This document shows, piece by piece, positions 1-64,000 of a stretch of DNA of 64,000 nucleotides. How positions within the stretch are numbered: position 1 is the stretch's first letter; every line of letters starts with the position of its first letter. The notes under the pieces were generated by a model, which searched no databases, was not told the origin of the DNA, and was given only the letters and a program-made list of their open reading frames with translations. The translations under genes were made by a program, and so were the position numbers. This DNA comes from an uncultured Bacilli bacterium (lineage in GTDB: Bacteria > Bacillota_I > Bacilli_A > RF39 > UBA660). Location of the stretch: contig CAKOXL010000002.1 in NCBI GenBank assembly GCA_934130105.1, positions 7,232 to 71,231 on the forward strand. The letters run 5' to 3'.

Positions 1-629
1 TTTAATAACTGATAAATACCAACATGTTTATCATCAACTGCTAGTTTAAGACTATCAAGTAATTTCTTCTTCATTTCTACATACGATAAATCATCATCTT
101 CAAAATATTCTTGATATAAAAATTTTAATTTATTATAATTTTTACTACTATAACACTCTTCTATTTCTTTAACTAAATACTTTCTAATTAATAATTCATT
201 ACGCGTAAAAAAGCGATCAGCTAATACTTTTTTTAATAATTCATACTTAAAAGAAAATATTTCTAAATTATCAGCTAAAACGGCTATTTCTTCTTCTTCA
301 TCAAGCAACAACTTACTCTTATAAAGAACATTTCCACCTTTATCAAATTCAATAGCTATTACTCTATCACCATCAGAAAATAAACAACAATAATCAATTA
401 TTTTTACCTTTTTAGTAGTATAAACCTCACAAGTACGATAAATTTTTAATAAAAAATCAGAATCCATTTTTATATCATAATACAATAAATCATCAAATAC
501 TTTTCTATCAACATGTAAAAGTTTTATTCTCTTTATATTTTCAATCGCATCGCTTTGATTCCATTCATAAAAATCGTAAAGCATATCACAGTCACAAAAA
601 TTAAGCAAAATATCATATATGTAAATCAT
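1..629 (-). CDS. hypothetical protein, N-terminal 209 codons only (C-terminus lies beyond the window start)
   Basis: Absent from the ORF track because it runs off the edge. I checked every in-frame minus-strand triplet from 629 down to 3 and found no stop, which is unusual in AT-rich DNA. ATG at 629-627 is preceded by AAAGGA. Begins MIYIYDILLNFCDCDMLYDFYEWNQSDAIENIKRIK. Confidence 0.6.
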   Translation of the reverse strand, partial: MIYIYDILLNFCDCDMLYDFYEWNQSDAIENIKRIKLLHVDRKVFDDLLYYDIKMDSDFLLKIYRTCEVYTTKKVKIIDYCCLFSDGDRVIAIEFDKGGNVLYKSKLLLDEEEEIAVLADNLEIFSFKYELLKKVLADRFFTRNELLIRKYLVKEIEECYSSKNYNKLKFLYQEYFEDDDLSYVEMKKKLLDSLKLAVDDKHVGIYQLL

Positions 630-834
630 TTTTTTCAGATCCTTTCGTAAGTATAATAATAGATACCATAATAAGCCCTATCAAGGCAAATAGGCATTCA
701 AACTTGCTAGTAATAAAAATCAAATACTCCTTAAAGCTATATCCCATACTTATTAAATTCATATAGGTAATAATATATGTAAAACCAATTACCATTAGTC
801 CAAAACCAATCAAAAAGATAAGCATTCTACCCAT
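613..834 (-). CDS. small integral membrane protein (73 aa, 2-3 hydrophobic helices)
   Basis: ORF track. GGTGA Shine-Dalgarno 5 nt upstream of the ATG. Strongly hydrophobic sequence. Stop overlaps the next gene's start region. Confidence 0.5.
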   Translation of the reverse strand: MGRMLIFLIGFGLMVIGFTYIITYMNLISMGYSFKEYLIFITSKFECLFALIGLIMVSIIILTKGSEKNDLHI

Positions 835-902
835 ACTATCACCTAATTCATTGTATTATCAAGAAGCTATTTATATTATCTCTTTTTTTAAACTTTTTTA
901 TA

Positions 903-944
903 CAAAAGAAAAAAGAAGAAGTTACCATTTTTTGATAACTTCTT
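903..944 (-). terminator. rho-independent terminator after the U32 gene
   Basis: 9-bp inverted repeat AAGAAGTTA (916-924) / TAACTTCTT (936-944), followed on the minus strand by CTTTTTTCTTTTG. Confidence 0.6.
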
Positions 945-949
945 AATAT

Positions 950-2131
950 CTATACTTTTAATCTCATCATTGAGCATTCTTCAACTTCTGCTGGTACTTT
1001 TATTTTTAAAATTTCTTCAGGATGACAAGCTTTTTCTAATTCGTTCATATCATTATCATAAATTTTATCAATCGTAAATGATATTACTTTACCACTTGGC
1101 ATAAATATCTGAGCATTAGTACCAGGTTCAAAATAATTTCGCTCAGAAATAGTTACCATATTAGTATCTTTATCGTAAGAAAGAATGTATGCTAAATAAT
1201 CTTGATTAGATAACTCTTGTCTACCTGTATAATATTGATCTAATTCATTAGCTAAATGATTAAAATAATGAGTACTTGTCTCACGATTAGCTACACGTGA
1301 TAAAATTTTTTCTTGTTCAGCTAAAAATTCATTTGTTAAAGTACTATTGTAGCAAGCATCAATTATTTTACGATAACTTGATATTACAGTAGCAAGATAA
1401 TAATGACTTCTCATTCTACCTTCTACTTTTAGACTAGCTACTCCAATATCTATTAGTTCTTTAATATGTTCTGCCATATTTAAATCTTTAGTAGCCATCG
1501 TAAATTTATGTTCATCACTAGAATCTATATTAAATACAAATCGACAAACTTGACTACAACCACCACGATTAGAATCACGATTCGTTACATAGTTAGATAA
1601 AGTACATCTACCACTAAAGAAAGTACACATAGCGCCATGAATAAATACTTCAATATCACAACCTGTTGCTACTAACTCACTAATTTCTTTCTTAGAAAGC
1701 TCTCTAGCTGGTACTACTCTAGCTACTCCTTCTTTTTGAAAAAATTTAACCGTTTCAATATTAGTAGTAGAGTTTTGAGTACTAACATGTACTTCTACTT
1801 TTGGAAAATTTTTTCTAATATAAGAAATAATAAAAGGATCAGATACAATAAAAGCATCAATTCCAGCATCAACTGCTTCTTTTAAATAATCATATATACC
1901 ATCTATATCTTCATTATGAAAAACAATATTTACTGTTTGATATACCTTTTTTCCAAGTTTATGAGCAAAGGTGCAAGCTTCTTTTATTTCATCAATACTA
2001 AAATTAGTAGCATTTGCTCTTAGACTATACTCTCTACCACCAATATAAACAGCATCTGCTCCATATAGTAAAGCAATCTTAAGACGCTCTAAGTCTCCAG
2101 CTGGTGATAATAATTCTATTTTTTTCTTCAT
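950..2131 (-). CDS. peptidase U32 family protein (YrrO / TrhP-type)
   Basis: N-terminus MKKKIELLSPAGDLERLKIALLYGADAVYIGG is typical of the U32 family. Sits in the Bacillus-like yrrO-yrrN-yrrM-mltG-yrzB-ruvX-yrzL synteny. Confidence 0.85.
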   Translation of the reverse strand: MKKKIELLSPAGDLERLKIALLYGADAVYIGGREYSLRANATNFSIDEIKEACTFAHKLGKKVYQTVNIVFHNEDIDGIYDYLKEAVDAGIDAFIVSDPFIISYIRKNFPKVEVHVSTQNSTTNIETVKFFQKEGVARVVPARELSKKEISELVATGCDIEVFIHGAMCTFFSGRCTLSNYVTNRDSNRGGCSQVCRFVFNIDSSDEHKFTMATKDLNMAEHIKELIDIGVASLKVEGRMRSHYYLATVISSYRKIIDACYNSTLTNEFLAEQEKILSRVANRETSTHYFNHLANELDQYYTGRQELSNQDYLAYILSYDKDTNMVTISERNYFEPGTNAQIFMPSGKVISFTIDKIYDNDMNELEKACHPEEILKIKVPAEVEECSMMRLKV

Positions 2132-2613
2132 TTTACCAACTCTTTTTCTTGACTAACTAGGCTAGGTTTTACCTTTTCATTAAAGAATTCAATTACTTCT
2201 TCAACTGTATATTCAGGCTTTATAAAATCTTGAGTAACTAAATAAGGAGTAAGTGGTAATTCTTCTTTCAGTGGTAGAGATGCACCTAGTGAATAAGTAA
2301 CTTCACCATTATCTTCGTTATATTTAACTATAGCGGTTCCAGACATTAAATCATAAATAGTATAACTAGTACTACCAGAATAATAAAAATACCTATTCTT
2401 TAGGCAAAGAATTACATTCTTTTTACCATCTTGTTCAAAATTTACTATTTCTACATACTTATCCAAATCTTTATAAGAAATATTACCTTCTACCTTATTA
2501 TTTTTTATCGTTAATTTGCTATCAATATAAGGGATTTTATCGCTACACCCTGTTAATAAAGTTGCACCTAAACAAAGACCAGCCGCTATTACTTTTAAAT
2601 TTTTAATATTCAT
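2128..2613 (-). CDS. lipoprotein, unknown function
   Basis: Signal peptide with lipobox LLTGC (MNIKNLKVIAAGLCLGATLLTGCSD). 4-nt overlap with the downstream U32 gene, and its start abuts the upstream U32 stop. Confidence 0.7.
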   Translation of the reverse strand: MNIKNLKVIAAGLCLGATLLTGCSDKIPYIDSKLTIKNNKVEGNISYKDLDKYVEIVNFEQDGKKNVILCLKNRYFYYSGSTSYTIYDLMSGTAIVKYNEDNGEVTYSLGASLPLKEELPLTPYLVTQDFIKPEYTVEEVIEFFNEKVKPSLVSQEKELVK

Positions 2614-3491
2614 TATTTATCACCTTTCTTCACTTTATAGATTGTCCTTTTGTAAAAGAAATTAGTACTATCTCCTATTAAATAATTCATCCTATTTATT
2701 ATACTATCTTTCTCTTTTTCAGTAATACTAGCATAATTTCTAATGATATTACTATATGTAGTTAATACTTCTTTTCCTATACTTTTATCAACTTCTTGCA
2801 TATCCAAAACAACATAATCTATATCATTTTCAACTAAATCAAATAAAGGCTTTACTCCATTTATTAATTTGCCATATAAAATAGATGCTCCATCACTAGA
2901 TTCTTTTAATAAATAATCTTCATTCATATTTTCTAAGTGATAAACTCTATTTTCTTTTTCCTTACCAATTGACTTAAAATAATTAGTAAGAAGCATTCTT
3001 CTAGAATGCGACATAATAGGATAACCAAAACATTCTACCATTAATTTCATCTTAGTACGCTTTTTTATTTCTAATATTTCATCTAACGTTATTTCATTTG
3101 CTAGAAAGCCAGCACTTACACCCTTTTCATAATAAAAGTTGCAAGTATTATAATTTGTAACCATATGAGTTTGATGCCATACTAAATTAAGTGAAATATT
3201 ATTTTCTCTTACAATATTTAATACCCCTAAATCATAAAATAATACTCCCCTGATGGATAGATGAGATAACTCTACTAACTTTTCTGTTAAATCAGCTAAT
3301 TCATTATTAAAAATATTTTTATTAACACTAATAAATAAAGAATATTTACTACTTAATTTTTTTATTTCATCTAAACTTACACTAGGATAATTAATACAGT
3401 AATTTTCTAATCCCAAAATAAAAATATTACTTTCCTTTTCTTGATAAAAAGAAATATCTTCTACACTATTAGGTACAACTACTAACTCCAC
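2613..3491 (-). CDS. peptidase U32 family protein (YrrN-type, shorter paralogue)
   Basis: Synteny plus U32-like sequence. I prefer the GTG at 3491 (GAGGTGG SD 4 nt upstream, giving MELVVVPNSVEDI) over the ORF-track start at 3515. Confidence 0.7.
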   Translation of the reverse strand: MELVVVPNSVEDISFYQEKESNIFILGLENYCINYPSVSLDEIKKLSSKYSLFISVNKNIFNNELADLTEKLVELSHLSIRGVLFYDLGVLNIVRENNISLNLVWHQTHMVTNYNTCNFYYEKGVSAGFLANEITLDEILEIKKRTKMKLMVECFGYPIMSHSRRMLLTNYFKSIGKEKENRVYHLENMNEDYLLKESSDGASILYGKLINGVKPLFDLVENDIDYVVLDMQEVDKSIGKEVLTTYSNIIRNYASITEKEKDSIINRMNYLIGDSTNFFYKRTIYKVKKGDK

Positions 3492-3556
3492 GTTACCACC
3501 TCTACTTAAAAACACCCTTATTATAACATAAGAGTGTTTGTTTTAATACTATTTTA

Positions 3557-4153
3557 TTATTTCTTTTCAGCAACAGCTACGCCATCACCGATATCTAAAA
3601 GTTCAACAACATAATTAGAATTATTTAAAAGGAAAGTACGATAATCTCGAATCTTACGAACTAAACCACGTAAATTTCTGCTTTCTATCAAAGCATCATC
3701 CTTATCTACTAACCCATGAAAATTCATATTGTCGGTTATAATATAACCATGTGGTTTTAAATTTGTTTCATATTTTTCAAAAAATCTGATATTCTGACCC
3801 TTTGCAGCATCTATAAAAATCATATCAAATAATCCTTCAATGTTAATGTCAAGTGCATCACTAAAAACCAAAGTGATTCTATCTTCTAATTGAAATTTTT
3901 TGATATTTTTAATTGCTTCAAGATAACGATCATTATCTCTTTCAATAGTAGTTATCTTTAAATTAGGATTAGCTAGTGCCATCATAATAGCAGAATAGCC
4001 AATAGCAGTTCCTATTTCTAAAACACTATTAATTTGATTTTTAACAATGAATGATGTTAAAAAGTCAATTCCATCATCTTGCATAATAGGAACATTATTA
4101 TCAATTGCATACTTTTTAACTTCTCTAATATCAGAATAAACTGTTGTGTTCAT
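3557..4153 (-). CDS. class I SAM-dependent O-methyltransferase (YrrM / TrmR-like)
   Basis: SAM-binding motif VLEIGTAIGYS and DMIFIDAAK. ATG at 4153 follows a GGAGG SD and lies 1 nt after the mltG stop. Synteny with the U32 pair. Confidence 0.8.
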   Translation of the reverse strand: MNTTVYSDIREVKKYAIDNNVPIMQDDGIDFLTSFIVKNQINSVLEIGTAIGYSAIMMALANPNLKITTIERDNDRYLEAIKNIKKFQLEDRITLVFSDALDINIEGLFDMIFIDAAKGQNIRFFEKYETNLKPHGYIITDNMNFHGLVDKDDALIESRNLRGLVRKIRDYRTFLLNNSNYVVELLDIGDGVAVAEKK

Positions 4154-4154
4154 T

Positions 4155-5234
4155 TTAAAAGCCTCCATTTACTGGTAACAACTCACTTTTCTTTTTTTCA
4201 AAATCACTTGCATCACTATAAAAGAACGTTTCTAGTGTTTTAATATTAGCTATAAAATACAAGTAATCAGTATCACTTGGATAAATACTAGCTTTAATAC
4301 TTGATAATGATAACGTACATATAGGTCCAACTGGTAGCTTACCATTCATACTACCATCAGTTACTCTAGTATTATATGGATTATTAGTATAATACTGTTG
4401 TTTTGTTAAGGCCTGTTTAGGATTATCAACTTTAAAAGCATAACGTGTAGTAACATCACTACCTAAACTCATACCCTTTTTTATACGATTCATAAATACA
4501 CTAGCTACTTGCCCTCTTACTGCTTCAGTTGCTGCCTCTTTTTCTACCATACTAGCTAAAGTTAATACTTCATGTATTGATAAAGTACTTTTTTCTATAT
4601 CACTTCTAAATGGTTCTAAAACATTAGCCATTTCACTAATCATTTTATTAAATATTTCTTCTACTGTAACATCTTTATTATTAAAACGATAAGTATCAGG
4701 AAATAAGTACCCTTCTAATTTATAATAAATATCATCGTTTTTTATATCGTTGGTAATAAACCAATATTTTTCTATTAAAGAATTAACATATGTAATATCA
4801 TTTGATTTTTCAATAACTGCATCATATGTATTATTAGTATTTGCTGATATTACTTTAGCAATATCACGCATCGTAATACCCTCTTTAAAAGTTATTTCTA
4901 TTTCATTAGGATTCTTTTTAGAGCCAGCTTGAAGTGATTCTACTATTTTCTTAACACCCATATCTTTAGTAAAATCATAATAACCAGCTTTCATGTTATT
5001 AATTTTCATTAATTTTACATAAATTAAAAACATTCTCTCATCACGAATTAGCCCATTTTCCTTTAAAATAATAGCAATCCCTTTAGCACTTGTTTTATTA
5101 GGAATTTCTATTTCAATAACCTCACTAGAATTACTAACTGGTGATAACTGATAATTATAAAAAGCACAACACCCTACAATTATGATAGTAGTACTAATCA
5201 AAATACCTAGGGCAACATTACGAAATATTTTCAT
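4155..5234 (-). CDS. mltG: endolytic murein transglycosylase MltG (YceG-like)
   Basis: N-terminal TM helix, a YceG-like body (LASMVEKEA, PYNTR, GKLPVGPICT motifs) and conserved position upstream of yrrM. Confidence 0.9.
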   Translation of the reverse strand: MKIFRNVALGILISTTIIIVGCCAFYNYQLSPVSNSSEVIEIEIPNKTSAKGIAIILKENGLIRDERMFLIYVKLMKINNMKAGYYDFTKDMGVKKIVESLQAGSKKNPNEIEITFKEGITMRDIAKVISANTNNTYDAVIEKSNDITYVNSLIEKYWFITNDIKNDDIYYKLEGYLFPDTYRFNNKDVTVEEIFNKMISEMANVLEPFRSDIEKSTLSIHEVLTLASMVEKEAATEAVRGQVASVFMNRIKKGMSLGSDVTTRYAFKVDNPKQALTKQQYYTNNPYNTRVTDGSMNGKLPVGPICTLSLSSIKASIYPSDTDYLYFIANIKTLETFFYSDASDFEKKKSELLPVNGGF

Positions 5235-5256
5235 AACCTACAAACAACTAGCGAAA

Positions 5257-5595
5257 TTATTCGCCACTTGTACTTTCTCCACCATTATCACTATTGTTAT
5301 TATTATCAGTACTACTAGATTGAGCCATTTTAGTACGAACTTCTTCTTGAATTGTTTGAAGAATTGTTTCTACTACTTTCCACTCTTTTTCTGTTTCAAT
5401 TGGTTCAAATCCCTTATTTAAATCTTCTGGATGATAAACAGCTGCATAAGCTTTAATGCTACCATCTGCTTCGTAAGTGTTATCAGTATAAGCTATATAA
5501 CTTTTTTTAGTCTCCTCACTATCAAATGTAAATAAAACATTGCATGTAACTTCTTGTCCATCTTCAGTTACCATTTTAAACGTATTTTCTTTCAT
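5257..5595 (-). CDS. DUF1292 family protein (YrzB-like)
   Basis: Pattern TEDGQEVTCNVLFTFDSEETKKSYIAYTD plus position between ruvX and mltG. Confidence 0.75.
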   Translation of the reverse strand: MKENTFKMVTEDGQEVTCNVLFTFDSEETKKSYIAYTDNTYEADGSIKAYAAVYHPEDLNKGFEPIETEKEWKVVETILQTIQEEVRTKMAQSSSTDNNNNSDNGGESTSGE

Positions 5596-5596
5596 A

Positions 5597-6013
5597 TCAT
5601 TTTTCCTTCCTATCTAAATAGCTCTGCAAAATAATAGTTGCTGCTAAACTGTCAATTACTTTTTTTCTTTTTTTTCTACTCGTATCATTATAAATCAATA
5701 TACTCTCAGCTTGCCTAGTAGTAAGCCTTTCATCCTGCATATAAACAGGTAATGAAAAAGCATCTTCAAGTTTTTTCTTAAATTCTAATGCTATTTCACC
5801 ACGTTCACCAATAGAATTATTCATATTTTTTGGTAAACCTAACACTAAAGCCTCTATTTGATTATTTGAAATTTCATCTTTAAGTAAATCAATCAAACTA
5901 TCATAATCTTCATCATGCCTTAATATCTTATAGCTAGTAGCAACAATTCCAAGTTTATCAGATATCGCTAAACCTAAAGTTTTGGTACCTAAATCAAGTC
6001 CTAAATATCTCAA
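5597..6013 (-). CDS. ruvX: Holliday junction resolvase-like nuclease RuvX/YqgF
   Basis: MRYLGLDLGTKTLGLAISD N-terminus and DERLTT motif. 138 aa. Confidence 0.9.
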   Translation of the reverse strand: MRYLGLDLGTKTLGLAISDKLGIVATSYKILRHDEDYDSLIDLLKDEISNNQIEALVLGLPKNMNNSIGERGEIALEFKKKLEDAFSLPVYMQDERLTTRQAESILIYNDTSRKKRKKVIDSLAATIILQSYLDRKEK

Positions 6014-6261
6014 CTTTCATCACCCAAAAACTTACTAACTAAAAAATCAATTATTTTATTTCTATCTATTGATACTATTTTTTTACGAGCATCTTTATAT
6101 GAGGATATATACCCTGGATCACCACTCATTAAATAACCAGTTATCTGATTAACAGGGTCATAACCCTTTTCTTTTAGTGACAAATAAACCTCTTTCAAAG
6201 TACATTCTATTAAAGCATCATTAATAATACTAACAGAATATGAAGTAGTTTTATCAAACAT
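6010..6261 (-). CDS. ireB: IreB family regulatory phosphoprotein (UPF0297, YrzL-like)
   Basis: GYDPVNQITGYLMSGDPGYISSYKDAR signature. 83 aa. 4-nt overlap with ruvX. Confidence 0.85.
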   Translation of the reverse strand: MFDKTTSYSVSIINDALIECTLKEVYLSLKEKGYDPVNQITGYLMSGDPGYISSYKDARKKIVSIDRNKIIDFLVSKFLGDES

Positions 6262-6318
6262 ATAATCACCTCATTATTATCATTCTACCATGAACCATAT
6301 ATTTTTTCAATTAATTTA

Positions 6319-7473
6319 TTACCTAGCGCCAACTAGTGCCATATATGCCATAAAAATAGTAAATATAATAGTTATAATAGTTCCATTAATAACCTCAAGT
6401 TTACTACTTTTATACTTAATACCCAAAGAAGTAGTAATTAAAAAGCCACCAATTAAACCACCAATATGACTAAAATTATCTATTCCACTAGCCATAAAAC
6501 CAAAAAATAAATTAACAAGAATTAAAGGTATAATTTGACTTTTTAAAACACTGCCTAAATAAACACGATAATGATATCCAAAATAAAGCAAGCTACCCAT
6601 TAAACCAAATATAGCGCCACTTGCACCAATACTTGGATAAGTACTAAACGTAATAGACATCAAGCTAGCAATAAAAAGTGAAAAGAAATAAACAATTAAA
6701 TATTTAAACTTTCCTAAAAAGCTCTCTAATTGACTACCAATTACATATAAACTATAACAGTTAACGACTAAATGTAATAAATTAGCATGTAAAAAACCAC
6801 CCGTTATTAAACGATAATATTCATTGTATATTCTAATATTTGGTCCATATAAGCAAAATTTATTAACAACATCACCATATATACCAAGCACTTGACATAC
6901 TAAATAAATTAAAACATTAATTGCTATTAATGTATAAGTAATAACTGGTATCTTCTTTTTAAAGACACTTTCCGCTTTCATTGCTTCATTTTTATTTTTA
7001 GCATTAATATCATTAGTTATCTTAATAAAAAGCTGTAATCCCTCTTCAGTAAAATTAAGTTTACTAGTAATATCAGGAAAATGCTTATTGACAATAAGTG
7101 GATAATTCTTTAAATAAGAATCATCATACAAATACATACAGTCAACATTAGTATATTTATCTAAATGCACATTATCGCCTAAATCTGTATAAATATTTAA
7201 TACATCGACATGAAAAGTAAGTATTTTCTTCTTAATTTTAGAAACTATTCTCTTAGTCTTAAATAAATCAAAGTCTAGTTGTTCATCATTATGAATGTAA
7301 TTAGAAACTATCCTAATAATACCATAATCACCATTTAAATTTTCAAGCCATATTTCATCTTCTGCCCCTTGTAAGATAATAGGGCTATAATTTTTCTCAG
7401 TTATAAAATAATGAAGTAATTTCATAACAATTAAGTCTTTTCTACTAATAGATTCGTTCATTATTTTCCCCAC
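6319..7473 (-). CDS. rhomboid family intramembrane serine protease with N-terminal cytoplasmic domain
   Basis: C-terminal six-TM core with GASGAIFGLMG (GxSG) and HIGGLIGG. The true start may be the ATG at 7461 (MNESI). Confidence 0.85.
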   Translation of the reverse strand: MGKIMNESISRKDLIVMKLLHYFITEKNYSPIILQGAEDEIWLENLNGDYGIIRIVSNYIHNDEQLDFDLFKTKRIVSKIKKKILTFHVDVLNIYTDLGDNVHLDKYTNVDCMYLYDDSYLKNYPLIVNKHFPDITSKLNFTEEGLQLFIKITNDINAKNKNEAMKAESVFKKKIPVITYTLIAINVLIYLVCQVLGIYGDVVNKFCLYGPNIRIYNEYYRLITGGFLHANLLHLVVNCYSLYVIGSQLESFLGKFKYLIVYFFSLFIASLMSITFSTYPSIGASGAIFGLMGSLLYFGYHYRVYLGSVLKSQIIPLILVNLFFGFMASGIDNFSHIGGLIGGFLITTSLGIKYKSSKLEVINGTIITIIFTIFMAYMALVGAR

Positions 7474-7498
7474 TTTCTATTACATATTATATAATAAT

Positions 7499-8398
7499 TC
7501 AATTTTCTTGTACATCAATTTCATCTAAATACTTTTTAAATTCGTAAGGTAACTCTACTTCCTTTTTTATCACTTCATTAGTAATAGGATGAATAAAAGA
7601 AATACTTTTAGAGTGTAAAAACTGTCCAAAAGAAGTAGTATTTTTTCTCTTGCCATAAACAGGATCATTGTAAATAGGATAACCAATATAAGCCATATGA
7701 ACGCGAATTTGATGTGTACGACCTGTTTCTAGTTTACATTCTATTAACGTTTGGTTGGCATTGTAAAAACGTTTAATAACTCTAAAATGAGTAATAGCAC
7801 TTTTAGCATTAATATCAGTTACCTTCATCTTTTGACGATTATCAATATCTCTTCCAATAGGAGCATCAATAGTACCCGTCTCATGAGGAATAATACCATC
7901 AACTAAAGCAATATATATTCTCTCTACCTCTTTATTTTTAATCATATTACTTAAAAGTTCATGAGTTTTATCATCTTTTGCAACTACCAATAACCCACTT
8001 GTATCTTTGTCAATACGATGTACAATCCCTGGTCTAATTGTATCATTCTTGCTTAACGAAAATCTGTAAAGTAAAGCATTTACTAAAGTTTTACTATAAT
8101 TACCTGGTGCTGGATGAACAACCATACCTGATTCTTTATTAACTATTAATAAATAATCATCTTCATAAACAACATCTAAAGGAATATCTTCTTTTTCTAC
8201 CGATATACTAAAATCTAAATTGCTGTCTACATAGATCATATCACCGCTTTTTACTACATAATTATTACTAACAGAATTACCATTTACCAAAATCTTTTCT
8301 TGACTAATAAGCTTTTGAATTTTACTACGACTAATATCAAGTCTTGATGCTAAATACTGATCAATTCTAGCACTATTTTCTAATACTTCTAAATTCAT
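7499..8398 (-). CDS. rluD: RluA-family 23S rRNA pseudouridine synthase (RluD-type, S4 domain)
   Basis: N-terminal S4-like region, catalytic HRIDKDTSGLLVVAK, and the conserved lspA-rluD pairing. Confidence 0.9.
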   Translation of the reverse strand: MNLEVLENSARIDQYLASRLDISRSKIQKLISQEKILVNGNSVSNNYVVKSGDMIYVDSNLDFSISVEKEDIPLDVVYEDDYLLIVNKESGMVVHPAPGNYSKTLVNALLYRFSLSKNDTIRPGIVHRIDKDTSGLLVVAKDDKTHELLSNMIKNKEVERIYIALVDGIIPHETGTIDAPIGRDIDNRQKMKVTDINAKSAITHFRVIKRFYNANQTLIECKLETGRTHQIRVHMAYIGYPIYNDPVYGKRKNTTSFGQFLHSKSISFIHPITNEVIKKEVELPYEFKKYLDEIDVQEN

Positions 8399-8867
8399 TT
8401 ATATCACCCCTAAACCAGTCTAATACCATTAATATAGCTCCACCAACAATAAAAGTATCGGCTAAATTAAAAATAGGAAAATAATAACTACCAAAAATAA
8501 AACCTATAAAATCAACTACACCACTTCTAATAACTCTATCAAATAAATTACCAATTATTCCACCAAGTATAAATCCAAACGATAAAACTTCAAAAGTATT
8601 AACATCTTCTCTTTTACTTATATAGTAAGTAAATATAAATAAAAACATAATACCAACTATTACCAAAAGATAAGGATAACTATCAAAAATACTAAATGCA
8701 CCACCTGTATTTTTAGTAAATGTTAAATATAAAAAATTAGGAATAACTTTAATAATACTATTAATTGGAATTAAACGAATAACTGCTAGTTTTACTATTT
8801 GATCAATCAAAAAAGTAACTATACCCAAAATATAAATTCTTTTTTTCAATTTTATCCCACCAGTCAT
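8373..8867 (-). CDS. lspA: lipoprotein signal peptidase II
   Basis: Four TM helices, NTGGAFS and FNLADTFIVGG motifs. Confidence 0.9.
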   Translation of the reverse strand: MTGGIKLKKRIYILGIVTFLIDQIVKLAVIRLIPINSIIKVIPNFLYLTFTKNTGGAFSIFDSYPYLLVIVGIMFLFIFTYYISKREDVNTFEVLSFGFILGGIIGNLFDRVIRSGVVDFIGFIFGSYYFPIFNLADTFIVGGAILMVLDWFRGDINEFRSIRK

Positions 8868-8910
8868 GATATATTATAGCATACTTTTGTTTTATACAAT
8901 AATTATTATC

Positions 8911-8943
8911 TAAAAAGCACATCTCTCTTTTAGAAATGTGCTT
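8911..8943 (-). terminator. rho-independent terminator
   Basis: AAGCACAT (8915-8922) / ATGTGCTT (8936-8943) 8-bp stem, followed on the minus strand by TTTTTAG. Confidence 0.6.
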
Positions 8944-8958
8944 AAAACAAAAACAACA

Positions 8959-9822
8959 TTATTCGCAAGTGTAACCATTACTTTCCAAAGTAGATTTTAA
9001 AGTATTAATGTTTTGTTTATAACTAGCACTTGCTAAAATATTAGTATCGCCATCTGTAATTGGTTTAAATAACTCTAAATCAAACTCATGACTAATCTTA
9101 ATATTTACATCACTGTAACTACAAGCCATACTATAACCTGCATATGATGCATATTTTAAACTATCAACATCACACTGATTTTTTAATAAATTATAATCAT
9201 CATTAACTACACTAAATGAATAATCATAAACTTTACTATTTGATAAAACTTCGTTACTTTCATTATAACTAAATGTTTCACTTTCATTAAGTGTATAATT
9301 AGGTAATACACTAGTTTTGGTGCAAGTAAGACTACTAGTTTTAATAACTTCCGGAGTTGGAGTTGGCTTATTTAATGCTTCTTGTCTTTTTTCTTCGGCA
9401 ATAGCTTCCTGTTCTATTTTAGATAGACCTGAATCTGCTTTTAAATTAGTTATAAATTCTCTAATATATGGCATACCAAACACAAACGCAAATAAAAATA
9501 TAAATAAAATAATTAATAGTATTGTAGATAGTTTACTATTTGAAGTATTATCATTATCATTATTATTAGTATCATTCAAACTTGAATCTATCTTAACATC
9601 ACTTATAGGTGGTATGTACTGATTAGTATTATCACTATTTAAATTACTACTCTGATTAGTATTTTCATCTACACCATTTATATTATTTTGAATCATATTA
9701 CCAGTTTGATTTATGTTATTTACGTTATTTTGATTAATATTATCAGTTTGATTTATGTTATTTACGTTATTTTGATTAATATTATCAGTTTGATTTATAT
9801 TATTATTATCATTCATATTCAT
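8959..9822 (-). CDS. Asn-rich, single-pass membrane protein with Cys-bracketed ectodomain
   Basis: N-terminal ~100 aa low-complexity N/Q/D region with 14-aa repeats, one TM helix (LSTILLIILFIFLFAFVFGM), and a C-terminal domain running from SLTCTK to the terminal GYTCE. Confidence 0.6.
   Translation of the reverse strand: MNMNDNNNINQTDNINQNNVNNINQTDNINQNNVNNINQTGNMIQNNINGVDENTNQSSNLNSDNTNQYIPPISDVKIDSSLNDTNNNDNDNTSNSKLSTILLIILFIFLFAFVFGMPYIREFITNLKADSGLSKIEQEAIAEEKRQEALNKPTPTPEVIKTSSLTCTKTSVLPNYTLNESETFSYNESNEVLSNSKVYDYSFSVVNDDYNLLKNQCDVDSLKYASYAGYSMACSYSDVNIKISHEFDLELFKPITDGDTNILASASYKQNINTLKSTLESNGYTCE
9702..9798. repeat. perfect 42-bp in-frame tandem repeat (2.3 copies)
   Basis: Unit cagtttgatttatgttatttacgttattttgattaatattat at 9702-9743 and 9744-9785, with a partial third copy at 9786-9798. 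Encodes NINQTDNINQNNVN repeats. Confidence 0.9.
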
Positions 9823-9894
9823 ATCCCCTTTTATTATATAAGTAAATTATATCATATTTTTCTTAATATACTAACTATTTTTGAACATCTTAAA

Positions 9895-9928
9895 AAGAAA
9901 CTAAAAACATGCCTTAAAAAGCATGTTC
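9895..9928 (-). terminator. rho-independent terminator after typA
   Basis: AACATGC (9906-9912) / GCATGTT (9921-9927), followed on the minus strand by TTTTAGTTTCTTTTT. Confidence 0.65.
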
Positions 9929-9947
9929 TAACAATAAATATTAAAAA

Positions 9948-11762
9948 TTAAGAAGCTTTTCTAGCATCGAATTTTTTTCTTTGCTCTGTATCCAAAATTC
10001 TCTTACGAATTCTGATACTAAGAGGTGTTACTTCAACTAATTCATCACTATTAATATAGTCAAGTGCTCCCTCTAATGTAATTGGACGAGGTCTTTTTAA
10101 CACAACTGTTTTATCAGAGCTTGCAGCACGAGTATTAGTTAATTGTTTACCCTTAACAACGTTAATAGCTAAATCGTTATCACGATTACATTCACCAACA
10201 ATCATACCTTCATATACTTCAACACCAGGTTCAATAAACATAATACCGCGGTCTTCTAATTGTCCAAGTGCATAGGCAGAAGACTTACCAGCTTCAGTAG
10301 AAACTAAAACACCTAATTTTCTTTCACCAATATTAACACTTTCTAATGGACGATACTCTTTAAAAGTATGGTTCATAATACCATATCCTTTAGTCATTGT
10401 CATGAAATCAGTAGTAAAACCGATTAATCCACGAGATGGAATGGTGTAATTAAGTCTAACTTGATTTTCAAAATTAGTCATATTTTCCATAATACCACCA
10501 CGAGTACCTAATTGTTCAATAACAGAACCAACTGAATCTTCTGGTACTTCAATTTGTAAATCTTCAAATGGTTCCATCTTAACGCCATCAACTTCTTTGA
10601 TAATTACTTGAGGTTTAGATACTTGAAGTTCATAACCTTCACGACGCATATTTTCAATTAAGATAGATAAATGAAGTTCACCACGACCTGAAACTAAGAA
10701 ACTTTCTCCATCTAATTGTTCTACTCTTAAACTAACATCTCTTTGAAGTTCTTTATTTAATCTATCTTCAATTTGACGAGCTGTTAAAAATTTACCTTCT
10801 TTACCAACAAATGGTGAATTATTAGTAGCAAATGTCATTTGTAGTGTTGGTTCATCAATATGTAAAACAGGAAGTGGTAAATGATCACCTTGGTTACAAA
10901 TAGTCTCACCAACTGAAATATCAGCTAAACCTGCAACAGCGATAATATCACCTGCTTCTGCTTCTTCAATTTCAAGTCTTTTCATTCCTAAGAAACCAAA
11001 TAATTTTTGGATTCTAAAGTTTTTAACACTACCATCTAAACGAATGCATGATACCATTTGTCCAACTTTAATTTTTCCATTATGAACTCTACCAATTCCA
11101 ATTCTACCAACAAATTCATTATAATCAAGAAGTGCTGGTTGAAATTGTAATGGTTCATTAATATTACCTGATGGTGCTGGAATTTCATCAATAATTAAAT
11201 CTAAAAGTTCACTAAATCCTGGTGTTTGAGTATTAATATCAGGATCTAAGCTACAAGTACCATTAATAGCACTAGCATATACTACTTTAAAATCTAACTG
11301 GTCATCATCTGCACCAAGTTCAATAAATAAATCTAATACTTCATCTACTACTTGATTAACTCTAGCACTAGGTTTATCTACTTTATTAATAACTACTAAT
11401 GGTTTTACACCAGCTTCTAATGCTTTCTTTAATACAAATCTTGTTTGAGGCATAGTACCTTCATAAGCATCAACAACTAGTAAAACACCATCTACCATAT
11501 TCATAATACGTTCTACTTCACCACCAAAGTCAGCATGACCTGGAGTATCCATAATATTAATACGGTAATCTTTATAATTAATAGCCGTAGTTTTAGCTAA
11601 AATTGTGATTCCTCTTTCTTTTTCTAACTGATTGGAATCCATTGAAATTTGAGAAACATCTTCATTTTCTCTAAAAGTTCCACTTGATTTTAAAATTTGA
11701 TCAACCAAAGTAGTTTTACCATGGTCAACGTGTGCAATAATCGCAATATTTCTTTTTTTCAT
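9948..11762 (-). CDS. typA: translational GTPase TypA/BipA
   Basis: AIIAHVDHGKTTLVD G1 motif, DTPGHADF G3, NKVD G4. 604 aa with EF-G-like architecture. Confidence 0.95.
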   Translation of the reverse strand: MKKRNIAIIAHVDHGKTTLVDQILKSSGTFRENEDVSQISMDSNQLEKERGITILAKTTAINYKDYRINIMDTPGHADFGGEVERIMNMVDGVLLVVDAYEGTMPQTRFVLKKALEAGVKPLVVINKVDKPSARVNQVVDEVLDLFIELGADDDQLDFKVVYASAINGTCSLDPDINTQTPGFSELLDLIIDEIPAPSGNINEPLQFQPALLDYNEFVGRIGIGRVHNGKIKVGQMVSCIRLDGSVKNFRIQKLFGFLGMKRLEIEEAEAGDIIAVAGLADISVGETICNQGDHLPLPVLHIDEPTLQMTFATNNSPFVGKEGKFLTARQIEDRLNKELQRDVSLRVEQLDGESFLVSGRGELHLSILIENMRREGYELQVSKPQVIIKEVDGVKMEPFEDLQIEVPEDSVGSVIEQLGTRGGIMENMTNFENQVRLNYTIPSRGLIGFTTDFMTMTKGYGIMNHTFKEYRPLESVNIGERKLGVLVSTEAGKSSAYALGQLEDRGIMFIEPGVEVYEGMIVGECNRDNDLAINVVKGKQLTNTRAASSDKTVVLKRPRPITLEGALDYINSDELVEVTPLSIRIRKRILDTEQRKKFDARKAS

Positions 11763-11794
11763 AAAATTTCACTTCCTACATAAGTTTCTTGGAA

Positions 11795-11826
11795 ATTATA
11801 GCATATAATTGTTTATTTGAAAATAG
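11795..11826 (-). promoter_or_regulatory. candidate sigma-A promoter of typA
   Basis: Extended -10 TGCTATAAT (11803-11795). -35-like TTTTCA 17 nt upstream. Confidence 0.5.
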
Positions 11827-11858
11827 ATTTAATAAAATTTTTGAAAAAAGAAAAGAGA

Positions 11859-12161
11859 TTAAATCCCATTAACATAATGGTTATAACCTCCAGTTAAATC
11901 AACAACATGATACCCTAACTGTTTTAATTCCATGCAAAGTTTTCTACTTTTAATACCACTATCACAGTAAATATAATAGGTAGTATTTAGATTCAAATAA
12001 TTTTCTGGCATAAAAGCTAAATAATTATACGGTATATTAACTGAATTTTTTATATTACCTAAAATATATTCATACTTATCTCTTATATCAATCAACATAT
12101 TTTTACTACTGGTATTGACATTTATTTGATCTATCTCTTTTATATCAATAGAATCATACAT
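11859..12161 (-). CDS. rhodanese-like domain protein
   Basis: 100 aa single rhodanese fold with active-site loop YCDSGIKS. Own TATAAT and GGAG signals in the 52-nt gap upstream. Confidence 0.8.
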   Translation of the reverse strand: MYDSIDIKEIDQINVNTSSKNMLIDIRDKYEYILGNIKNSVNIPYNYLAFMPENYLNLNTTYYIYCDSGIKSRKLCMELKQLGYHVVDLTGGYNHYVNGI

Positions 12162-12213
12162 ATAATCAACTCCACTATATTATATGCTAAATGTTAAAAT
12201 AAATTCTTAAATA

Positions 12214-14586
12214 CTAATCATCAAAGAAATCATCAAAGAATTGATCATCACTAATATTATTATCAGCTTTTTTTACATCATTATCTAATTTATTAGTGTG
12301 AATTATAGGCTTTTCTTCTACTGAAGTATCATTATTATTACTAATAAAATCAGTTTTTGGTTTATCTTCTTTAATAGTAGAATTTGAATTTGATTTAATT
12401 AAATCATCAATAGTTAGCCTTTTTTCCTCTTTAACGCCTTCATCTATTTTTATAACATTTTTACTATCATCATTGATAACAGGTTTACTATCTTCTTTAT
12501 TTAAAGTACTAGCAGATATTTTTTCTTCTTCTACACTATTACCAAAAACATCAAGTGTTTTAGTATCACCTAACTTATTATCATCATTTTTCTTTTCTTC
12601 AGCTTCGATTTCTGCAATCTTAGCATCGATTTTCTTGATTAAATCATCAACATTTAAACCCATACCAGGATTATTAGTAGGTGCTTTAGGACGATTATTA
12701 GGAGTAGCAAACATACCATTACCATTATCTGGCATTTTATTAAATCCAGGTGGCATCATACCTTGATTTACCCCCATCATGCCTTGATTTACTCCCATCA
12801 TTCCAGGTATACCAGCACCACCATTAATACCTGGGTTATTAGCTGCTGGATTATTCATCATTTCCATTAACTTTTCTTTTTTCTTAGCTTTAACATACTC
12901 TCTAAGATCAAAAGTATGTACTTCTTCCTTATCACGATGTGGATATGAAGCTTTAGCATATTTCTTACCAAATTCCATTTGATAATATGGAACGAATTTA
13001 GTTTTAAATGGATTTTTACGCATACGCATGATAATAACTTCAAATTGTTTCATACGTTGTAAATCACTTATTGTAACTAGTGGTGTTGATGCTGTTTTAT
13101 CATCTTTCTTAGACTTAACCTCACCACACATCTTAGATATTTCCTCTAATGCTTTTAATTCGGTAGTAATCAAATAAATTATATTTCCACAGTTACCTTT
13201 AATTGTTTCAGCATTTTCTTTACCATAAACTTGGTCAAGCTGAGCAAAGTTCTGAATAATCATCGTAAAACGAATTTGTCTACTACGTGCTGCTGTAATC
13301 ATAGTAGTAATATCTTTAAGTGGTGGCATATTAGCAAACTCATCTAGTAAGAAATTAGTTCTAACCGGTAATTTTCCACCATGTTTTTGAGCAGTAGCAA
13401 TTAGTGTTTCATAACATTGCTTAAGTAAAATAGTAACAAGAGAATGGTAAGTCTTTTTTTCATCTTGAATAACGATATATAAAACAGTTGGTCTCTCACC
13501 AATTGATGATAACTCAAAATCACTATGACTTAACATTTCAGATAGATTTTCACGTGTTGCGAATAATTTAATCTTTTGTTTAAATACAGATATAATAGAA
13601 CCTTTAGTTTCACTAGGAGCCATAATAGTACCACTAGCGTTAGTATAAGCTGCTCCACCTGGATCCATCATATTGAAATATTCTTTCATATAAGTAGATC
13701 CACCAAATTTTTCTTCACCAACAGTTGTCATTAAACTAATACTATTAAGATTTACCTGATCTTCGGTTGCATCATCAAATAAAGCAAGTGAAAGTCCTGA
13801 AAAATAATCGGCTGATGTTTTCTCCCAGAATGGATCAGCATTTCCGGATTTCTCTTCATAAAGAATATTAGCAGCAAGGTCATCAAGTAACTCAATTGCT
13901 TTATCTTGATTACCACTTTTATACATACGATATGGAAGTGATAATGGATTCCAAGCATTACCATCTTGTGGATCACGGAAGTTTAATATTAAAACATTAT
14001 AACCTTTTTCGCGTAACATATTAGAAGTTTGTTCATAAATTTCACCTTTAGGGTCAGTGATAATCATTGATTCTTTATGTTTAGCCAAAACCTCAACAGT
14101 TGGAAAAATTACCGTCTGTGTTTTACCACTTCCGGTAGCACCAATTACTAATGAATGATATTCGCCATTATCAACCCAAACTTCATCTTTCTTTATAATA
14201 AGTGGAATTCCAGCTACTTGAGAATCAACATCTCCCGGTCTAATCATAGCTATTCCCTTATCTTCTTTTATTTCCTTTTCTTTTGCCCATCTACTATATC
14301 CTTTATTAGATTTTTCACCAATAGAAATACCTATACCACTTTCTCTTTCAAAGAAATATGAAGATACTGATGCAAAAATACACCCTAAAAATATAAAATA
14401 TAATACTAGTGTAACAGCAAGTCTACTAGAATCAAAAGCAGGAAAAGGATTAATACCATAAAATCTTCCATTAATAGCAAGTTCAGGAAAATTTAAAACA
14501 CCTAAACAAACTATATATAATAGAAATATAGCAAACAATAGAAAAATTAATACATCTTGTGCATCTGCTTTAAATTTTAATTTCAT
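12214..14586 (-). CDS. type IV secretion coupling protein, VirD4/TraG family, with long low-complexity C-terminal tail
   Basis: Two N-terminal TM helices, Walker A GATGSGKTQ, ITDPKGEIY, Walker B-like LLDEFANMP, IQNFAQL. I prefer the ATG at 14586 (GGAG SD; MKLKFKAD) over the TTG at 14601. The last ~220 aa are rich in N, G, M, D, K and E. Confidence 0.9.
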   Translation of the reverse strand: MKLKFKADAQDVLIFLLFAIFLLYIVCLGVLNFPELAINGRFYGINPFPAFDSSRLAVTLVLYFIFLGCIFASVSSYFFERESGIGISIGEKSNKGYSRWAKEKEIKEDKGIAMIRPGDVDSQVAGIPLIIKKDEVWVDNGEYHSLVIGATGSGKTQTVIFPTVEVLAKHKESMIITDPKGEIYEQTSNMLREKGYNVLILNFRDPQDGNAWNPLSLPYRMYKSGNQDKAIELLDDLAANILYEEKSGNADPFWEKTSADYFSGLSLALFDDATEDQVNLNSISLMTTVGEEKFGGSTYMKEYFNMMDPGGAAYTNASGTIMAPSETKGSIISVFKQKIKLFATRENLSEMLSHSDFELSSIGERPTVLYIVIQDEKKTYHSLVTILLKQCYETLIATAQKHGGKLPVRTNFLLDEFANMPPLKDITTMITAARSRQIRFTMIIQNFAQLDQVYGKENAETIKGNCGNIIYLITTELKALEEISKMCGEVKSKKDDKTASTPLVTISDLQRMKQFEVIIMRMRKNPFKTKFVPYYQMEFGKKYAKASYPHRDKEEVHTFDLREYVKAKKKEKLMEMMNNPAANNPGINGGAGIPGMMGVNQGMMGVNQGMMPPGFNKMPDNGNGMFATPNNRPKAPTNNPGMGLNVDDLIKKIDAKIAEIEAEEKKNDDNKLGDTKTLDVFGNSVEEEKISASTLNKEDSKPVINDDSKNVIKIDEGVKEEKRLTIDDLIKSNSNSTIKEDKPKTDFISNNNDTSVEEKPIIHTNKLDNDVKKADNNISDDQFFDDFFDD
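12751..12802. repeat. imperfect 21-bp tandem repeat within the VirD4 tail
   Basis: Two 21-bp units, 12761-12781 and 12782-12802, differ at 2 positions, with a partial copy upstream. Encodes GMMGVNQGMMGVNQGMM. Confidence 0.8.
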
Positions 14587-14602
14587 AACTCCACTCCCCA
14601 AC

Positions 14603-15340
14603 TTAAATTTGATTAGAATTTATTCTTTTATTTTTAAAATATGAATAAGTAATAGTACTAACAATTAGTATTATACCAACAAAAACTATAAAGTAAATTA
14701 CTTTTTTAACAAATTCATTCTCATAATTAAATACAAACTCATCTTTTTTAATAGTAATTGATATAGCTGCATCATCTTTATTTTCTCTAGACAAGTTCCA
14801 TGTATAATGATACCCCTTAGAAAAACTTGCATTATTATTTACTACTTTATGATTAGTTTTTAAATTAACAGTAATTGTATCTAATAAGGGATATTCATCA
14901 AAACACTTATTAGTAGTTGAAGTAGATATAATTATATTATCATCTTCTTCAATAATATTAAAATACTGATAACATTTTTTCACTATTGATGAATCATTAA
15001 AATTATCAAGTGTAAATTTATTATATTCTAACATTAAACCAAGTTTATCACTAGTATCTATCAAGGTATTTTTATAGTATTCAACATTATCTAATTTAAT
15101 AGTATCATCTTCATCTACAACCGTAGAAGAAAAAGCGGGATAAGGGTATTTATAAGATGCGAGTAATAATTCACGGTAACTAAAGCCATATTTTACCTCA
15201 TTATCCCAAGTATATGAACTAGTACTTACAAATTCCATTTTTTCTTTTACTTGATTATTATATATTTCTATATCATAACTACTACTACAACCAGTTACCA
15301 TAAGTAAGAAAAATAGTAAAAATAATATTTTCTTTTTCAT
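14603..15340 (-). CDS. T4SS-associated lipoprotein with an additional C-terminal TM anchor
   Basis: Lipobox MVTGCSSS at the N-terminus and a hydrophobic helix (VIYFIVFVGIILIVSTITYSYF) near the C-terminus. 1-nt gap to VirD4 and 8-nt gap from the hydrolase. Confidence 0.65.
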   Translation of the reverse strand: MKKKILFLLFFLLMVTGCSSSYDIEIYNNQVKEKMEFVSTSSYTWDNEVKYGFSYRELLLASYKYPYPAFSSTVVDEDDTIKLDNVEYYKNTLIDTSDKLGLMLEYNKFTLDNFNDSSIVKKCYQYFNIIEEDDNIIISTSTTNKCFDEYPLLDTITVNLKTNHKVVNNNASFSKGYHYTWNLSRENKDDAAISITIKKDEFVFNYENEFVKKVIYFIVFVGIILIVSTITYSYFKNKRINSNQI

Positions 15341-15348
15341 AATTCCTC

Positions 15349-17958
15349 CTATTGTGGATAATCCGAAACAGTCATTGTATTAGCATAGAAATCAGTCATA
15401 TCAACTAAGTAATAAGGACCTGTACTAGTAAATGGTATAGTAACAACTCTAACTCCATTTTTTCCACTACTAGCTTCAGCTACTATGTATCCATCACTAC
15501 TAGTACCTATTATCATACGAATATGACCACTAGTTCCATTATTATTAGGAGGAGCATTATATATTAAATCACCAGGTTGCGCTGTATTATCAGTAGTACC
15601 ACTAAACCACTCTCTTTTATCGCCAGCTTCTCCCCATCCTTTGGCATTTTTAGATAAATATTGATATCCTCCATTATGAATAGCCCACGAGATAAATCCT
15701 GAACAATCAAGACCATTTATAGGGTAACTAGTATCTCCTGTATTAGTACCCCAACCTAGATCAATTCCATAACCAGTATATTTACCAGAAGGTGTTAACT
15801 CATAAGGCAAAATATAACCAGTTTGAGAATAAAATCCTGATGTTAAAGCAGTAGCAGCACTAACAACACCACTTCTAGTACCAAGTCCTGCTTTTTTAAC
15901 TTGACTATAAATATAATCATTGAAAGCACTAATTGTAGTACCTGATGCTTCTATATAATCCTGAACTGGGCCTTGAATAATAATGGCACCATCAGTAGAA
16001 GTAGCTGATGATATAAGTTCAATTTCAACACCATCTGAATAGAAGAATTTTAATATTTCCTGATAATTATACCCCTCATCAGCAAGCTGGTAAGAATATA
16101 ACTGACTCATACCCATACCATGACCATGCCCTGATATAACTAATTCAGTTAGTTTTTTATCAGTTAAAACAATGGTATGCTCTTCTCCATTAGGATCTTT
16201 TCTATAAGTTGCTTGATAAGTACCATCACTATTAAGCTGTGATGAACAACGACTATCAGCATAGCAGAACGAATCATAGTGTGATGAAAAAGGTACACCA
16301 TTATAAGTTAATATCTCGCCTCTAGTTGAATTAGCAGCTTCACGAGCATTATCACTTATATCTCTACTAAATGTTTGCTGATTAGTACTATTAGTTATAG
16401 CTTTTTTACAGTAATCGGTTGCAATTAAGGCATAAGTACGTGCTGCAACTGCTTGAGCTTTTAATGCTTCCATATTCATACTAGTATAAGCTTCATGTTG
16501 AACAACACCAGCAACATACTCTTCAAAATCAAATGTACCCTCACCTTCTACTGTGATTCCACCAGGACACAAACTAGAAGGTCCAGAATATGAAACACTA
16601 CAAGTTTGACTAGGACCAAATTCGCCATATAATGAATAAATATCATCAGCTATTGAAATAATTTGTTCTTTTCTTTTAACTGGATCATCTGATAATTCAT
16701 CAGAATAATAATCTTCAATAAAACTATTAACGATATTCCAGTAATAAACACTATCCTTATAAGAATCAGCTGTACCAATACTTAATTCAGCGTCATTTTT
16801 AGGAAGTGCTGCATTAGCATAATTATCAGTACAAGTACCATCACTAGAAAATTGAGGATAATATAAGTAATATGCATAATTAGTTTCTTCATTTACTCTT
16901 TTAGTAAACCAATTTCCATTTTTATCATTACTTGCAATTAATTCAAAACTTGAACTATCTTTAGCATCACCATTAAATAAATTTAAATTACTACTATCTA
17001 CTGGTACTTTTTCTAGTGAGCTTTTGCAGTAGCTTCCAGTATTATTATGGTGTGTATCATCAAGACTATATTGATTATTAATGATTTGCATCTTAGCTAG
17101 AAGACGAACATTTTTTTTCATTTTCTTATAATTATAGGATTCAGCCTTACCTTCACCGTTTTCAATTTCTTCAGCATCATCAACAACCTCTTGGTCTTCA
17201 TCTAGCATATCATCAAAACTTCTGTTAATAGTAAGAGTAGCTGTAATTAAATTAACATCAATACAAACATTATATTTCTTATTCATATCAATTTGAACAT
17301 CTTTAAGTTCTTGATAAAATTCTTCTTCTAACTCTTGTTGATCTTTACTAAAGAAGTCAACTGCTTTATCCCAAACACCTTTTATAAAATTAACGGCAGC
17401 TTCAATCGGAGCAAAGAATAACGCATAAATAATAGCTATTATTATAAATATTCCAACAAATACTAAAGCACCACAACCAGCACCAACAAGTAAAGTAGGA
17501 TTTACCTTTTTAAATAAACTAAGTGCCTCTTCAGCCTGATCTGAACTATCTGTATTATCTTTATCTTTACTTTTTGAATCTGAACTACTATCACTATTGT
17601 TATCACTATCTTCTATTTTTTTATTCATACTAACTAAAGGTGGATTTTCTGCTAAATTTTTATTTAGAAGATCATTATTTAAACTATTAGGATTTGCACC
17701 TAAAACATCAACTGCTTTATCAGCAACATCCAAAGCACCACTATCATCTAACTTCTCTGCTGCCTTATTAACTACCGGAACCTTATTAATAACCTTACCA
17801 AGTGTATTTTCAAGTTCCTGACCTGCTTTAGTATTACTAGCTAAATTATAAATTTGATTACCTGCTGTACCTCCAAAATAAGTAGCAGCAGCTTTACCAG
17901 CTACGTGAGCTGTCTTTTTTGAAGCTTGTTCTTGATTATTATTATTACTATCATTCAT
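15349..17958 (-). CDS. bifunctional peptidoglycan hydrolase: SpoIID/LytB-like domain plus C-terminal NlpC/P60 endopeptidase
   Basis: EEYVAGVVQHEAYTSMNMEALKAQAVAARTYAL is the SpoIID signature. The C-terminal LDCSGFISWAIHNGG ... GHIRMIIG gives an NlpC/P60 Cys/His pair. One TM helix lies around aa 165-190. I prefer the ATG at 17958 (GGTGA SD). Confidence 0.85.
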   Translation of the reverse strand: MNDSNNNNQEQASKKTAHVAGKAAATYFGGTAGNQIYNLASNTKAGQELENTLGKVINKVPVVNKAAEKLDDSGALDVADKAVDVLGANPNSLNNDLLNKNLAENPPLVSMNKKIEDSDNNSDSSSDSKSKDKDNTDSSDQAEEALSLFKKVNPTLLVGAGCGALVFVGIFIIIAIIYALFFAPIEAAVNFIKGVWDKAVDFFSKDQQELEEEFYQELKDVQIDMNKKYNVCIDVNLITATLTINRSFDDMLDEDQEVVDDAEEIENGEGKAESYNYKKMKKNVRLLAKMQIINNQYSLDDTHHNNTGSYCKSSLEKVPVDSSNLNLFNGDAKDSSSFELIASNDKNGNWFTKRVNEETNYAYYLYYPQFSSDGTCTDNYANAALPKNDAELSIGTADSYKDSVYYWNIVNSFIEDYYSDELSDDPVKRKEQIISIADDIYSLYGEFGPSQTCSVSYSGPSSLCPGGITVEGEGTFDFEEYVAGVVQHEAYTSMNMEALKAQAVAARTYALIATDYCKKAITNSTNQQTFSRDISDNAREAANSTRGEILTYNGVPFSSHYDSFCYADSRCSSQLNSDGTYQATYRKDPNGEEHTIVLTDKKLTELVISGHGHGMGMSQLYSYQLADEGYNYQEILKFFYSDGVEIELISSATSTDGAIIIQGPVQDYIEASGTTISAFNDYIYSQVKKAGLGTRSGVVSAATALTSGFYSQTGYILPYELTPSGKYTGYGIDLGWGTNTGDTSYPINGLDCSGFISWAIHNGGYQYLSKNAKGWGEAGDKREWFSGTTDNTAQPGDLIYNAPPNNNGTSGHIRMIIGTSSDGYIVAEASSGKNGVRVVTIPFTSTGPYYLVDMTDFYANTMTVSDYPQ

Positions 17959-17983
17959 ACAGCTCACCTCTTTTTACTGCAAA

Positions 17984-19771
17984 TTATAATCCTCCACCAG
18001 AACCGAATGATTCTAACTCTTCTGGTGTAACAATAACATTAATTCTCATACGACGATTTCCACAAACAAACAGTGCTTCTCCTTGAGAATAACGTTTTAT
18101 ACTTTCTTTTTCATTTTCATTTAAATCAATTAAACGGGCAAGATCATCAGTTGCTTGTTTTTTAAGTCCCATTACTAAGTAATATGATGCATTATCAAAT
18201 ATAGCTTTTCCATGAATAATAACTTCTGGTGCGGCAAAATCGCTAGGCTGTTGAGTAATGATAATTGAACCCGTATTATATTTACGAGCACGTCGCTGAA
18301 CTTGTGCTAAAAATTCTGCTCCCAGTGCATTGCTACCAGATAATAAAACATGTGCTTCATCTACCATCAAACAAGTATTAACATTTTTATCTAAGCATAA
18401 TCCCCATGCATACTTTAAAATATTAAAAAATAGTGCGTTACGAATATTATCAGCTGAATTCATTAATTCTTTAATATTAAAAACAATAAAATCAGTATTA
18501 GGATTAACAGTTGTATGGCCATCAAAATAATATCTAAGTTCTTGGGTTAATGGCCTTATTTTAAGCTCTAATTTTTCCATTATCATTCTTTCTTGAGTTT
18601 GTTCTGTCATTGACATTAAACGTCCACGAATAGTCTGATAAACATCTGAAAATGTTGGATAATCATTAGCTGTGTAATTATAAAAATTAGATGTAAAATC
18701 AATTCCAAATCTACGATATGTATCCTGTACTATTTCACTAAACATAGTAAGTACATCTTCTTCAATAGAAGGATCATAATATCTCATAAAACCTTTTAAG
18801 AACTGCAAAGTACGAGTTAAAACTGTATAGCCAAGTCCTTCTTTAATTTCATCTTCATCGGCATCAATTACGATTTGAAGTGGATTAATCATACCATATT
18901 CTCCACCTTTACCAAGATCTATTGATTCACCACCAAAGTTATTTGCCATTTCATAAAGTTCGTTTTCAGGGTCAATGGCAACAATCTGATAACCATTTCT
19001 AATATGACTTCTAAGCATCAATTTAGCTGCAGTTGATTTACCACTACCTGATGTACCTAAAATAATCAAGTTAGCATTATTACGATTGTTTTCTTTCTTT
19101 ATTTGATATAAGAACTGGTTAAATAAGATAACACCACCAGAAAAATCAACTCCAAGTAATGTTGATAAACCTGGATCTTTGATACTATCAAAGATAAATG
19201 GATACATAGCTGCTATTGTAGGTGATGGAATTGGTGTACCAATACGATTTTCAACATCTTGTTTTGGAAAAATAGGAACAATTGATTTTAATATTTTTTC
19301 TTGTTCAAAACGAAGTGATATACCACGCATTTCCATGGCATCCAAATAGTTTTTAACATTTATTTTCTTAAGTTCCAAGTCTTCCTTTGTATCAGCAGTA
19401 ATCATAATATGCATTTGATAATCAAAGATTTTAGCCTGACTACCAGCAAGCATCGTAACAAAAGATTCAAGTGATTCATAATCCAATCTAATTCGCTCAC
19501 GAATAGTATTATCTCTCTCATCCTGATACCTAGTTTTTAAATCAGCTATTTGTTTATTTATCATTTTTGACATAGTAGAAAAAGGTACTGGAATATGTTT
19601 AGCAACAACTTTAATACCAGACATACTAGTTAATGATGATAAATAGCCAGGATATATATATTTTGGATATGAAACAATTGTTAATATTGTTGCATACTTA
19701 CCACTAACAATAAAATCACCAGCATTAAACTGTAACCCCTTAGGAGCAATTTCAGATTTAAATATACTCAT
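17984..19771 (-). CDS. VirB4-family T4SS ATPase, ATPase body (lacks the usual N-terminal domain)
   Basis: Walker A GTSGSGKST, Walker B CLMVDEAH, IIITQQPSDF. Start ATG overlaps the stop of the upstream ORF (ATGA). Confidence 0.9.
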   Translation of the reverse strand: MSIFKSEIAPKGLQFNAGDFIVSGKYATILTIVSYPKYIYPGYLSSLTSMSGIKVVAKHIPVPFSTMSKMINKQIADLKTRYQDERDNTIRERIRLDYESLESFVTMLAGSQAKIFDYQMHIMITADTKEDLELKKINVKNYLDAMEMRGISLRFEQEKILKSIVPIFPKQDVENRIGTPIPSPTIAAMYPFIFDSIKDPGLSTLLGVDFSGGVILFNQFLYQIKKENNRNNANLIILGTSGSGKSTAAKLMLRSHIRNGYQIVAIDPENELYEMANNFGGESIDLGKGGEYGMINPLQIVIDADEDEIKEGLGYTVLTRTLQFLKGFMRYYDPSIEEDVLTMFSEIVQDTYRRFGIDFTSNFYNYTANDYPTFSDVYQTIRGRLMSMTEQTQERMIMEKLELKIRPLTQELRYYFDGHTTVNPNTDFIVFNIKELMNSADNIRNALFFNILKYAWGLCLDKNVNTCLMVDEAHVLLSGSNALGAEFLAQVQRRARKYNTGSIIITQQPSDFAAPEVIIHGKAIFDNASYYLVMGLKKQATDDLARLIDLNENEKESIKRYSQGEALFVCGNRRMRINVIVTPEELESFGSGGGL

Positions 19772-20316
19772 TGTGGCATCACCATCCCAAACGTTGTACT
19801 AGTTCCACCATTTAAGAAATTATCTAAAATAATTCTTAAATCTTCATTACTAGTCTGGCTTGCTATTAAACCAGCCGTTGAAAGTCCACTAATCATAGAA
19901 CGAACTCTCTTTTGAAGTAACTCTACATTCTTCTCTTTAAAAAGAAGATAATATTCTGTATCAACTACATTATTACTTTTAAAGTAATTACCTTTTTGAA
20001 TATCTTGACTAATTAATTTACGAATTTGTTGGTTTTGTTGATTTTGATATTGTAACTGAAGCTGTGATAAATATATTGAAATATCAACAGGTTTATCAGC
20101 AACAACCAACCAAAATTCATAGTCAATTGTATTATAAAAGTTTTTAAGAGCAATAAGCACACTATTCTGAGAATCCTCATCAAGAATAAAAATGTTACGT
20201 GGCGTTATTTTAACACCAGACACTTTATCTTGATTAGGTAAAATAATCATACCATTAGTAATTGACTGAATATTAATCCAGTCTTCAGTCCATTTACTTT
20301 GAGCTTCCTTCATCAA
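19768..20316 (-). CDS. VirB4 N-terminal-domain-like protein (separate 182-aa ORF)
   Basis: The pattern WINIQSITNGMIILPN..VSGVKITPRNIFILDEDSQNSVLIALKNFYNTIDYEFWLVV matches my recollection of the N-terminal region of Tn916 Orf16/TcpF-type VirB4 proteins. ATGA coupling to the ATPase ORF. Confidence 0.55.
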   Translation of the reverse strand: MMKEAQSKWTEDWINIQSITNGMIILPNQDKVSGVKITPRNIFILDEDSQNSVLIALKNFYNTIDYEFWLVVADKPVDISIYLSQLQLQYQNQQNQQIRKLISQDIQKGNYFKSNNVVDTEYYLLFKEKNVELLQKRVRSMISGLSTAGLIASQTSNEDLRIILDNFLNGGTSTTFGMVMPQ

Positions 20317-20611
20317 AGAAACACCAACCCTTCCATATATAACGATTCCTTTGTGTTAAATATTTATATATTTCAATTATTAATTGCCTAACGTTATGGT
20401 AATAGGCAACTGGTAATACGAGAAGACCAGTAATAATACCAGGAGATATCGCAAGTATTGCTACCCAAAGTATATCCATAGGTAAAAACATAACAAGTAG
20501 TAATGTTGTTAACAAACCACTACCAAATATAATTAAATCTATTGGCATAAATAATCCCAGTATTAACTGTCCTCTTTTCGTATTTGCCGGAATCAAATAA
20601 TTTCCATTCAC
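20294..20611 (-). CDS. VirB3/PrgI-like small T4SS membrane protein
   Basis: 105 aa with two TM helices following NTKRGQLILGL. Lies immediately upstream of VirB4 and overlaps the next ORF by 23 nt. Confidence 0.6.
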   Translation of the reverse strand: MNGNYLIPANTKRGQLILGLFMPIDLIIFGSGLLTTLLLVMFLPMDILWVAILAISPGIITGLLVLPVAYYHNVRQLIIEIYKYLTQRNRYIWKGWCFFDEGSSK

Positions 20612-20631
20612 TATCTATCACACTTTCCTTT

Positions 20632-22644
20632 CTATTTTTTTGTAGCTTCTGCATTGGCTTTTGCTGCTTTATAACCAGGATCAGTAACAACACCTGTAAC
20701 GTGTTTGTTAGTTTCACCAAGTGCTTGCTTGATACCAATAGTATCACCTTTAGAAGCATCAGCGCCTTTAATACCATAAGTAGAAAAATCAACTTTAAGA
20801 TTAACATCTTTAGCCGCATCAGAGGCAAGTCTATAATCATTATACTCTGTACCAAAATCATTAAATACGTCATTATTTGTAGGATCTTGTTCATGTCTCT
20901 GAACAGCTGCTACTAAACGTTTACCATGTGCCTGTGTTTGCATATCTTTAATTTTATCTAAAGATAATTGAGCATCTTGCCAAGTGGCAACAGTTTTATA
21001 CTTTGGACGACTAACATATGAATGTGAATCACTATCCCATACATTTTCAGTACCATCTTGCACTTGTTTTGACCAACCATGATCAATAAACCATTGTAAA
21101 CTTTGAGTATTACCTGCTTTAGCACCTTCAGTATGTGACATGAATTCTAGATAATTAATTCCCTTATGCTGAGCATCTAAATCAATTTTTAAATCAGTTT
21201 TTTCAAGTGCTTTTTTCTCTAAAGTGTTCTTATATGCCAAAATAGCCTTATTAGCTGATTCGTAACCAGTCTTTTCTTTAGTCATTCTATCATAATCACT
21301 TTCACCAGAAAATAAAGTCTGTGCCCTAGTGCTTAATCTACCACCAAATGTAGAACCAGAACTAATCCTAGATAAAGCTGTTGCATTATTTTTAGCTTGC
21401 GCATCAATTCCAGTTAATAAAGTAGGCTTATCAGTAGATAATAAAGCGTTACCGCCAGCACCAATAGCGCCTAAACCACTAAATAATGATTTACCAAAAT
21501 TTGTAAAGGCTCTTATTGGAGAAAGACCATTTTTTCTATTTTCTCTATCATACTCATTTCTAGCACGAAGCATAGAGCGTGTAGCACCAATTCCACCAAC
21601 GGCAGTAGCACCCATTCCTAACATTCTAACAAAGTTACCTTTATCTTTAATACCAAGTGCATCAAAAATAAATTTAGGAGCGCTTTTACCAAAAAAGAAT
21701 AAGCCAACCATTAAGAAAGACAATAACATCGTACCATCCCAAACTGCCAATGCACCACCACTCGTACTAGAAAAGAATCCTCTCCAAGCATCTTTAGTTA
21801 CCATAAAATCTACTATATAAACAATAAAGTATAATATTCCAAGATTAATGAATAATTCTCCCCACGTCATCATAAATGTTTTGATCCAATGAGAAAAGGC
21901 ACCATCCTTACTTGATTTAGGATCAATATAACTAATAACTGGAATAGGTGCCATCATTCTAAGAATTATCAATTTAATAGCACGAATAGCTACTTGTATA
22001 GCCATTGAAAATAAACAATAACACATTGCAACACCAACTATCGTCGATATAACAGGCAAATAATCATAGCGATATGTTTTACTTTCACTACTACTGCAAA
22101 TATCATTAATACTAGCTGTTAGCTCCTCTAAATCCTCAATTTCTCCACCTTCACAATCTTTATGTTTGTGAACAAATGCCTGCACCATAGTAACAGCCAT
22201 ATTCTTAGATACAGTAGAAACATCATCACTCTTCATTGGATTAGCTGTTCCAACAATGATTCTAGGAATAACTGGAAGTAATTTATTTTGAAATTCTGTC
22301 ATAAAGCTAAAGAAGGTTGGTAGCATAATAAGCATTAAAAGTACTGTTATTATTCTTGTAACAACCTTTGACACTCCTTGTTCCTTATCATTTATTTTAT
22401 CTGGATTAACTAAATATGTGATAAGAGAAATAGTAATTTTAAATAACATAAATATTCCCAAAATAACATATACTCTTTTTTCAATACTCTCATAAAAGCC
22501 AGTTAGTTCAAAATTAGCAAGTTGAAAAATTATTCTTAAAATTATAGATGCAACAGAATAAACACAATAATCAAAAAAGGCAAAAACTATCCTTAAAAGG
22601 CCCAAAAATACATTCTTTGTGGTCATAATTAAAATTAAATTCAT
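20632..22644 (-). CDS. VirB6/TrbL-like polytopic T4SS channel protein with ~270-aa hydrophilic C-terminal extension
   Basis: At least 7 hydrophobic helices in the first ~400 aa. Positioned between the VirB2-like and VirB3-like genes. The C-terminal third is soluble and rich in K, D, A and T. Confidence 0.65.
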   Translation of the reverse strand: MNLILIMTTKNVFLGLLRIVFAFFDYCVYSVASIILRIIFQLANFELTGFYESIEKRVYVILGIFMLFKITISLITYLVNPDKINDKEQGVSKVVTRIITVLLMLIMLPTFFSFMTEFQNKLLPVIPRIIVGTANPMKSDDVSTVSKNMAVTMVQAFVHKHKDCEGGEIEDLEELTASINDICSSSESKTYRYDYLPVISTIVGVAMCYCLFSMAIQVAIRAIKLIILRMMAPIPVISYIDPKSSKDGAFSHWIKTFMMTWGELFINLGILYFIVYIVDFMVTKDAWRGFFSSTSGGALAVWDGTMLLSFLMVGLFFFGKSAPKFIFDALGIKDKGNFVRMLGMGATAVGGIGATRSMLRARNEYDRENRKNGLSPIRAFTNFGKSLFSGLGAIGAGGNALLSTDKPTLLTGIDAQAKNNATALSRISSGSTFGGRLSTRAQTLFSGESDYDRMTKEKTGYESANKAILAYKNTLEKKALEKTDLKIDLDAQHKGINYLEFMSHTEGAKAGNTQSLQWFIDHGWSKQVQDGTENVWDSDSHSYVSRPKYKTVATWQDAQLSLDKIKDMQTQAHGKRLVAAVQRHEQDPTNNDVFNDFGTEYNDYRLASDAAKDVNLKVDFSTYGIKGADASKGDTIGIKQALGETNKHVTGVVTDPGYKAAKANAEATKK

Positions 22645-22648
22645 ACCA

Positions 22649-23809
22649 TCACTCCCCTATTCCACAAGTTGAAGTAGCAGCTCCCGTTAAATCATTAAAT
22701 ATATCTAAAAGGAAGCTTAAAATAATAGGAATAAAAAATAATGCAACGGCGATGATTAAACGTTTAACAAATTTACTGCTTGCCTTCTTTAAGGCATCCT
22801 TATCATCCTGTAGTATAGCACCAGCGAAATCAACACTACCCATAATAATAACGAAAATAGGTGCTATTATTTGAATCCAACGGAAAACCTTATTAATAAA
22901 ATCAATTAAATCATCACCTAAAATACCTTCACAATTAACTTTAGTTTGATCTCCCCAATCAACAGAATCATTTTTTTTATGATCATTACTAGTTGCATCT
23001 TTAGTAGAAATATTATAATAACCATCTTCCTGATAAGAAACTACGTATTTTGATTTATCTGGACAAGTACCAGTTCTAAATATAGATGAAGTACCAGAAT
23101 TTCTTATTTCAAACTCATTAATATAAGCTCGGCAGACACCAATTAAATCTGTTTTAAAATTAATATCAACAAGTTTATTGTCTGTTGTATATAGTTGACA
23201 TCCATTGGTTAATGTAGTACATGGATCTTGATTTGAAATTGAATCAGTATTTTTATTTATCTCATTATAATTTTGAAAGCTATTACCATCTGCACTTACA
23301 GTAATAACAGGTGAAACTTTAACATAATTTTTGCCAGTTGGTTCATTTTCAGAAATAGTTACATACTTGTAAAAATCCATTGTTGATATTCTTTGAGAAT
23401 TGTCTACAATAAGATATATCGTTTTACATTGACTATAGCTTCTAGAACCATCAAAGTACTTATATATTTGACTATCCATTGGAAGATAATTTTCAGAACT
23501 ATATGAATCACCATCACTTGTTTTAAAATTCCAGCTAAATTTATAGGCTGATTGATCAGTACTATCCTTCCAATTTTTTTCATTATCCTTATATGAACTC
23601 TTACCCACACTAAAAACTAAATTATAAGTAATATTATCAAAATCTTCACCATCAGCATTAAATTTGCCACCAGTAAGTTCAGCATCAACATTCCAAGTAC
23701 ACTTTGTAAAATTAATCTCGCTTTCAGTAATAGCATCAACATTAACATTAATAAAATTAATTATTAAAAAGCTGATAATTGTAAATAAAATTTTATTTCT
23801 AGCTTTCAT
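22649..23809 (-). CDS. secreted ectodomain fused to a VirB2-like two-helix membrane hairpin (paralogue 3)
   Basis: Signal peptide MKARNKILFTIISFLIINFINVNVDA, a ~290-aa Cys-containing domain, then the C-terminal module IQIIAPIFVIIMGSVDFAGAILQDDKDALKKASSKFVKRLIIAVALFFIPIILSFLL. Confidence 0.65.
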   Translation of the reverse strand: MKARNKILFTIISFLIINFINVNVDAITESEINFTKCTWNVDAELTGGKFNADGEDFDNITYNLVFSVGKSSYKDNEKNWKDSTDQSAYKFSWNFKTSDGDSYSSENYLPMDSQIYKYFDGSRSYSQCKTIYLIVDNSQRISTMDFYKYVTISENEPTGKNYVKVSPVITVSADGNSFQNYNEINKNTDSISNQDPCTTLTNGCQLYTTDNKLVDINFKTDLIGVCRAYINEFEIRNSGTSSIFRTGTCPDKSKYVVSYQEDGYYNISTKDATSNDHKKNDSVDWGDQTKVNCEGILGDDLIDFINKVFRWIQIIAPIFVIIMGSVDFAGAILQDDKDALKKASSKFVKRLIIAVALFFIPIILSFLLDIFNDLTGAATSTCGIGE

Positions 23810-23821
23810 TATTACTCACCC

Positions 23822-24565
23822 CTACTCTATATTAAGCCAACAATTCTTCCAATCATCTCTATTACCAACATCTGTTTTAGCAACCATACCAATTACTATT
23901 GAAACAATCGTTGTTATAAAGAATACAAAAATAGCTGATAAGATTCTTTTTACAAATTTTGAAACACTATCTTTACCACTTTTATCATCACCAGACATCA
24001 TAGCTTTAATAAGATCAATAGTACCCATTAATATTAATAAAATTGGCACAAAAATTTGAATTGTATTAAAAACTACTCTCTTTAAAAATATTATTGCTGG
24101 CTTTAATGCTGTAGGGCATCCATATTCATCATTGTCATCTTTATCAGCACTAGAATTGCCACAAGAAGGATTAGTTATTTTACAATCACCAGAACAAAAC
24201 TGTTCATAATTTTCGTCTGTTTTGTTACAATAACTATTAATAATAGAATTAGTAATATCGGTATTTGATTGAACTGCTTTTATAATACCAGAATTAGTTT
24301 CATAAAAAATATCTTCACAATTTGATGTAGGCATAACACTGCCAAGAGGAAGTTCTCTTGTTGGAACAGTAACACTAACATCATATAAATCTGGAAGAGA
24401 TATTTCCCAATTAAAGGTATCCTTTTTTGTAAGTGTTATTTTAGCCCCAGTCATTTGTCCAACATATGAGCAACTAAAACTATCGGCATAGACACTATCA
24501 CTAAACACAACGATACTTAATATCATAACTATTAATAAACTTATTTTCTTTAATGTTATTTTCAT
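23822..24565 (-). CDS. secreted ectodomain fused to a VirB2-like two-helix membrane hairpin (paralogue 2)
   Basis: I prefer the ATG at 24565 (GGAG 8 nt upstream), giving signal peptide MKITLKKISLLIVMILSIVVFSDSVYA. C-terminal module IQIFVPILLILMGTIDLIKAMMSGDDKSGKDSVSKFVKRILSAIFVFFITTIVSIVIGMV. Confidence 0.65.
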   Translation of the reverse strand: MKITLKKISLLIVMILSIVVFSDSVYADSFSCSYVGQMTGAKITLTKKDTFNWEISLPDLYDVSVTVPTRELPLGSVMPTSNCEDIFYETNSGIIKAVQSNTDITNSIINSYCNKTDENYEQFCSGDCKITNPSCGNSSADKDDNDEYGCPTALKPAIIFLKRVVFNTIQIFVPILLILMGTIDLIKAMMSGDDKSGKDSVSKFVKRILSAIFVFFITTIVSIVIGMVAKTDVGNRDDWKNCWLNIE

Positions 24566-24608
24566 AATCAACACTCCTTGAAGTAAAATAATCCAAAATA
24601 ATTATAAC

Positions 24609-24648
24609 ATAAAAAAAATAATAGCAAAACATATAATTTGCTATTATT
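24609..24648 (-). terminator. strong rho-independent terminator directly after the short VirB2-like gene
   Basis: Perfect 12-bp stem AATAATAGCAAA (24617-24628) / TTTGCTATTATT (24637-24648), followed on the minus strand by TTTTTTTT. Confidence 0.8.
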
Positions 24649-24667
24649 TAAATTTTTATGAATTATA

Positions 24668-25015
24668 CTAGTTACCAGCAGCGTCCCAGCAAGCACCCCA
24701 ACCAGTAGTATCACCAGTGCCACCATGTTCATCACCACTAACATTAGCAAATAAATTCATAACTAATGTTACGATAGTTACTACAAAGAAAATAGCTACG
24801 GCGTAAATTACACGTTTAATTAATTTACTAGTTGCACCTTTAATTTCTTTATCGTCACTTGACATAACAGCTTTACCTAAATCAATTGAACCCATTAATA
24901 TTAAAACAATAGGGATACCAATTTGAATTAAAGGAAAAACACCTTTTCTAATAAATTGAACTATTGGTAATAAACCATTACAAGCATCAGCCATTATTTG
25001 TGTTAAATTAGACAT
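24668..25015 (-). CDS. VirB2/TrbC-like pilin-type protein (115 aa, paralogue 1, candidate major subunit)
   Basis: Hairpin IQIGIPIVLILMGSIDLGKAVMSSDDKEIKGATSKLIKRVIYAVAIFFVVTIVTLVMNLF. The AAGGAGGA SD abuts the ORF-track ATG at 25021, so the ATG at 25015 (6-nt spacing, MSNLTQ) is the likely start. Confidence 0.65.
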   Translation of the reverse strand: MSNLTQIMADACNGLLPIVQFIRKGVFPLIQIGIPIVLILMGSIDLGKAVMSSDDKEIKGATSKLIKRVIYAVAIFFVVTIVTLVMNLFANVSGDEHGGTGDTTGWGACWDAAGN

Positions 25016-25039
25016 AAACATCCTCCTTCGTATGTACTT

Positions 25040-25068
25040 ATAATATAATAAGTTCTACATTTAGTCAA
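25040..25068 (-). promoter_or_regulatory. sigma-A-type promoter for the short VirB2-like gene
   Basis: -35 TTGACT (25068-25063), 17-nt spacer, -10 TATTAT (25045-25040). Confidence 0.65.
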
Positions 25069-25140
25069 TATAGAAAAAATATGTTTACAAAAATTGACAT
25101 AATAATAAAATTAATAAGTAAATAAGCACTTCCATTATAA

Positions 25141-25176
25141 ATAAAAAACAAAGAAAATTAATTTTATTCTTTGTTT
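25141..25176 (-). terminator. rho-independent terminator ending the Tad-like transcription unit
   Basis: AAACAAAGAA (25146-25155) / TTCTTTGTTT (25167-25176) 10-bp stem overlapping the stop codon, followed on the minus strand by TTTATTTAT. Confidence 0.7.
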
Positions 25177-26137
25177 AATAATTATTTATACCAAGTTTAC
25201 TAAGTAGGTTTGATAATACATCGGTATTATTAAGTCTCTCATCAAGTGGTGGTAATACAAAGAAAGTTTTAATACCAGCTTCATATTCAAATTCTTTAAC
25301 ATCACTTTCTGGTAAAATACTTTGTGCCACAACTATTTTTCTACCAGCAAGTTTCTCAAATATCTTACGATCCCTCAACATTAACTTATTTAATTTTATA
25401 GTAGATGGTTCTATTAAATAAAGTACATCATTACATACTTCCTCATTACCACTACTATTTAAATCAACTAAAATAACACTAAAAGCCTTCCTTTTTAATA
25501 ACTCACTAGCTAAGTTATCTTTAGTAACAGATATCATATCTTGATCGTGAAAGTATGAAAAATCTCTTTTATCAACTTCAATTGCCAAAACAGATTTACC
25601 CATATTTTTTATTTCACGTTTCAACATATAAGTTAACATAGTAGCGCCAGAATGTTCAGTAACATTTTTAATACCCAAAATATAAGTTCCAGCCTGAACT
25701 ACTTGTTGAACTCCACCATCACTAATAACTACACCACCACTATCTGATGAGCCACCATCTATTTGATGTAAATGAGCAACATCACGGTAAGTATTAGGAT
25801 TATTAAGTAAATAATTTACACCATCCAAGTTAGTAGTAAAGTTATAAATTCCCATTGAAATTAATTTTGATAAAAAGCTAGGTGCTAAACATTCAGGTGT
25901 ATCCGGTAATAAAACAATAATCTTTTCAATATCAAGTGACATTGCAAATTTTTGTAAATTACGAACGTCTTTATAATTTTTTATGGCCGTTAAATCAAGA
26001 ATCATTCTGCCAAAAAAGAAATTAGAAAACATTTCAATTAATTCATCAGCATCAAATACACCATGTACAGATTTTATTATTTCAATATCCAAATTAGAAA
26101 GTTCTGCTTGTCTTTCATTTGATATAATTACATTCAT
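25175..26137 (-). CDS. TadZ/CpaE-like protein: receiver-like N-domain plus ParA/MinD-like domain with degenerate P-loop
   Basis: The N-terminal ~125 aa have an alternating beta/alpha pattern (ILDLTAIKNY, IIVLLPD, GIYNF). In the C-domain, GIKNVTEHSGATMLTYML ... KSVLAIEVD aligns to the KGGxGKT region of MinD/CpaE but lacks the GKT lysine. Location within the Tad-like cluster. Confidence 0.5.
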   Translation of the reverse strand: MNVIISNERQAELSNLDIEIIKSVHGVFDADELIEMFSNFFFGRMILDLTAIKNYKDVRNLQKFAMSLDIEKIIVLLPDTPECLAPSFLSKLISMGIYNFTTNLDGVNYLLNNPNTYRDVAHLHQIDGGSSDSGGVVISDGGVQQVVQAGTYILGIKNVTEHSGATMLTYMLKREIKNMGKSVLAIEVDKRDFSYFHDQDMISVTKDNLASELLKRKAFSVILVDLNSSGNEEVCNDVLYLIEPSTIKLNKLMLRDRKIFEKLAGRKIVVAQSILPESDVKEFEYEAGIKTFFVLPPLDERLNNTDVLSNLLSKLGINNY

Positions 26138-26151
26138 TTAATCACCAGCCT

Positions 26152-26646
26152 TTACTCACAAGTAGGTAAACCAGAATTAGCACCAGATGAGTATATTAAT
26201 GCTGTTTCACCTTTTGTAGTAAATACATTATTCATAGCTGCTATTTCTGGAAATATCTTATTAAAAATAGGAATATCAATATCTACAAATGTTAAAACAG
26301 TATAATACGCACCTTTATATAAAGAATTATCACTTGATGTACCTGCAATATCTACTTTTTCATATTTATAGCAAAATAATCCATTATTAAGAGGAGCTTC
26401 TGTATAGCCATCTGGACAAGTCCTCTCACCTTTTTGAACGCCATAATTAGTTCTTAAAAATAAATCATCAATTTGCGTAACAGCACTGCAAGTTAATCCT
26501 TCATTCTTTTCGATAATACTCCTAATTTCATTCTTAACGCGAAAGGCTTTAGTGTAATTAACACTAAAAGCCAAATAGCAATTAACAATAATTAAAAATA
26601 TTAAAATCATTTGCATGCTTAACGCACCACCTATAGCGTCTCTCAC
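26152..26646 (-). CDS. TadE/pseudopilin-like protein with Cys-bracketed ectodomain
   Basis: GTG start with a GGTGA SD. The leader MRDAIGG is followed by a hydrophobic helix (ALSMQMILIFLIIVNCYLAF). The leader resembles that of the adjacent small pilin ORF (M-[KR]-[DE]-A-x-G). Confidence 0.5.
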   Translation of the reverse strand: MRDAIGGALSMQMILIFLIIVNCYLAFSVNYTKAFRVKNEIRSIIEKNEGLTCSAVTQIDDLFLRTNYGVQKGERTCPDGYTEAPLNNGLFCYKYEKVDIAGTSSDNSLYKGAYYTVLTFVDIDIPIFNKIFPEIAAMNNVFTTKGETALIYSSGANSGLPTCE

Positions 26647-26666
26647 ACTATCACCACTTTTCTATA

Positions 26667-26840
26667 TTAACCTTGTGCACAAGCATCAGGATTTTCTTTA
26701 CAATCAGTACCAATATTATTCCATTGACCAGTAATTGTATTTTTTATTTGTGGCCACATAAACCAGAAAAATGCAATAATTGCTCCAATTGCGATAATTG
26801 TAACAACAGTCATATTTAATTCACCGGTTGCCTCTTTCAT
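26667..26840 (-). CDS. Flp-sized pilin candidate, 57 aa (not in the ORF track)
   Basis: Codon-by-codon translation gives MKEATGELNMTVVTIIAIGAIIAFFWFMWPQIKNTITGQWNNIGTDCKENPDACAQG. AAGGAGGG SD lies 6 nt upstream, with TGGTATAAT further upstream. Short charged leader ending in Gly, one hydrophobic helix, short tail with a Cys-x6-Cys loop. Confidence 0.6.
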   Translation of the reverse strand: MKEATGELNMTVVTIIAIGAIIAFFWFMWPQIKNTITGQWNNIGTDCKENPDACAQG

Positions 26841-26870
26841 TTACATTCCCTCCTTATTTTATACATTCTT

Positions 26871-26899
26871 ATTATACCATAAATTTTAATCATTACTAT
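26871..26899 (-). promoter_or_regulatory. extended -10 promoter in front of the small pilin ORF
   Basis: TGGTATAAT (26879-26871). No good -35 (ATAGTA). Confidence 0.5.
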
Positions 26900-28431
26900 A
26901 TTTTTTTAAAAATTTTATACATTATACTGTCATCTTCATTACTATCTAAATCACTATAATATTTTGTATATATAACTTCATAATTAGAATTATTAGATAA
27001 ATATTTATACATAGGACTATAATTATCAACTAATAAGTGTGTAAATTGATATTTTTCTAAAAATAATTCTATATCCAATTTTCCTGATTCTAACTGATAT
27101 AATTCCTTTAAAATATCATACTTTTTGTTATTAGCTTTAAGAAATATTTCAGCACGACTATCACTATAAGTTTTAACCCCTAAGTATTCAGCATAATTAC
27201 ACTCTTCATAAATACAAAAAAGTCTAATATCACTAATATTTTCTTGGTTTACCATAGTGTTAACACCAGTAGCAATGCTACTAGAAAAATTAACTTTTGA
27301 ATTATTTACATGATATAAAAGTGTTAGTAATACCAAGATACATAATATTAAGAATAAAGATTTAGCTCTTTTTTTTAGCTTATCACTAGGTTCCTTGACT
27401 ACATAAAATTTATCTTGCAAATAATAAGAAATTGGATAAATAGAACCAATTATAAAAAATAAAAGACCTCTATTTGAAGAAATAGCCAAATAAGTAGTAC
27501 CAATTAATAATAAGAAATGATATATCTTAATTTCTTTTTTTATATAAATTATATATATCAAATATACTAAAAAAATAATTAAATATGTAGTAATACCAGC
27601 AAAATTATGAATGCTAGGTACCATCATCTCACCAACTAAATTATAAATCCATGAAACATTATAAGAAGTTAATACATAGGTCATTGCTTTTATACCATAT
27701 GGATTAATAAATCCAGCTATTATCATACCCAAAATAGGAACTAAAAAATCTCTTCTTTTACCACCAGTAGATACAACCTTTCCAATTTTAAATGAAAACG
27801 TATTAATAAAAAATGGTAGAAAAAAACAAAATAACATTAACCACATAGAAGCATGACAATTTATCATTATTAATGATAGTAATGGTAAAAATAATAACAC
27901 TCTTTTTTCTTTAGTTTTTTCATACTTTTCTAATATGTATAATTCTGTTAATAATAAAGATGTAGAAAATATCTGTGGACGTGATGTTAAAAAAGATAAA
28001 TCAAATAAAGTTACTATAATAGTAGTAAATAATGCTGAAAGATTTCTCTTATTATTAGTAACTAACATTAATAATTTATAAGTTATAAATACTATATAAA
28101 TATTTACTAAGTTAACAATGAAATATATACCATTATTACCAAATAAACTATAGGTTTTATAAAATAACACATCTATTAACCATTGTTGAATCACTAAATT
28201 TAGTCCTTCGTGAATAGTAAAAGGATCAATATTAGGAAATCCATGATTTAAGATGTACTTCCCATAATTTAAAATAAACCAAGTATCATCATTCAAATAA
28301 GTTGAACAAATAGCACCAAAACATATGGGAATTAATAAAAAACAAAATGCTTCCCACTTAGAAGGATGATAGTTTATAATTTTATTTTTTATTTTATTTA
28401 TTATTTTCATAATATCATTTATCACTTGCAC
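26896..28431 (-). CDS. polytopic membrane protein, GT-C-fold glycosyltransferase-like (inferred)
   Basis: 511 aa with at least 10 hydrophobic helices, an acidic motif (YLNDDTWF) just after the first helix and a ~130-aa soluble C-terminus. Overlaps the upstream oxidoreductase gene by 17 nt. Confidence 0.45.
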
Positions 28432-29977
28432 TTTCTTGATAATCCTTTTCAGTATTTACATTCCATATATTATCTTTTTTCTTTTTATTATTAATTATAT
28501 TTTTAACAGTTTCAAAAGAAGTTATCATTGAATGATCCATATTATTATATCTATGTTGGCCGTTTCTACCAACGCAATATAAATTATCAAATTTATCTAA
28601 GTATTTAATTAATTTATCAATTTCAGAATAAGTATCAAAATATGCAGGATATGCTTTTTTTACTTTTTCTCTATGATGATCTAACACATCAGCCCTGTTA
28701 ATGATTCCCATAGATACAAGTTCATTAATAGCAAATTCACTACATTCCTTATCAGACATATTCCAAAAATCATCATTTTCACTACAAAAATATTCAAGTC
28801 CTATCCATACAGTATCATCAGGATTTTTAACCATATATGGACTCCAGTTATTAAATATTTGAATTCTACCTATTTTAACATCAGATTCTTGGACATAAAT
28901 CCAACAATCAGGTACAATATTACCTAAAGTTTTAATATTAGTTTCATTTTTTAAATTTAATTTTTTAACCAATAATCCTACTGTAACAAAATCACGATAA
29001 GGAAGACCATTAGCTATTATTTGGATATTTTTAGGTACATTACCATTAATGTCATTTACTAAATCTTTAAGTGGCATAGAAGAAATAAAAATATCACCTT
29101 TTATTTCAACTTCAGTACCATTATTATCACAAACAACAGAAATAATTTTATTATCTCTTATATTTATTTTAACAACTTTATGTTTTTTTAATACTGTTCC
29201 ACCCATATTTTCTATTTCTTGACTAACATCATCCCACAACTGACCTGGTCCATATTTTGGGTAAATGAATTCTTCAATCAAGGAAGTTTCCTTCTTGCCA
29301 CCATTTATATGAAAAGTTTTCTTAAACATATCTTTTATTACTAAAGTAACAGATAGTCCCTTAACTCTTTGACTACCCCAATCAGCTGATATTTCCTTAG
29401 GATGCCTACCCCAAAGTTTCTCTGTATATCCTTCAAAAAACATACTATATAATTTTTTTCCAAAACGATTAATATAAAAATTTTCAAGTGAATCTTCTTT
29501 TTTCTTAACAACTGTACTCTTTAAATAACTAAAACCACAAGATATAGTTCTTTTAAATCCCATGTTTTTAAAAGTTTCTTTTTTCATACTAATTGGATAA
29601 TCAAAAAACTTCTTTAAATAATAAATTCTAGAAACTCTATTTCTAATTAGCATAACTTTGTCTTCTTTTTCGGGATCAGGACCATCTTTTACTAGCCTTT
29701 TTTTTCTCTTTAACTTTTTATCATCATAACTTGGCTTACCTTGAATAGATAAAAAATGTGTCCAGAAATTAATGACTTCTTGATTCTTAGAAAAAAAACG
29801 ATGACCTCCAATATCCATTCTATTTCCGTGATAATTAATAGTTCTAGAAATTCCACCGATTTCATTTGTACTTTCTAAAACTATTACATCATATTTTTTG
29901 CTTTTAGTTAATAATTCATATCCAGCTGTTAAGCCAGCTGGACCAGCACCAATAATAACTACCTTTTGTTTCTTCAT
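28415..29977 (-). CDS. FAD/NAD(P)-binding oxidoreductase (amine-oxidase / UDP-galactopyranose-mutase-like fold)
   Basis: N-terminal Rossmann motif [17 protein letters not shown] ... [14 protein letters not shown]. 520 aa. Confidence 0.75.
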
Positions 29978-30021
29978 ATTTATAACTCCATAATAAAATA
30001 TCAGTACTATAAACTACACTC

Positions 30022-30050
30022 ATTATATCATCAAATTAGCAATTTTAAAT
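30022..30050 (-). promoter_or_regulatory. candidate internal promoter (extended -10)
   Basis: TGATATAAT (30030-30022), with a T9 tract (30060-30052 on the minus strand) just upstream. Confidence 0.4.
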
Positions 30051-30082
30051 CAAAAAAAAATTGCTATAAAAACAATTCTTTT

Positions 30083-30868
30083 TTAAATATTTGTAAACAT
30101 ATAAAGCATAGCCATTAATATAAGTACCATTACACCAGCACCAGTTGCAACTAACATAATCATAGTTTGACTTTCCATATGATTTAGACGCTCTTTATAT
30201 TTTTGCTCTCTTGCTTTAGCTTGTAAATTAGAAACTGTTCTAGAAAACATCAACAATCTTTCCTGTTTATCTTCTTGTTTACCAAGACCTAAACGATATA
30301 AAAGTCTCATCATTCTCATTGAATCTCTAACTGGATAATCATTAGCAAATTCCATATAAGGATCAATTGATGAATCACCAGCATCAATCTTAGCAATCAT
30401 TTCTCTTAAACCAGGTTTAAAAATATCAGGAGCATCATCAATAGATTTAGCAAGTGCAACAGGAACAGTATAATGTTGAACTAATATTTCTAAACCCTTC
30501 AAATAGTAAGGAAGCATAATATCAATATCATGTAAATGTTTTTTATAATATTTTTTAAGTGATGTATAACTTGATTTAAATGTAATATAACCAACAACAA
30601 TAGATAACACAATATTAATTGCACTTAACTCAGTTAAAAAGATAAATAAGAAAACAACTGTAACCAAAAATCCCATTTTAAGCCTTTTATTAAATAAAAT
30701 ATTAGGATCGACCTTTTCGCCATACCTAGCAGCTACTAAAAAGTCATAATCACTTTCCTTTAGCATATAAAGTACATCTTGATTGTCTTGAATAAATTTT
30801 TTACCATTAATAGTATTATTATAAAGTAAAACACCAAATATTATTGCTCCACAAATAATTACTTCCAT
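30083..30868 (-). CDS. TadC-like platform protein (T2SS F-domain-like polytopic membrane protein)
   Basis: 261 aa with an N-terminal TM, two central TMs, a cytoplasmic helical domain and a C-terminal TM. Its start overlaps the stop of the preceding TadB-like gene. Position is downstream of the CpaF-type ATPase. Confidence 0.55.
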   Translation of the reverse strand: MEVIICGAIIFGVLLYNNTINGKKFIQDNQDVLYMLKESDYDFLVAARYGEKVDPNILFNKRLKMGFLVTVVFLFIFLTELSAINIVLSIVVGYITFKSSYTSLKKYYKKHLHDIDIMLPYYLKGLEILVQHYTVPVALAKSIDDAPDIFKPGLREMIAKIDAGDSSIDPYMEFANDYPVRDSMRMMRLLYRLGLGKQEDKQERLLMFSRTVSNLQAKAREQKYKERLNHMESQTMIMLVATGAGVMVLILMAMLYMFTNI

Positions 30869-31770
30869 TATTCAGCACCAACGTTCTCGTTATAATATTT
30901 TTCTCCTTTAAGAAGAAAATAACTATTAATAATTAAAATACCGTGTAACACAATTAACATTACAGGATTACTTAATATAGCAATATAAGTTTCACGTCCA
31001 AGTAAATATTGAACTAACATAACCATCAAATATAACATAACACCATACTTTAAAAAGGATTTATGGAAATTAGCTCTATCTATACGGTCACGATATACAC
31101 TTTCAACCAACATATCTATATCAAGTTGCATGTTTTCTAAAGATTCTCCAGAATCTCTTGCACCTTCTTTAGTTATCTGTAAAAATAGTTGATGCATATT
31201 TTTAACAATATAATAAGGATATTTTTCACTCATAAATTGAACTGATTCATCAATAGAACCATTTTGATATGCAAGTGAAATCATCATATTAACATCAGAT
31301 AACACAGGATCTTCTAATACACCACTTGCTGCTACCCCTTCAAGGGATTTAACAAAACTCTGAGTAGTTGCAAATTCCATTATAGTATTTGTTGTATATA
31401 CTTGAATCTGTTCAAATAAAAATTCACTATATACTCTTTTACATCTCAAAAAAGCCAAATAAGGAATACATGCATTAGCTATTAAAATATAAATTATTGA
31501 AATAAATAAGTTATAAAAATACAAGTAAGAAATTACACCGGCAAAAATAGTAAAAACTATAACTTGAATTATATATTGCTTAGGAGTATATTCTTGACCT
31601 AATTCTTTAGTCTTCTCTCTTACAACTTTAAAAGAGTAAGGAGCAAACTTATCATAAATTACGCCAGCTTGTTCAGTGATAAATTTATAAACATTCTGGC
31701 CACGATATCGTCTATATATGAAAACAAATAAGGCGATTAATAATATTATAACTAATTCCATTTTCATCAC
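30868..31770 (-). CDS. TadB-like platform protein (T2SS F-domain-like polytopic membrane protein)
   Basis: 300 aa with the same TM/cytoplasmic-domain/TM layout as its neighbour. 10-nt gap after the ATPase gene. Confidence 0.55.
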   Translation of the reverse strand: MMKMELVIILLIALFVFIYRRYRGQNVYKFITEQAGVIYDKFAPYSFKVVREKTKELGQEYTPKQYIIQVIVFTIFAGVISYLYFYNLFISIIYILIANACIPYLAFLRCKRVYSEFLFEQIQVYTTNTIMEFATTQSFVKSLEGVAASGVLEDPVLSDVNMMISLAYQNGSIDESVQFMSEKYPYYIVKNMHQLFLQITKEGARDSGESLENMQLDIDMLVESVYRDRIDRANFHKSFLKYGVMLYLMVMLVQYLLGRETYIAILSNPVMLIVLHGILIINSYFLLKGEKYYNENVGAE

Positions 31771-31780
31771 TCCCTTACTA

Positions 31781-33559
31781 TTAATTTGTTTGATTTATAT
31801 TTGTATCAAATTGAAAAAACTTAGGTGCTCCAGTATTATCATTAGTAACACCAACCTGATTATTATCCAATTTAGATGAAAGTAAAAAATCAGAGTTAGT
31901 ATTTATATTAGGATTAGTAGTATTTTCTATGTTTACATCAGCTGGTTTAAAAACTAATTCATTTGATTCAGCTCCAACCGGAATATCTGGTCTTGGTATA
32001 GTAAATATATCATTATTACTTTGAGAAGTATTAACATTATTAGTTTGATTATTTACATTAGTAAAAATATTATCAATATCAACTAAATTAGGATTAATAT
32101 TATTACTATTATTTATAACATCTTGATTGCTAGAAAAATTAGGATTAACATTTACAGTATTGTCTAAATTATTAATTGGCATATTAGTATTTAAAGTATT
32201 ATTAACATTATTAATAGTACTAACACTTTCTACACCATTAAAATTTGGAATATTACTATTAGTGAAAATATCAACTGGTCTATTAATAGTATCTACGCTA
32301 TCATTAATATCAACAGCTTTTACTTCTTGATTAGAATTATTAGTATTAATATCAGTACCTATATTAATATTAGTATTATCAATACTTCCACTAGTATTAA
32401 CAGTAGTATCAATAGTATTAACTTTCTCTAAATTAGAGTTATTATTTAAGTCTACCTCTTCTTTATTAATATCATTAATTGAAATACCACTATCACTAGT
32501 ATCAGTATCATCTATATTACTCTCTATATCAATATTTTGTCCAAGTAGATAATCAATCAAATGCTGACTAGGTTTTTTCTTTTCTATCTTTCCAATCATG
32601 TTTTTCTGATAAATAACATTATATACCGGTTTATTAGTCTCTTCATCTATATAAAACTCCGTGATTTCATCTATTTCACGATGAAATTTACCATATTTTC
32701 TACTATAATATGCCTTAATATGAACACCAATTTGAATATAACGATAAATAGTACTTAAGAACTGATCAACATCCAAATCTGTTTCCATAAGTGAATATAG
32801 ACGATGTGGAATAGCACTAGCTTTATCAGAGTGAATAGTAGATAAAATATTATGTCCTGATGAAATTGAGTTACGAACAGCAGTAACGGCTTCTGCACTA
32901 CGAACCTCTGATAACAATATCCATTTAGGATTTTGTCTCATACAAGTAACAAGTACATCAGAATATGATGCTATATTATTAGTCTTCATAGCAACAATAT
33001 CACGATGAGGATAAATTTTATCTAAGTGAAGTTCCAAAGTATCCTCAATCGTAATAATTTTTTCATTTTCTTTAGTATGACTAGCTAAATATTTAACAAA
33101 CTCAGTTTTACCACTACCAGTTTCACCACATACCATGATATTACAGTGCCCATGAACACATTTTATCAAAAAATCATGTATATCTTTAGTAATATAATCT
33201 TCTTTTAATAAATTTTCTTCTTTTAGACGAATCTTAGCTGGAGTCTTACGAATAACTAACGCGATACCATTGGTAGCAATTGATTCATGGACAAAGTTAA
33301 GACGTAATTCAGGACTCTCAGCATCCAAAAAGGGACTGGCATTATTGAATGTAGTACCCATTACATTTGAACACTGAAAGGCAAGTTTTTCAACCACTGA
33401 ATTATTTATTTTTGGATTATCAACTCGGTAAGAGCCTTTTTCTAATGAACGAAGCCAGATTTGGCCATTATTAGTATAAGAAATATCAGTAATATCATCA
33501 TTATCAATATATTCTTTAAATGCCCCAAAATCAAGTTGTTCAAACATACTATCTTTCAT
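31781..33559 (-). CDS. CpaF/TadA (VirB11-superfamily) secretion ATPase with ~230-aa Asn-rich C-terminal tail
   Basis: Walker A VCGETGSGKTEF, Asp box IITIEDTLEL, Walker B-like RQNPKWILLSEVR, His box SGHNILSTIHSD. The tail is N/T/I/D low complexity. Confidence 0.9.
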   Translation of the reverse strand: MKDSMFEQLDFGAFKEYIDNDDITDISYTNNGQIWLRSLEKGSYRVDNPKINNSVVEKLAFQCSNVMGTTFNNASPFLDAESPELRLNFVHESIATNGIALVIRKTPAKIRLKEENLLKEDYITKDIHDFLIKCVHGHCNIMVCGETGSGKTEFVKYLASHTKENEKIITIEDTLELHLDKIYPHRDIVAMKTNNIASYSDVLVTCMRQNPKWILLSEVRSAEAVTAVRNSISSGHNILSTIHSDKASAIPHRLYSLMETDLDVDQFLSTIYRYIQIGVHIKAYYSRKYGKFHREIDEITEFYIDEETNKPVYNVIYQKNMIGKIEKKKPSQHLIDYLLGQNIDIESNIDDTDTSDSGISINDINKEEVDLNNNSNLEKVNTIDTTVNTSGSIDNTNINIGTDINTNNSNQEVKAVDINDSVDTINRPVDIFTNSNIPNFNGVESVSTINNVNNTLNTNMPINNLDNTVNVNPNFSSNQDVINNSNNINPNLVDIDNIFTNVNNQTNNVNTSQSNNDIFTIPRPDIPVGAESNELVFKPADVNIENTTNPNINTNSDFLLSSKLDNNQVGVTNDNTGAPKFFQFDTNINQTN

Positions 33560-33585
33560 GACAATTCCCCTTTTTATTCTTTTTT

Positions 33586-34440
33586 CTATTGATTTGGATT
33601 TATAGTAATTGTTCCATCAGGATTTTCAGTAATACTAGCATCCCAAACAGTAACTTTATTAATAAATTCTTTAAGTACTTCACTAGATATAGCTACTTCA
33701 CCAGGATTTTCTTTTAAAGATTCAGCAGTAGGTACAGGAATAAGTGTTACTTCATATGTTCTTAAATACATTGCTTTACGAAGTAAGATATGATACTCTT
33801 CAGGTACTGCAAATATTATTTGAGATGGTACTTTAACATCTTCTAAGTTTTCAAATACACTATCACCATTAGCATCAACTACGTCAATTACTTTAACATT
33901 TTCAAGTAATTTACCTACCATAATTTTATCTTTTGTATCACTGGTCATATTGTCTTCATCTATTTTATTTACAGCTTTTAAGTAAATATCAATATAATTG
34001 CCTGGATAAATCTTATTACCATATGTAGTAGTTGTATTAACACTCATATTAACAAGTACATACCCTTCAGGATAATCATAAATGATTGAATCTGGTAAAT
34101 CGCTCTTAGATACTACGATACTACCATAAAATAAACTTCCTTGAGGAATAATTGTATCTGCTCTTACATATTTTCCTACTATTTTAGAAACATCAGTAAT
34201 AGCATTACCCTTTAACATTGCAGGTGGTACTTCAATACTACCTATCATATCACTAGTTATCTTTGTCTTTGGATTAATTGTTGTTGTTGCATATGGAACT
34301 GTAATTGGATTAATTGCTTTTTTAATACGATAATTATATCCAGCATATAACACAATTATAGCTACTACTACACCAACAAAAGTTACAGTATTTTTGTTTG
34401 TTAAAAACTTTTTAACTGTTATGGAAAAATTTCCTTTCAT
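33586..34440 (-). CDS. CpaB/RcpC-like Flp pilus assembly protein (TM + SAF-like domain)
   Basis: N-terminal TM (VTFVGVVVAIIVLYAGY), then VPYATTTINPKTKITSDMIGSIEVPPAML...VGKYVRADTIIPQGSLF, which resembles a SAF domain. Lies immediately upstream of the ATPase. Confidence 0.55.
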   Translation of the reverse strand: MKGNFSITVKKFLTNKNTVTFVGVVVAIIVLYAGYNYRIKKAINPITVPYATTTINPKTKITSDMIGSIEVPPAMLKGNAITDVSKIVGKYVRADTIIPQGSLFYGSIVVSKSDLPDSIIYDYPEGYVLVNMSVNTTTTYGNKIYPGNYIDIYLKAVNKIDEDNMTSDTKDKIMVGKLLENVKVIDVVDANGDSVFENLEDVKVPSQIIFAVPEEYHILLRKAMYLRTYEVTLIPVPTAESLKENPGEVAISSEVLKEFINKVTVWDASITENPDGTITINPNQ

Positions 34441-34453
34441 AAAATCACCCTTT

Positions 34454-34882
34454 CTATTCAGTTACGCTTTGTAAAAGCCTATCTTCTTCATATTTAGTTT
34501 CTAATATTGCATCAATTTTTTGAGTAATATCAAAATTATCACCAGCAAAAGTAGCAACAGTACTAGAGCCAATCTGTATACTTACTTTTGGCGGAGTCTC
34601 ATTCAAATCTATCACTTTTACATGATAATTACGATCTTGGTTAACGTTTGCAGCAAATCTTCTTACAAAGCTTTCTAAGAACTTCTCACGATCCATTCTA
34701 ATAACACCTGTTGTTCTATAATAAGAAGTATCAACAGCATCTATCATTGCTGCTTCGGTTGTTTCTTCTAGTAAATAATAATCAAGTTCACTACCAGATT
34801 GATAATTTTGAATTATATTTACGGCTGCCAGTGTTAATACACCAAGTATAATAATACCTGTTATCATCATTCCTCTACTCAT
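34454..34882 (-). CDS. pseudopilin-like protein (short leader-Gly-hydrophobic helix, 142 aa)
   Basis: MSRGMMITGIIILGVLTLAAVNIIQNY N-terminus. Location between the adhesin-like and CpaB-like genes. Confidence 0.4.
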   Translation of the reverse strand: MSRGMMITGIIILGVLTLAAVNIIQNYQSGSELDYYLLEETTEAAMIDAVDTSYYRTTGVIRMDREKFLESFVRRFAANVNQDRNYHVKVIDLNETPPKVSIQIGSSTVATFAGDNFDITQKIDAILETKYEEDRLLQSVTE

Positions 34883-34891
34883 ATTTACCTC

Positions 34892-37800
34892 CTATTTATC
34901 TGAACATTCATTATTCTTAGAATTATTGCATCCAGCAATTGCTTTACGTTCATCTATACCCTTACCATTTGTATCGTAAGTTATATATTCACCACTTGAT
35001 TCATCACCGCTGTTACCGTTAACATTATCTAAAAATTTACTTGTACAAATTACTTGTTGTTTAGCATTAGTATAACAGCTCATATTATAATCTAGGTAAT
35101 TTTTTGAACCATCATTATTATAATCTTTAACACTCTTATTATATTTTCTAATATTACGTATATTTTCTCTAGTTAAAGTAAATTCATAATCAACTTCTGA
35201 TGAATCAGTATAAATACTATAGCCCTTACTTTGAATACTACTAATTAACTTTTCAGGATCAACTGCATAACTATATCCAGATCTATCTTTAGTTAAAGCT
35301 GCATTAGTAGCCTTACCATCACTTGTTATAGTACCAGTCCAATTAAATCTAGCATTACGGTTATTTGGGAACATATCAGTTAAAGTAATTGGTCTAAATA
35401 TGTAACGAAGACCCGAATCAGAAGAAGGCATTGTTGTTGCAGTAGGATCATCACTTGGAGTTGGAATTAATCCACCATCAGTACCATATAAACAATCAAT
35501 ATTAACACCATTACCTTCTGTACCCCATTGATTCCAGCTACCTATATTATAAAATCTAACATGAATATTCTTAATATAATCATCAGTTGAATCACTTACA
35601 ACTGCTTCATTATAATAAGGCCAGTTTCTATAATTGTTGATAATTCTAGTATCAAACTGAGTAAAATATTTATTCTGTGCTGAATAATAATTTGGGTTAT
35701 TATCATAACTAGTATCTGTATTAGTATTTGATTTATTATATACAACATCATTACCATTTACTTTAGAAACATAAGCAGCTCCAATACTAACAGTTACTGT
35801 TCTAGAAATTTTATATTCAGAAATATCCTTTTTTATATGTTCATTAATAAAGGTTTGATCTAAATTACCTTTAGTTGGATCAGCTAAATTAGTGCTTGAT
35901 TGATAAGTTATTTGTGTATTTCCAATTGTTTCTTCTGATAGTATTTTATAATCACCATCTTTGTTACTAAATTTAGTAGTTTTAGATTTATAATCACCAT
36001 TAGCTTGTCTATTATAATCTTCATCTACGATAATTTCATATTTTTCATTTTCAATAGTAGAATTACTAAATTCTTTAATAGCAGAAATTACATTATTATA
36101 TTCATCTTCACTAGCTGTAATTTTATTCTTATAAGAATTACTATCATCACAAGGCCAGTTAGTATAAACTTCATAACATTTAGTACCAGTTGATTGACCA
36201 TTAGAGTTACAACTATTTAAATAAGTAAATGTTACACCATGCTCTGTTGTACAAGTAGTATTATCTGTACAATAAGTTCCGCATCCATTATCAATATTAT
36301 TACCTGATATTACGCACCCACTACTAATAGGTAAATTAGTAGCTCCACCATCAGTTGTACCTATTAAATTAGGATTGCCTTTATTAGTTGCTAACCTTAA
36401 TGTTTTATAGCTATTACTACTAGCATTTAAAAAAGAATAATCTTTAAGGTTAGTTTTATAGGAATAAGAAACATTTTTACCATAAATTTTACTATAACAT
36501 GAGTTAATACAATTTTGAGTATATGTTCCACCATCACAGCTATTAACACAACTATCAAAATCTTCATTCGGACCAGCACCATTTTCACCATGGTGATTAG
36601 CAGGTCCACCCCAACATTCTACACTATACTTACAAGAATCTAAATATTTAGGTTCAGAAATCTTTATAGGAGTACATTGTCTATTTACTACAAATTTAGC
36701 ACTATAACCAAACCCCATACCAGCTTTAGAAACTTTAGGATCATCATACTCTACAGAGATTGTTTCTGTACAGAAAGCTTTCCAATAAGTACCAGTACCA
36801 GGAATATCTAAAAAGCCCGTTTTAGTACTAAAACCTAACTGTCGATTTATTGTACTACTATTATTTTCAAACAAACATGTAAAATTATTAGAAGTAGCTA
36901 CATTAGATTCTAACATAGTATGTATTTTTTTTACTTCTTCAATTTTATTTAAAATATTATTACGAATAGTATTTAATTCACTATATTGAATTGTATCACT
37001 ATCACAATCAGATACCATAATTCTTTCAACAGAACCACTTGCATATTTACTACGAAAATCTGTACATATAGGGTCATTATACATTGGGTTAGGAACAGTT
37101 GATGGAACAGCACCCATAATATAACCTAGTCTTTCACCATTACAACCATCTGATGTATCATCTAAATAAAAGATAAAATAAAATTCAGAACCTGGAGAAA
37201 AATAAATACCATTGTCAACATCACTAGTACTATAATTTCTTAAAACACTAGAATTATTATTAGGTAAACCTGTAGTTGAATCAATATCAAATTTAGAAAT
37301 ACCACTGCTTGTTACTTTACGAACTAATTTAGCAGATACTTTTCCTTTGAAACTACTAGGAACTGAAAATGTTACTTTATATTGATTACTGGAAGATACA
37401 TACTCAATTTTCATACCGCTCTGCATTTTTTGAACAACATCATAGCTATTATTACCAGGGCAAATATAAAACTCATAGTTATTATCAGCTGAACTATTAA
37501 TTTTACAAGCAAGTGCTTGTGATTCAGTCTTAAATTTGTAATCATTATCACATTCACTAGTAACTTCCATTATTGGTTGATTCTCATCATCAAACATAAG
37601 ATTACCAAGTTCATCTTTTTTTTGTTCTTTTTTCAAACATTCATTACCGTTTTCACTATTTTTACTACAATAACATTGCTGAGGATAAGTAATCTTTTCG
37701 CCATTAACTACTTTTGTACTTCCATTAATATCAGCATCAGTAATATAAAAAGGAATAACATTCTTACCTTTTTCTGTTATTTTATAAAAATTAGAACCTT

Positions 37801-37915
37801 TATCAGAATTAATGCAAATTTCATTGCTTTTTGTACTTCTAGCATTAGCTATACCTGGAAAAGACATTAACAAAATTAGCATTAAAACAGTATATTTTAC
37901 TTTACTTTTAAACAC
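34892..37915 (-). CDS. large secreted Cys-rich protein (1007 aa), candidate surface/tip adhesin
   Basis: Signal peptide MFKSKVKYTVLMLILLMSFPGIANA. About 30 Cys by my count, often in clusters (CYC, CVNSCDGGTYTQNCINSC, CGTYCTDNTTC). No C-terminal anchor or sorting signal seen. Confidence 0.7.
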   Translation of the reverse strand: MFKSKVKYTVLMLILLMSFPGIANARSTKSNEICINSDKGSNFYKITEKGKNVIPFYITDADINGSTKVVNGEKITYPQQCYCSKNSENGNECLKKEQKKDELGNLMFDDENQPIMEVTSECDNDYKFKTESQALACKINSSADNNYEFYICPGNNSYDVVQKMQSGMKIEYVSSSNQYKVTFSVPSSFKGKVSAKLVRKVTSSGISKFDIDSTTGLPNNNSSVLRNYSTSDVDNGIYFSPGSEFYFIFYLDDTSDGCNGERLGYIMGAVPSTVPNPMYNDPICTDFRSKYASGSVERIMVSDCDSDTIQYSELNTIRNNILNKIEEVKKIHTMLESNVATSNNFTCLFENNSSTINRQLGFSTKTGFLDIPGTGTYWKAFCTETISVEYDDPKVSKAGMGFGYSAKFVVNRQCTPIKISEPKYLDSCKYSVECWGGPANHHGENGAGPNEDFDSCVNSCDGGTYTQNCINSCYSKIYGKNVSYSYKTNLKDYSFLNASSNSYKTLRLATNKGNPNLIGTTDGGATNLPISSGCVISGNNIDNGCGTYCTDNTTCTTEHGVTFTYLNSCNSNGQSTGTKCYEVYTNWPCDDSNSYKNKITASEDEYNNVISAIKEFSNSTIENEKYEIIVDEDYNRQANGDYKSKTTKFSNKDGDYKILSEETIGNTQITYQSSTNLADPTKGNLDQTFINEHIKKDISEYKISRTVTVSIGAAYVSKVNGNDVVYNKSNTNTDTSYDNNPNYYSAQNKYFTQFDTRIINNYRNWPYYNEAVVSDSTDDYIKNIHVRFYNIGSWNQWGTEGNGVNIDCLYGTDGGLIPTPSDDPTATTMPSSDSGLRYIFRPITLTDMFPNNRNARFNWTGTITSDGKATNAALTKDRSGYSYAVDPEKLISSIQSKGYSIYTDSSEVDYEFTLTRENIRNIRKYNKSVKDYNNDGSKNYLDYNMSCYTNAKQQVICTSKFLDNVNGNSGDESSGEYITYDTNGKGIDERKAIAGCNNSKNNECSDK

Positions 37916-37931
37916 AAATAAACCTCCTATT

Positions 37932-46172: not shown

Positions 46173-47068
46173 TAACATTCTCCATCAATATTAATAATTT
46201 CATATTCACGATTTCCAATTCCAAGTTCATAAGCTCTTTCTACTGTATGAATGGCATGTTTTTCTTTCATTCTATTAATTAAAGATTCCCTACCAGGATC
46301 ATTAGAATTCATGATTGTATCATAACAACATTGATCAAGTGCGACTGGATCAATACTTGCGAATATTCCAATATCTTCCATCTCTGGATCTTTAGGATTA
46401 GAATCACAATCACAATCTATTGAAATTTTATTAGCAACATTGATATAAGCCATATTTTCTGGTTTGAAATACTCAACAACAGCCTTATCTGCTTCTGCCA
46501 TACTCTCTAAGAAACCATCTTGATCTTCTATTAAATTCCACATTTCTTTCGTGTCTTTTGTTCTTCCTACAGAATGAATCCAAGCCTTTCCACTACTAGA
46601 AGCTACTCCAATACTCATGTTTTTTAAGGCTCCGCCAAAGCCGCCCATAGCGTGTCCTTTGAAATGAGATAATACCAACATAGAATCATAGTTTTGAATA
46701 TGACTTCCTACGATATTTTTGTTTTGTAAATGTTCTCCACCATGAACAGGAATTTCTATTTCTCCTTCTTCGTCCATAATGTCACATGGAGCAATTTCTG
46801 TAAAACCATGTGCTTTAATAGTTTCCCAGTGATCACTTGAAGTCATTCTTTTTCCTGGATACGCTGTATTACATTCTACGATTGTTCCCTTTAATTTTTG
46901 AATTAATCCTTTAATTAAATTGGGATCTAGGTAGTTATGACCACCCATTTCTCCTGTTGATATTTTAACAGCTACTTTTCCCTTTAAATTTCGATTTAGT
47001 GCCTCATATATTTTGATAAGTCCTTCTTCACTAATATCTTTTGTAAAATAAACTTTTGATTTTTCCAT
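46172..47068 (-). CDS. DUF362 domain protein
   Basis: MEKSKVYFTKD...VAVKISTGEMGGHNYLDP...ECNTAYPGKR pattern. The ATG at 47068 is preceded by AAGGGAG. Confidence 0.7.
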   Translation of the reverse strand: MEKSKVYFTKDISEEGLIKIYEALNRNLKGKVAVKISTGEMGGHNYLDPNLIKGLIQKLKGTIVECNTAYPGKRMTSSDHWETIKAHGFTEIAPCDIMDEEGEIEIPVHGGEHLQNKNIVGSHIQNYDSMLVLSHFKGHAMGGFGGALKNMSIGVASSSGKAWIHSVGRTKDTKEMWNLIEDQDGFLESMAEADKAVVEYFKPENMAYINVANKISIDCDCDSNPKDPEMEDIGIFASIDPVALDQCCYDTIMNSNDPGRESLINRMKEKHAIHTVERAYELGIGNREYEIINIDGEC

Positions 47069-47082
47069 ACATTTTACTCCCT

Positions 47083-47511
47083 TCAATTTAATTTCATATA
47101 TTCATCATCAGTCACTGCTTCACACCACTCATTTGAAGTTTCTTCTCCAGGTACTTCTACTGCTAAATGACTGAACCAACTATCCTTTTTAGCTCCATGC
47201 CAATGCTTTACATTAGCAGGTATTGTAATAACCATACCTGGAGCTAAGCTAATTGCCTCTTTTCCTTCTTCCTGATACCAACCACTTCCAGCAGTACAAA
47301 TTAATATTTGACCTCCACCACTTTTAGCATGATGTATATGCCAGTTATTTCTACACCCAGGTTCAAAAGTAACATTAGCAATAAATAAACTTGTTTTATT
47401 AATATCTGTAAGCGGGTTTAAATAACTGTTACCAATAAAATATTTAGCAAAATTAACATTAGGTTCTCCTAATCCAAAAACATTTTCCTTTTCAAATTCT
47501 TGTTTATTCAT
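47083..47511 (-). CDS. cupin domain protein
   Basis: NWHIHHA...GGQILICTAGSGWY...HWHGA metal-binding cupin motifs. Confidence 0.8.
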   Translation of the reverse strand: MNKQEFEKENVFGLGEPNVNFAKYFIGNSYLNPLTDINKTSLFIANVTFEPGCRNNWHIHHAKSGGGQILICTAGSGWYQEEGKEAISLAPGMVITIPANVKHWHGAKKDSWFSHLAVEVPGEETSNEWCEAVTDDEYMKLN

Positions 47512-47824
47512 CTTTATACACTTCCTTAGCTAAATTAAATACACTCCAACCCTTAGGCCAACCAACATAAAAAGCGGCATGAGTAATAATTCCTGCCATT
47601 TCTTCTTTGGTAACCCCATTCTTCTTAGCATTTTCTAAATGATACTTTAAAGAATTATCAGTGATACCAGATGACATTAAAGCAACTACTGTAATGATGC
47701 ATCTTGTTTTTAAATCAATCGAATCATCATTCCAATTTTCACCAAATAAAATATCATCATTATAATGAGCAAAGTTAGGAGCAAATTCTCCTAAAGCTTC
47801 TCTTCCTGCTGTTTGTTTAATCAT
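47504..47824 (-). CDS. carboxymuconolactone decarboxylase (CMD/AhpD-like) family protein
   Basis: 106 aa with a pattern typical of short CMD-family proteins (DLKTRCIITVVALMSSG ... GVTKEEMAGIITHAAFYVGWP). Confidence 0.75.
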   Translation of the reverse strand: MIKQTAGREALGEFAPNFAHYNDDILFGENWNDDSIDLKTRCIITVVALMSSGITDNSLKYHLENAKKNGVTKEEMAGIITHAAFYVGWPKGWSVFNLAKEVYKDE

Positions 47825-48326
47825 GATTACACCACTTTTCTATTTTTTCTAAAGATGATTTTGCACTGCTTCCACGAATAGCTAATCCATCTTTTATAGT
47901 AGCATTCTTACAAAATCTATGCACATCTTCCATGATACTACCTAATCCTGAACCTTCATGAGTAGAAAAAGGCATCACAACTTTACCAGTAAAATCAAGA
48001 CCCTCTAATACTGTAAATAAAGGGCAAGGGTAATGCCCCCACCAGATAGGTCCACCAATATAAATGATATCATAGTTATCTAAACTATTTAAATGATTTT
48101 TAACTTCAGGTCTAATATCATTCGCAAGTTCTTCTTTTGCTACATCACAACATTCATGATAATTGTAAGGATACTCCTTAACAGGTTCAACCTTCAAAAG
48201 ATCAGCCCCAACAATCTTACTAATTTCTTCTGCTACAATTTCTGTATTTCCTTTATCAATATTTCTAATTCCATCTTCCATATAGTTTTCACCAGTATGG
48301 GAAAAATAAATAACTAAACTTTTCAT
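47817..48326 (-). CDS. flavodoxin
   Basis: MKSLVIYFSHTGEN start and GGPIWWGHYP. Confidence 0.8.
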   Translation of the reverse strand: MKSLVIYFSHTGENYMEDGIRNIDKGNTEIVAEEISKIVGADLLKVEPVKEYPYNYHECCDVAKEELANDIRPEVKNHLNSLDNYDIIYIGGPIWWGHYPCPLFTVLEGLDFTGKVVMPFSTHEGSGLGSIMEDVHRFCKNATIKDGLAIRGSSAKSSLEKIEKWCNHD

Positions 48327-48340
48327 AAAATCTTCCTTTC

Positions 48341-49180
48341 TTATTTTTCATATTCAGGTTGCCATTTACTAAAACGCTCTAGAGCTTCTTCTGTTCTAAC
48401 ATAATATCTTTCTTTTTTATTAATACTTTCTATTTTCTTCATATCTTCTTCTGATAATTTAAAATCAAAAATATCAAAATTTTCTCTTACATGGTTGGTA
48501 TTTTTAGAGCCAGGTATCGCAATAAATCCCATATCAAGATGCCATCTTAAAATAATTTGAGCTGGTGTTTTATGATATTTATTCCCAAGTTCTTGAAAAA
48601 CACTTTCCTTCATTAAAGAAGAGTCCCCATGACCTAATGGATACCAACTCATTAGTTTAATATTCTCTTTATCAATTACTTGTCTAAGTTCTTCTTGTCT
48701 AAAATAAGGATGTGCTTCTACTTGAATTACCTGTGGTTTAATCTCACAGTTTTTTAAAATCTCTTCTAAATATTCTCCTTCAAAATTAGAAACTCCAATT
48801 GCTCTTATTTTTCCTTCTTTATAGGCTTTTTCTAACATTCTATACCCCTTCATATAATTGCCACCAGGTTGATGAAGAAATAATAAATCAATATAATCTG
48901 TTCCTAATCTTTCTAAAGTCTCATCAATAGCATTCTCATTTTCATACTCAGTAACCCATAGCTTGGTTGATAAAAAGATATCTTTTCTATCTTGGTTAGA
49001 TTGAGCTATTCCTCTACCAGCTGCTCTTTCATTCATATAAGCATTCGCAGTATCAATAAGTCTATAACCCATATTAATACCTTCTCTTACTGTGATATTA
49101 GCATCTTCTGGTGAAATTAAATAAGTACCAAGTCCAAAATTAGGCATTTCTACCCCATTATTTAATATTAACTTTTCCAT
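48341..49180 (-). CDS. aldo/keto reductase
   Basis: GLGTY, YRLIDTANAY, DLLFLHQP and IGVSNF motifs. Confidence 0.9.
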   Translation of the reverse strand: MEKLILNNGVEMPNFGLGTYLISPEDANITVREGINMGYRLIDTANAYMNERAAGRGIAQSNQDRKDIFLSTKLWVTEYENENAIDETLERLGTDYIDLLFLHQPGGNYMKGYRMLEKAYKEGKIRAIGVSNFEGEYLEEILKNCEIKPQVIQVEAHPYFRQEELRQVIDKENIKLMSWYPLGHGDSSLMKESVFQELGNKYHKTPAQIILRWHLDMGFIAIPGSKNTNHVRENFDIFDFKLSEEDMKKIESINKKERYYVRTEEALERFSKWQPEYEK

Positions 49181-49264
49181 TTTATTCTTCCTTTCTTAAC
49201 TATTTAACTCTTTAATCCAATTACTTACTTCCGTCCTAGAAACACTAAGTCTCATATCTAATTT

Positions 49265-49648
49265 TTATATTTCCTCTGTGAAATCTTTTCTGATACCCTC
49301 TTCTATTTCTGAATATAGGCCTATCTTATAATCAAGTCTTTCTATGGTTTTCATAATTTCCTCTTGTTTAGAAACTAGTATTTTTCTCTGTTCTACTAAC
49401 AATTCTTTTCTAGCACTAACAGTTTTCTTACCTTCTTTAAATAAATCCATATATTTAACTAATGCTTCAATTTGCATACCAGCTGACCTCATGCACTTAA
49501 TAAACTCAATCTGTCTGCAAGATTTATCATCATAATTTCTAATACCAGACTGGTTTCTTGGTACATTAGAAAGTAACCCTATCTTTTCATAATAACGAAG
49601 AGTATCTTGGCTTAAATCATATTTTTTACTTACTTCTGAGATTGTCAT
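49265..49648 (-). CDS. MerR family transcriptional regulator
   Basis: MTISEVSKKYDLSQDTLRYYEKIGLL HTH. A coiled-coil C-terminal half. Confidence 0.9.
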   Translation of the reverse strand: MTISEVSKKYDLSQDTLRYYEKIGLLSNVPRNQSGIRNYDDKSCRQIEFIKCMRSAGMQIEALVKYMDLFKEGKKTVSARKELLVEQRKILVSKQEEIMKTIERLDYKIGLYSEIEEGIRKDFTEEI

Positions 49649-49655
49649 ACTACAC

Positions 49656-51419
49656 CTACTTATTTAATAAATTAAGAATATCTTCCGTAATCTGTTCTTT
49701 CGTTAACCTATTATCTTTTAATAAAGTATTAACATCATATCTATCATAGAAAGCCTTTTTAATACCATAATTTTTAACTAACATATCACTACTTCCATAA
49801 TAACTAGCTATCTTTTCACCAAAACCACCATCTAAAATACCGTCTTCTAGAGTAATTACTAGTTTGTGATTATTCTTAATTTCATCTAATAACTTAGTAT
49901 CAAGACCTGTGATATATCTAGGATTAATTAAAGTAGCATGAATATCTTTTTCTTCTAATTCTTTTACTACTGCTTCTCCTAATTGATAAAAATCTCCTAA
50001 TGCTAAAATAGCTACCTCACTACCACTTTTTTCAACCTTATATTGATTTAAATTACTATAATCCGTATCAACTGTCCTATCATCATTTACTACTCCATTA
50101 CAAGGAATACGAATCGCAACAGGATAAGAATTTTGTTCAATACTCCAGTCTAACATAGCAAAATATTCATTTTTACTAGTAGGAGCTAAATAAACCATAT
50201 TAGGAATATTTGAAATAAAAGAAATATCAAAAATACCTAAATGCGTAATATCATTCATTCCATAAATAGAAGCTGTATTTACTAAAATAGTAGCACTACT
50301 TTTATTAATACATAAGTCTTGAGATAACTGGTCATAAGTTCTTTGCATAAAACTAGAGTGTGTAGCAAATACTGGCTTTCCACCATTTTTAGCGATACCT
50401 GATGCAAGGGCAACTGCGTGTTCTTCCGCAATACCAACATCAACAAACTGACTACCTGCTTCCATTCTTCTTTCCTTCGTAAAACCAATATTACTTGGAA
50501 CACCAGCAACAATAGTAACTACTTTTTTATCTTTTTTCATTTTATCTAGTAAATATTCGCCCGTTAAATTACCATAATTTTCACTATTTCCTATGAATTT
50601 AGATTTACCTGTTTCAACATCAAAAGGCATAGTCCAGTGCCAATTTTCTTTATTTTCTGTTGCATATTGATAACCTTTTCCCTTCTCAGTATGAATATGA
50701 ACAACAATTGGGTGATCAATATCTTTAACACTTTTAAAAGCTTGAATTAAAGTATCAATATCATTACCATTTTCTACATACATATAGTCAAGTCCCATAG
50801 CCTTAAATAAGTTATTACTACAAGTACAATTACTTTCTCTAAGCTCTTTCAAATTCTTATAAAGGCCACCATGATTTTCAGCAATAGACATTTCATTATC
50901 ATTAACTACAATAATAAGATTAGTATTAGTATCTCCTACATAATCAAGTCCTTCTAATGCTTCTCCACCACTTAGGGAACCATCTCCAATCACACCAATC
51001 ACATTATACTTATCCCCTACTAAGTCTCTTGCTTTTGCTAAGCCTGATGCTAAACTAATAGAAGTAGAAGTATGACCTATCTTAAAGAAATCATGTTTAC
51101 TTTCTTCAAAATCAGTATAACCTGTTACATCATCATAGTGATTTTTCTCCATAAAAGATAACTTTCTACCAGTTAAAATCTTATGTGTATAACTCTGATG
51201 AGAAACATCAAACACAATCTTATCTTCTGGAGAATTAAAAATATAATGTAGAGCTATAATAGCTTCAACCATTCCAAAATTAGGACCAAAATGTCCACCA
51301 TGAATACTTAATTTTTCTAGTAAAACACTTCTAATTTCACTAGCTAAAGTCTTTAATTCGTCACTAGTTAACTGCTTTAAATCACTAGGACTATCTACTT
51401 TACTTAATATTTCTAACAT
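49656..51419 (-). CDS. dxs: 1-deoxy-D-xylulose-5-phosphate synthase family (transketolase-like) protein
   Basis: GGHFGPNFGMVE, DVSHQSYTHKILTGR, the IGDGSLSGGEALEGL ThDP motif and GIAEEHAV. The ATG at 51419 follows a GGAGGA SD (the ORF-track start at 51437 is upstream of the SD). Confidence 0.75.
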   Translation of the reverse strand: MLEILSKVDSPSDLKQLTSDELKTLASEIRSVLLEKLSIHGGHFGPNFGMVEAIIALHYIFNSPEDKIVFDVSHQSYTHKILTGRKLSFMEKNHYDDVTGYTDFEESKHDFFKIGHTSTSISLASGLAKARDLVGDKYNVIGVIGDGSLSGGEALEGLDYVGDTNTNLIIVVNDNEMSIAENHGGLYKNLKELRESNCTCSNNLFKAMGLDYMYVENGNDIDTLIQAFKSVKDIDHPIVVHIHTEKGKGYQYATENKENWHWTMPFDVETGKSKFIGNSENYGNLTGEYLLDKMKKDKKVVTIVAGVPSNIGFTKERRMEAGSQFVDVGIAEEHAVALASGIAKNGGKPVFATHSSFMQRTYDQLSQDLCINKSSATILVNTASIYGMNDITHLGIFDISFISNIPNMVYLAPTSKNEYFAMLDWSIEQNSYPVAIRIPCNGVVNDDRTVDTDYSNLNQYKVEKSGSEVAILALGDFYQLGEAVVKELEEKDIHATLINPRYITGLDTKLLDEIKNNHKLVITLEDGILDGGFGEKIASYYGSSDMLVKNYGIKKAFYDRYDVNTLLKDNRLTKEQITEDILNLLNK

Positions 51420-51526
51420 ATATATTCCTCCAATCATTACATTTAATATATACTACTTAGAGTTTGCTCCAAGTCAAGATGTTTTTAAAAAAATAGATTG
51501 ATTTTATATCAACCTACACAGTATTA

Positions 51527-51973
51527 TTATTTTTCTAACTTCATATATAAAATAGGATAATGATTTCCTTGCTCATCTAATTCTTCCCTTTTATACACTT
51601 TAAATCCCATATGTTCATAAAATTCTATTGCATTAGGATTTTGTTCATTAACTACAAGTTTGTTAACATTATAGTTTTCTATTCCATAATTAATTAACCT
51701 TTTTCCAAGGCCTTTTCCTCTTTCACTATTCTTAATAAATAGCATTTCCAATTTTGTACCTTCTATTCCCATAAAGGCAATTGGTATATTAATATCATTT
51801 TCTATAATTATTAAATGTGATACTTCATTTAAAGCCTGAGGCACATACTTCTTTATATTTTTTATTTCTTCATCTGATAAAAACAAATGCGTTGCTTTTA
51901 CCGAATCTTCCCATACTTCTAGTAATCTATTTATTAATACTACTGTTCTATTATTTACTTCAATGATACTCAT
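51527..51973 (-). CDS. GNAT family N-acetyltransferase
   Basis: RGKGLGKRLINYGI acetyl-CoA motif. The ATG at 51973 follows GAGGGGTGG. Confidence 0.8.
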   Translation of the reverse strand: MSIIEVNNRTVVLINRLLEVWEDSVKATHLFLSDEEIKNIKKYVPQALNEVSHLIIIENDINIPIAFMGIEGTKLEMLFIKNSERGKGLGKRLINYGIENYNVNKLVVNEQNPNAIEFYEHMGFKVYKREELDEQGNHYPILYMKLEK

Positions 51974-52305
51974 ATTCCACCCCTCATAAATTATTTTGTG
52001 ATAGTTTTTGTTAAACAATTTTTAGTGATAATATTTCAATCAAAAGCGTAACTCCTATCAGCAATCCAATTGATAAACTCACCTAAATAAAGTATAATAC
52101 ACATTTTTATTATTTCTCTTGTTTTAATAAAATAATAATACCAATAACTAGTGAACAAATTCCTACGATAATTCCAATTATACCATTATATAAAGAATTA
52201 TCTACATTAACCTGAGTGAATGATAACAATGCTGACTGTGTTAGTTCTAATGATATTAGTGCTGTAGCTTATTATAATTAACTTTTAATTTTTCTATTAT
52301 ACTTT

Positions 52306-52884
52306 TCATGGTCTAACACATTCCATAATAATCTGAACAATATCTTCTATCTCATCTTTGCAATCATTGATAGTCCATTCTTTCACTACTGCCATAATAC
52401 CATGAACATAAAACTGTAATATATATTTCTTTTTATTACTAGAAACACCATATTTATCTAAAATAGGATTCAATATATATTTTTCTAAATTAGAATATGC
52501 TTCCTGAGTTTTCATAACAGTTGGGCTTTTAAAAGCCGCCATAAATAGCTTTTTATTGCTTTTAATAAAATCTAAGTAAGGTTTTAAATATTCTTCATTA
52601 ATCAAAATTAAATCTTCTTTATTTGAAGTATTTATTTTATTGATAAATTCCTTAGGTGTTTTATTAAAATGCATTATTAATTTATTTACAGTGTGCTCTA
52701 ATGTTTCATTTAATAAATCATCAATAGATTCATAATGAAGATAAAAAGTTGAGCGATTAAACCCAGCTTTTTCACATATTTCTTTAACAGTTATATATTC
52801 GATATCTTTCTGTTCTAATAAAATAATAAATGCTTCATCAAATAAAGAAGCAGTATTAAAATATTTACTTTCCTGTTTATTCAT
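52306..52884 (-). CDS. TetR/AcrR family transcriptional regulator
   Basis: N-terminal HTH ITVKEICEKAGFNRSTFYLHY. Confidence 0.85.
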   Translation of the reverse strand: MNKQESKYFNTASLFDEAFIILLEQKDIEYITVKEICEKAGFNRSTFYLHYESIDDLLNETLEHTVNKLIMHFNKTPKEFINKINTSNKEDLILINEEYLKPYLDFIKSNKKLFMAAFKSPTVMKTQEAYSNLEKYILNPILDKYGVSSNKKKYILQFYVHGIMAVVKEWTINDCKDEIEDIVQIIMECVRP

Positions 52885-52908
52885 TTAATACCACTCCTTT
52901 TTTAATTA

Positions 52909-53253
52909 CTATTTAGATTCAGAAATCTCATTTGCTAACTTTATTATATCATAAGCATATTTTTCTTTAGAAGACTTTAATATCTTTTTATATATTGGAT
53001 AGTTAACACTAACACCAATAATACCGATAATACCAATAATAATTCCAAGTATAAAAGAATTACCTATCACTTTCATAGATAAGCACATACCAATTCCTAA
53101 CACTAAACTCATAACAACACCATTTGTATAAGCAAATATTTCTGCTGGTAATTTAGCCTTTCTATCTAGTTTTTTTAAAGCAATCACTTTAGATTCATTT
53201 TTCTTAGAATATTCATTTACAATATGCTCCGCATAAATTTTATCTGTATTCAT
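52909..53253 (-). CDS. small membrane protein (2 TM)
   Basis: ORF track. Two hydrophobic helices in the middle of a 114-aa protein. Confidence 0.5.
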   Translation of the reverse strand: MNTDKIYAEHIVNEYSKKNESKVIALKKLDRKAKLPAEIFAYTNGVVMSLVLGIGMCLSMKVIGNSFILGIIIGIIGIIGVSVNYPIYKKILKSSKEKYAYDIIKLANEISESK

Positions 53254-53360
53254 TTAAAACACCTTTTCCTTTCTCATTGCAACTACATTTTATCAATAAA
53301 TATAAAAATCTTAAACAACACAAAAAGGTAAAAATGTCTATTTAAATTTATTTAATAAAC

Positions 53361-54275
53361 TTAATCTTTATCATTTAACAAATACACTTTTAGTAAGTCA
53401 TATGTTTTCGTTTCTAATTTTGATTCCTTCTTTAACTTTTCAAACTCATTTTCCAAAAGTACAAATTCTTCTCTTGCACTCATTGCATGATCTGATATAC
53501 ACATTTTGCCTATGAAATTAGAAAACATAAATCTATAAATAAACGCACAGAAATTCTTTTTGTTTACACAATTTTCATATTCACCTTTAGGAAGTATTTC
53601 ATATCCTAATTTTTTAAGAACATCATATTCTTCTATAATTGCGTCCATTATTAGTAAAGAATATTCTTTATCTTTTTTCAGTAACTTTAAATTACCATTT
53701 ACTTTATAACTAGCAAATGCTAAAGGAAGAACAGCACAGGCATGTGTTTTAAGATAATCATTCATTTTATTTTCTATAATTACTTTTATTTTAGTTTCTT
53801 TAAATACACTTCTTATAAAGTCATTACTAGTATCTTTTCCATCTATTCTACCAATTTGAATTTTATTTAAACAAATTGAATCTATATAGGTATCATATTT
53901 TTTACCAGCTGCCATAAAGAAGGCAAATAACACATTTTTATTTTTGATATTTGCATATCTTTCAGCTAACATATTATTACCTACAAATACTATATTTTTA
54001 CTTTTATTACTTTCTATAATAGGAACAATACTATCTAAAGATGAAAATCTTGAAACTACAAATATGGCATCATAAATATCATTTTCTTCTAACTTATCTA
54101 TTACATTAAAATGATCCACTGTTCTTCTACTAAATTTATGTTTGATAATAAGACCGTTATTTTTTAGATTTTCATAAGTTTTATTTCTTACTAATATAGT
54201 AACATCATTACCTTTTTTTATAGAATGTGCTAGATTAGAGCCAACTACACCAGCTCCAATAATTAATATTCTCAT
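53361..54275 (-). CDS. ketopantoate reductase (PanE/ApbA) family oxidoreductase
   Basis: MRILIIGAGVVGSNLA Rossmann start (ATG at 54275). ~300 aa with a two-domain layout. Confidence 0.7.
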   Translation of the reverse strand: MRILIIGAGVVGSNLAHSIKKGNDVTILVRNKTYENLKNNGLIIKHKFSRRTVDHFNVIDKLEENDIYDAIFVVSRFSSLDSIVPIIESNKSKNIVFVGNNMLAERYANIKNKNVLFAFFMAAGKKYDTYIDSICLNKIQIGRIDGKDTSNDFIRSVFKETKIKVIIENKMNDYLKTHACAVLPLAFASYKVNGNLKLLKKDKEYSLLIMDAIIEEYDVLKKLGYEILPKGEYENCVNKKNFCAFIYRFMFSNFIGKMCISDHAMSAREEFVLLENEFEKLKKESKLETKTYDLLKVYLLNDKD

Positions 54276-54537
54276 TTCAACCATTCCTTTCAACAAACTA
54301 CTATTTATCTATTTTTATGTATCACTAATATAAGTTTATCATATAACTACTACTTTGCATCAATCTATTTAAATAAAAAATACCTAGAATTTTTTCTAAG
54401 TATTTTTTGTAAAAATTGATCAAAATACAAATATTCATATCAAAATATCTTACTAATTTAATTACACATGAATAAAAACAAAATATTTTAATGAATGATA
54501 TCATCAAGTCAAATAATTTCAATTATAATTTGTTACA

Positions 54538-55866
54538 TTAAGCATATTCATATTTCTTTTTATTTTTTATTAAACAAATAATGCTTACAATTAATGCTAA
54601 TATTTCAGCAACTAATACAGATAACCATATTCCATTTACACCAATTAATTTTGGTAATACTAATATCACTATAACTTGAAATACCAATGTCCTTGCAAAA
54701 GATATAAGTGCTGATACAAAGCCATCATTAAGTGCCGTAAAGAATGATGAGGCATATATATTAAACCAACTTATAATATAAGATAATGAATATAGCCTCA
54801 AAGCATTGATAGTTAAATTTAGTAACTCTTTATCATAACCAACAAATATACTTGCAAGTGGTTTAGCAAATATTTCAGCAAGTAATGTCATTACTATCGC
54901 TGTTACTCCTAACAACCTTATACTTTTCTTTAATAAACTTTTTAATTCTTCCTTATTATCTGCTCCATAATGATAACTTATTATTGGAGCTGAACCTACT
55001 GAATATCCAACATAAGTTCCTACAAATAAAAATCCTACATACATGATTATTCCATAAGCAGATACACCATTTGACCCAACCAATTTCATAAGTTGCATGT
55101 TAAATAAAATATTTACAAGTGACATAGATAAATTAGTAACCATTTCTGATGATCCATTAACACAAGTCTTTAATATTGGTGATAACTCAAACTTAGTTTT
55201 AACAAGTTTTAATGGCGATTTATTTTTTCTAATAAAATATATCATTGGTATAGTAGCACCAACAATTTGACTTGTTATAGTTGCTATTGCCGCACCAGAT
55301 ACTCCTAGTTTAAATACATAAATAAGTAAGAAATCTAATATCATATTAGTTAATCCAGCTATTATTGATATAACTAGTCCAAATCCAGGCTTCTCTGCTA
55401 CTACCAAGAATGATTGAAAACTATTTTGCAAAATAAATGCTGTCATTCCTATTAATAATATTCTTCCATAAGTTAAACAATTAGGTAACATATCTTCTGT
55501 TGCTTTTAATAATACCGCTATCGGTTCTAAAAATAATAGACCAATAATAGTAAATATAATACCTAATATAATTTCTAAATATACTAGCATTGAAAAATAT
55601 CTGTTAGCTTTTTCATTATCTCCTTCACCTAAAGTTTTTGAAATCATAGCACTTCCACCTGTACCAAACATAAATCCTATTGTACCAATTATCATAATAA
55701 CCGGCATAATTAAATTTACTGATGCAAAAGCACTACCTTTCACAACATTTGAAATAAATAAACCATCTACTACACCATATATTGAAGTAAAAATCATCAT
55801 TATTATTGTAGGTAAAGTAAACTTAACCAAATTTTTATAAGTAAAATGTTCTGATATACTAATCAT
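54538..55866 (-). CDS. MATE family efflux transporter
   Basis: 12-TM profile. Typical N-terminus LVKFTLPTIIMMIFTSIYGVVDGLFISN. The ATG at 55866 follows GGAGG and overlaps the upstream gene by 8 nt. Confidence 0.9.
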   Translation of the reverse strand: MISISEHFTYKNLVKFTLPTIIMMIFTSIYGVVDGLFISNVVKGSAFASVNLIMPVIMIIGTIGFMFGTGGSAMISKTLGEGDNEKANRYFSMLVYLEIILGIIFTIIGLLFLEPIAVLLKATEDMLPNCLTYGRILLIGMTAFILQNSFQSFLVVAEKPGFGLVISIIAGLTNMILDFLLIYVFKLGVSGAAIATITSQIVGATIPMIYFIRKNKSPLKLVKTKFELSPILKTCVNGSSEMVTNLSMSLVNILFNMQLMKLVGSNGVSAYGIIMYVGFLFVGTYVGYSVGSAPIISYHYGADNKEELKSLLKKSIRLLGVTAIVMTLLAEIFAKPLASIFVGYDKELLNLTINALRLYSLSYIISWFNIYASSFFTALNDGFVSALISFARTLVFQVIVILVLPKLIGVNGIWLSVLVAEILALIVSIICLIKNKKKYEYA

Positions 55867-56482
55867 TTTTACTACCTCCAAACCACATTTCTATATATTC
55901 CGATAATGGGTTTATTATTTTCTTAATTTCTATATTTGATGTATTTATACATAAATCATAATTTTTCTTATTACCCCACTCCAGACTAGAAATTAAACTA
56001 TTAAATGCTTTTCTATTTTTATCTATATCTTTAATTTTATTTATTAACTCTTTATCAGTTAGATTTTCATCTTTTAATGCTTTCTTTTTACAGCGATTAA
56101 CTTTACTATCCATATTGGCATAAACGAAAATATTCATTGGATTATATTCTTTTAATATAACATTGGCACCACGACCAACGATAATGGCATTCCCTTTATC
56201 TGCAATTTGTTTTAATATTTTAGTTTGTTTCACCAAAATATCAGTTTGATTTTTTATAAGTGGATAACTTACTGTAAAAGTTTTTCCAAATTGAAAAGCA
56301 ATTGGATATATACCTTTTTCTGATATATTCTTTATGTAATCTTCTGAATCTCCTGTTTCTTTTGCGAGTAAATTTATTATTTCAGAATCATAATAAGCAT
56401 ACCCTAATTTATCAGCCAACCTTTTACCTATTTCTCTACCACCTGAACCAAATTCTCTACTTATTGTAATAATCTTATTCAT
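55859..56482 (-). CDS. cytidylate kinase-like family (AAA) protein
   Basis: MNKIITISREFGSGGREIGKRLADKLGYAYYD N-terminus. Confidence 0.75.
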   Translation of the reverse strand: MNKIITISREFGSGGREIGKRLADKLGYAYYDSEIINLLAKETGDSEDYIKNISEKGIYPIAFQFGKTFTVSYPLIKNQTDILVKQTKILKQIADKGNAIIVGRGANVILKEYNPMNIFVYANMDSKVNRCKKKALKDENLTDKELINKIKDIDKNRKAFNSLISSLEWGNKKNYDLCINTSNIEIKKIINPLSEYIEMWFGGSKND

Positions 56483-56505
56483 AACTACCTACCTCTTTAA
56501 ATTAT

Positions 56506-56547
56506 TTCAAAATAAAAGCCCAGTTATTTCATTTTAAAATAACCGAG
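56506..56547 (-). terminator. leader (attenuator) terminator upstream of the kinase-like/MATE operon
   Basis: On the minus strand CUCGGUUAUUU (56547-56537) pairs with AAAUAACUGGG (56529-56519), 11 bp including 2 G-U pairs, followed by CUUUUAUUUUG. Confidence 0.7.
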
Positions 56548-56642
56548 CTCACTCGACATCTTGTAATCGACTCCTTGTTTCTGTTTTTACAGAACGGTAC
56601 TACGGCACCGAGTCCTCCGATGACACATTTAAATTTTAACTT
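56548..56642 (-). promoter_or_regulatory. structured 5' leader, candidate riboswitch aptamer (class not identified)
   Basis: Minus-strand RNA GGAGGACUCGGUGCCGUAGUACCGUUCUGUAAAAACAGAAACAAGGAGUCGAUUAC. The outer helix GACUC/GAGUC (extendable by CAUC/GAUG) encloses hairpins CGGU..ACCG and UUCUGU-AAAA-ACAGAA. The region is distinctly more GC-rich than its surroundings. Confidence 0.5.
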
Positions 56643-56648
56643 GTGCTA

Positions 56649-64000: not shown

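Follow-up and report, generated by a model that had tools for sequence, protein, structure and literature searches.

The gene array and its surroundings

Three consecutive genes in the window, i.e., the whole 64-kb stretch of DNA analysed here, encode proteins of 115, 247 and 386 residues that share a C-terminal module (Table 1). The source records offer no names for them. Their C-terminal ~95 residues align nearly without gaps at 39–44% identity, and pairwise, composition-adjusted BLASTP of the module in the three proteins yields E-values of 1e-25, 2e-20 and 3e-15. By this measure of sequence similarity, the paralogy of the modules is far beyond what chance would produce among transmembrane segments. 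The first-pass annotation had proposed three consecutive paralogues with a common C-terminal module. The alignment bears this out, and the motifs then listed are found: IQI..PI..I.MG..D, a loop with DDK and SK[FL][IV]KR, A[VI]..FF, and a single cysteine in the tail.

The start of the short gene is the second ATG (25015), 6 nt past an AGGAGG, which gives a product of 115 aa. This protein is essentially the hairpin, as had been supposed. Its acidic N-terminal tail and the helix of its C-terminal tail contain one cysteine each, with the long helical hairpin between them; a signal peptide is absent. It has 855 homologues. In all 80 related loci the short gene comes first in the array, and it is the most conserved of the array genes, with a median identity of 58% versus 38–41%.

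Table 1. Features of the locus, in window coordinates.
Feature	Position	Strand	Remarks
VirD4 coupling protein	12214-14601	(-)	part of the T4SS genes 12214..17967
Lipoprotein	14603-15340	(-)	part of the T4SS genes 12214..17967
SpoIID+CHAP cell-wall hydrolase	15349-17967	(-)	part of the T4SS genes 12214..17967
VirB3-position TM protein (105 aa), VirB4 N-domain (182 aa), VirB4 ATPase (595 aa)	17984..20611	(-)	three overlapping ORFs
VirB6/TrbL-like polytopic membrane protein, 670 aa	20632..22644	(-)	adjoins the array downstream
386-aa paralogue	22649..23809	(-)	signal peptide, ~266-aa ectodomain, hairpin module at 22652-22933
247-aa paralogue	23822..24565	(-)	signal peptide, ectodomain, Cys-rich linker, hairpin module at 23825-24118
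Terminator-like hairpin	24611..24649	(-)	behind the short gene, ahead of the first long paralogue
Short hairpin-only gene	24668..25015	(-)	115 aa; ORF readable from 25021 (24668-25021)
Promoter-like site TTGACT-17-TATTAT	25040..25068	(-)	ahead of the short gene and of its AGGAGG ribosome-binding site; consensus match only
Conserved 320-aa protein	25175..26137	(-)	no known family; directly upstream of the short gene
Flp-like candidate, 57 aa	26667-26840		separate gene in the Tad-like module
Thioredoxin-fold lipoprotein	42196..42636	(+)	lipobox VSG|C, active site CSAC; divergent, at the upstream edge of the locus

On the downstream side the array is followed by genes of a type IV secretion system (T4SS). 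The 670-aa polytopic protein scores 29.6 bits with PF19597 (TrbL_4), which is above the cutoff, and matches NF045848 (MMCAP2_0566) with an E-value of 2.7e-6; a VirB6-like homologue is present in 70 of the 80 loci. VirB4 is split. Both parts are recognised by NF045975 (Mbov_0397, VirB4), the 595-aa ORF with E = 4e-103 and the 182-aa ORF with E = 1.5e-14, and the split is kept in 67/67 loci. Upstream of the array lies a Tad-like module, comprising CpaB-like, Flp-like and TadE-like genes, a VirB11/TadA/CpaF-like ATPase and two polytopic proteins. The conserved 320-aa protein next to the short gene is present in 78 of the 80 loci.

The locus is collinear in about 70–80 of 80 related uncultured gut Bacilli, and the array keeps company with the T4SS genes in 67–80 of these species. 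It is chromosomal and no recognisable ICE. Housekeeping genes flank it, there is no compositional break, and a search of the 64-kb window found neither integrase nor transposase, relaxase or tRNA. The literature on secretion systems of RF39/RFN20 yielded nothing relevant.

The array sits at the junction of the Tad-like and the T4SS modules, both of which are collinear in most relatives. This position could mean that its products serve the neighbouring Tad-like (type IVc) pilus, e.g., as platform or pseudopilin-like components. We consider this very improbable. The array proteins have no class III (prepilin) signal and two transmembrane helices, while Flp/Tad pilins have a single N-terminal one, and separate Flp-like and TadE-like genes exist already. 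In one related locus (L005), moreover, the VirB6/VirB3/VirB4 genes are still accompanied by the hairpin genes and the gene of the 320-aa protein, although no Tad-like module adjoins them. The families matched are T4SS pilin-like models, as outlined below.

Expression signals of the short gene

The promoter-like site in front of the short gene is the best minus-strand match within positions 22400–26900. The terminator-like hairpin behind the gene has a 13-bp AT-rich stem (AAATAATAGCAAA / TTTGCTATTATTT), a 7-nt loop and a T-run, and its energy is -18.1 kcal/mol according to RNAfold. By a hand-made criterion that asks for a T-run and a stem of 9 bp or more, such a structure stands behind the short gene in 75% of the 80 loci; mononucleotide shuffles give 8%, and so does the position behind the final gene with the module. 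An initial criterion had proved too permissive in AT-rich DNA, with 76% in shuffles, and was replaced by this stem length. The attenuator is thus conserved. It supports, as does the stronger conservation of the short gene, the idea, put forward already in the first-pass annotation, of one major and two minor subunits.

Relationships of the module

The only protein family matched consistently is PF18895 (T4SS_pilin). It is found in 23/34 and 55/150 relatives with a best E of 7.3e-8, and the matches span positions 7–71 of the 71 in the profile, i.e., the full two-helix profile. No other membrane family reaches this level among the relatives of the module. About the curated cutoff is attained in 6/150 representatives (E <= 7.5e-6), this value being equated by extrapolation with ~26.6 bits, the curated gathering score of the family being 26.6 bits. 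The three proteins of the window stay below all curated family thresholds. Against PF18895, scores of 18.4 bits (386-aa protein, E 0.0022) and 14.2 bits (247-aa protein, E 0.049) were obtained, and the short protein has no Pfam match at E <= 0.1. The module is a divergent fringe of PF18895, its membrane hairpin being distantly related to this family known from Patescibacteria, and the first-pass interpretation is partly supported. GPCR-type families were also matched at low counts among the 150 relatives. As folds go, a hairpin of two helices is very simple, and profiles rich in transmembrane segments draw spurious matches.

A pilin-like family of mollicute ICEs, which the first-pass annotation had mentioned, does exist. 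It is NF045849 (Mbov_0395 pilin-like conjugal transfer protein), and 11/150 relatives match it at E <= 0.01, the best with 5.1e-6. The short protein itself scores 13.9 bits (E 0.033), below the 40-bit cutoff.

The relationship to canonical pilins is a different matter. The comparison set comprised seven authentic annotated VirB2/TrbC proteins from plasmids. When family alignments of 34 and 130 sequences were compared with these seven by hhalign, the probability was 0.2%. PF04956 (VirB2/TrbC) is absent from the Pfam matches of the module, and a sequence search of the PDB with the family profile produced no pilin and only chance matches at E > 1. Foldseek of both structural models against the PDB gave no significant match and neither VirB2, TraA nor VirB5; for the hairpin the best E was 1.2 with no pilin listed, a bare helical hairpin being too simple for the method. 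The cleaved leader that is typical of VirB2/TraA is missing in the short protein. Of the original reading, the predicted topology and the T4SS locus are supported, as is a link to a pilin family, PF18895; homology to VirB2/TrbC was not found by hhalign.

Two proteins of the same locus were also considered as relatives of the module. For the VirB3-position protein hhalign found nothing. The N-terminus of the VirB6-like protein shows a faint resemblance in the loop only (probability 3%, E 0.015), which was not used as evidence.

Clustering at 50% identity divides the family into at least 9,027 clusters, and databases give it no name. Among the reference species, at least 311 uncultured gut Bacilli possess it. 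At E <= 1, relatives were found neither in 72,556 plasmids nor, by tblastn, in 50,697 genomes of phages; PHROG families gave no match at E <= 0.01. On these grounds the identity as a phage holin was rejected. Of course, small proteins with two transmembrane helices and a charged loop are common, and the proteins of the window score below curated thresholds. The module might then be an unrelated member of this kind, a holin, a bacteriocin immunity protein or similar, that lies in the locus by chance. We can hardly give credence to this view: the module is missing from the phages, PHROG families and plasmids searched, its synteny with T4SS genes is strict across 80 species, and lysis or bacteriocin genes are not found next to the array.

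Hairpin, cysteine pair and topology

In both proteins modelled with AlphaFold2, the helix–basic loop–helix layout proposed at first sight is predicted, with helices at 18–53 and 57–94 of the short protein and at 155–191 and 194–230 of the 247-aa protein. The pLDDT of the hairpin is 81–95, that of the whole 247-aa model 84.6. The helices are ~36 aa long, and the loop between them is rich in K and R.

A second cysteine directly precedes the hairpin: C14, C150 and C293 in the 115-, 247- and 386-aa proteins, respectively. It had been overlooked in the first-pass annotation and is as conserved as that of the tail. Both of the cysteines that bracket the hairpin are invariant in 34 sequences, and they are present in 119/130 and 124/130 diverse modules.

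Relatives carry extra domains at either terminus, 58 architectures having the module C-terminally and 20 N-terminally; 51 of the 58 have signal-like N-termini. These fusions at both termini, together with the signal peptide and the ectodomain upstream of the hairpin, lead to the predicted topology with both ends of the hairpin outside. Given this topology and the conservation of the cysteines, a disulfide probably ties the two ends of the hairpin together. An even number of cysteines, as seen in the three proteins of the window, was dropped as a general rule, since only 32/58 long relatives comply.

The secreted proteins of the locus are enriched in cysteine. A CXXC thioredoxin lipoprotein lies at the same edge of the locus in the window, in L005 and in another related locus (L070), i.e., in 3/3 visible cases. 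The thioredoxin-fold lipoprotein is a candidate oxidoreductase for the cysteine pairs.

The ectodomains

For the two long paralogues cleavable signal peptides and cysteine-containing ectodomains had been claimed. Both indeed have hydrophobic, signal-like N-termini with AXA-type sites (VYA|D and VDA|I, respectively), and both contain 8 cysteines. The ectodomain of the 247-aa protein, ~95 aa long, is predicted to be rich in beta structure and is followed by the Cys-rich linker. In 34 homologues each of the 8 cysteines of this protein reaches a conservation of 90% or more. In a Foldseek search against the PDB its ectodomain gave a best E of 0.3 and no elongated helical fold of the VirB5 type. The ectodomain of the 386-aa protein contains 6 cysteines and is an ORFan: among 5.8 billion proteins its sole match is itself.

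The ectodomains are hypervariable. Across the related loci the length of the second gene ranges from 122 to 567 aa, and the domain types in relatives include GDSL lipase, C39-like peptidase, cadherin-like domains and the Listeria-Bacteroides repeat.

Anchor or subunit?

That the hairpin is joined to enzymes in some relatives, the lipase and the peptidase just mentioned, lends itself to another reading. The hairpin may simply be a membrane anchor or docking module for accessory surface proteins, perhaps binding the VirB6-like protein, and would not polymerise; the short protein would then be a translocon subunit like VirB3/PrgI or PrgF. Several observations are in line with this idea. Canonical VirB2 homology is undetectable, and the fold searches are uninformative. 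The loop is faintly similar to the first hairpin of the VirB6-like protein (see the hhalign values above), and the module weakly matches VirB6-like NCBIfam models. Also, Gram-positive T4SSs are thought to use adhesins in place of pili (PMC12102498, PMC12857230). We nevertheless regard the anchor as rather unlikely. The consistent best family is a pilin family, PF18895, and no VirB3 or VirB6 family, and a gene in the VirB3 position exists separately. Helices of ~36 aa exceed the need of a simple anchor. The strong expression signals and the attenuator, finally, suggest that the short protein is required in great surplus, as is usual for the subunit of a polymer.

We therefore favour, with a probability of roughly 55%, the view that the products of the array are pilin-like subunits belonging to a chromosomal T4SS of the monoderm (MPF_FATA-like) type, the disulfide, the stoichiometry, polymerisation, surface display and target binding being the parts that we infer. 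In this scheme the hairpin would reside in the membrane with both ends outside and the basic loop inside, and the two extracellular cysteines would be joined by a disulfide, with the secreted CXXC thioredoxin lipoprotein as the candidate catalyst. The 115-aa protein, whose gene is preceded by a promoter-like site of its own and a perfect ribosome-binding site and followed by the conserved terminator-like hairpin, would be the abundant core subunit. With the VirB6-like/VirB4 machinery as assembly platform, it might be pulled from the membrane and built into the extracellular portion of the apparatus, be it a pilus or a conduit across the wall. Read-through would supply the 247- and 386-aa proteins in smaller amounts, and these could join the same assembly via the same hairpin. 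Their fast-evolving, disulfide-rich ectodomains might then contact the target surface and replace a tip protein or adhesin of the VirB5 type.

What is distinctive is the combination of a conserved short subunit, a transcriptional attenuator, a hairpin fused to fast-evolving ectodomains and a conserved cysteine pair. If the proteins polymerise, they would be a compact answer to the question of how a monoderm T4SS reaches and recognises its partner cell, and also a natural scaffold for the display of arbitrary domains. The findings further point to a lineage-wide chromosomal machine, T4SS plus Tad-like, in gut bacteria that are abundant, uncultured and little known.

A far-reaching extension is doubtful at best. 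It would see here a vertically inherited, relaxase-less machine of the entire lineage in which a Tad-like pilus and a T4SS are coupled, with the first T4SS pilus or conduit of Bacillota built from a disulfide-clamped subunit, and with hypervariable minor subunits that choose the partner cell. Such a machine would be the counterpart of the essential T4SS of Patescibacteria and would serve cell–cell attachment and exchange with bacteria or a host, rather than conjugation of plasmids or ICEs.

Comparison with known systems

According to a field review of 2025, subunits of the VirB2/VirB5 type are absent from Gram-positive T4SSs, Patescibacteria being the sole exception, and a T4SS pilus has never been demonstrated in Bacillota (PMC12857230). 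The early remark that the arrangement is undescribed for monoderm T4SSs agrees with this review. Variable, Cys-rich outer domains borne by a hairpin are a design undescribed for Gram-positive secretion systems.

The closest parallel is seen in Patescibacteria, the T4SSs of which comprise arrays of "VirB2-like" pilins (Quinonero-Coronel et al. 2025, PMC12102498; Wang et al. 2023, as cited in PMC12857230). These, too, are chromosomal, MPF_FATA-like systems of monoderms with tandem, divergent two-helix pilin-like genes near virB4, usually without a relaxase and with a type IV-type pilus system alongside, and the family described here overlaps PF18895 at its fringe. The locus suggests that a pilin-like family related to that of Patescibacteria is also entrenched in Bacillota. 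There are also differences. The host is one of the Bacillota, an uncultured gut Bacilli member, and the proteins of the window are below the PF18895 threshold. The array has 2–3 genes in a fixed order, the short conserved gene, the attenuator and then paralogues with large N-terminal ectodomains, and a near-invariant cysteine pair brackets the hairpin. Neither the ectodomain fusions nor the cysteine clamp are mentioned in PMC12102498 or PMC12857230.

The mycoplasma ICE (Mbov_0395/MMCAP2_0565, Mbov_0396/MMCAP2_0566, Mbov_0397) has the same order of genes: pilin-like, polytopic VirB6-like (MMCAP2_0566/Mbov_0396-like) and VirB4 (Mbov_0397-like). VirB4 is closest to NF045975, the 670-aa protein to NF045848 and the module to NF045849. 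The scores, however, are far below the equivalog cutoffs (13.9 vs. 40 bits; 345.8 vs. 590 bits). Unlike its mycoplasma counterpart, the present locus is on no recognisable ICE but between housekeeping genes, the host is walled and a wall hydrolase is encoded, and the pilin-like gene has been multiplied and fused to ectodomains.

With VirB2/TrbC/TraA and VirB5 of diderm bacteria the array shares the predicted helix–basic loop–helix hairpin, with termini outside and the loop inside, and the position beside VirB3/VirB4/VirB6 genes. Sequence homology to VirB2/TrbC/TraA, in contrast, is not detectable, a long cleaved leader is missing from the short protein, and the host has no outer membrane. VirB2/TrbC undergo head-to-tail cyclisation, and the cysteine clamp is possibly a functional analogue thereof. 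In the same vein, the ectodomain paralogues may be analogous to VirB5. Yet VirB5 is a separate protein, whereas the ectodomains here are covalently fused to a pilin-like hairpin, and the 247-aa model has no VirB5-like match in the fold search.

Multiple, variable copies of VirB2 (and VirB5) are known from the Trw system of Bartonella and the T4SS of Anaplasma, where they are read as surface variation for different targets (PMC12857230, PMC12102498). Tandem pilin paralogues of variable sequence are the common feature. Those of Bartonella and Anaplasma are canonical PF04956 pilins of diderms without fused ectodomains, while the variation described here resides mainly in the fused ectodomains and the short copy is conserved.

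The three genes and their common module

The array consists of three consecutive ORFs on the minus strand, encoding proteins of 115, 247 and 386 aa. The best reading of the first gene starts at an ATG 6 nt after a perfect AGGAGG and yields a product as long as its orthologues; the second starts behind AAGGAG. The C-terminal ~95 residues of the three proteins align near-gaplessly with 39-44% identity, and their paralogy is real, since composition-adjusted pairwise BLASTP gives E values of 1e-25, 2e-20 and 3e-15. The observation of the first-pass annotation, three consecutive paralogues with a common C-terminal hairpin, is thereby confirmed, and all motifs it quoted are found in the proteins. 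The two longer products have, as it had claimed, the makings of secreted proteins with Cys-containing ectodomains: hydrophobic signal-like N-termini, AXA-type sites and 8 Cys apiece. The short protein has 2. That the three proteins are pilin-like subunits associated with a T4SS can be stated with high confidence.

Features of the locus, with the number of related loci (of 80) that contain a homologue and its median identity to the protein of the window
Feature	Position (strand)	Size (aa)	Remark	Loci	Identity
VirD4			downstream of array, after lipoprotein	55	67%
Lipoprotein			downstream of array, between wall hydrolase and VirD4		
SpoIID+CHAP wall hydrolase			downstream of VirB4	38	35%
VirB3-position TM protein, VirB4 N-domain, VirB4 ATPase	17984-20611 (-)	105, 182, 595	overlapping ORFs	67 (ATPase)	79% (ATPase)
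VirB6/TrbL-like protein		670	directly downstream of array; PF19597 above cutoff; similar to NF045848/MMCAP2_0566	70	30%
VirB6-like residues 54-107	22324-22485 (-)		first-hairpin loop		
Array	22649-25021 (-)		three hairpin genes		
386-aa paralogue		386	third gene	80	38-41% (both long paralogues)
Its ectodomain	22934-23731 (-)	266			
247-aa paralogue	ATG at 24565 (-)	247	second gene	80	
Its ectodomain	24119-24484 (-)	~120			
Terminator-like hairpin	24611-24649		right after stop of short gene		
Short hairpin protein	ATG at 25015 (-)	115	first gene	80	58%
320-aa protein	25175-26137 (-)	320	directly upstream of short gene; no family match	78	
Tad-like pilus module	within 25175-38666 (-)		directly upstream of T4SS genes		
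Flp-like candidate	26667-26840 (-)	57	ORF of unannotated size, 2 Cys		
Polytopic and FAD amine-oxidase-like proteins	26896-29977 (-)	511, 520	interrupt Tad-like module	6, 3	
C-terminal tail of Tad-like ATPase	31781-32540 (-)	~250	low complexity		
VirB11/TadA/CpaF-like (Tad-like) ATPase		592	Tad-like module	67	76%
Secreted protein		1007	Tad-like module; Cys-rich	60	33%
Thioredoxin-fold lipoprotein	42196-42636 (+)		lipobox, CSAC active site		

Relation to pilin families

Pfam offers nothing for the window proteins beyond two sub-threshold matches to PF18895, T4SS_pilin (18.4 and 14.2 bits, cutoff 26.6), and the short protein is not matched by this model at all. It is matched weakly by NF045849, the NCBIfam model built around Mbov_0395, a "pilin-like conjugal transfer protein" of mycoplasma ICEs; the pilin-like family of mollicute ICEs to which the first-pass annotation referred does exist. 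NF045849 also matches 11 of 150 family representatives. PF18895 is matched by 23 of the 34 sequences in the family alignment and by 55 of the 150 representatives, with a best E of 7.3e-8. Six of the latter reach E ≤ 7.5e-6, by extrapolation about the curated cutoff, a level at which the 150 matched no other membrane family. The short protein has 855 homologues, every one unnamed and without a precomputed Pfam domain; an exhaustive profile search collected 9,027 clusters (50% identity) at E ≤ 1e-3 and 3,632 at E ≤ 1e-10. At the family level, all this is consistent with a link to T4SS pilin-like models. Judged by sequence, the module belongs to the PF18895 superfamily as a divergent member at its fringe.

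The hairpin had also been read as a relative of VirB2/TrbC. Direct homology is not borne out: the family profiles were compared by hhalign with seven authentic, annotated plasmid-borne VirB2/TrbC genes, for which the probability was 0.2%, and neither a profile search of PDB sequences nor Foldseek with the models of the short and 247-aa proteins returned anything significant. By analogy, the module may work like a classical VirB2, without demonstrable homology. None of the PLSDB plasmids encodes a relative. A holin or another phage protein is excluded as far as the phage comparisons reach.

The loop of the first hairpin of the VirB6-like protein, NPDKINDKEQGVSKVVTR, resembles the module loop, SSDDKEIKGATSKLIKR. 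The match of the two hairpins is not significant (hhalign E 0.015, probability 3%); a shared partner or a distant duplication may lie behind it.

Predicted structure and the cysteine pair

In the AlphaFold2 model of the short protein, built from family alignments, two long helices (H18-53/H57-94, pLDDT 81-93) form a hairpin, with the two Cys on short helices at either terminus. The 247-aa model, likewise from family alignments (mean pLDDT 84.6), opens with a signal helix and a beta-rich ectodomain at residues 30-124; a Cys-rich linker then leads into the same hairpin (H155-191/H194-230), and a tail helix closes the chain. Since helix 1 is preceded by signal peptide and ectodomain and the loop between the helices is rich in K/R, both hairpin ends are predicted to face outwards and the loop inwards, in agreement with the wider family. 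By architecture, the 150 representatives comprise 70 short proteins, 58 with a C-terminal module (143-759 aa, signal-like N-termini in 51) and 20 with an N-terminal module and a C-terminal extension. Either end of the module can thus accommodate additional domains.

The single tail Cys of the first-pass annotation is indeed conserved, but an equally conserved Cys directly upstream of the hairpin had been overlooked. Both are invariant in the 34 aligned sequences, and the two occur in 119 and 124 of 130 diverse modules. They lie one at each hairpin end, on the predicted outer side. We infer that a disulfide between them clamps the two ends. VirB2/TrbC proteins are cyclised head to tail, and the Cys clamp would, by analogy, do the same job. 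Secreted proteins of the locus contain 2-3.5% Cys, as compared to 0.5-1.1% in the cytoplasmic ones. A divergent gene at the upstream edge of the locus encodes a thioredoxin-fold lipoprotein that matches the F-plasmid TraF thioredoxin-like family; it has the same place in L005 and L070, the two other genomes showing this edge. This lipoprotein may catalyse disulfide formation in the many secreted, Cys-rich products of the locus.

Ectodomains

The 386-aa paralogue has an ORFan ectodomain, for which a search of 5.8 billion clustered proteins returned no match but itself. In the 247-aa paralogue the ectodomain is of a recurrent, membrane-proximal type, which directly precedes the hairpin in 34 of the 150 representatives and recurs in the second module gene of the related locus L001. 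Its six Cys are each conserved to 90% or more, and its fold has no significant counterpart in the PDB; in longer relatives, further N-terminal domains often stand in front of it. Elsewhere in the family the hairpin is fused to a GDSL lipase, a C39-like peptidase, cadherin-like repeats or Listeria-Bacteroides repeats; an SNF2 helicase domain in one hit is probably a gene-calling fusion. The ectodomains seem to behave like surface-recognition parts.

Genomic context and distribution

The VirB4 ATPase is closest to NF045975 (Mbov_0397; E 4e-103). The three-way split into VirB3, VirB4-N and VirB4-C is kept in 67/67 related loci and is therefore a genuine architecture, not a pseudogene. Upstream, the Tad-like module further comprises a TadE-like protein of 164 aa, two polytopic proteins, a CpaB-like protein, DUF5411 and a sortase-B-like protein. 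A small ORF, beginning MKEATGELNMTVVTIIAIGAIIAFFWF, resembles an Flp-type prepilin and has homologues of ~63 aa in L001 and L070. The module is collinear with the T4SS genes in most of the 80 species, which suggests a coupled Tad-pilus/T4SS machine. Locus L005 has no adjacent Tad-like part, yet its T4SS part contains both the 320-aa gene and the hairpin genes; the latter thus belong to the T4SS module.

The 511-/520-aa pair within the Tad-like module is, by its rarity, a lineage-specific insertion. The tail of the 592-aa ATPase is long and rich in N/T/S/D, and it is variable, as orthologues range from 385 to 544 aa.

Within the 64-kb window, neither a relaxase nor an integrase or tRNA was detected and the base composition shows no break; the locus is flanked by housekeeping genes (BipA, LspA, RluD, DXS, PNPase, PBP5). 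A scan of one genome per species detected relatives in 311 genomes. The 80 kept loci, in which the whole arrangement is collinear, all come from uncultured gut MAGs, mostly labelled Bacilli or "Tenericutes", including Ca. Scybalousia/Alloscybalousia, Faecimonas, Onthousia, Clostridium sp. CAG:710 and CAG:417. NCBI taxonomy places the genera checked in Bacillota, Bacilli incertae sedis; a few other labels, e.g., Muribaculaceae and Christensenellaceae, are probably erroneous. The median identities show that the motors are highly conserved and the surface-exposed parts fast-evolving.

Proposed major and minor subunits

In all 80 loci the short gene comes first. It is followed by one more module gene in 69 and by two in 3 (L001, L003, L074), as in the window; these later genes encode 122-567 aa. 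Within the scanned region, no promoter-like match on this strand is better than that of the short gene, which also has a perfect RBS. Its stop is followed by a 13-bp AT-rich hairpin with a T-run (RNAfold, -18.1 kcal/mol). Of the 80 loci, 75% have such a terminator-like hairpin (stem of at least 9 bp plus T-run within 110 nt after the gene) behind the short gene; the controls, mononucleotide shuffles and the stretch behind the last module gene, give 8% each. One would expect such a layout if the cell required a large excess of the first product and small amounts of the later ones. The proposal of one major and two minor subunits thus gains indirect support. Confidence that the three proteins polymerise in these roles is moderate, and the initial VirB2-like, major/minor interpretation is partly supported.

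Comparison with known systems

According to a 2025 review (PMC12857230), Gram-positive T4SSs are without VirB2 and VirB5, Patescibacteria being the single exception. Their T4SSs are chromosomal, mostly relaxase-less and equipped with arrays of 2-11 divergent VirB2-like genes (PMC12857230, PMC12102498), which were called with PF18895 and PF04956 (PMC12102498); PF18895 is reported to be typical of freshwater Patescibacteria (bioRxiv 10.1101/2025.04.23.650224). The family described here is related to these PF18895 pilins and to the "pilin-like" NCBIfam family of mycoplasma ICEs, although the window proteins stay below the curated thresholds of both. With the ICEs it shares the gene order of Mbov_0395/0396/0397, i.e., pilin-like protein, polytopic TM protein, VirB4. 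The covalent fusions of ectodomains to a pilin hairpin and the conserved, putative Cys clamp are extras, described neither in PMC12102498 nor in PMC12857230. The hosts of the family are cell-walled Bacillota, where it occupies a chromosomal locus found across the lineage.

Follow-up and report, generated by a model that had tools for sequence, protein, structure and literature searches.

A conserved small pilin-like protein in a chromosomal Gram-positive type IV secretion locus of uncultured gut Bacilli is a candidate pilus subunit

An open reading frame (ORF) of 57 codons on the minus strand (26667..26840) of the window, the whole 64,000-nucleotide stretch of uncultured Bacilli DNA analyzed here (G+C content, 27.9%), is a real gene with a distinctive pattern of conservation and a fixed neighborhood. 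We consider it probable, though far from certain, that its product is the major subunit of a thin type IV-filament (Tad-like) pilus within a Gram-positive type IV secretion apparatus. This reading draws on an invariant N-terminus and hydrophobic helix followed by a hypervariable tail, a promoter belonging to the gene itself, the leader and predicted shape of the adjacent pseudopilin-like protein, and a neighboring set of secretion ATPase, polytopic membrane proteins, and CpaB-like protein.

The translation is identical to the residues quoted in the original prediction, which had made conservation of the reading frame in related loci a test of the gene. When each GTDB species was scanned through a single genome, the frame proved to be kept in at least 507 species that encode the family. 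A word-indexed search found relatives of the small protein in 523 clusters at 90% identity, and a full HMM scan of 1.84 billion representatives (E ≤ 1e-3) found them in 703 clusters at 50% identity. Almost all of the hosts are MAGs of uncultured gut "Bacilli" or "Tenericutes," among them Candidatus Onthousia, Candidatus Scybalousia, Clostridium sp. CAG:762, and Bacillus sp. CAG:988. When 84 distinct nucleotide versions are compared, codons 1 to 12 have a pN of 0.019 and a pS of 0.55 (pN/pS = 0.035), and codons 1 to 33 have a pN/pS of 0.31. Judged by these patterns of substitution and distribution, the ORF is a genuine, conserved gene. Its description as unannotated holds for function but not for the gene, which public MAG records already list as a hypothetical protein. 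Relatives of the small gene occupy the same locus in every one of the 83 related loci compared.

A strong Shine-Dalgarno sequence, AAGGAGGG (26855..26848, minus strand, read from the window sequence), precedes the start codon as predicted, but it ends 7 nt before the ATG and not 6; SD-like sites recur in 83 of the 84 upstream regions of its homologues. Farther upstream, the extended −10 element TGGTATAAT (26879..26871, minus strand), a candidate promoter of the gene's own, lies where it had been claimed to lie. A single-sequence promoter scan of the small-gene region returned promoter-like matches no more often than shuffled sequences did, and a lone −10 match in an AT-rich window therefore says little. 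Across relatives, however, the signal is real: TGnTAnAAT occurs 22 to 39 nt before the ATG of 54 of 91 pilin genes, compared with 2.6% of background 70-nt windows. The motif is also frequent upstream of the VirB2-like genes and the large surface-protein genes, and there is not one case upstream of the ATPase gene, the two membrane-protein genes, or the p164 gene described below. This family-wide pattern points to an independent promoter for the small gene inside the operon, which fits the expectation for an abundant structural subunit; together with the strong Shine-Dalgarno sequence, it suggests that the protein is made in structural-subunit abundance.

The window protein begins with MKEATG followed by ELNMTVVTIIAIGAIIAFFWFMW, that is, with a short charged leader and then a hydrophobic stretch, and thereby has the general class III layout (short charged leader ending in Gly or Ala, about 20 hydrophobic residues); a WPxI motif and a variable tail with a Cys-x6-Cys pair complete it. 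Across the family the N-terminus and the hydrophobic helix are nearly invariant. The consensus of residues 1 to 14 is M-K-[EAD]-A-[TSM]-G-E-L-[NSQ]-[ML]-T-[VLI]-[VI]-T, and among 148 representatives of 50%-identity clusters G6, E7, L8, T11, and T14 are essentially invariant, with G6 present in 147. The helix of about 20 residues is followed in most members by the W-P-x-I motif. Past approximately residue 40, sequence and length vary freely, giving a hypervariable tail and family lengths of 46 to 141 aa (median, 60). The pilin-like layout proposed for this one protein (short leader ending in Gly, one hydrophobic helix, exposed variable tail) was recovered in its relatives, in which the Gly is invariant.

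Cysteines are confined to the tail and number 0, 2, 4, or 6 in 262 of 268 family sequences. Because they are even-numbered and restricted to this region, they indicate a tail that is extracytoplasmic and, where cysteines are present, disulfide-stapled. The Cys-x6-Cys pair to which the original prediction drew attention is present in the window protein but does not characterize the family, about half of whose members lack cysteine and have tails of only 8 to 15 residues. Some lineages carry two tandem pilin paralogues whose longer tails contain 4 to 6 cysteines. Hypervariability in this exposed region suggests that gut strains diversify their surfaces.

In size the protein falls within the Flp type (about 45 to 80 aa, a single helix, a short tail), with 57 residues of which roughly 10 to 29 are hydrophobic. 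The profile searches proposed with the original comparison to Flp/Fap pilins did not sustain it, as there was no Pfam or NCBIfam match to Flp, Flp1_like, or TadE at threshold. PF04964 matched neither the window protein at E ≤ 0.1 nor any of 78 diverse members at E ≤ 1, and NCBIfam models gave no match. The signals that did appear are all weak and all pilin directed. The archaeal Pilin_N model (PF07790) is the Pfam model matching most members (15 of 78; best E value, 0.0028; all sub-threshold, and none for the window protein itself), and these matches may reflect the hydrophobic helix only; Flp1_like was matched weakly by 2 of 78 members, below threshold, and TadE/G-like (PF13400) weakly by 3 of 76 members of the neighboring p164 family.

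The canonical G/XXXXEY processing motif, rightly reported as missing from the window protein, is absent from all 268 family sequences inspected. At the presumed cleavage site (...ATG/ELNMTV), the invariant Glu (residue 7) stands at +1 and not at +5, and there is no EY. No A24 prepilin peptidase was found among the window ORFs, and the GxGDxK-type motif is absent from the six frames of the window and from the ORFs of the 83 related loci. Because the HMM, the G/XXXXEY motif, and a dedicated peptidase all fail, the small protein is not a member of the Flp family as defined. A rhomboid protease (6319..7473) and LspA (8373..8867) were considered as processing enzymes; both lie among housekeeping genes about 19 kb away, and a role for either is unsupported. 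The protein is likewise distinct from VirB2/TrbC-type pilins (PF18895/PF04956), since it has a single helix and no PF18895 match.

The gene that follows encodes a pseudopilin-like protein of 164 aa, here p164 (26152..26646, minus strand), with a GTG start, the N-terminal sequence MRDAIGG, and a predicted long N-terminal helix and beta-sheet head. Its ORF begins 20 nt past the stop codon of the small gene and accompanies that gene in 83 of 83 loci; where tandem pilin paralogues occur, they are always paired with two p164 genes (8 loci). In all lineages examined, the p164 family starts with M-[RK]-[DE]-[AS]-x-G-[GQ] and continues into a hydrophobic helix. The M-[KR]-[DE]-A-x-G start first noticed in this one gene pair is a conserved property of both families, and because M[RK][DE][AS]xG is conserved in the p164 family across 83 loci, the common leader start is not due to chance. 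The two families aligned in hhalign over the first 26 residues only, with a probability of 20%. An AF2 model of p164 (pLDDT, 70; pTM, 0.62) has two helices, one of them at residues 2 to 47, and a sheet of four to five strands, a predicted shape that would be the general shape of a pilin or pseudopilin. A Foldseek search of the PDB with this model gave no significant match (best E value, 0.27); the minor pseudopilins XcpV/GspI and EpsI and a Francisella pilin appeared at nonsignificant E values of 0.7 to 2. Besides the TadE/G-like signals, 1 of the 76 p164 members weakly matched DUF4320.

Gene order is fixed in the 83 related loci: a class-B-sortase-like protein, a large Cys-rich surface protein, DUF5411, CpaB/RcpC, the T2SSE ATPase, a 300-aa membrane protein, a 261-aa membrane protein, the pilin, p164, and a 320-aa protein (p320), and beyond it one to three VirB2-like genes, VirB6/TrbL, VirB3-like, TraC-like, VirB4, and a cell-wall hydrolase. 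The window genes from DUF5411 to the 261-aa membrane protein all lie on the minus strand. The DUF5411 protein (34454..34882; PF17424, 3.8e-48) has an N-terminal membrane anchor, and one study reports this domain next to CpaF and PilC/GspF in gut Clostridia, in operons predicted to serve secretion (PMC9523054). The CpaB/RcpC-like protein (33586..34440) has SAF and RcpC domains; SAF scored 24.5 bits, above cutoff, RcpC scored 27.2 bits against a cutoff of 28.8, and TIGR03177 matched at 5e-9. The secretion ATPase (31781..33559) belongs to the T2SSE/VirB11/TadA superfamily (PF00437, 5.6e-26) and carries an Asn-rich C-terminal extension. It matched a VirB11 model at 4.5e-34 and a TadA-type model ("TadA family conjugal transfer-associated") at 2.6e-28, both under cutoff, and because the top scores come from VirB11 models it could be a type IV secretion ATPase and not a pilus motor.

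Two polytopic membrane proteins occupy the TadB position (300 aa, 30868..31770, conserved in 72 loci) and the TadC position (261 aa, 30083..30868, conserved in 74 loci). Neither matched the T2SSF HMM, singly or family-wide, and hhalign detected no paralogy between the two families. AF2 modeled the 261-aa protein poorly (pLDDT, 61), and a fold search with the model was uninformative; in a homology search from its family, each of the 120 matches listed was a close relative lacking Pfam domains. When solved structures were searched with profiles of the pilin, p164, p320, 300-aa, and 261-aa families, nothing meaningful came up. Compared with a tad locus, the module has a T2SSE ATPase and a CpaB with SAF/RcpC domains; its only link to T2SSF is an indirect one, through gene 38 of plasmid pLS20 (E value, 0.19).

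The pilin gene comes next after that for the 261-aa membrane protein, 29 to 176 nt away, in 61 of 74 loci. In the window, a variable two-gene insert (26896..29977, minus strand) encoding a 511-aa polytopic membrane protein and a FAD/amine-oxidase-like protein lies between the membrane-protein and pilin genes. We considered these two genes as a pilin-glycosylation island and dropped this unsupported reading because unrelated genes (PD-(D/E)XK transposases, an ORF6N protein) occupy the same site elsewhere, and 61 of 74 loci have no insert there. On the other side of p164, p320 (25175..26137, minus strand) accompanies the small gene in 83 of 83 loci. By eye it has a receiver-like N-terminal half and a degenerate ParA/MinD-like C-terminal half, and from this architecture it is possibly TadZ-like; its domain matches are weak ones to AAA_31 and CbiA (ParA/MinD-type), in 3 of 52 members.

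Three VirB2-like (T4SS_pilin) paralogues (22649..25021, minus strand) have variable N-terminal extensions, weak matches to PF18895, and a C-terminal two-helix domain in common; their homologues occur in 72 to 76 loci. They are genes separate from the small pilin-like gene. The type IV secretion core that follows (12214..22644, minus strand) comprises VirD4 of the CD1115 family (311 bits; cutoff, 250), a lipoprotein, a SpoIID/CHAP hydrolase, VirB4, and TraC-like, VirB3-like, and VirB6/TrbL proteins, of which VirB4 and VirB6 resemble their mycoplasma ICE counterparts. The locus is chromosomal, flanked by BipA, LspA, and RluD genes at one end and by PNPase and metabolic genes at the other, and inspection by eye revealed no relaxase or integrase among the window ORFs. 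In the plasmid database, neither megablast of the region nor tblastn of the 57-aa protein or of the DUF5411 protein gave a match, and PHROGs yielded nothing relevant, and no pilin model, for the small protein and its neighbors. By its gene content, the whole locus is a chromosomal Gram-positive type IV secretion system in which no relaxase is seen. This wider context was missed in the original prediction: the small gene does not stand in a free-standing tad locus, and its module is part of a type IV secretion locus that has the pLS20 conjugation operon as its nearest studied relative.

The best plasmid matches of the window ATPase are gene 37 ("tadA," a putative VirB11) of pLS20, a conjugative plasmid of Bacillus subtilis, and its relatives (32.8% identity; E value, 3e-37). 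When HMMs of the window families were run against 16 pLS20 proteins, the p164 family found gene 40 (E value, 2.7e-6), the 261-aa family gene 39 (7e-6), and the 300-aa family gene 38 (2.5e-4), each as its unique best match, and gene 36 is DUF5411-like (1.4e-5). Gene 38 aligns weakly, over its full length, with T2SSF. Gene 40 encodes 120 aa with an N-terminal helix and a DUF4320 match at an E value of 0.006, gene 41 a 47-aa single-pass protein without a Gly-ended leader, and gene 45 a 76-aa protein that exceeds the T4SS_pilin threshold; the plasmid further encodes a CD1115-family VirD4, followed by VirB6, VirB3-like, and VirB4. By these matches, the ATPase module is colinear with pLS20 genes 36 to 40 and can be classed as a pLS20-type module. 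The pilin-family HMMs gave no match to gene 41 (E value, ~1), which is alike only in position and layout, and the p320 HMM matched none of the 16 proteins.

The two systems thus have in common a DUF5411-like protein, a VirB11/TadA-like ATPase, two polytopic membrane proteins, a protein with an N-terminal helix, a single-pass protein of about 50 aa, a VirB2-like T4SS_pilin protein, and a CD1115-family VirD4. Unlike the window locus, pLS20 is a plasmid with a relaxase and has neither CpaB nor a p320 homologue; unlike the window small gene, gene 41 comes after gene 40, does not start with MKxAxG, and has no detectable homology to the family. A 2021 study of the pLS20 family lists genes 36, 38 to 41, and 45 as of unknown function, describes gene 37 as an unexpected VirB11 homologue, and reports that no pilus components are encoded (PMC8557374). 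Our literature searches found no paper connecting the small-protein family or pLS20 genes 36 to 41 with a pilus.

In the mechanism that we propose, the small protein would insert into the membrane in an N-in, C-out orientation, and the invariant six-residue MKEATG would act as a class III-type signal. Either a peptidase whose gene lies elsewhere would cleave this leader behind Gly6, or the leader would stay on and serve as a recognition tag. Working with both polytopic membrane proteins and CpaB, the ATPase would pull subunits from the membrane and stack their conserved helices into a fiber, placing the hypervariable, often disulfide-stapled tail on the fiber surface, and p164, with the same leader, would be a minor, priming, or tip pilin. 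The fiber could help the VirB4/VirB6/VirD4 machine traverse the cell wall or touch a partner cell, serving it as type IVb thin pili serve R64 or PAPI-1 conjugation. The reality of the gene, its pattern of conservation, the common leader, its own promoter, and the constant gene neighborhood are shown by the analysis; polymerization, leader processing, and filament function are what we infer. Several observations count against a pilus: no pilin HMM reaches threshold and no solved structure matches in sequence; the Glu is at +1 with no EY, and no A24 peptidase occurs in the window or the 83 loci; the membrane proteins are neither recognizable as T2SSF/GspF nor detectably paralogous, the ATPase is VirB11-like, and the p164 fold search was null.

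Several of these same observations would suit the main rival, a small single-pass membrane subunit that does not polymerize and instead gives the secretion machine an accessory or specificity function, perhaps as a determinant of cell-cell recognition or exclusion or as a stator-like partner of the ATPase module, with a tail that discriminates between partners. The equivalent pLS20 module has in gene 41 a 47-aa single-pass protein lacking a Gly-ended leader, no peptidase was found, the platform proteins do not match T2SSF, the ATPase is VirB11-like, and a hypervariable exposed tail suits recognition equally well. We nevertheless regard a nonpolymerizing subunit as unlikely: an own promoter and a strong Shine-Dalgarno sequence suggest structural-subunit abundance, the leader held in common with the helix-plus-sheet p164 and the presence of CpaB better fit a filament system, and the family HMM does not match gene 41. 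That filament system could in principle be an ordinary tad one, in which a bona fide but divergent Flp/Fap (type IVc) pilin is assembled with a TadV/CpaA-type peptidase located elsewhere; size, layout, the adjoining CpaB/RcpC and T2SSE ATPase, and the two weak Flp1_like matches among 78 members agree with this. It is nonetheless very improbable, given that PF04964 was never matched, G/XXXXEY is absent in every member seen and the leader is invariant instead, the TadB/TadC models are unmatched, the locus contains no peptidase, and it is fused to a type IV secretion system.

A conserved N-terminus before a hypervariable, Cys-rich C-terminus is also typical of RiPP and pheromone precursors, and the small protein might be the precursor of a secreted peptide (pheromone, bacteriocin, or RiPP) with an N-terminal leader or signal and the Cys-containing tail as the released product. 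We give this little credence: in place of a soluble leader, the conserved part is a 20-residue transmembrane helix; double-glycine and AxA cleavage sites are absent; cysteine is missing from half of the tails, which are only 8 to 15 residues long; and no maturation enzyme or dedicated exporter was found, the neighbors being invariably secretion and ATPase genes. That the ORF is a chance, unexpressed one in AT-rich DNA is barely conceivable, short as it is and numerous as spurious promoter-like sites are in AT-rich genomes; its frame persists in at least 507 species through saturating synonymous change with almost no amino acid change at the N-terminus, and the Shine-Dalgarno sequence is conserved in 83 of 84 upstream regions. 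Conservation of the frame across species and the pN/pS values refute this reading.

Like the Flp/Fap type IVc pilins (Aggregatibacter Flp1, Caulobacter PilA; PF04964 and, in Firmicutes, PF16982 Flp1_like), which have about 50 to 60 aa, the small protein consists of a short Gly-ended leader, one hydrophobic helix, and a short exposed tail, and in both cases a T2SSE ATPase and CpaB/RcpC adjoin and larger pseudopilin-like proteins carry the same N-terminal signal. It differs from them in having no HMM match and no G/XXXXEY, in the invariant Glu directly after the Gly, and in a leader that is itself invariant and not variable; moreover, its module stands within a type IV secretion locus with no TadV/CpaA peptidase and no recognizable TadB/TadC. 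The short charged Gly-ended leader before a hydrophobic helix is also found in archaeal type IV pilins (PF07790), but no archaeal-type peptidase was found here. The possible existence of a previously unrecognized class of type IV-filament pilins, with an MKxAxG leader, Glu at +1, and no dedicated peptidase, built by a VirB11/TadA-like module integral to pLS20-type systems, is a tentative proposal that we consider more doubtful than not.

The type IVb thin pili of R64 (PilS-PilV) and of PAPI-1/ICE elements are encoded with VirB4/VirD4 DNA transfer systems and serve them, and variable parts of their pilins determine partner contact. These are systems of diderm hosts, with large type IVb pilins, a PilD-type peptidase, a secretin, and a relaxase, whereas the host here is monoderm, the pilin is Flp sized, and no peptidase or relaxase is seen. 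What is proposed here resembles them in that a type IV-filament pilus stands beside a VirB4/VirD4 machine (reviewed in PMC12857230). The closest parallel is provided by the relaxase-less chromosomal systems of Patescibacteria with their VirB2 arrays: as in the window, they are FATA-like type IV secretion systems of monoderm, genome-reduced, uncultured bacteria and have tandem variable VirB2-like genes, but they belong to another phylum, and no Tad-like ATPase/CpaB/small-pilin module is reported for them (PMC12102498).

Gram-positive type IV secretion systems are described in reviews as lacking VirB11-type ATPases and, except in Patescibacteria, pili (PMC12857230). The context of the small-protein family contradicts this statement. 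Together, the pilin-like gene, p164, and the adjacent ATPase module are a concrete pilus candidate for such systems. If the proposal is true, monoderm conjugation-type machines described as devoid of pili and VirB11 do build a pilus, and genome-reduced gut Bacilli would have turned such a machine into a core organelle, chromosomal and without a relaxase, for exchange between cells. The idea is directly testable because the same module is present in the genetically tractable plasmid pLS20. The small-protein family itself is large (at least 507 species, nearly all uncultured gut Bacilli), unnamed, and absent from Pfam and NCBIfam.

The type IV secretion genes lie in a single chromosomal locus (window 12214-44486) with housekeeping genes on both flanks, BipA, LspA and RluD on one side and, farther off, PNPase on the other. 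Inspection by eye of this secretion block revealed neither a relaxase nor an integrase. The gene order of the locus is kept across hundreds of species of uncultured gut Bacilli, which suggests that it is a core organelle passed on vertically rather than a mobile element.

VirB4 appears, from model alignments, to be split into two ORFs (window 17984-20316): the mycoplasma-ICE model for VirB4 (Mbov_0397 family) is matched over positions 99-276 by a 182-aa TraC-like ORF and over positions 296-893 by a 595-aa ORF, and the identical split is kept in 53 related loci. Three VirB2-like (T4SS_pilin) paralogues stand in tandem at 22649-25021; all three have a C-terminal two-helix domain in common and carry Cys-rich, widely divergent N-terminal extensions, and homologues of the two longer paralogues often have an extended -10 element of their own. 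In the Bacillus subtilis conjugative plasmid pLS20 (locus L084), gene 45 (14035-14265) scores above the PF18895 threshold (E 1.3e-7), whereas the paper on the pLS20 family (PMC8557374) describes it as lacking a VirB2 homologue. A low-complexity, Asn/Thr/Ser/Asp-rich C-terminal extension of roughly 250 residues (31781-32540) brings the T2SSE/VirB11/TadA-superfamily ATPase to 592 aa in the window; its close relatives measure 452 aa. A surface module (34892-42121) is found upstream of the DUF5411 gene and consists of a Cys-rich secreted protein of 1007 aa, a protein resembling class-B sortases, an Ig-like-domain protein and a DUF4352 protein; as an adhesin system, this module may correspond to Tie, the thioester adhesin of pLS20.

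Between the gene for the 261-aa membrane protein and the pilin gene is an insertion hotspot (window 26896-29977), which is without an insert in 61 of 74 loci. In the window, the site is occupied by a polytopic membrane protein of 511 aa, for which no family match was found, and an FAD/amine-oxidase-like protein; in other loci the occupants are PD-(D/E)XK-family transposases, an ORF6N protein or further uncharacterized proteins. From the Shine-Dalgarno site to the start codon of the pilin gene, window 26841-26847 reads AATGTAA, placing an ATG-TAA mini-ORF directly before the real ATG. Some lineages have tandem pairs of pilin paralogues with products of 75-92 aa (L045, L051, L054, L061, L066, L072, L073, L075 and L080, at about 10001-10560 in each locus), invariably alongside two paralogues of the 164-aa pseudopilin-like protein; the second pilin often terminates in C-P-[WY]-K-G and contains 4-6 Cys.

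A rhomboid protease (6319-7473) and signal peptidase II (8373-8867) are the sole membrane proteases seen within the window; both sit among housekeeping genes ~19 kb from the pilin gene, and no link of either to the pilin leader was found. At 8959-9822, a 287-aa ORF has at its N-terminus a repetitive Asn-rich region, with the repeat unit NINQTDNINQNNVNNINQT, followed by a membrane anchor and a domain containing Cys.

What the first reader, a model, noticed from the sequence alone, without database searches (positions are those of the whole stretch)
26896..29977. Membrane glycosyltransferase-like protein and FAD oxidoreductase wedged between tadC-like and the pilin ORF: candidate pilin glycosylation module
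A 520-aa FAD/NAD-binding oxidoreductase (GAGPAG Rossmann start) overlaps by 17 nt a 511-aa protein. That protein has at least 10 TM helices, an acidic motif right after helix 1 (YLNDDTWF) and a soluble C-terminal domain, which is the general layout of GT-C-fold glycosyltransferases. The pair interrupts an otherwise pilus-specific gene order and ends 55 nt upstream of the pilin ORF. In Pseudomonas aeruginosa, GT-C enzymes encoded next to pilA (TfpO/PilO, and TfpW which adds D-arabinofuranose) glycosylate pilin, and the arabinofuranose donor pathway needs a DprE1-like FAD oxidoreductase. By analogy this pair could modify the Thr/Ser-containing pilin tail (KNTITGQWNNIGT). Tad-type pilin glycosylation by a dedicated in-operon GT-C enzyme would be unusual.
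Basis: inference. Interest (0 to 1): 0.6.

Follow-up and report, generated by a model that had tools for sequence, protein, structure and literature searches.

The report
Sugar-adding gene pair in pilus operon
Two adjacent genes inside a pilus gene cluster of an uncultured gut bacterium encode a membrane sugar-transferring enzyme from an uncatalogued family and a flavoenzyme built like the one that makes five-membered-ring sugars; they recur beside Tad pilus genes in many Firmicutes, so they are good but unproven candidates for sugar-coating these pili.

Summary
Both ORFs are real. The 511-aa protein folds confidently (pLDDT 91.7) as a GT-C glycosyltransferase. All its top structural matches are GT-C enzymes (STT3/PglB/AglB, ALG9/12, DPY19, ArnT, Aft/Emb). 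It has an invariant Asp49 in the first outer loop and matches no Pfam, NCBIfam or PDB sequence. The family is large, with 1,459 50%-identity clusters at E<=1e-30.

The 520-aa protein is not DprE1-like. It is a UDP-galactopyranose-mutase-type flavoenzyme (Foldseek E 2.6e-30) that keeps the mutase's GGH loop and both catalytic arginines.

The two genes form a conserved cassette. They are adjacent in 53 of 80 species loci and co-occur in the window's own bacterial family (P=5e-12). In Clostridia the cassette often also includes GtrA.

Tad pilus core genes lie within 10 kb in 19 of 44 fully flanked loci. At least seven gene orders occur, across Bacilli and Clostridia. However, most close family members in the window's own bacterial family are not beside the pilus locus, and a same-genus genome lacks the cassette.

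Best reading (0.45): an accessory module that puts a furanose sugar, via a polyprenyl-phosphate donor, onto pilus subunits. Main rival (0.35): modification of wall glycopolymers or of many surface proteins. No sugar, acceptor or activity has been shown.

The parts
28415..29977 (-). 520-aa UDP-galactopyranose-mutase-like flavoenzyme (NCBIfam PRK07208 group). Proposed to make the furanose form of a UDP-sugar.
   Evidence: NCBIfam E 1.9e-239. PDB sequence hits are eukaryote-type UGMs. AF2 pLDDT 88.8. The top 34 Foldseek hits are UGMs, E 2.6e-30, TM 0.74/0.82. Invariant in 41 homologues: GGH59, F180 F181 Y184 T185 W189, R204, R371, Y443, Y477, N479.
26896..28431 (-). 511-aa (probably 504-aa, start ATG 28410) GT-C-fold membrane glycosyltransferase of an uncatalogued family. 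Candidate catalytic Asp49 lies in the DDT motif of outer loop 1. Small C-terminal outer domain.
   Evidence: No Pfam, NCBIfam or PDB sequence hit. AF2 pLDDT 91.7, pTM 0.90. Foldseek: STT3/PglB/AglB E about 1e-6, then ALG9/12, DPY19, AftD, ArnT, AftA/B, Emb. Invariant residues. Family size.
29978..30082 (-). 105-nt spacer between the TadC-like gene and the flavoenzyme gene, holding a promoter-like site with an extended -10 (TTTAAA-16-TGaTATAAT, 30049-30022).
   Evidence: Promoter-like sites are not more frequent here than in shuffled sequence, so this is only a lead. No terminator-like site was found in 25000-31000.
26667..26840 (-). 57-aa pilin-like protein with the invariant N-terminus MKEATGELNMTVV. 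Candidate acceptor. Has its own TATAAT and a strong AAGGAGG ribosome site.
26152..26646 (-). 164-aa pseudopilin-like single-pass protein. Alternative candidate acceptor.
   Evidence: conserved next to the pilin in L005, L008, L011, L013.
30083..31770 (-). Two platform genes, TadB/TadC-like (300 aa and 261 aa), directly upstream of the cassette.
   Evidence: Conserved position after the ATPase in all related loci. No HMM hit.
31781..34882 (-). TadA/VirB11-type ATPase (with an Asn-rich tail), a CpaB/RcpC-like protein and a DUF5411 protein: the core of the Tad-like machine.
   Evidence: Pfam T2SSE 5.6e-26, RcpC 4e-06, DUF5411 3.8e-48. NCBIfam TadA-family and CpaB.
25175..26137 (-). 320-aa TadZ/CpaE-like protein that closes the Tad-like unit.
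   Evidence: Conserved in related loci as cluster 15. No HMM hit.

Best explanation
The two genes are an accessory glycosylation cassette sitting inside a Tad-like pilus operon.

Proposed pathway:
1. The 520-aa flavoenzyme converts a UDP-pyranose sugar, most simply UDP-galactose, into its furanose form in the cytoplasm (inferred from fold and active-site residues).
2. A GtrB-type GT2 encoded elsewhere loads the sugar onto undecaprenyl phosphate, and a GtrA-type protein flips it. A candidate 314-aa GT2 with two C-terminal membrane helices, and a GtrA domain, lie on contig C13 of the same genome (inferred).
3. The 511-aa GT-C enzyme, using Asp49 in its first outer loop, transfers the sugar on the outer face of the membrane (fold shown, chemistry inferred).
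4. The most likely acceptors are subunits of the Tad-like pilus: the 57-aa pilin encoded 55 nt downstream or the neighbouring pseudopilin-like protein (inferred from gene linkage only).

The cassette is dispensable for the pilus machine and varies between species. That fits a surface-coat function such as masking, stability or adhesion tuning.
For: - GT-C fold: every significant Foldseek hit is a GT-C enzyme, from a confident model. Asp49 is invariant in 52 homologues. The Lys-rich N-terminus before TM1 places loop 1 outside (sequence).
- Mutase: the top 34 fold hits are UGMs. The GGH loop, R204, R371, Y443, Y477 and N479 align with AfUGM H63, R182, R327, Y419, Y453 and N457. The only stretch that matches bacterial UGMs (query 164-198) lies in the uridine-binding domain (PMC7662398).
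- Pairing: the two genes are adjacent in 53 of 80 species loci. In 121 genomes of the window's bacterial family they co-occur in 11, with 13 carriers each (P=4.6e-12), and are adjacent in 8.
- Lipid-linked route: GtrA sits beside the pair in 10 loci.
- Pilus link: 19 of 44 fully flanked loci have at least two Tad core families within 10 kb, and 27 of 44 have Tad or T4SS-half genes. This is seen in at least 7 gene orders, in Bacilli and Clostridia. The prepilin peptidase A24 lies within 10 kb of the cassette in 8 loci. Canonical Flp pilins lie about 1 kb from the GT-C in L084, L087 and L043.
- In L005, L011 and L013 the GT-C keeps its place directly before the pilin.
- Genomes with the GT-C have short, mostly Cys-free pilin tails (9 of 12). 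Genomes without it have long, Cys-rich tails (13 of 16). Fisher P=0.006, not corrected for phylogeny.
Against: - No biochemical or mass-spectrometric evidence exists.
- Among 13 sampled genomes of the window's own bacterial family that carry the close GT-C subfamily, only 3 have it within 10 kb of the pilus locus. The pilus locus itself is in 100 of 121 genomes.
- G112, same genus and 95% complete, has a near-identical type of pilin but no cassette.
- Other family members sit between ftsH and dusB (L012, L014-L018) or beside rhamnose and O-antigen-ligase-like genes (L029, L030, L032, L037, L044).
- Ser/Thr content of pilin tails does not differ with GT-C presence (P=0.98).
- The window's pilin has no N-x-S/T sequon.
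- No polyprenyl-phosphate sugar synthase is encoded in the cassette. The genome has five other GT-C enzymes that could use the GT2/GtrA pair on C13.
- The Tad-linkage counts come from loci chosen by similarity and are not phylogenetically corrected.
Confidence: 0.45

Rival explanations
1. The cassette modifies a cell-envelope glycopolymer (lipoteichoic or wall teichoic acid, rhamnose polysaccharide) or many surface proteins with a furanose sugar, as the YfhO/GtlB/GtrC three-component systems do. Its place in the pilus operon would reflect insertion into a tolerant, co-expressed surface locus, not a dedicated pilin function.
For: Most family members are not in Tad loci (47 of 80 loci have no Tad gene within 10 kb). 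In the window's bacterial family 10 of 13 close GT-Cs are unlinked to the pilus locus. The cassette abuts O-antigen-ligase-like, GT2 and RmlA/RmlCD genes in L029, L030, L032, L037 and L044. A second, shorter homologue of the flavoenzyme lies in the genome's own polysaccharide cluster. The same pilin type exists without the cassette (G112).
Against: Tad genes lie near the cassette far more often than the roughly 3% expected for a random position (19 of 44). This holds in many different gene orders and in two classes. The prepilin peptidase and Flp genes are neighbours of the cassette in several Clostridia. In the window clade the GT-C is kept directly before the pilin even where the flavoenzyme is absent.
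Confidence: 0.35
2. The flavoenzyme is a true oxidoreductase acting on a polyprenyl-phosphate pentofuranose (a functional analogue of DprE1, with an SDR as the DprE2-like partner). The GT-C would then transfer arabinofuranose or a related pentose, as in the TfpW and mycobacterial pathways.
For: In L065 the pair is preceded by a HAD-GtrA fusion and a UbiA-family prenyltransferase, the parts of the PRPP-derived polyprenyl-P-ribofuranose route (PMC11127046). An SDR gene lies upstream of the flavoenzyme, directly or separated from it only by GtrA, in L049, L075, L079 and L081. A HAD phosphatase precedes GtrA in L080.
Against: The UbiA gene is present in only 1 of 80 loci and was not found in the window's genome. 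The enzyme keeps the UGM-specific GGH loop, both arginines and the uridine-site motif, all invariant. Its best structural matches are UGMs, not oxidases.
Confidence: 0.12
3. The 511-aa protein is a GT-C-fold protein that has lost transferase activity and serves as a structural or assembly part of the pilus machine.
For: It occupies a fixed slot between platform genes and pilin in the window clade.
Against: The loop-1 Asp and 22 other residues are invariant across distant homologues. It is tightly paired with a sugar-donor enzyme and GtrA. It is absent from most genomes that have the pilus locus.
Confidence: 0.04

Closest known systems
TfpW of Pseudomonas aeruginosa/paraeruginosa group IV strains (pilA-tfpW; bioRxiv 10.1101/2020.04.19.049825)
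   Same: A GT-C membrane enzyme encoded next to the pilin gene, with a DDX motif in periplasmic loop 1. It adds a furanose sugar (D-Araf) from a polyprenyl-phosphate donor whose pathway includes a GtrA-like protein.
   Different: TfpW has 646 aa and a C-terminal TPR domain, serves type IVa pili of a Gram-negative, and its donor comes from PRPP via DprE1/DprE2. Here the enzyme has about 504 aa with a small alpha/beta outer domain, belongs to a family without detectable sequence similarity to any solved GT-C, sits in a Tad-like system of a Gram-positive, and is paired with a UGM-type mutase. No direct sequence comparison with TfpW was made.
Three-component extracytoplasmic glycosylation systems (GtrA/GtrB/GtrC; CsbB/GtcA/YfhO; GtlA/GtlB)
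   Same: The same logic: cytoplasmic sugar activation, a GtrA-type flippase, and a GT-C on the outer face. GtrA is adjacent to the pair in 10 loci. The genome holds a GtrB-like GT2 and a GtrA domain.
   Different: Those systems modify O-antigen or teichoic acids with pyranose sugars and carry the GT2 in or near the operon. Here no GT2 is in the cassette, a mutase is, and the neighbourhood is a pilus locus.
Eukaryote-type UDP-galactopyranose mutase (T. cruzi 4DSG/4DSH, A. fumigatus 3UTE/3UKH)
   Same: Same three-domain fold (TM 0.74/0.82). Conserved His loop, both arginines and the Tyr/Asn of the sugar site.
   Different: Only about 20% identity. A bacterial family (NCBIfam PRK07208) annotated 'hypothetical protein'. 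The substrate sugar is unknown. The known bacterial Glf enzymes are the shorter, roughly 380-aa type.
Archaeal AglB and bacterial PglB oligosaccharyltransferases (GT66), which N-glycosylate archaeal pilins and archaellins
   Same: Best Foldseek E-values (about 1e-6, TMq 0.5-0.57). They act on type IV filament subunits in archaea, from which Tad systems are thought to derive (general knowledge).
   Different: No WWDxG motif is visible in the outer domain. There is no sequence similarity. The pilin of the window has no sequon, and sequons in related pilins are no more frequent than chance.
Mycobacterial Rv3789(GtrA)-dprE1-dprE2-aftA-embCAB cluster
   Same: Gene-neighbourhood logic: a GtrA-like protein, a flavoenzyme of the donor pathway and GT-C furanosyltransferases side by side (PMC11194591).
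   Different: A different flavoenzyme fold and chemistry. The acceptor there is arabinogalactan or LAM.

Membership tests
GT-C glycosyltransferase superfamily | Multi-pass membrane fold shared by STT3/PglB, ArnT, PMT, ALG and Emb/Aft enzymes | tested here: met
   AF2 pLDDT 91.7. 22 Foldseek hits at E<=1e-3, and the top 34 hits, which reach E 0.42, are all GT-C enzymes. Sub-threshold Pfam PMT_2 and DUF6541 hits in some family members.
GT-C glycosyltransferase superfamily | Conserved acidic residue (DxD/DDx/ExD) in the first extracytoplasmic loop | tested here: met
   Asp49 of N47-D48-D49-T50 is invariant in 52 homologues. It lies directly after TM1.
GT-C glycosyltransferase superfamily | Uses a polyprenyl-phosphate-linked sugar donor | not testable with these tools
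   Indirect only: GtrA genes adjacent in 10 of 80 loci.
GT66 oligosaccharyltransferases (STT3/AglB/PglB) | WWDxG motif in the C-terminal outer domain and sequence similarity to STT3 | tested here: not met
   No WWD motif in the sequence. No PDB sequence hit with the single sequence or the profile. No Pfam STT3 hit.
TfpW-type pilin arabinosyltransferases | GT-C with C-terminal TPR domain, encoded directly after pilA, with a D-Araf donor pathway (PPPRS, DprE1/E2) | tested here: not met
   The C-terminal domain is a roughly 130-aa alpha/beta domain, not TPR. No UbiA/PPPRS gene in the genome as assembled. Gene adjacency to a pilin is met. Sequence comparison with TfpW was not done.
UDP-galactopyranose mutase family | Three-domain UGM fold | tested here: met
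   The top 34 Foldseek hits are UGMs, E 2.6e-30, TMt 0.82.
UDP-galactopyranose mutase family | Flavin His loop (GGH) and the two substrate-phosphate arginines (AfUGM R182, R327) | tested here: met
   HMMER alignment to 4DSG and 4U8K. G57 G58 H59, R204 and R371 are invariant in 41 homologues.
UDP-galactopyranose mutase family | Reduced-flavin-dependent interconversion of UDP-Galp and UDP-Galf | not testable with these tools
   Needs an enzyme assay.
DprE1-type decaprenylphosphoryl-ribose oxidases | VAO/PCMH-type FAD-binding domain | tested here: not met
   Pfam gives Amino_oxidase and NAD_binding_8 Rossmann domains only. Fold hits are UGM and protoporphyrinogen oxidase.
Three-component (GtrABC-like) glycosylation systems | GT2 polyprenyl-phosphate sugar synthase, GtrA flippase and GT-C encoded together | tested here: inconclusive
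   The window has the GT-C only. A GtrB-like GT2 and a GtrA domain are on contig C13. GtrA is adjacent in relatives. No GT2 was found inside any cassette.

The most novel reading that the evidence does not exclude
This uncatalogued GT-C family, whose nearest structural relatives are the STT3/AglB/PglB oligosaccharyltransferases, is a protein glycosyltransferase dedicated to Tad-type (type IVc) pilus subunits in Gram-positive bacteria. With its UGM-like partner it would coat the pilin with a furanose sugar such as galactofuranose. That would be the first defined Tad pilin glycosylation system and a bacterial counterpart of archaeal pilin glycosylation. It would be present as a strain-variable accessory that changes the pilus surface, for instance against phages or host immunity.
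Probability: 0.3. Interest if true: 0.75.

Novelty: new variant of a known kind. Interest (0 to 1): 0.55.

Why it matters
Flp/Tad pili are widespread adhesion and colonisation organelles. The library searches here found no paper that defines an enzyme glycosylating them. The Caulobacter Tad pilus structure shows no glycan (PMC10710030).

This finding offers a concrete, testable candidate: a two-gene cassette, often with GtrA, that recurs beside Tad genes across Firmicutes. It also brings to notice two protein families that current databases leave unnamed: a GT-C family with more than 1,400 sequence clusters, and the PRK07208 'hypothetical protein' flavoenzymes, which look like bacterial versions of the eukaryote-type UDP-galactopyranose mutase.

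If the acceptor turns out to be a wall polymer instead, the cassette would still be a new route for furanose decoration of Gram-positive envelopes in abundant, uncultured gut bacteria.

Tried and rejected
1. I first read the alignment to AfUGM as showing R182 replaced by Glu. Recounting the chain numbering against H63, F66, N163 and W167 showed that R182 aligns with the invariant R204, so that idea was dropped (note).
2. N-glycosylation sequon. QWxN[IV][ST] occurs in several pilins of GT-C-bearing genomes, but 7 of 12 tails with a sequon is about what Asn/Ser/Thr-rich tails give by chance. The window's pilin has none.
3. Ser/Thr enrichment of pilin tails with GT-C presence: none (P=0.98).
4. 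PRPP/UbiA pentofuranose donor route: found in only 1 of 80 loci (L065) and not in the window's genome.
5. Sequence-level placement of the GT-C in a known family. Pfam, NCBIfam, and PDB searches with the single sequence and the profile all failed. Only sub-threshold DUF6541 and PMT_2 hits appeared in some members.
6. Promoter and terminator scan. Promoter-like sites are no more frequent than in shuffled sequence and no terminator was found, so nothing firm can be said about transcription units.
7. Literature search for PRK07208 found nothing.
8. Pilins could not be found by pattern in 16 of the 40 extra loci fetched, so the pilin comparison rests on 28 sequences.
Full report
**The observation**

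All genes from about 17.9 kb to 38.7 kb of the window lie on the minus strand.
- 28415..29977 encodes a 520-aa protein that begins [12 protein letters not shown].
- 26896..28431 encodes a 511-aa polytopic membrane protein with YLNDDTWF at residues 45-52.

The membrane-protein gene ends 55 nt before a 57-aa pilin-like ORF (26667..26840), which has its own TATAAT and an AAGGAGG ribosome site. The 17-nt overlap between the two ORFs holds only for the GTG at 28431. The nearest homologues (P0001/L008, 504 aa) start at the residue matching Met8, that is ATG 28410, which lies 4 nt after the upstream TGA.

Upstream lie a 1007-aa protein, DUF5411, a CpaB/RcpC-like protein, a TadA/VirB11-type ATPase and two platform-like genes. 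Downstream lie the pilin, a 164-aa pseudopilin-like protein and a TadZ-like protein. After those comes a type IV secretion half with T4SS-pilin-like hairpins, TrbL/VirB6 and VirB4.

The window is contig C2:7232-71231 of a 1.2-Mb, 70.7%-complete, roughly 27% G+C genome. Its relatives are uncultured gut 'Bacilli/Tenericutes' MAGs.

**The 511-aa protein**

It matches nothing in Pfam, NCBIfam or the PDB by sequence. A 52-sequence profile also finds nothing. A scan of all 52 family members gives only sub-threshold DUF6541 and PMT_2 hits.

An AlphaFold2 model built on the 52-sequence alignment is confident (pLDDT 91.7, pTM 0.90). It shows about 13 membrane helices and a C-terminal alpha/beta domain of roughly 130 residues.

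Foldseek against the PDB returns only GT-C enzymes among the top 34 hits:
- yeast, human, archaeal and bacterial oligosaccharyltransferases (STT3, AglB, PglB) at E 1e-6 to 1e-4, TMq 0.5-0.57;
- then ALG12/ALG9, DPY19, AftD, ArnT, AftB/AftA and Emb.

Asp49 of the N-D-D-T motif directly after TM1 is invariant, as are 22 other residues. The Lys-rich N-terminus places that loop outside the cell.

The protein is therefore a GT-C-fold glycosyltransferase. It is not a member of GT66: it has no WWDxG motif and no sequence similarity. It is not of the TfpW type either, because its outer domain is not TPR (for TfpW's features).

The family is large. An exhaustive profile search finds 1,459 50%-identity clusters at E<=1e-30 and 8,670 at E<=1e-10.

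**The 520-aa protein**

It matches NCBIfam PRK07208.1-5, a model named only 'hypothetical protein', at E 1.9e-239. In Pfam it matches Amino_oxidase and NAD_binding_8. Its best PDB sequence matches are the eukaryote-type UDP-galactopyranose mutases of T. cruzi and A. fumigatus (E 2.5e-14 to 1e-11). Bacterial UGMs match only over query residues 164-198. That stretch falls in the helical domain that binds the uridine (PMC7662398).

The AF2 model (pLDDT 88.8) has UGMs as its top 34 structural matches (E 2.6e-30, TM 0.74/0.82). Protoporphyrinogen oxidases follow six orders of magnitude behind.

In the HMMER alignment the following residues correspond:
- the flavin His loop DIGGHRFFS aligns with DLGGHVIFS;
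- R204 aligns with AfUGM R182;
- R371 aligns with R327;
- Y443, Y477 and N479 align with Y419, Y453 and N457.

All of these, and F180 F181 Y184 T185 W189, are invariant in 41 homologues. I checked the AfUGM numbering against the mutant names in the PDB titles (H63A, F66A, R182K, R327K).

The enzyme is thus a UGM-type mutase candidate. It is not a DprE1-type oxidase, which has a different FAD fold (established knowledge).

**The pair as a unit**

I fetched 80 species-level loci encoding relatives of the GT-C and clustered their ORFs. The flavoenzyme gene is the immediate neighbour of the GT-C in 53 of them.

I also sampled 121 genomes of the window's own bacterial family. The flavoenzyme is in 13 genomes and the close GT-C subfamily in 13, with 11 in common (hypergeometric P=4.6e-12). 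The two genes are adjacent in 8.

In Clostridia a GtrA-family gene sits beside the pair in 10 loci (Pfam E 5e-23 for the representative). An SDR gene lies upstream of the flavoenzyme, directly or separated from it only by GtrA, in 4 loci. In one Christensenellaceae MAG (L065) a HAD-GtrA fusion and a UbiA-family prenyltransferase precede the pair.

GtrA neighbours are what a polyprenyl-phosphate-sugar route predicts. No GT2 synthase lies inside any cassette. The window's genome does have a 314-aa GtrB-like GT2 with two C-terminal membrane helices. It sits next to an Alg13-GtrA fusion on contig C13. The genome also has three PMT_2 and two YfhO GT-C enzymes that could use the same carrier.

**Link to pili**

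In the window and in a Hadza-gut contig with 90% identity (L008), the order is TadC-like, flavoenzyme, GT-C, pilin. In the next relatives (L005 61%, L011 63%, L013 51% identity) the GT-C alone occupies the same slot before the pilin. So the GT-C, not the pair, is the older resident of this slot.

Elsewhere in Bacilli MAGs the cassette lies in other positions:
- after the TadZ-like gene;
- between the Tad and T4SS halves;
- before the whole locus;
- directly before the T4SS-pilin-like genes.

In Clostridia the neighbouring loci are canonical Tad loci with TadE, CpaB, CpaE, TadA, TadB/C, DUF192 and TadG (Pfam). The cassette lies between the core and the TadG genes in Christensenellaceae. It heads the operon before the prepilin peptidase and Flp in Anaerovoracaceae. 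It follows a TadE-like protein and the A24 peptidase in Faecousia. Canonical Flp pilins (GQGMVEYGLII) lie about 1 kb from the GT-C in L084, L087 and L043.

Counting loci:
- 24 of 80 have at least two Tad core families within 10 kb;
- among the 44 loci with full flanks, 19 do, and 27 have Tad or T4SS-half genes;
- I estimate about 3% for a random position in a genome this small, which gives binomial P about 1e-17.

On a tree of the family, the Tad-linked members are scattered over many clades.

**What limits this**

The 80 loci were chosen by similarity and the counts are not corrected for shared ancestry.

In the window's own bacterial family the DUF5411/Tad-like locus is nearly universal (100 of 121 genomes). 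The close GT-C subfamily is in only 13 genomes, and only 3 of those have it within 10 kb of the pilus locus (P=0.006 against 3%).

A same-genus genome, G112 (95% complete), lacks both genes yet has a very similar pilin.

Other members lie between ftsH and dusB (L012, L014-L018). Still others lie next to O-antigen-ligase-like, GT2 and rhamnose-synthesis genes (L029, L030, L032, L037, L044).

So the family as a whole is not pilus-specific, and the cassette is an accessory, not a part of the machine.

**Pilins**

The pilin N-terminus MKEATGELNMTVV is invariant. I compared 12 pilins from genomes with the close GT-C to 16 from genomes without it.
- With the GT-C, pilins are short (50-58 aa, one of 70) and mostly Cys-free (9 of 12).
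- Without it, pilins are longer and Cys-rich (13 of 16). Fisher P=0.006 for Cys; Mann-Whitney P=3e-4 for length.
- Ser/Thr content is the same (P=0.98).

The correlation is interesting but is confounded by phylogeny. N-x-S/T sequons are no more frequent than chance, and the window's own pilin (…NNIGT…) has none. The sequence alone therefore does not point to a particular acceptor residue.

**Explanation and rivals**

Best reading (0.45). The flavoenzyme makes a UDP-furanose. A GT2 and a GtrA elsewhere in the genome load and flip it on undecaprenyl phosphate. The GT-C then transfers it outside the membrane to pilus subunits.
- Shown: the folds, the conserved catalytic-type residues, the pairing, and the recurrent neighbourhood.
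- Inferred: the sugar, the lipid donor and the acceptor.

Main rival (0.35). The same chemistry is aimed at a wall glycopolymer or at many surface proteins, with the pilus operon as a convenient insertion site.

A separate question is whether the flavoenzyme is instead a DprE1-like oxidase of a lipid-linked pentose (0.12). L065 and the SDR neighbours suggest this. The conserved UGM active site and the near absence of UbiA genes speak against it.

A non-catalytic structural role for the GT-C is unlikely (0.04).

**Comparison with what is known**

The nearest described analogue is TfpW of P. aeruginosa group IV strains. It is a pilin-adjacent GT-C with a DDX motif that adds D-arabinofuranose from a lipid donor whose pathway includes a GtrA-like protein (bioRxiv 10.1101/2020.04.19.049825).

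The general logic is that of the three-component systems (PMC11194591, PMC11127046). The differences here are the GT-C family, the mutase-type donor enzyme, the Tad-like Gram-positive machine and the missing in-cassette GT2.

Searches of the paper library found no report of a glycosyltransferase tied to Tad pili. The Caulobacter Tad pilus structure shows no glycan.

Earlier notes of this scan describe the same GtrA-mutase-GT-C trio in another genome and other GT-C families next to Flp genes in other phyla. I treat these as leads, not as evidence. My own data reproduce the trio.

**Verdict**

This is a new variant of a known kind of system (lipid-linked, extracytoplasmic glycosylation linked to a pilin gene), built from two families that databases do not name. 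Interest 0.55.

Noticed in passing
window 17984-38666 and genomes G002-G120: The composite Tad-like plus type IV secretion locus (marker DUF5411) is present in 100 of 121 sampled genomes of this bacterial family. It looks like a core chromosomal machine of these small-genome gut Bacilli rather than a mobile element.
   Followed up: partly
window 26667-26840; loci L100-L139: Pilins of this machine come in two styles. One is short (50-58 aa) with Cys-free Asn/Ser/Thr tails; the other is long (61-93 aa) with tails holding 2-6 Cys. The short Cys-free style goes with presence of the GT-C (Fisher P=0.006, not corrected for phylogeny).
   Followed up: partly
window 31781-33559: The TadA/VirB11-type ATPase carries a C-terminal tail of roughly 250 aa that is Asn-rich and of low complexity. 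Relatives in L001 and L005 (456-467 aa) lack it.
   Followed up: no
L065:5189-8335: In one Christensenellaceae MAG the cassette is preceded by a HAD-phosphatase-GtrA fusion protein and a UbiA-family prenyltransferase. These are the parts of the PRPP-derived polyprenyl-phosphate pentofuranose route. This is 1 of 80 loci.
   Followed up: partly
G000 contig C13:14000-32000 (L094): This is the genome's wall-polysaccharide cluster. It holds an Alg14-like protein, an Alg13-GtrA fusion, a GtrB-like GT2 with two C-terminal membrane helices, and a second, shorter (426 aa, 24% identical) homologue of the flavoenzyme among GT2/GT4 genes. A sortase and a SpaA-type pilin gene lie in the middle.
   Followed up: partly
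G000 contigs C7, C10, C14, C18, C19: A 1.2-Mb assembly encodes at least six GT-C enzymes (three PMT_2, two YfhO, plus the one studied). That is a heavy investment in extracytoplasmic glycosylation for so small a genome.
   Followed up: no
G035:C1:384270-385790; G097:C7:13005-14531: These are second copies of the flavoenzyme gene with two or three in-frame stops, that is, decaying paralogues. Single stops also occur in the primary copies of G091 and G102 and in the GT-C of G031, G024 and G104.
   Followed up: no
L012, L014-L018 (e.g. L016:7808-12541): The paralogues closest to the window's GT-C outside the Tad clade sit alone between ftsH and dusB, without the flavoenzyme. This matches two earlier first-reader notes on 'orphan' membrane proteins at that site.
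   Followed up: partly
G000 contig C8:30188-30511 (L093): The only A24 prepilin peptidase found in the assembly is a PilD-type enzyme next to a PilC-like gene of a separate type IV pilus or competence system. No peptidase is encoded in the Tad-like locus itself.
   Followed up: no
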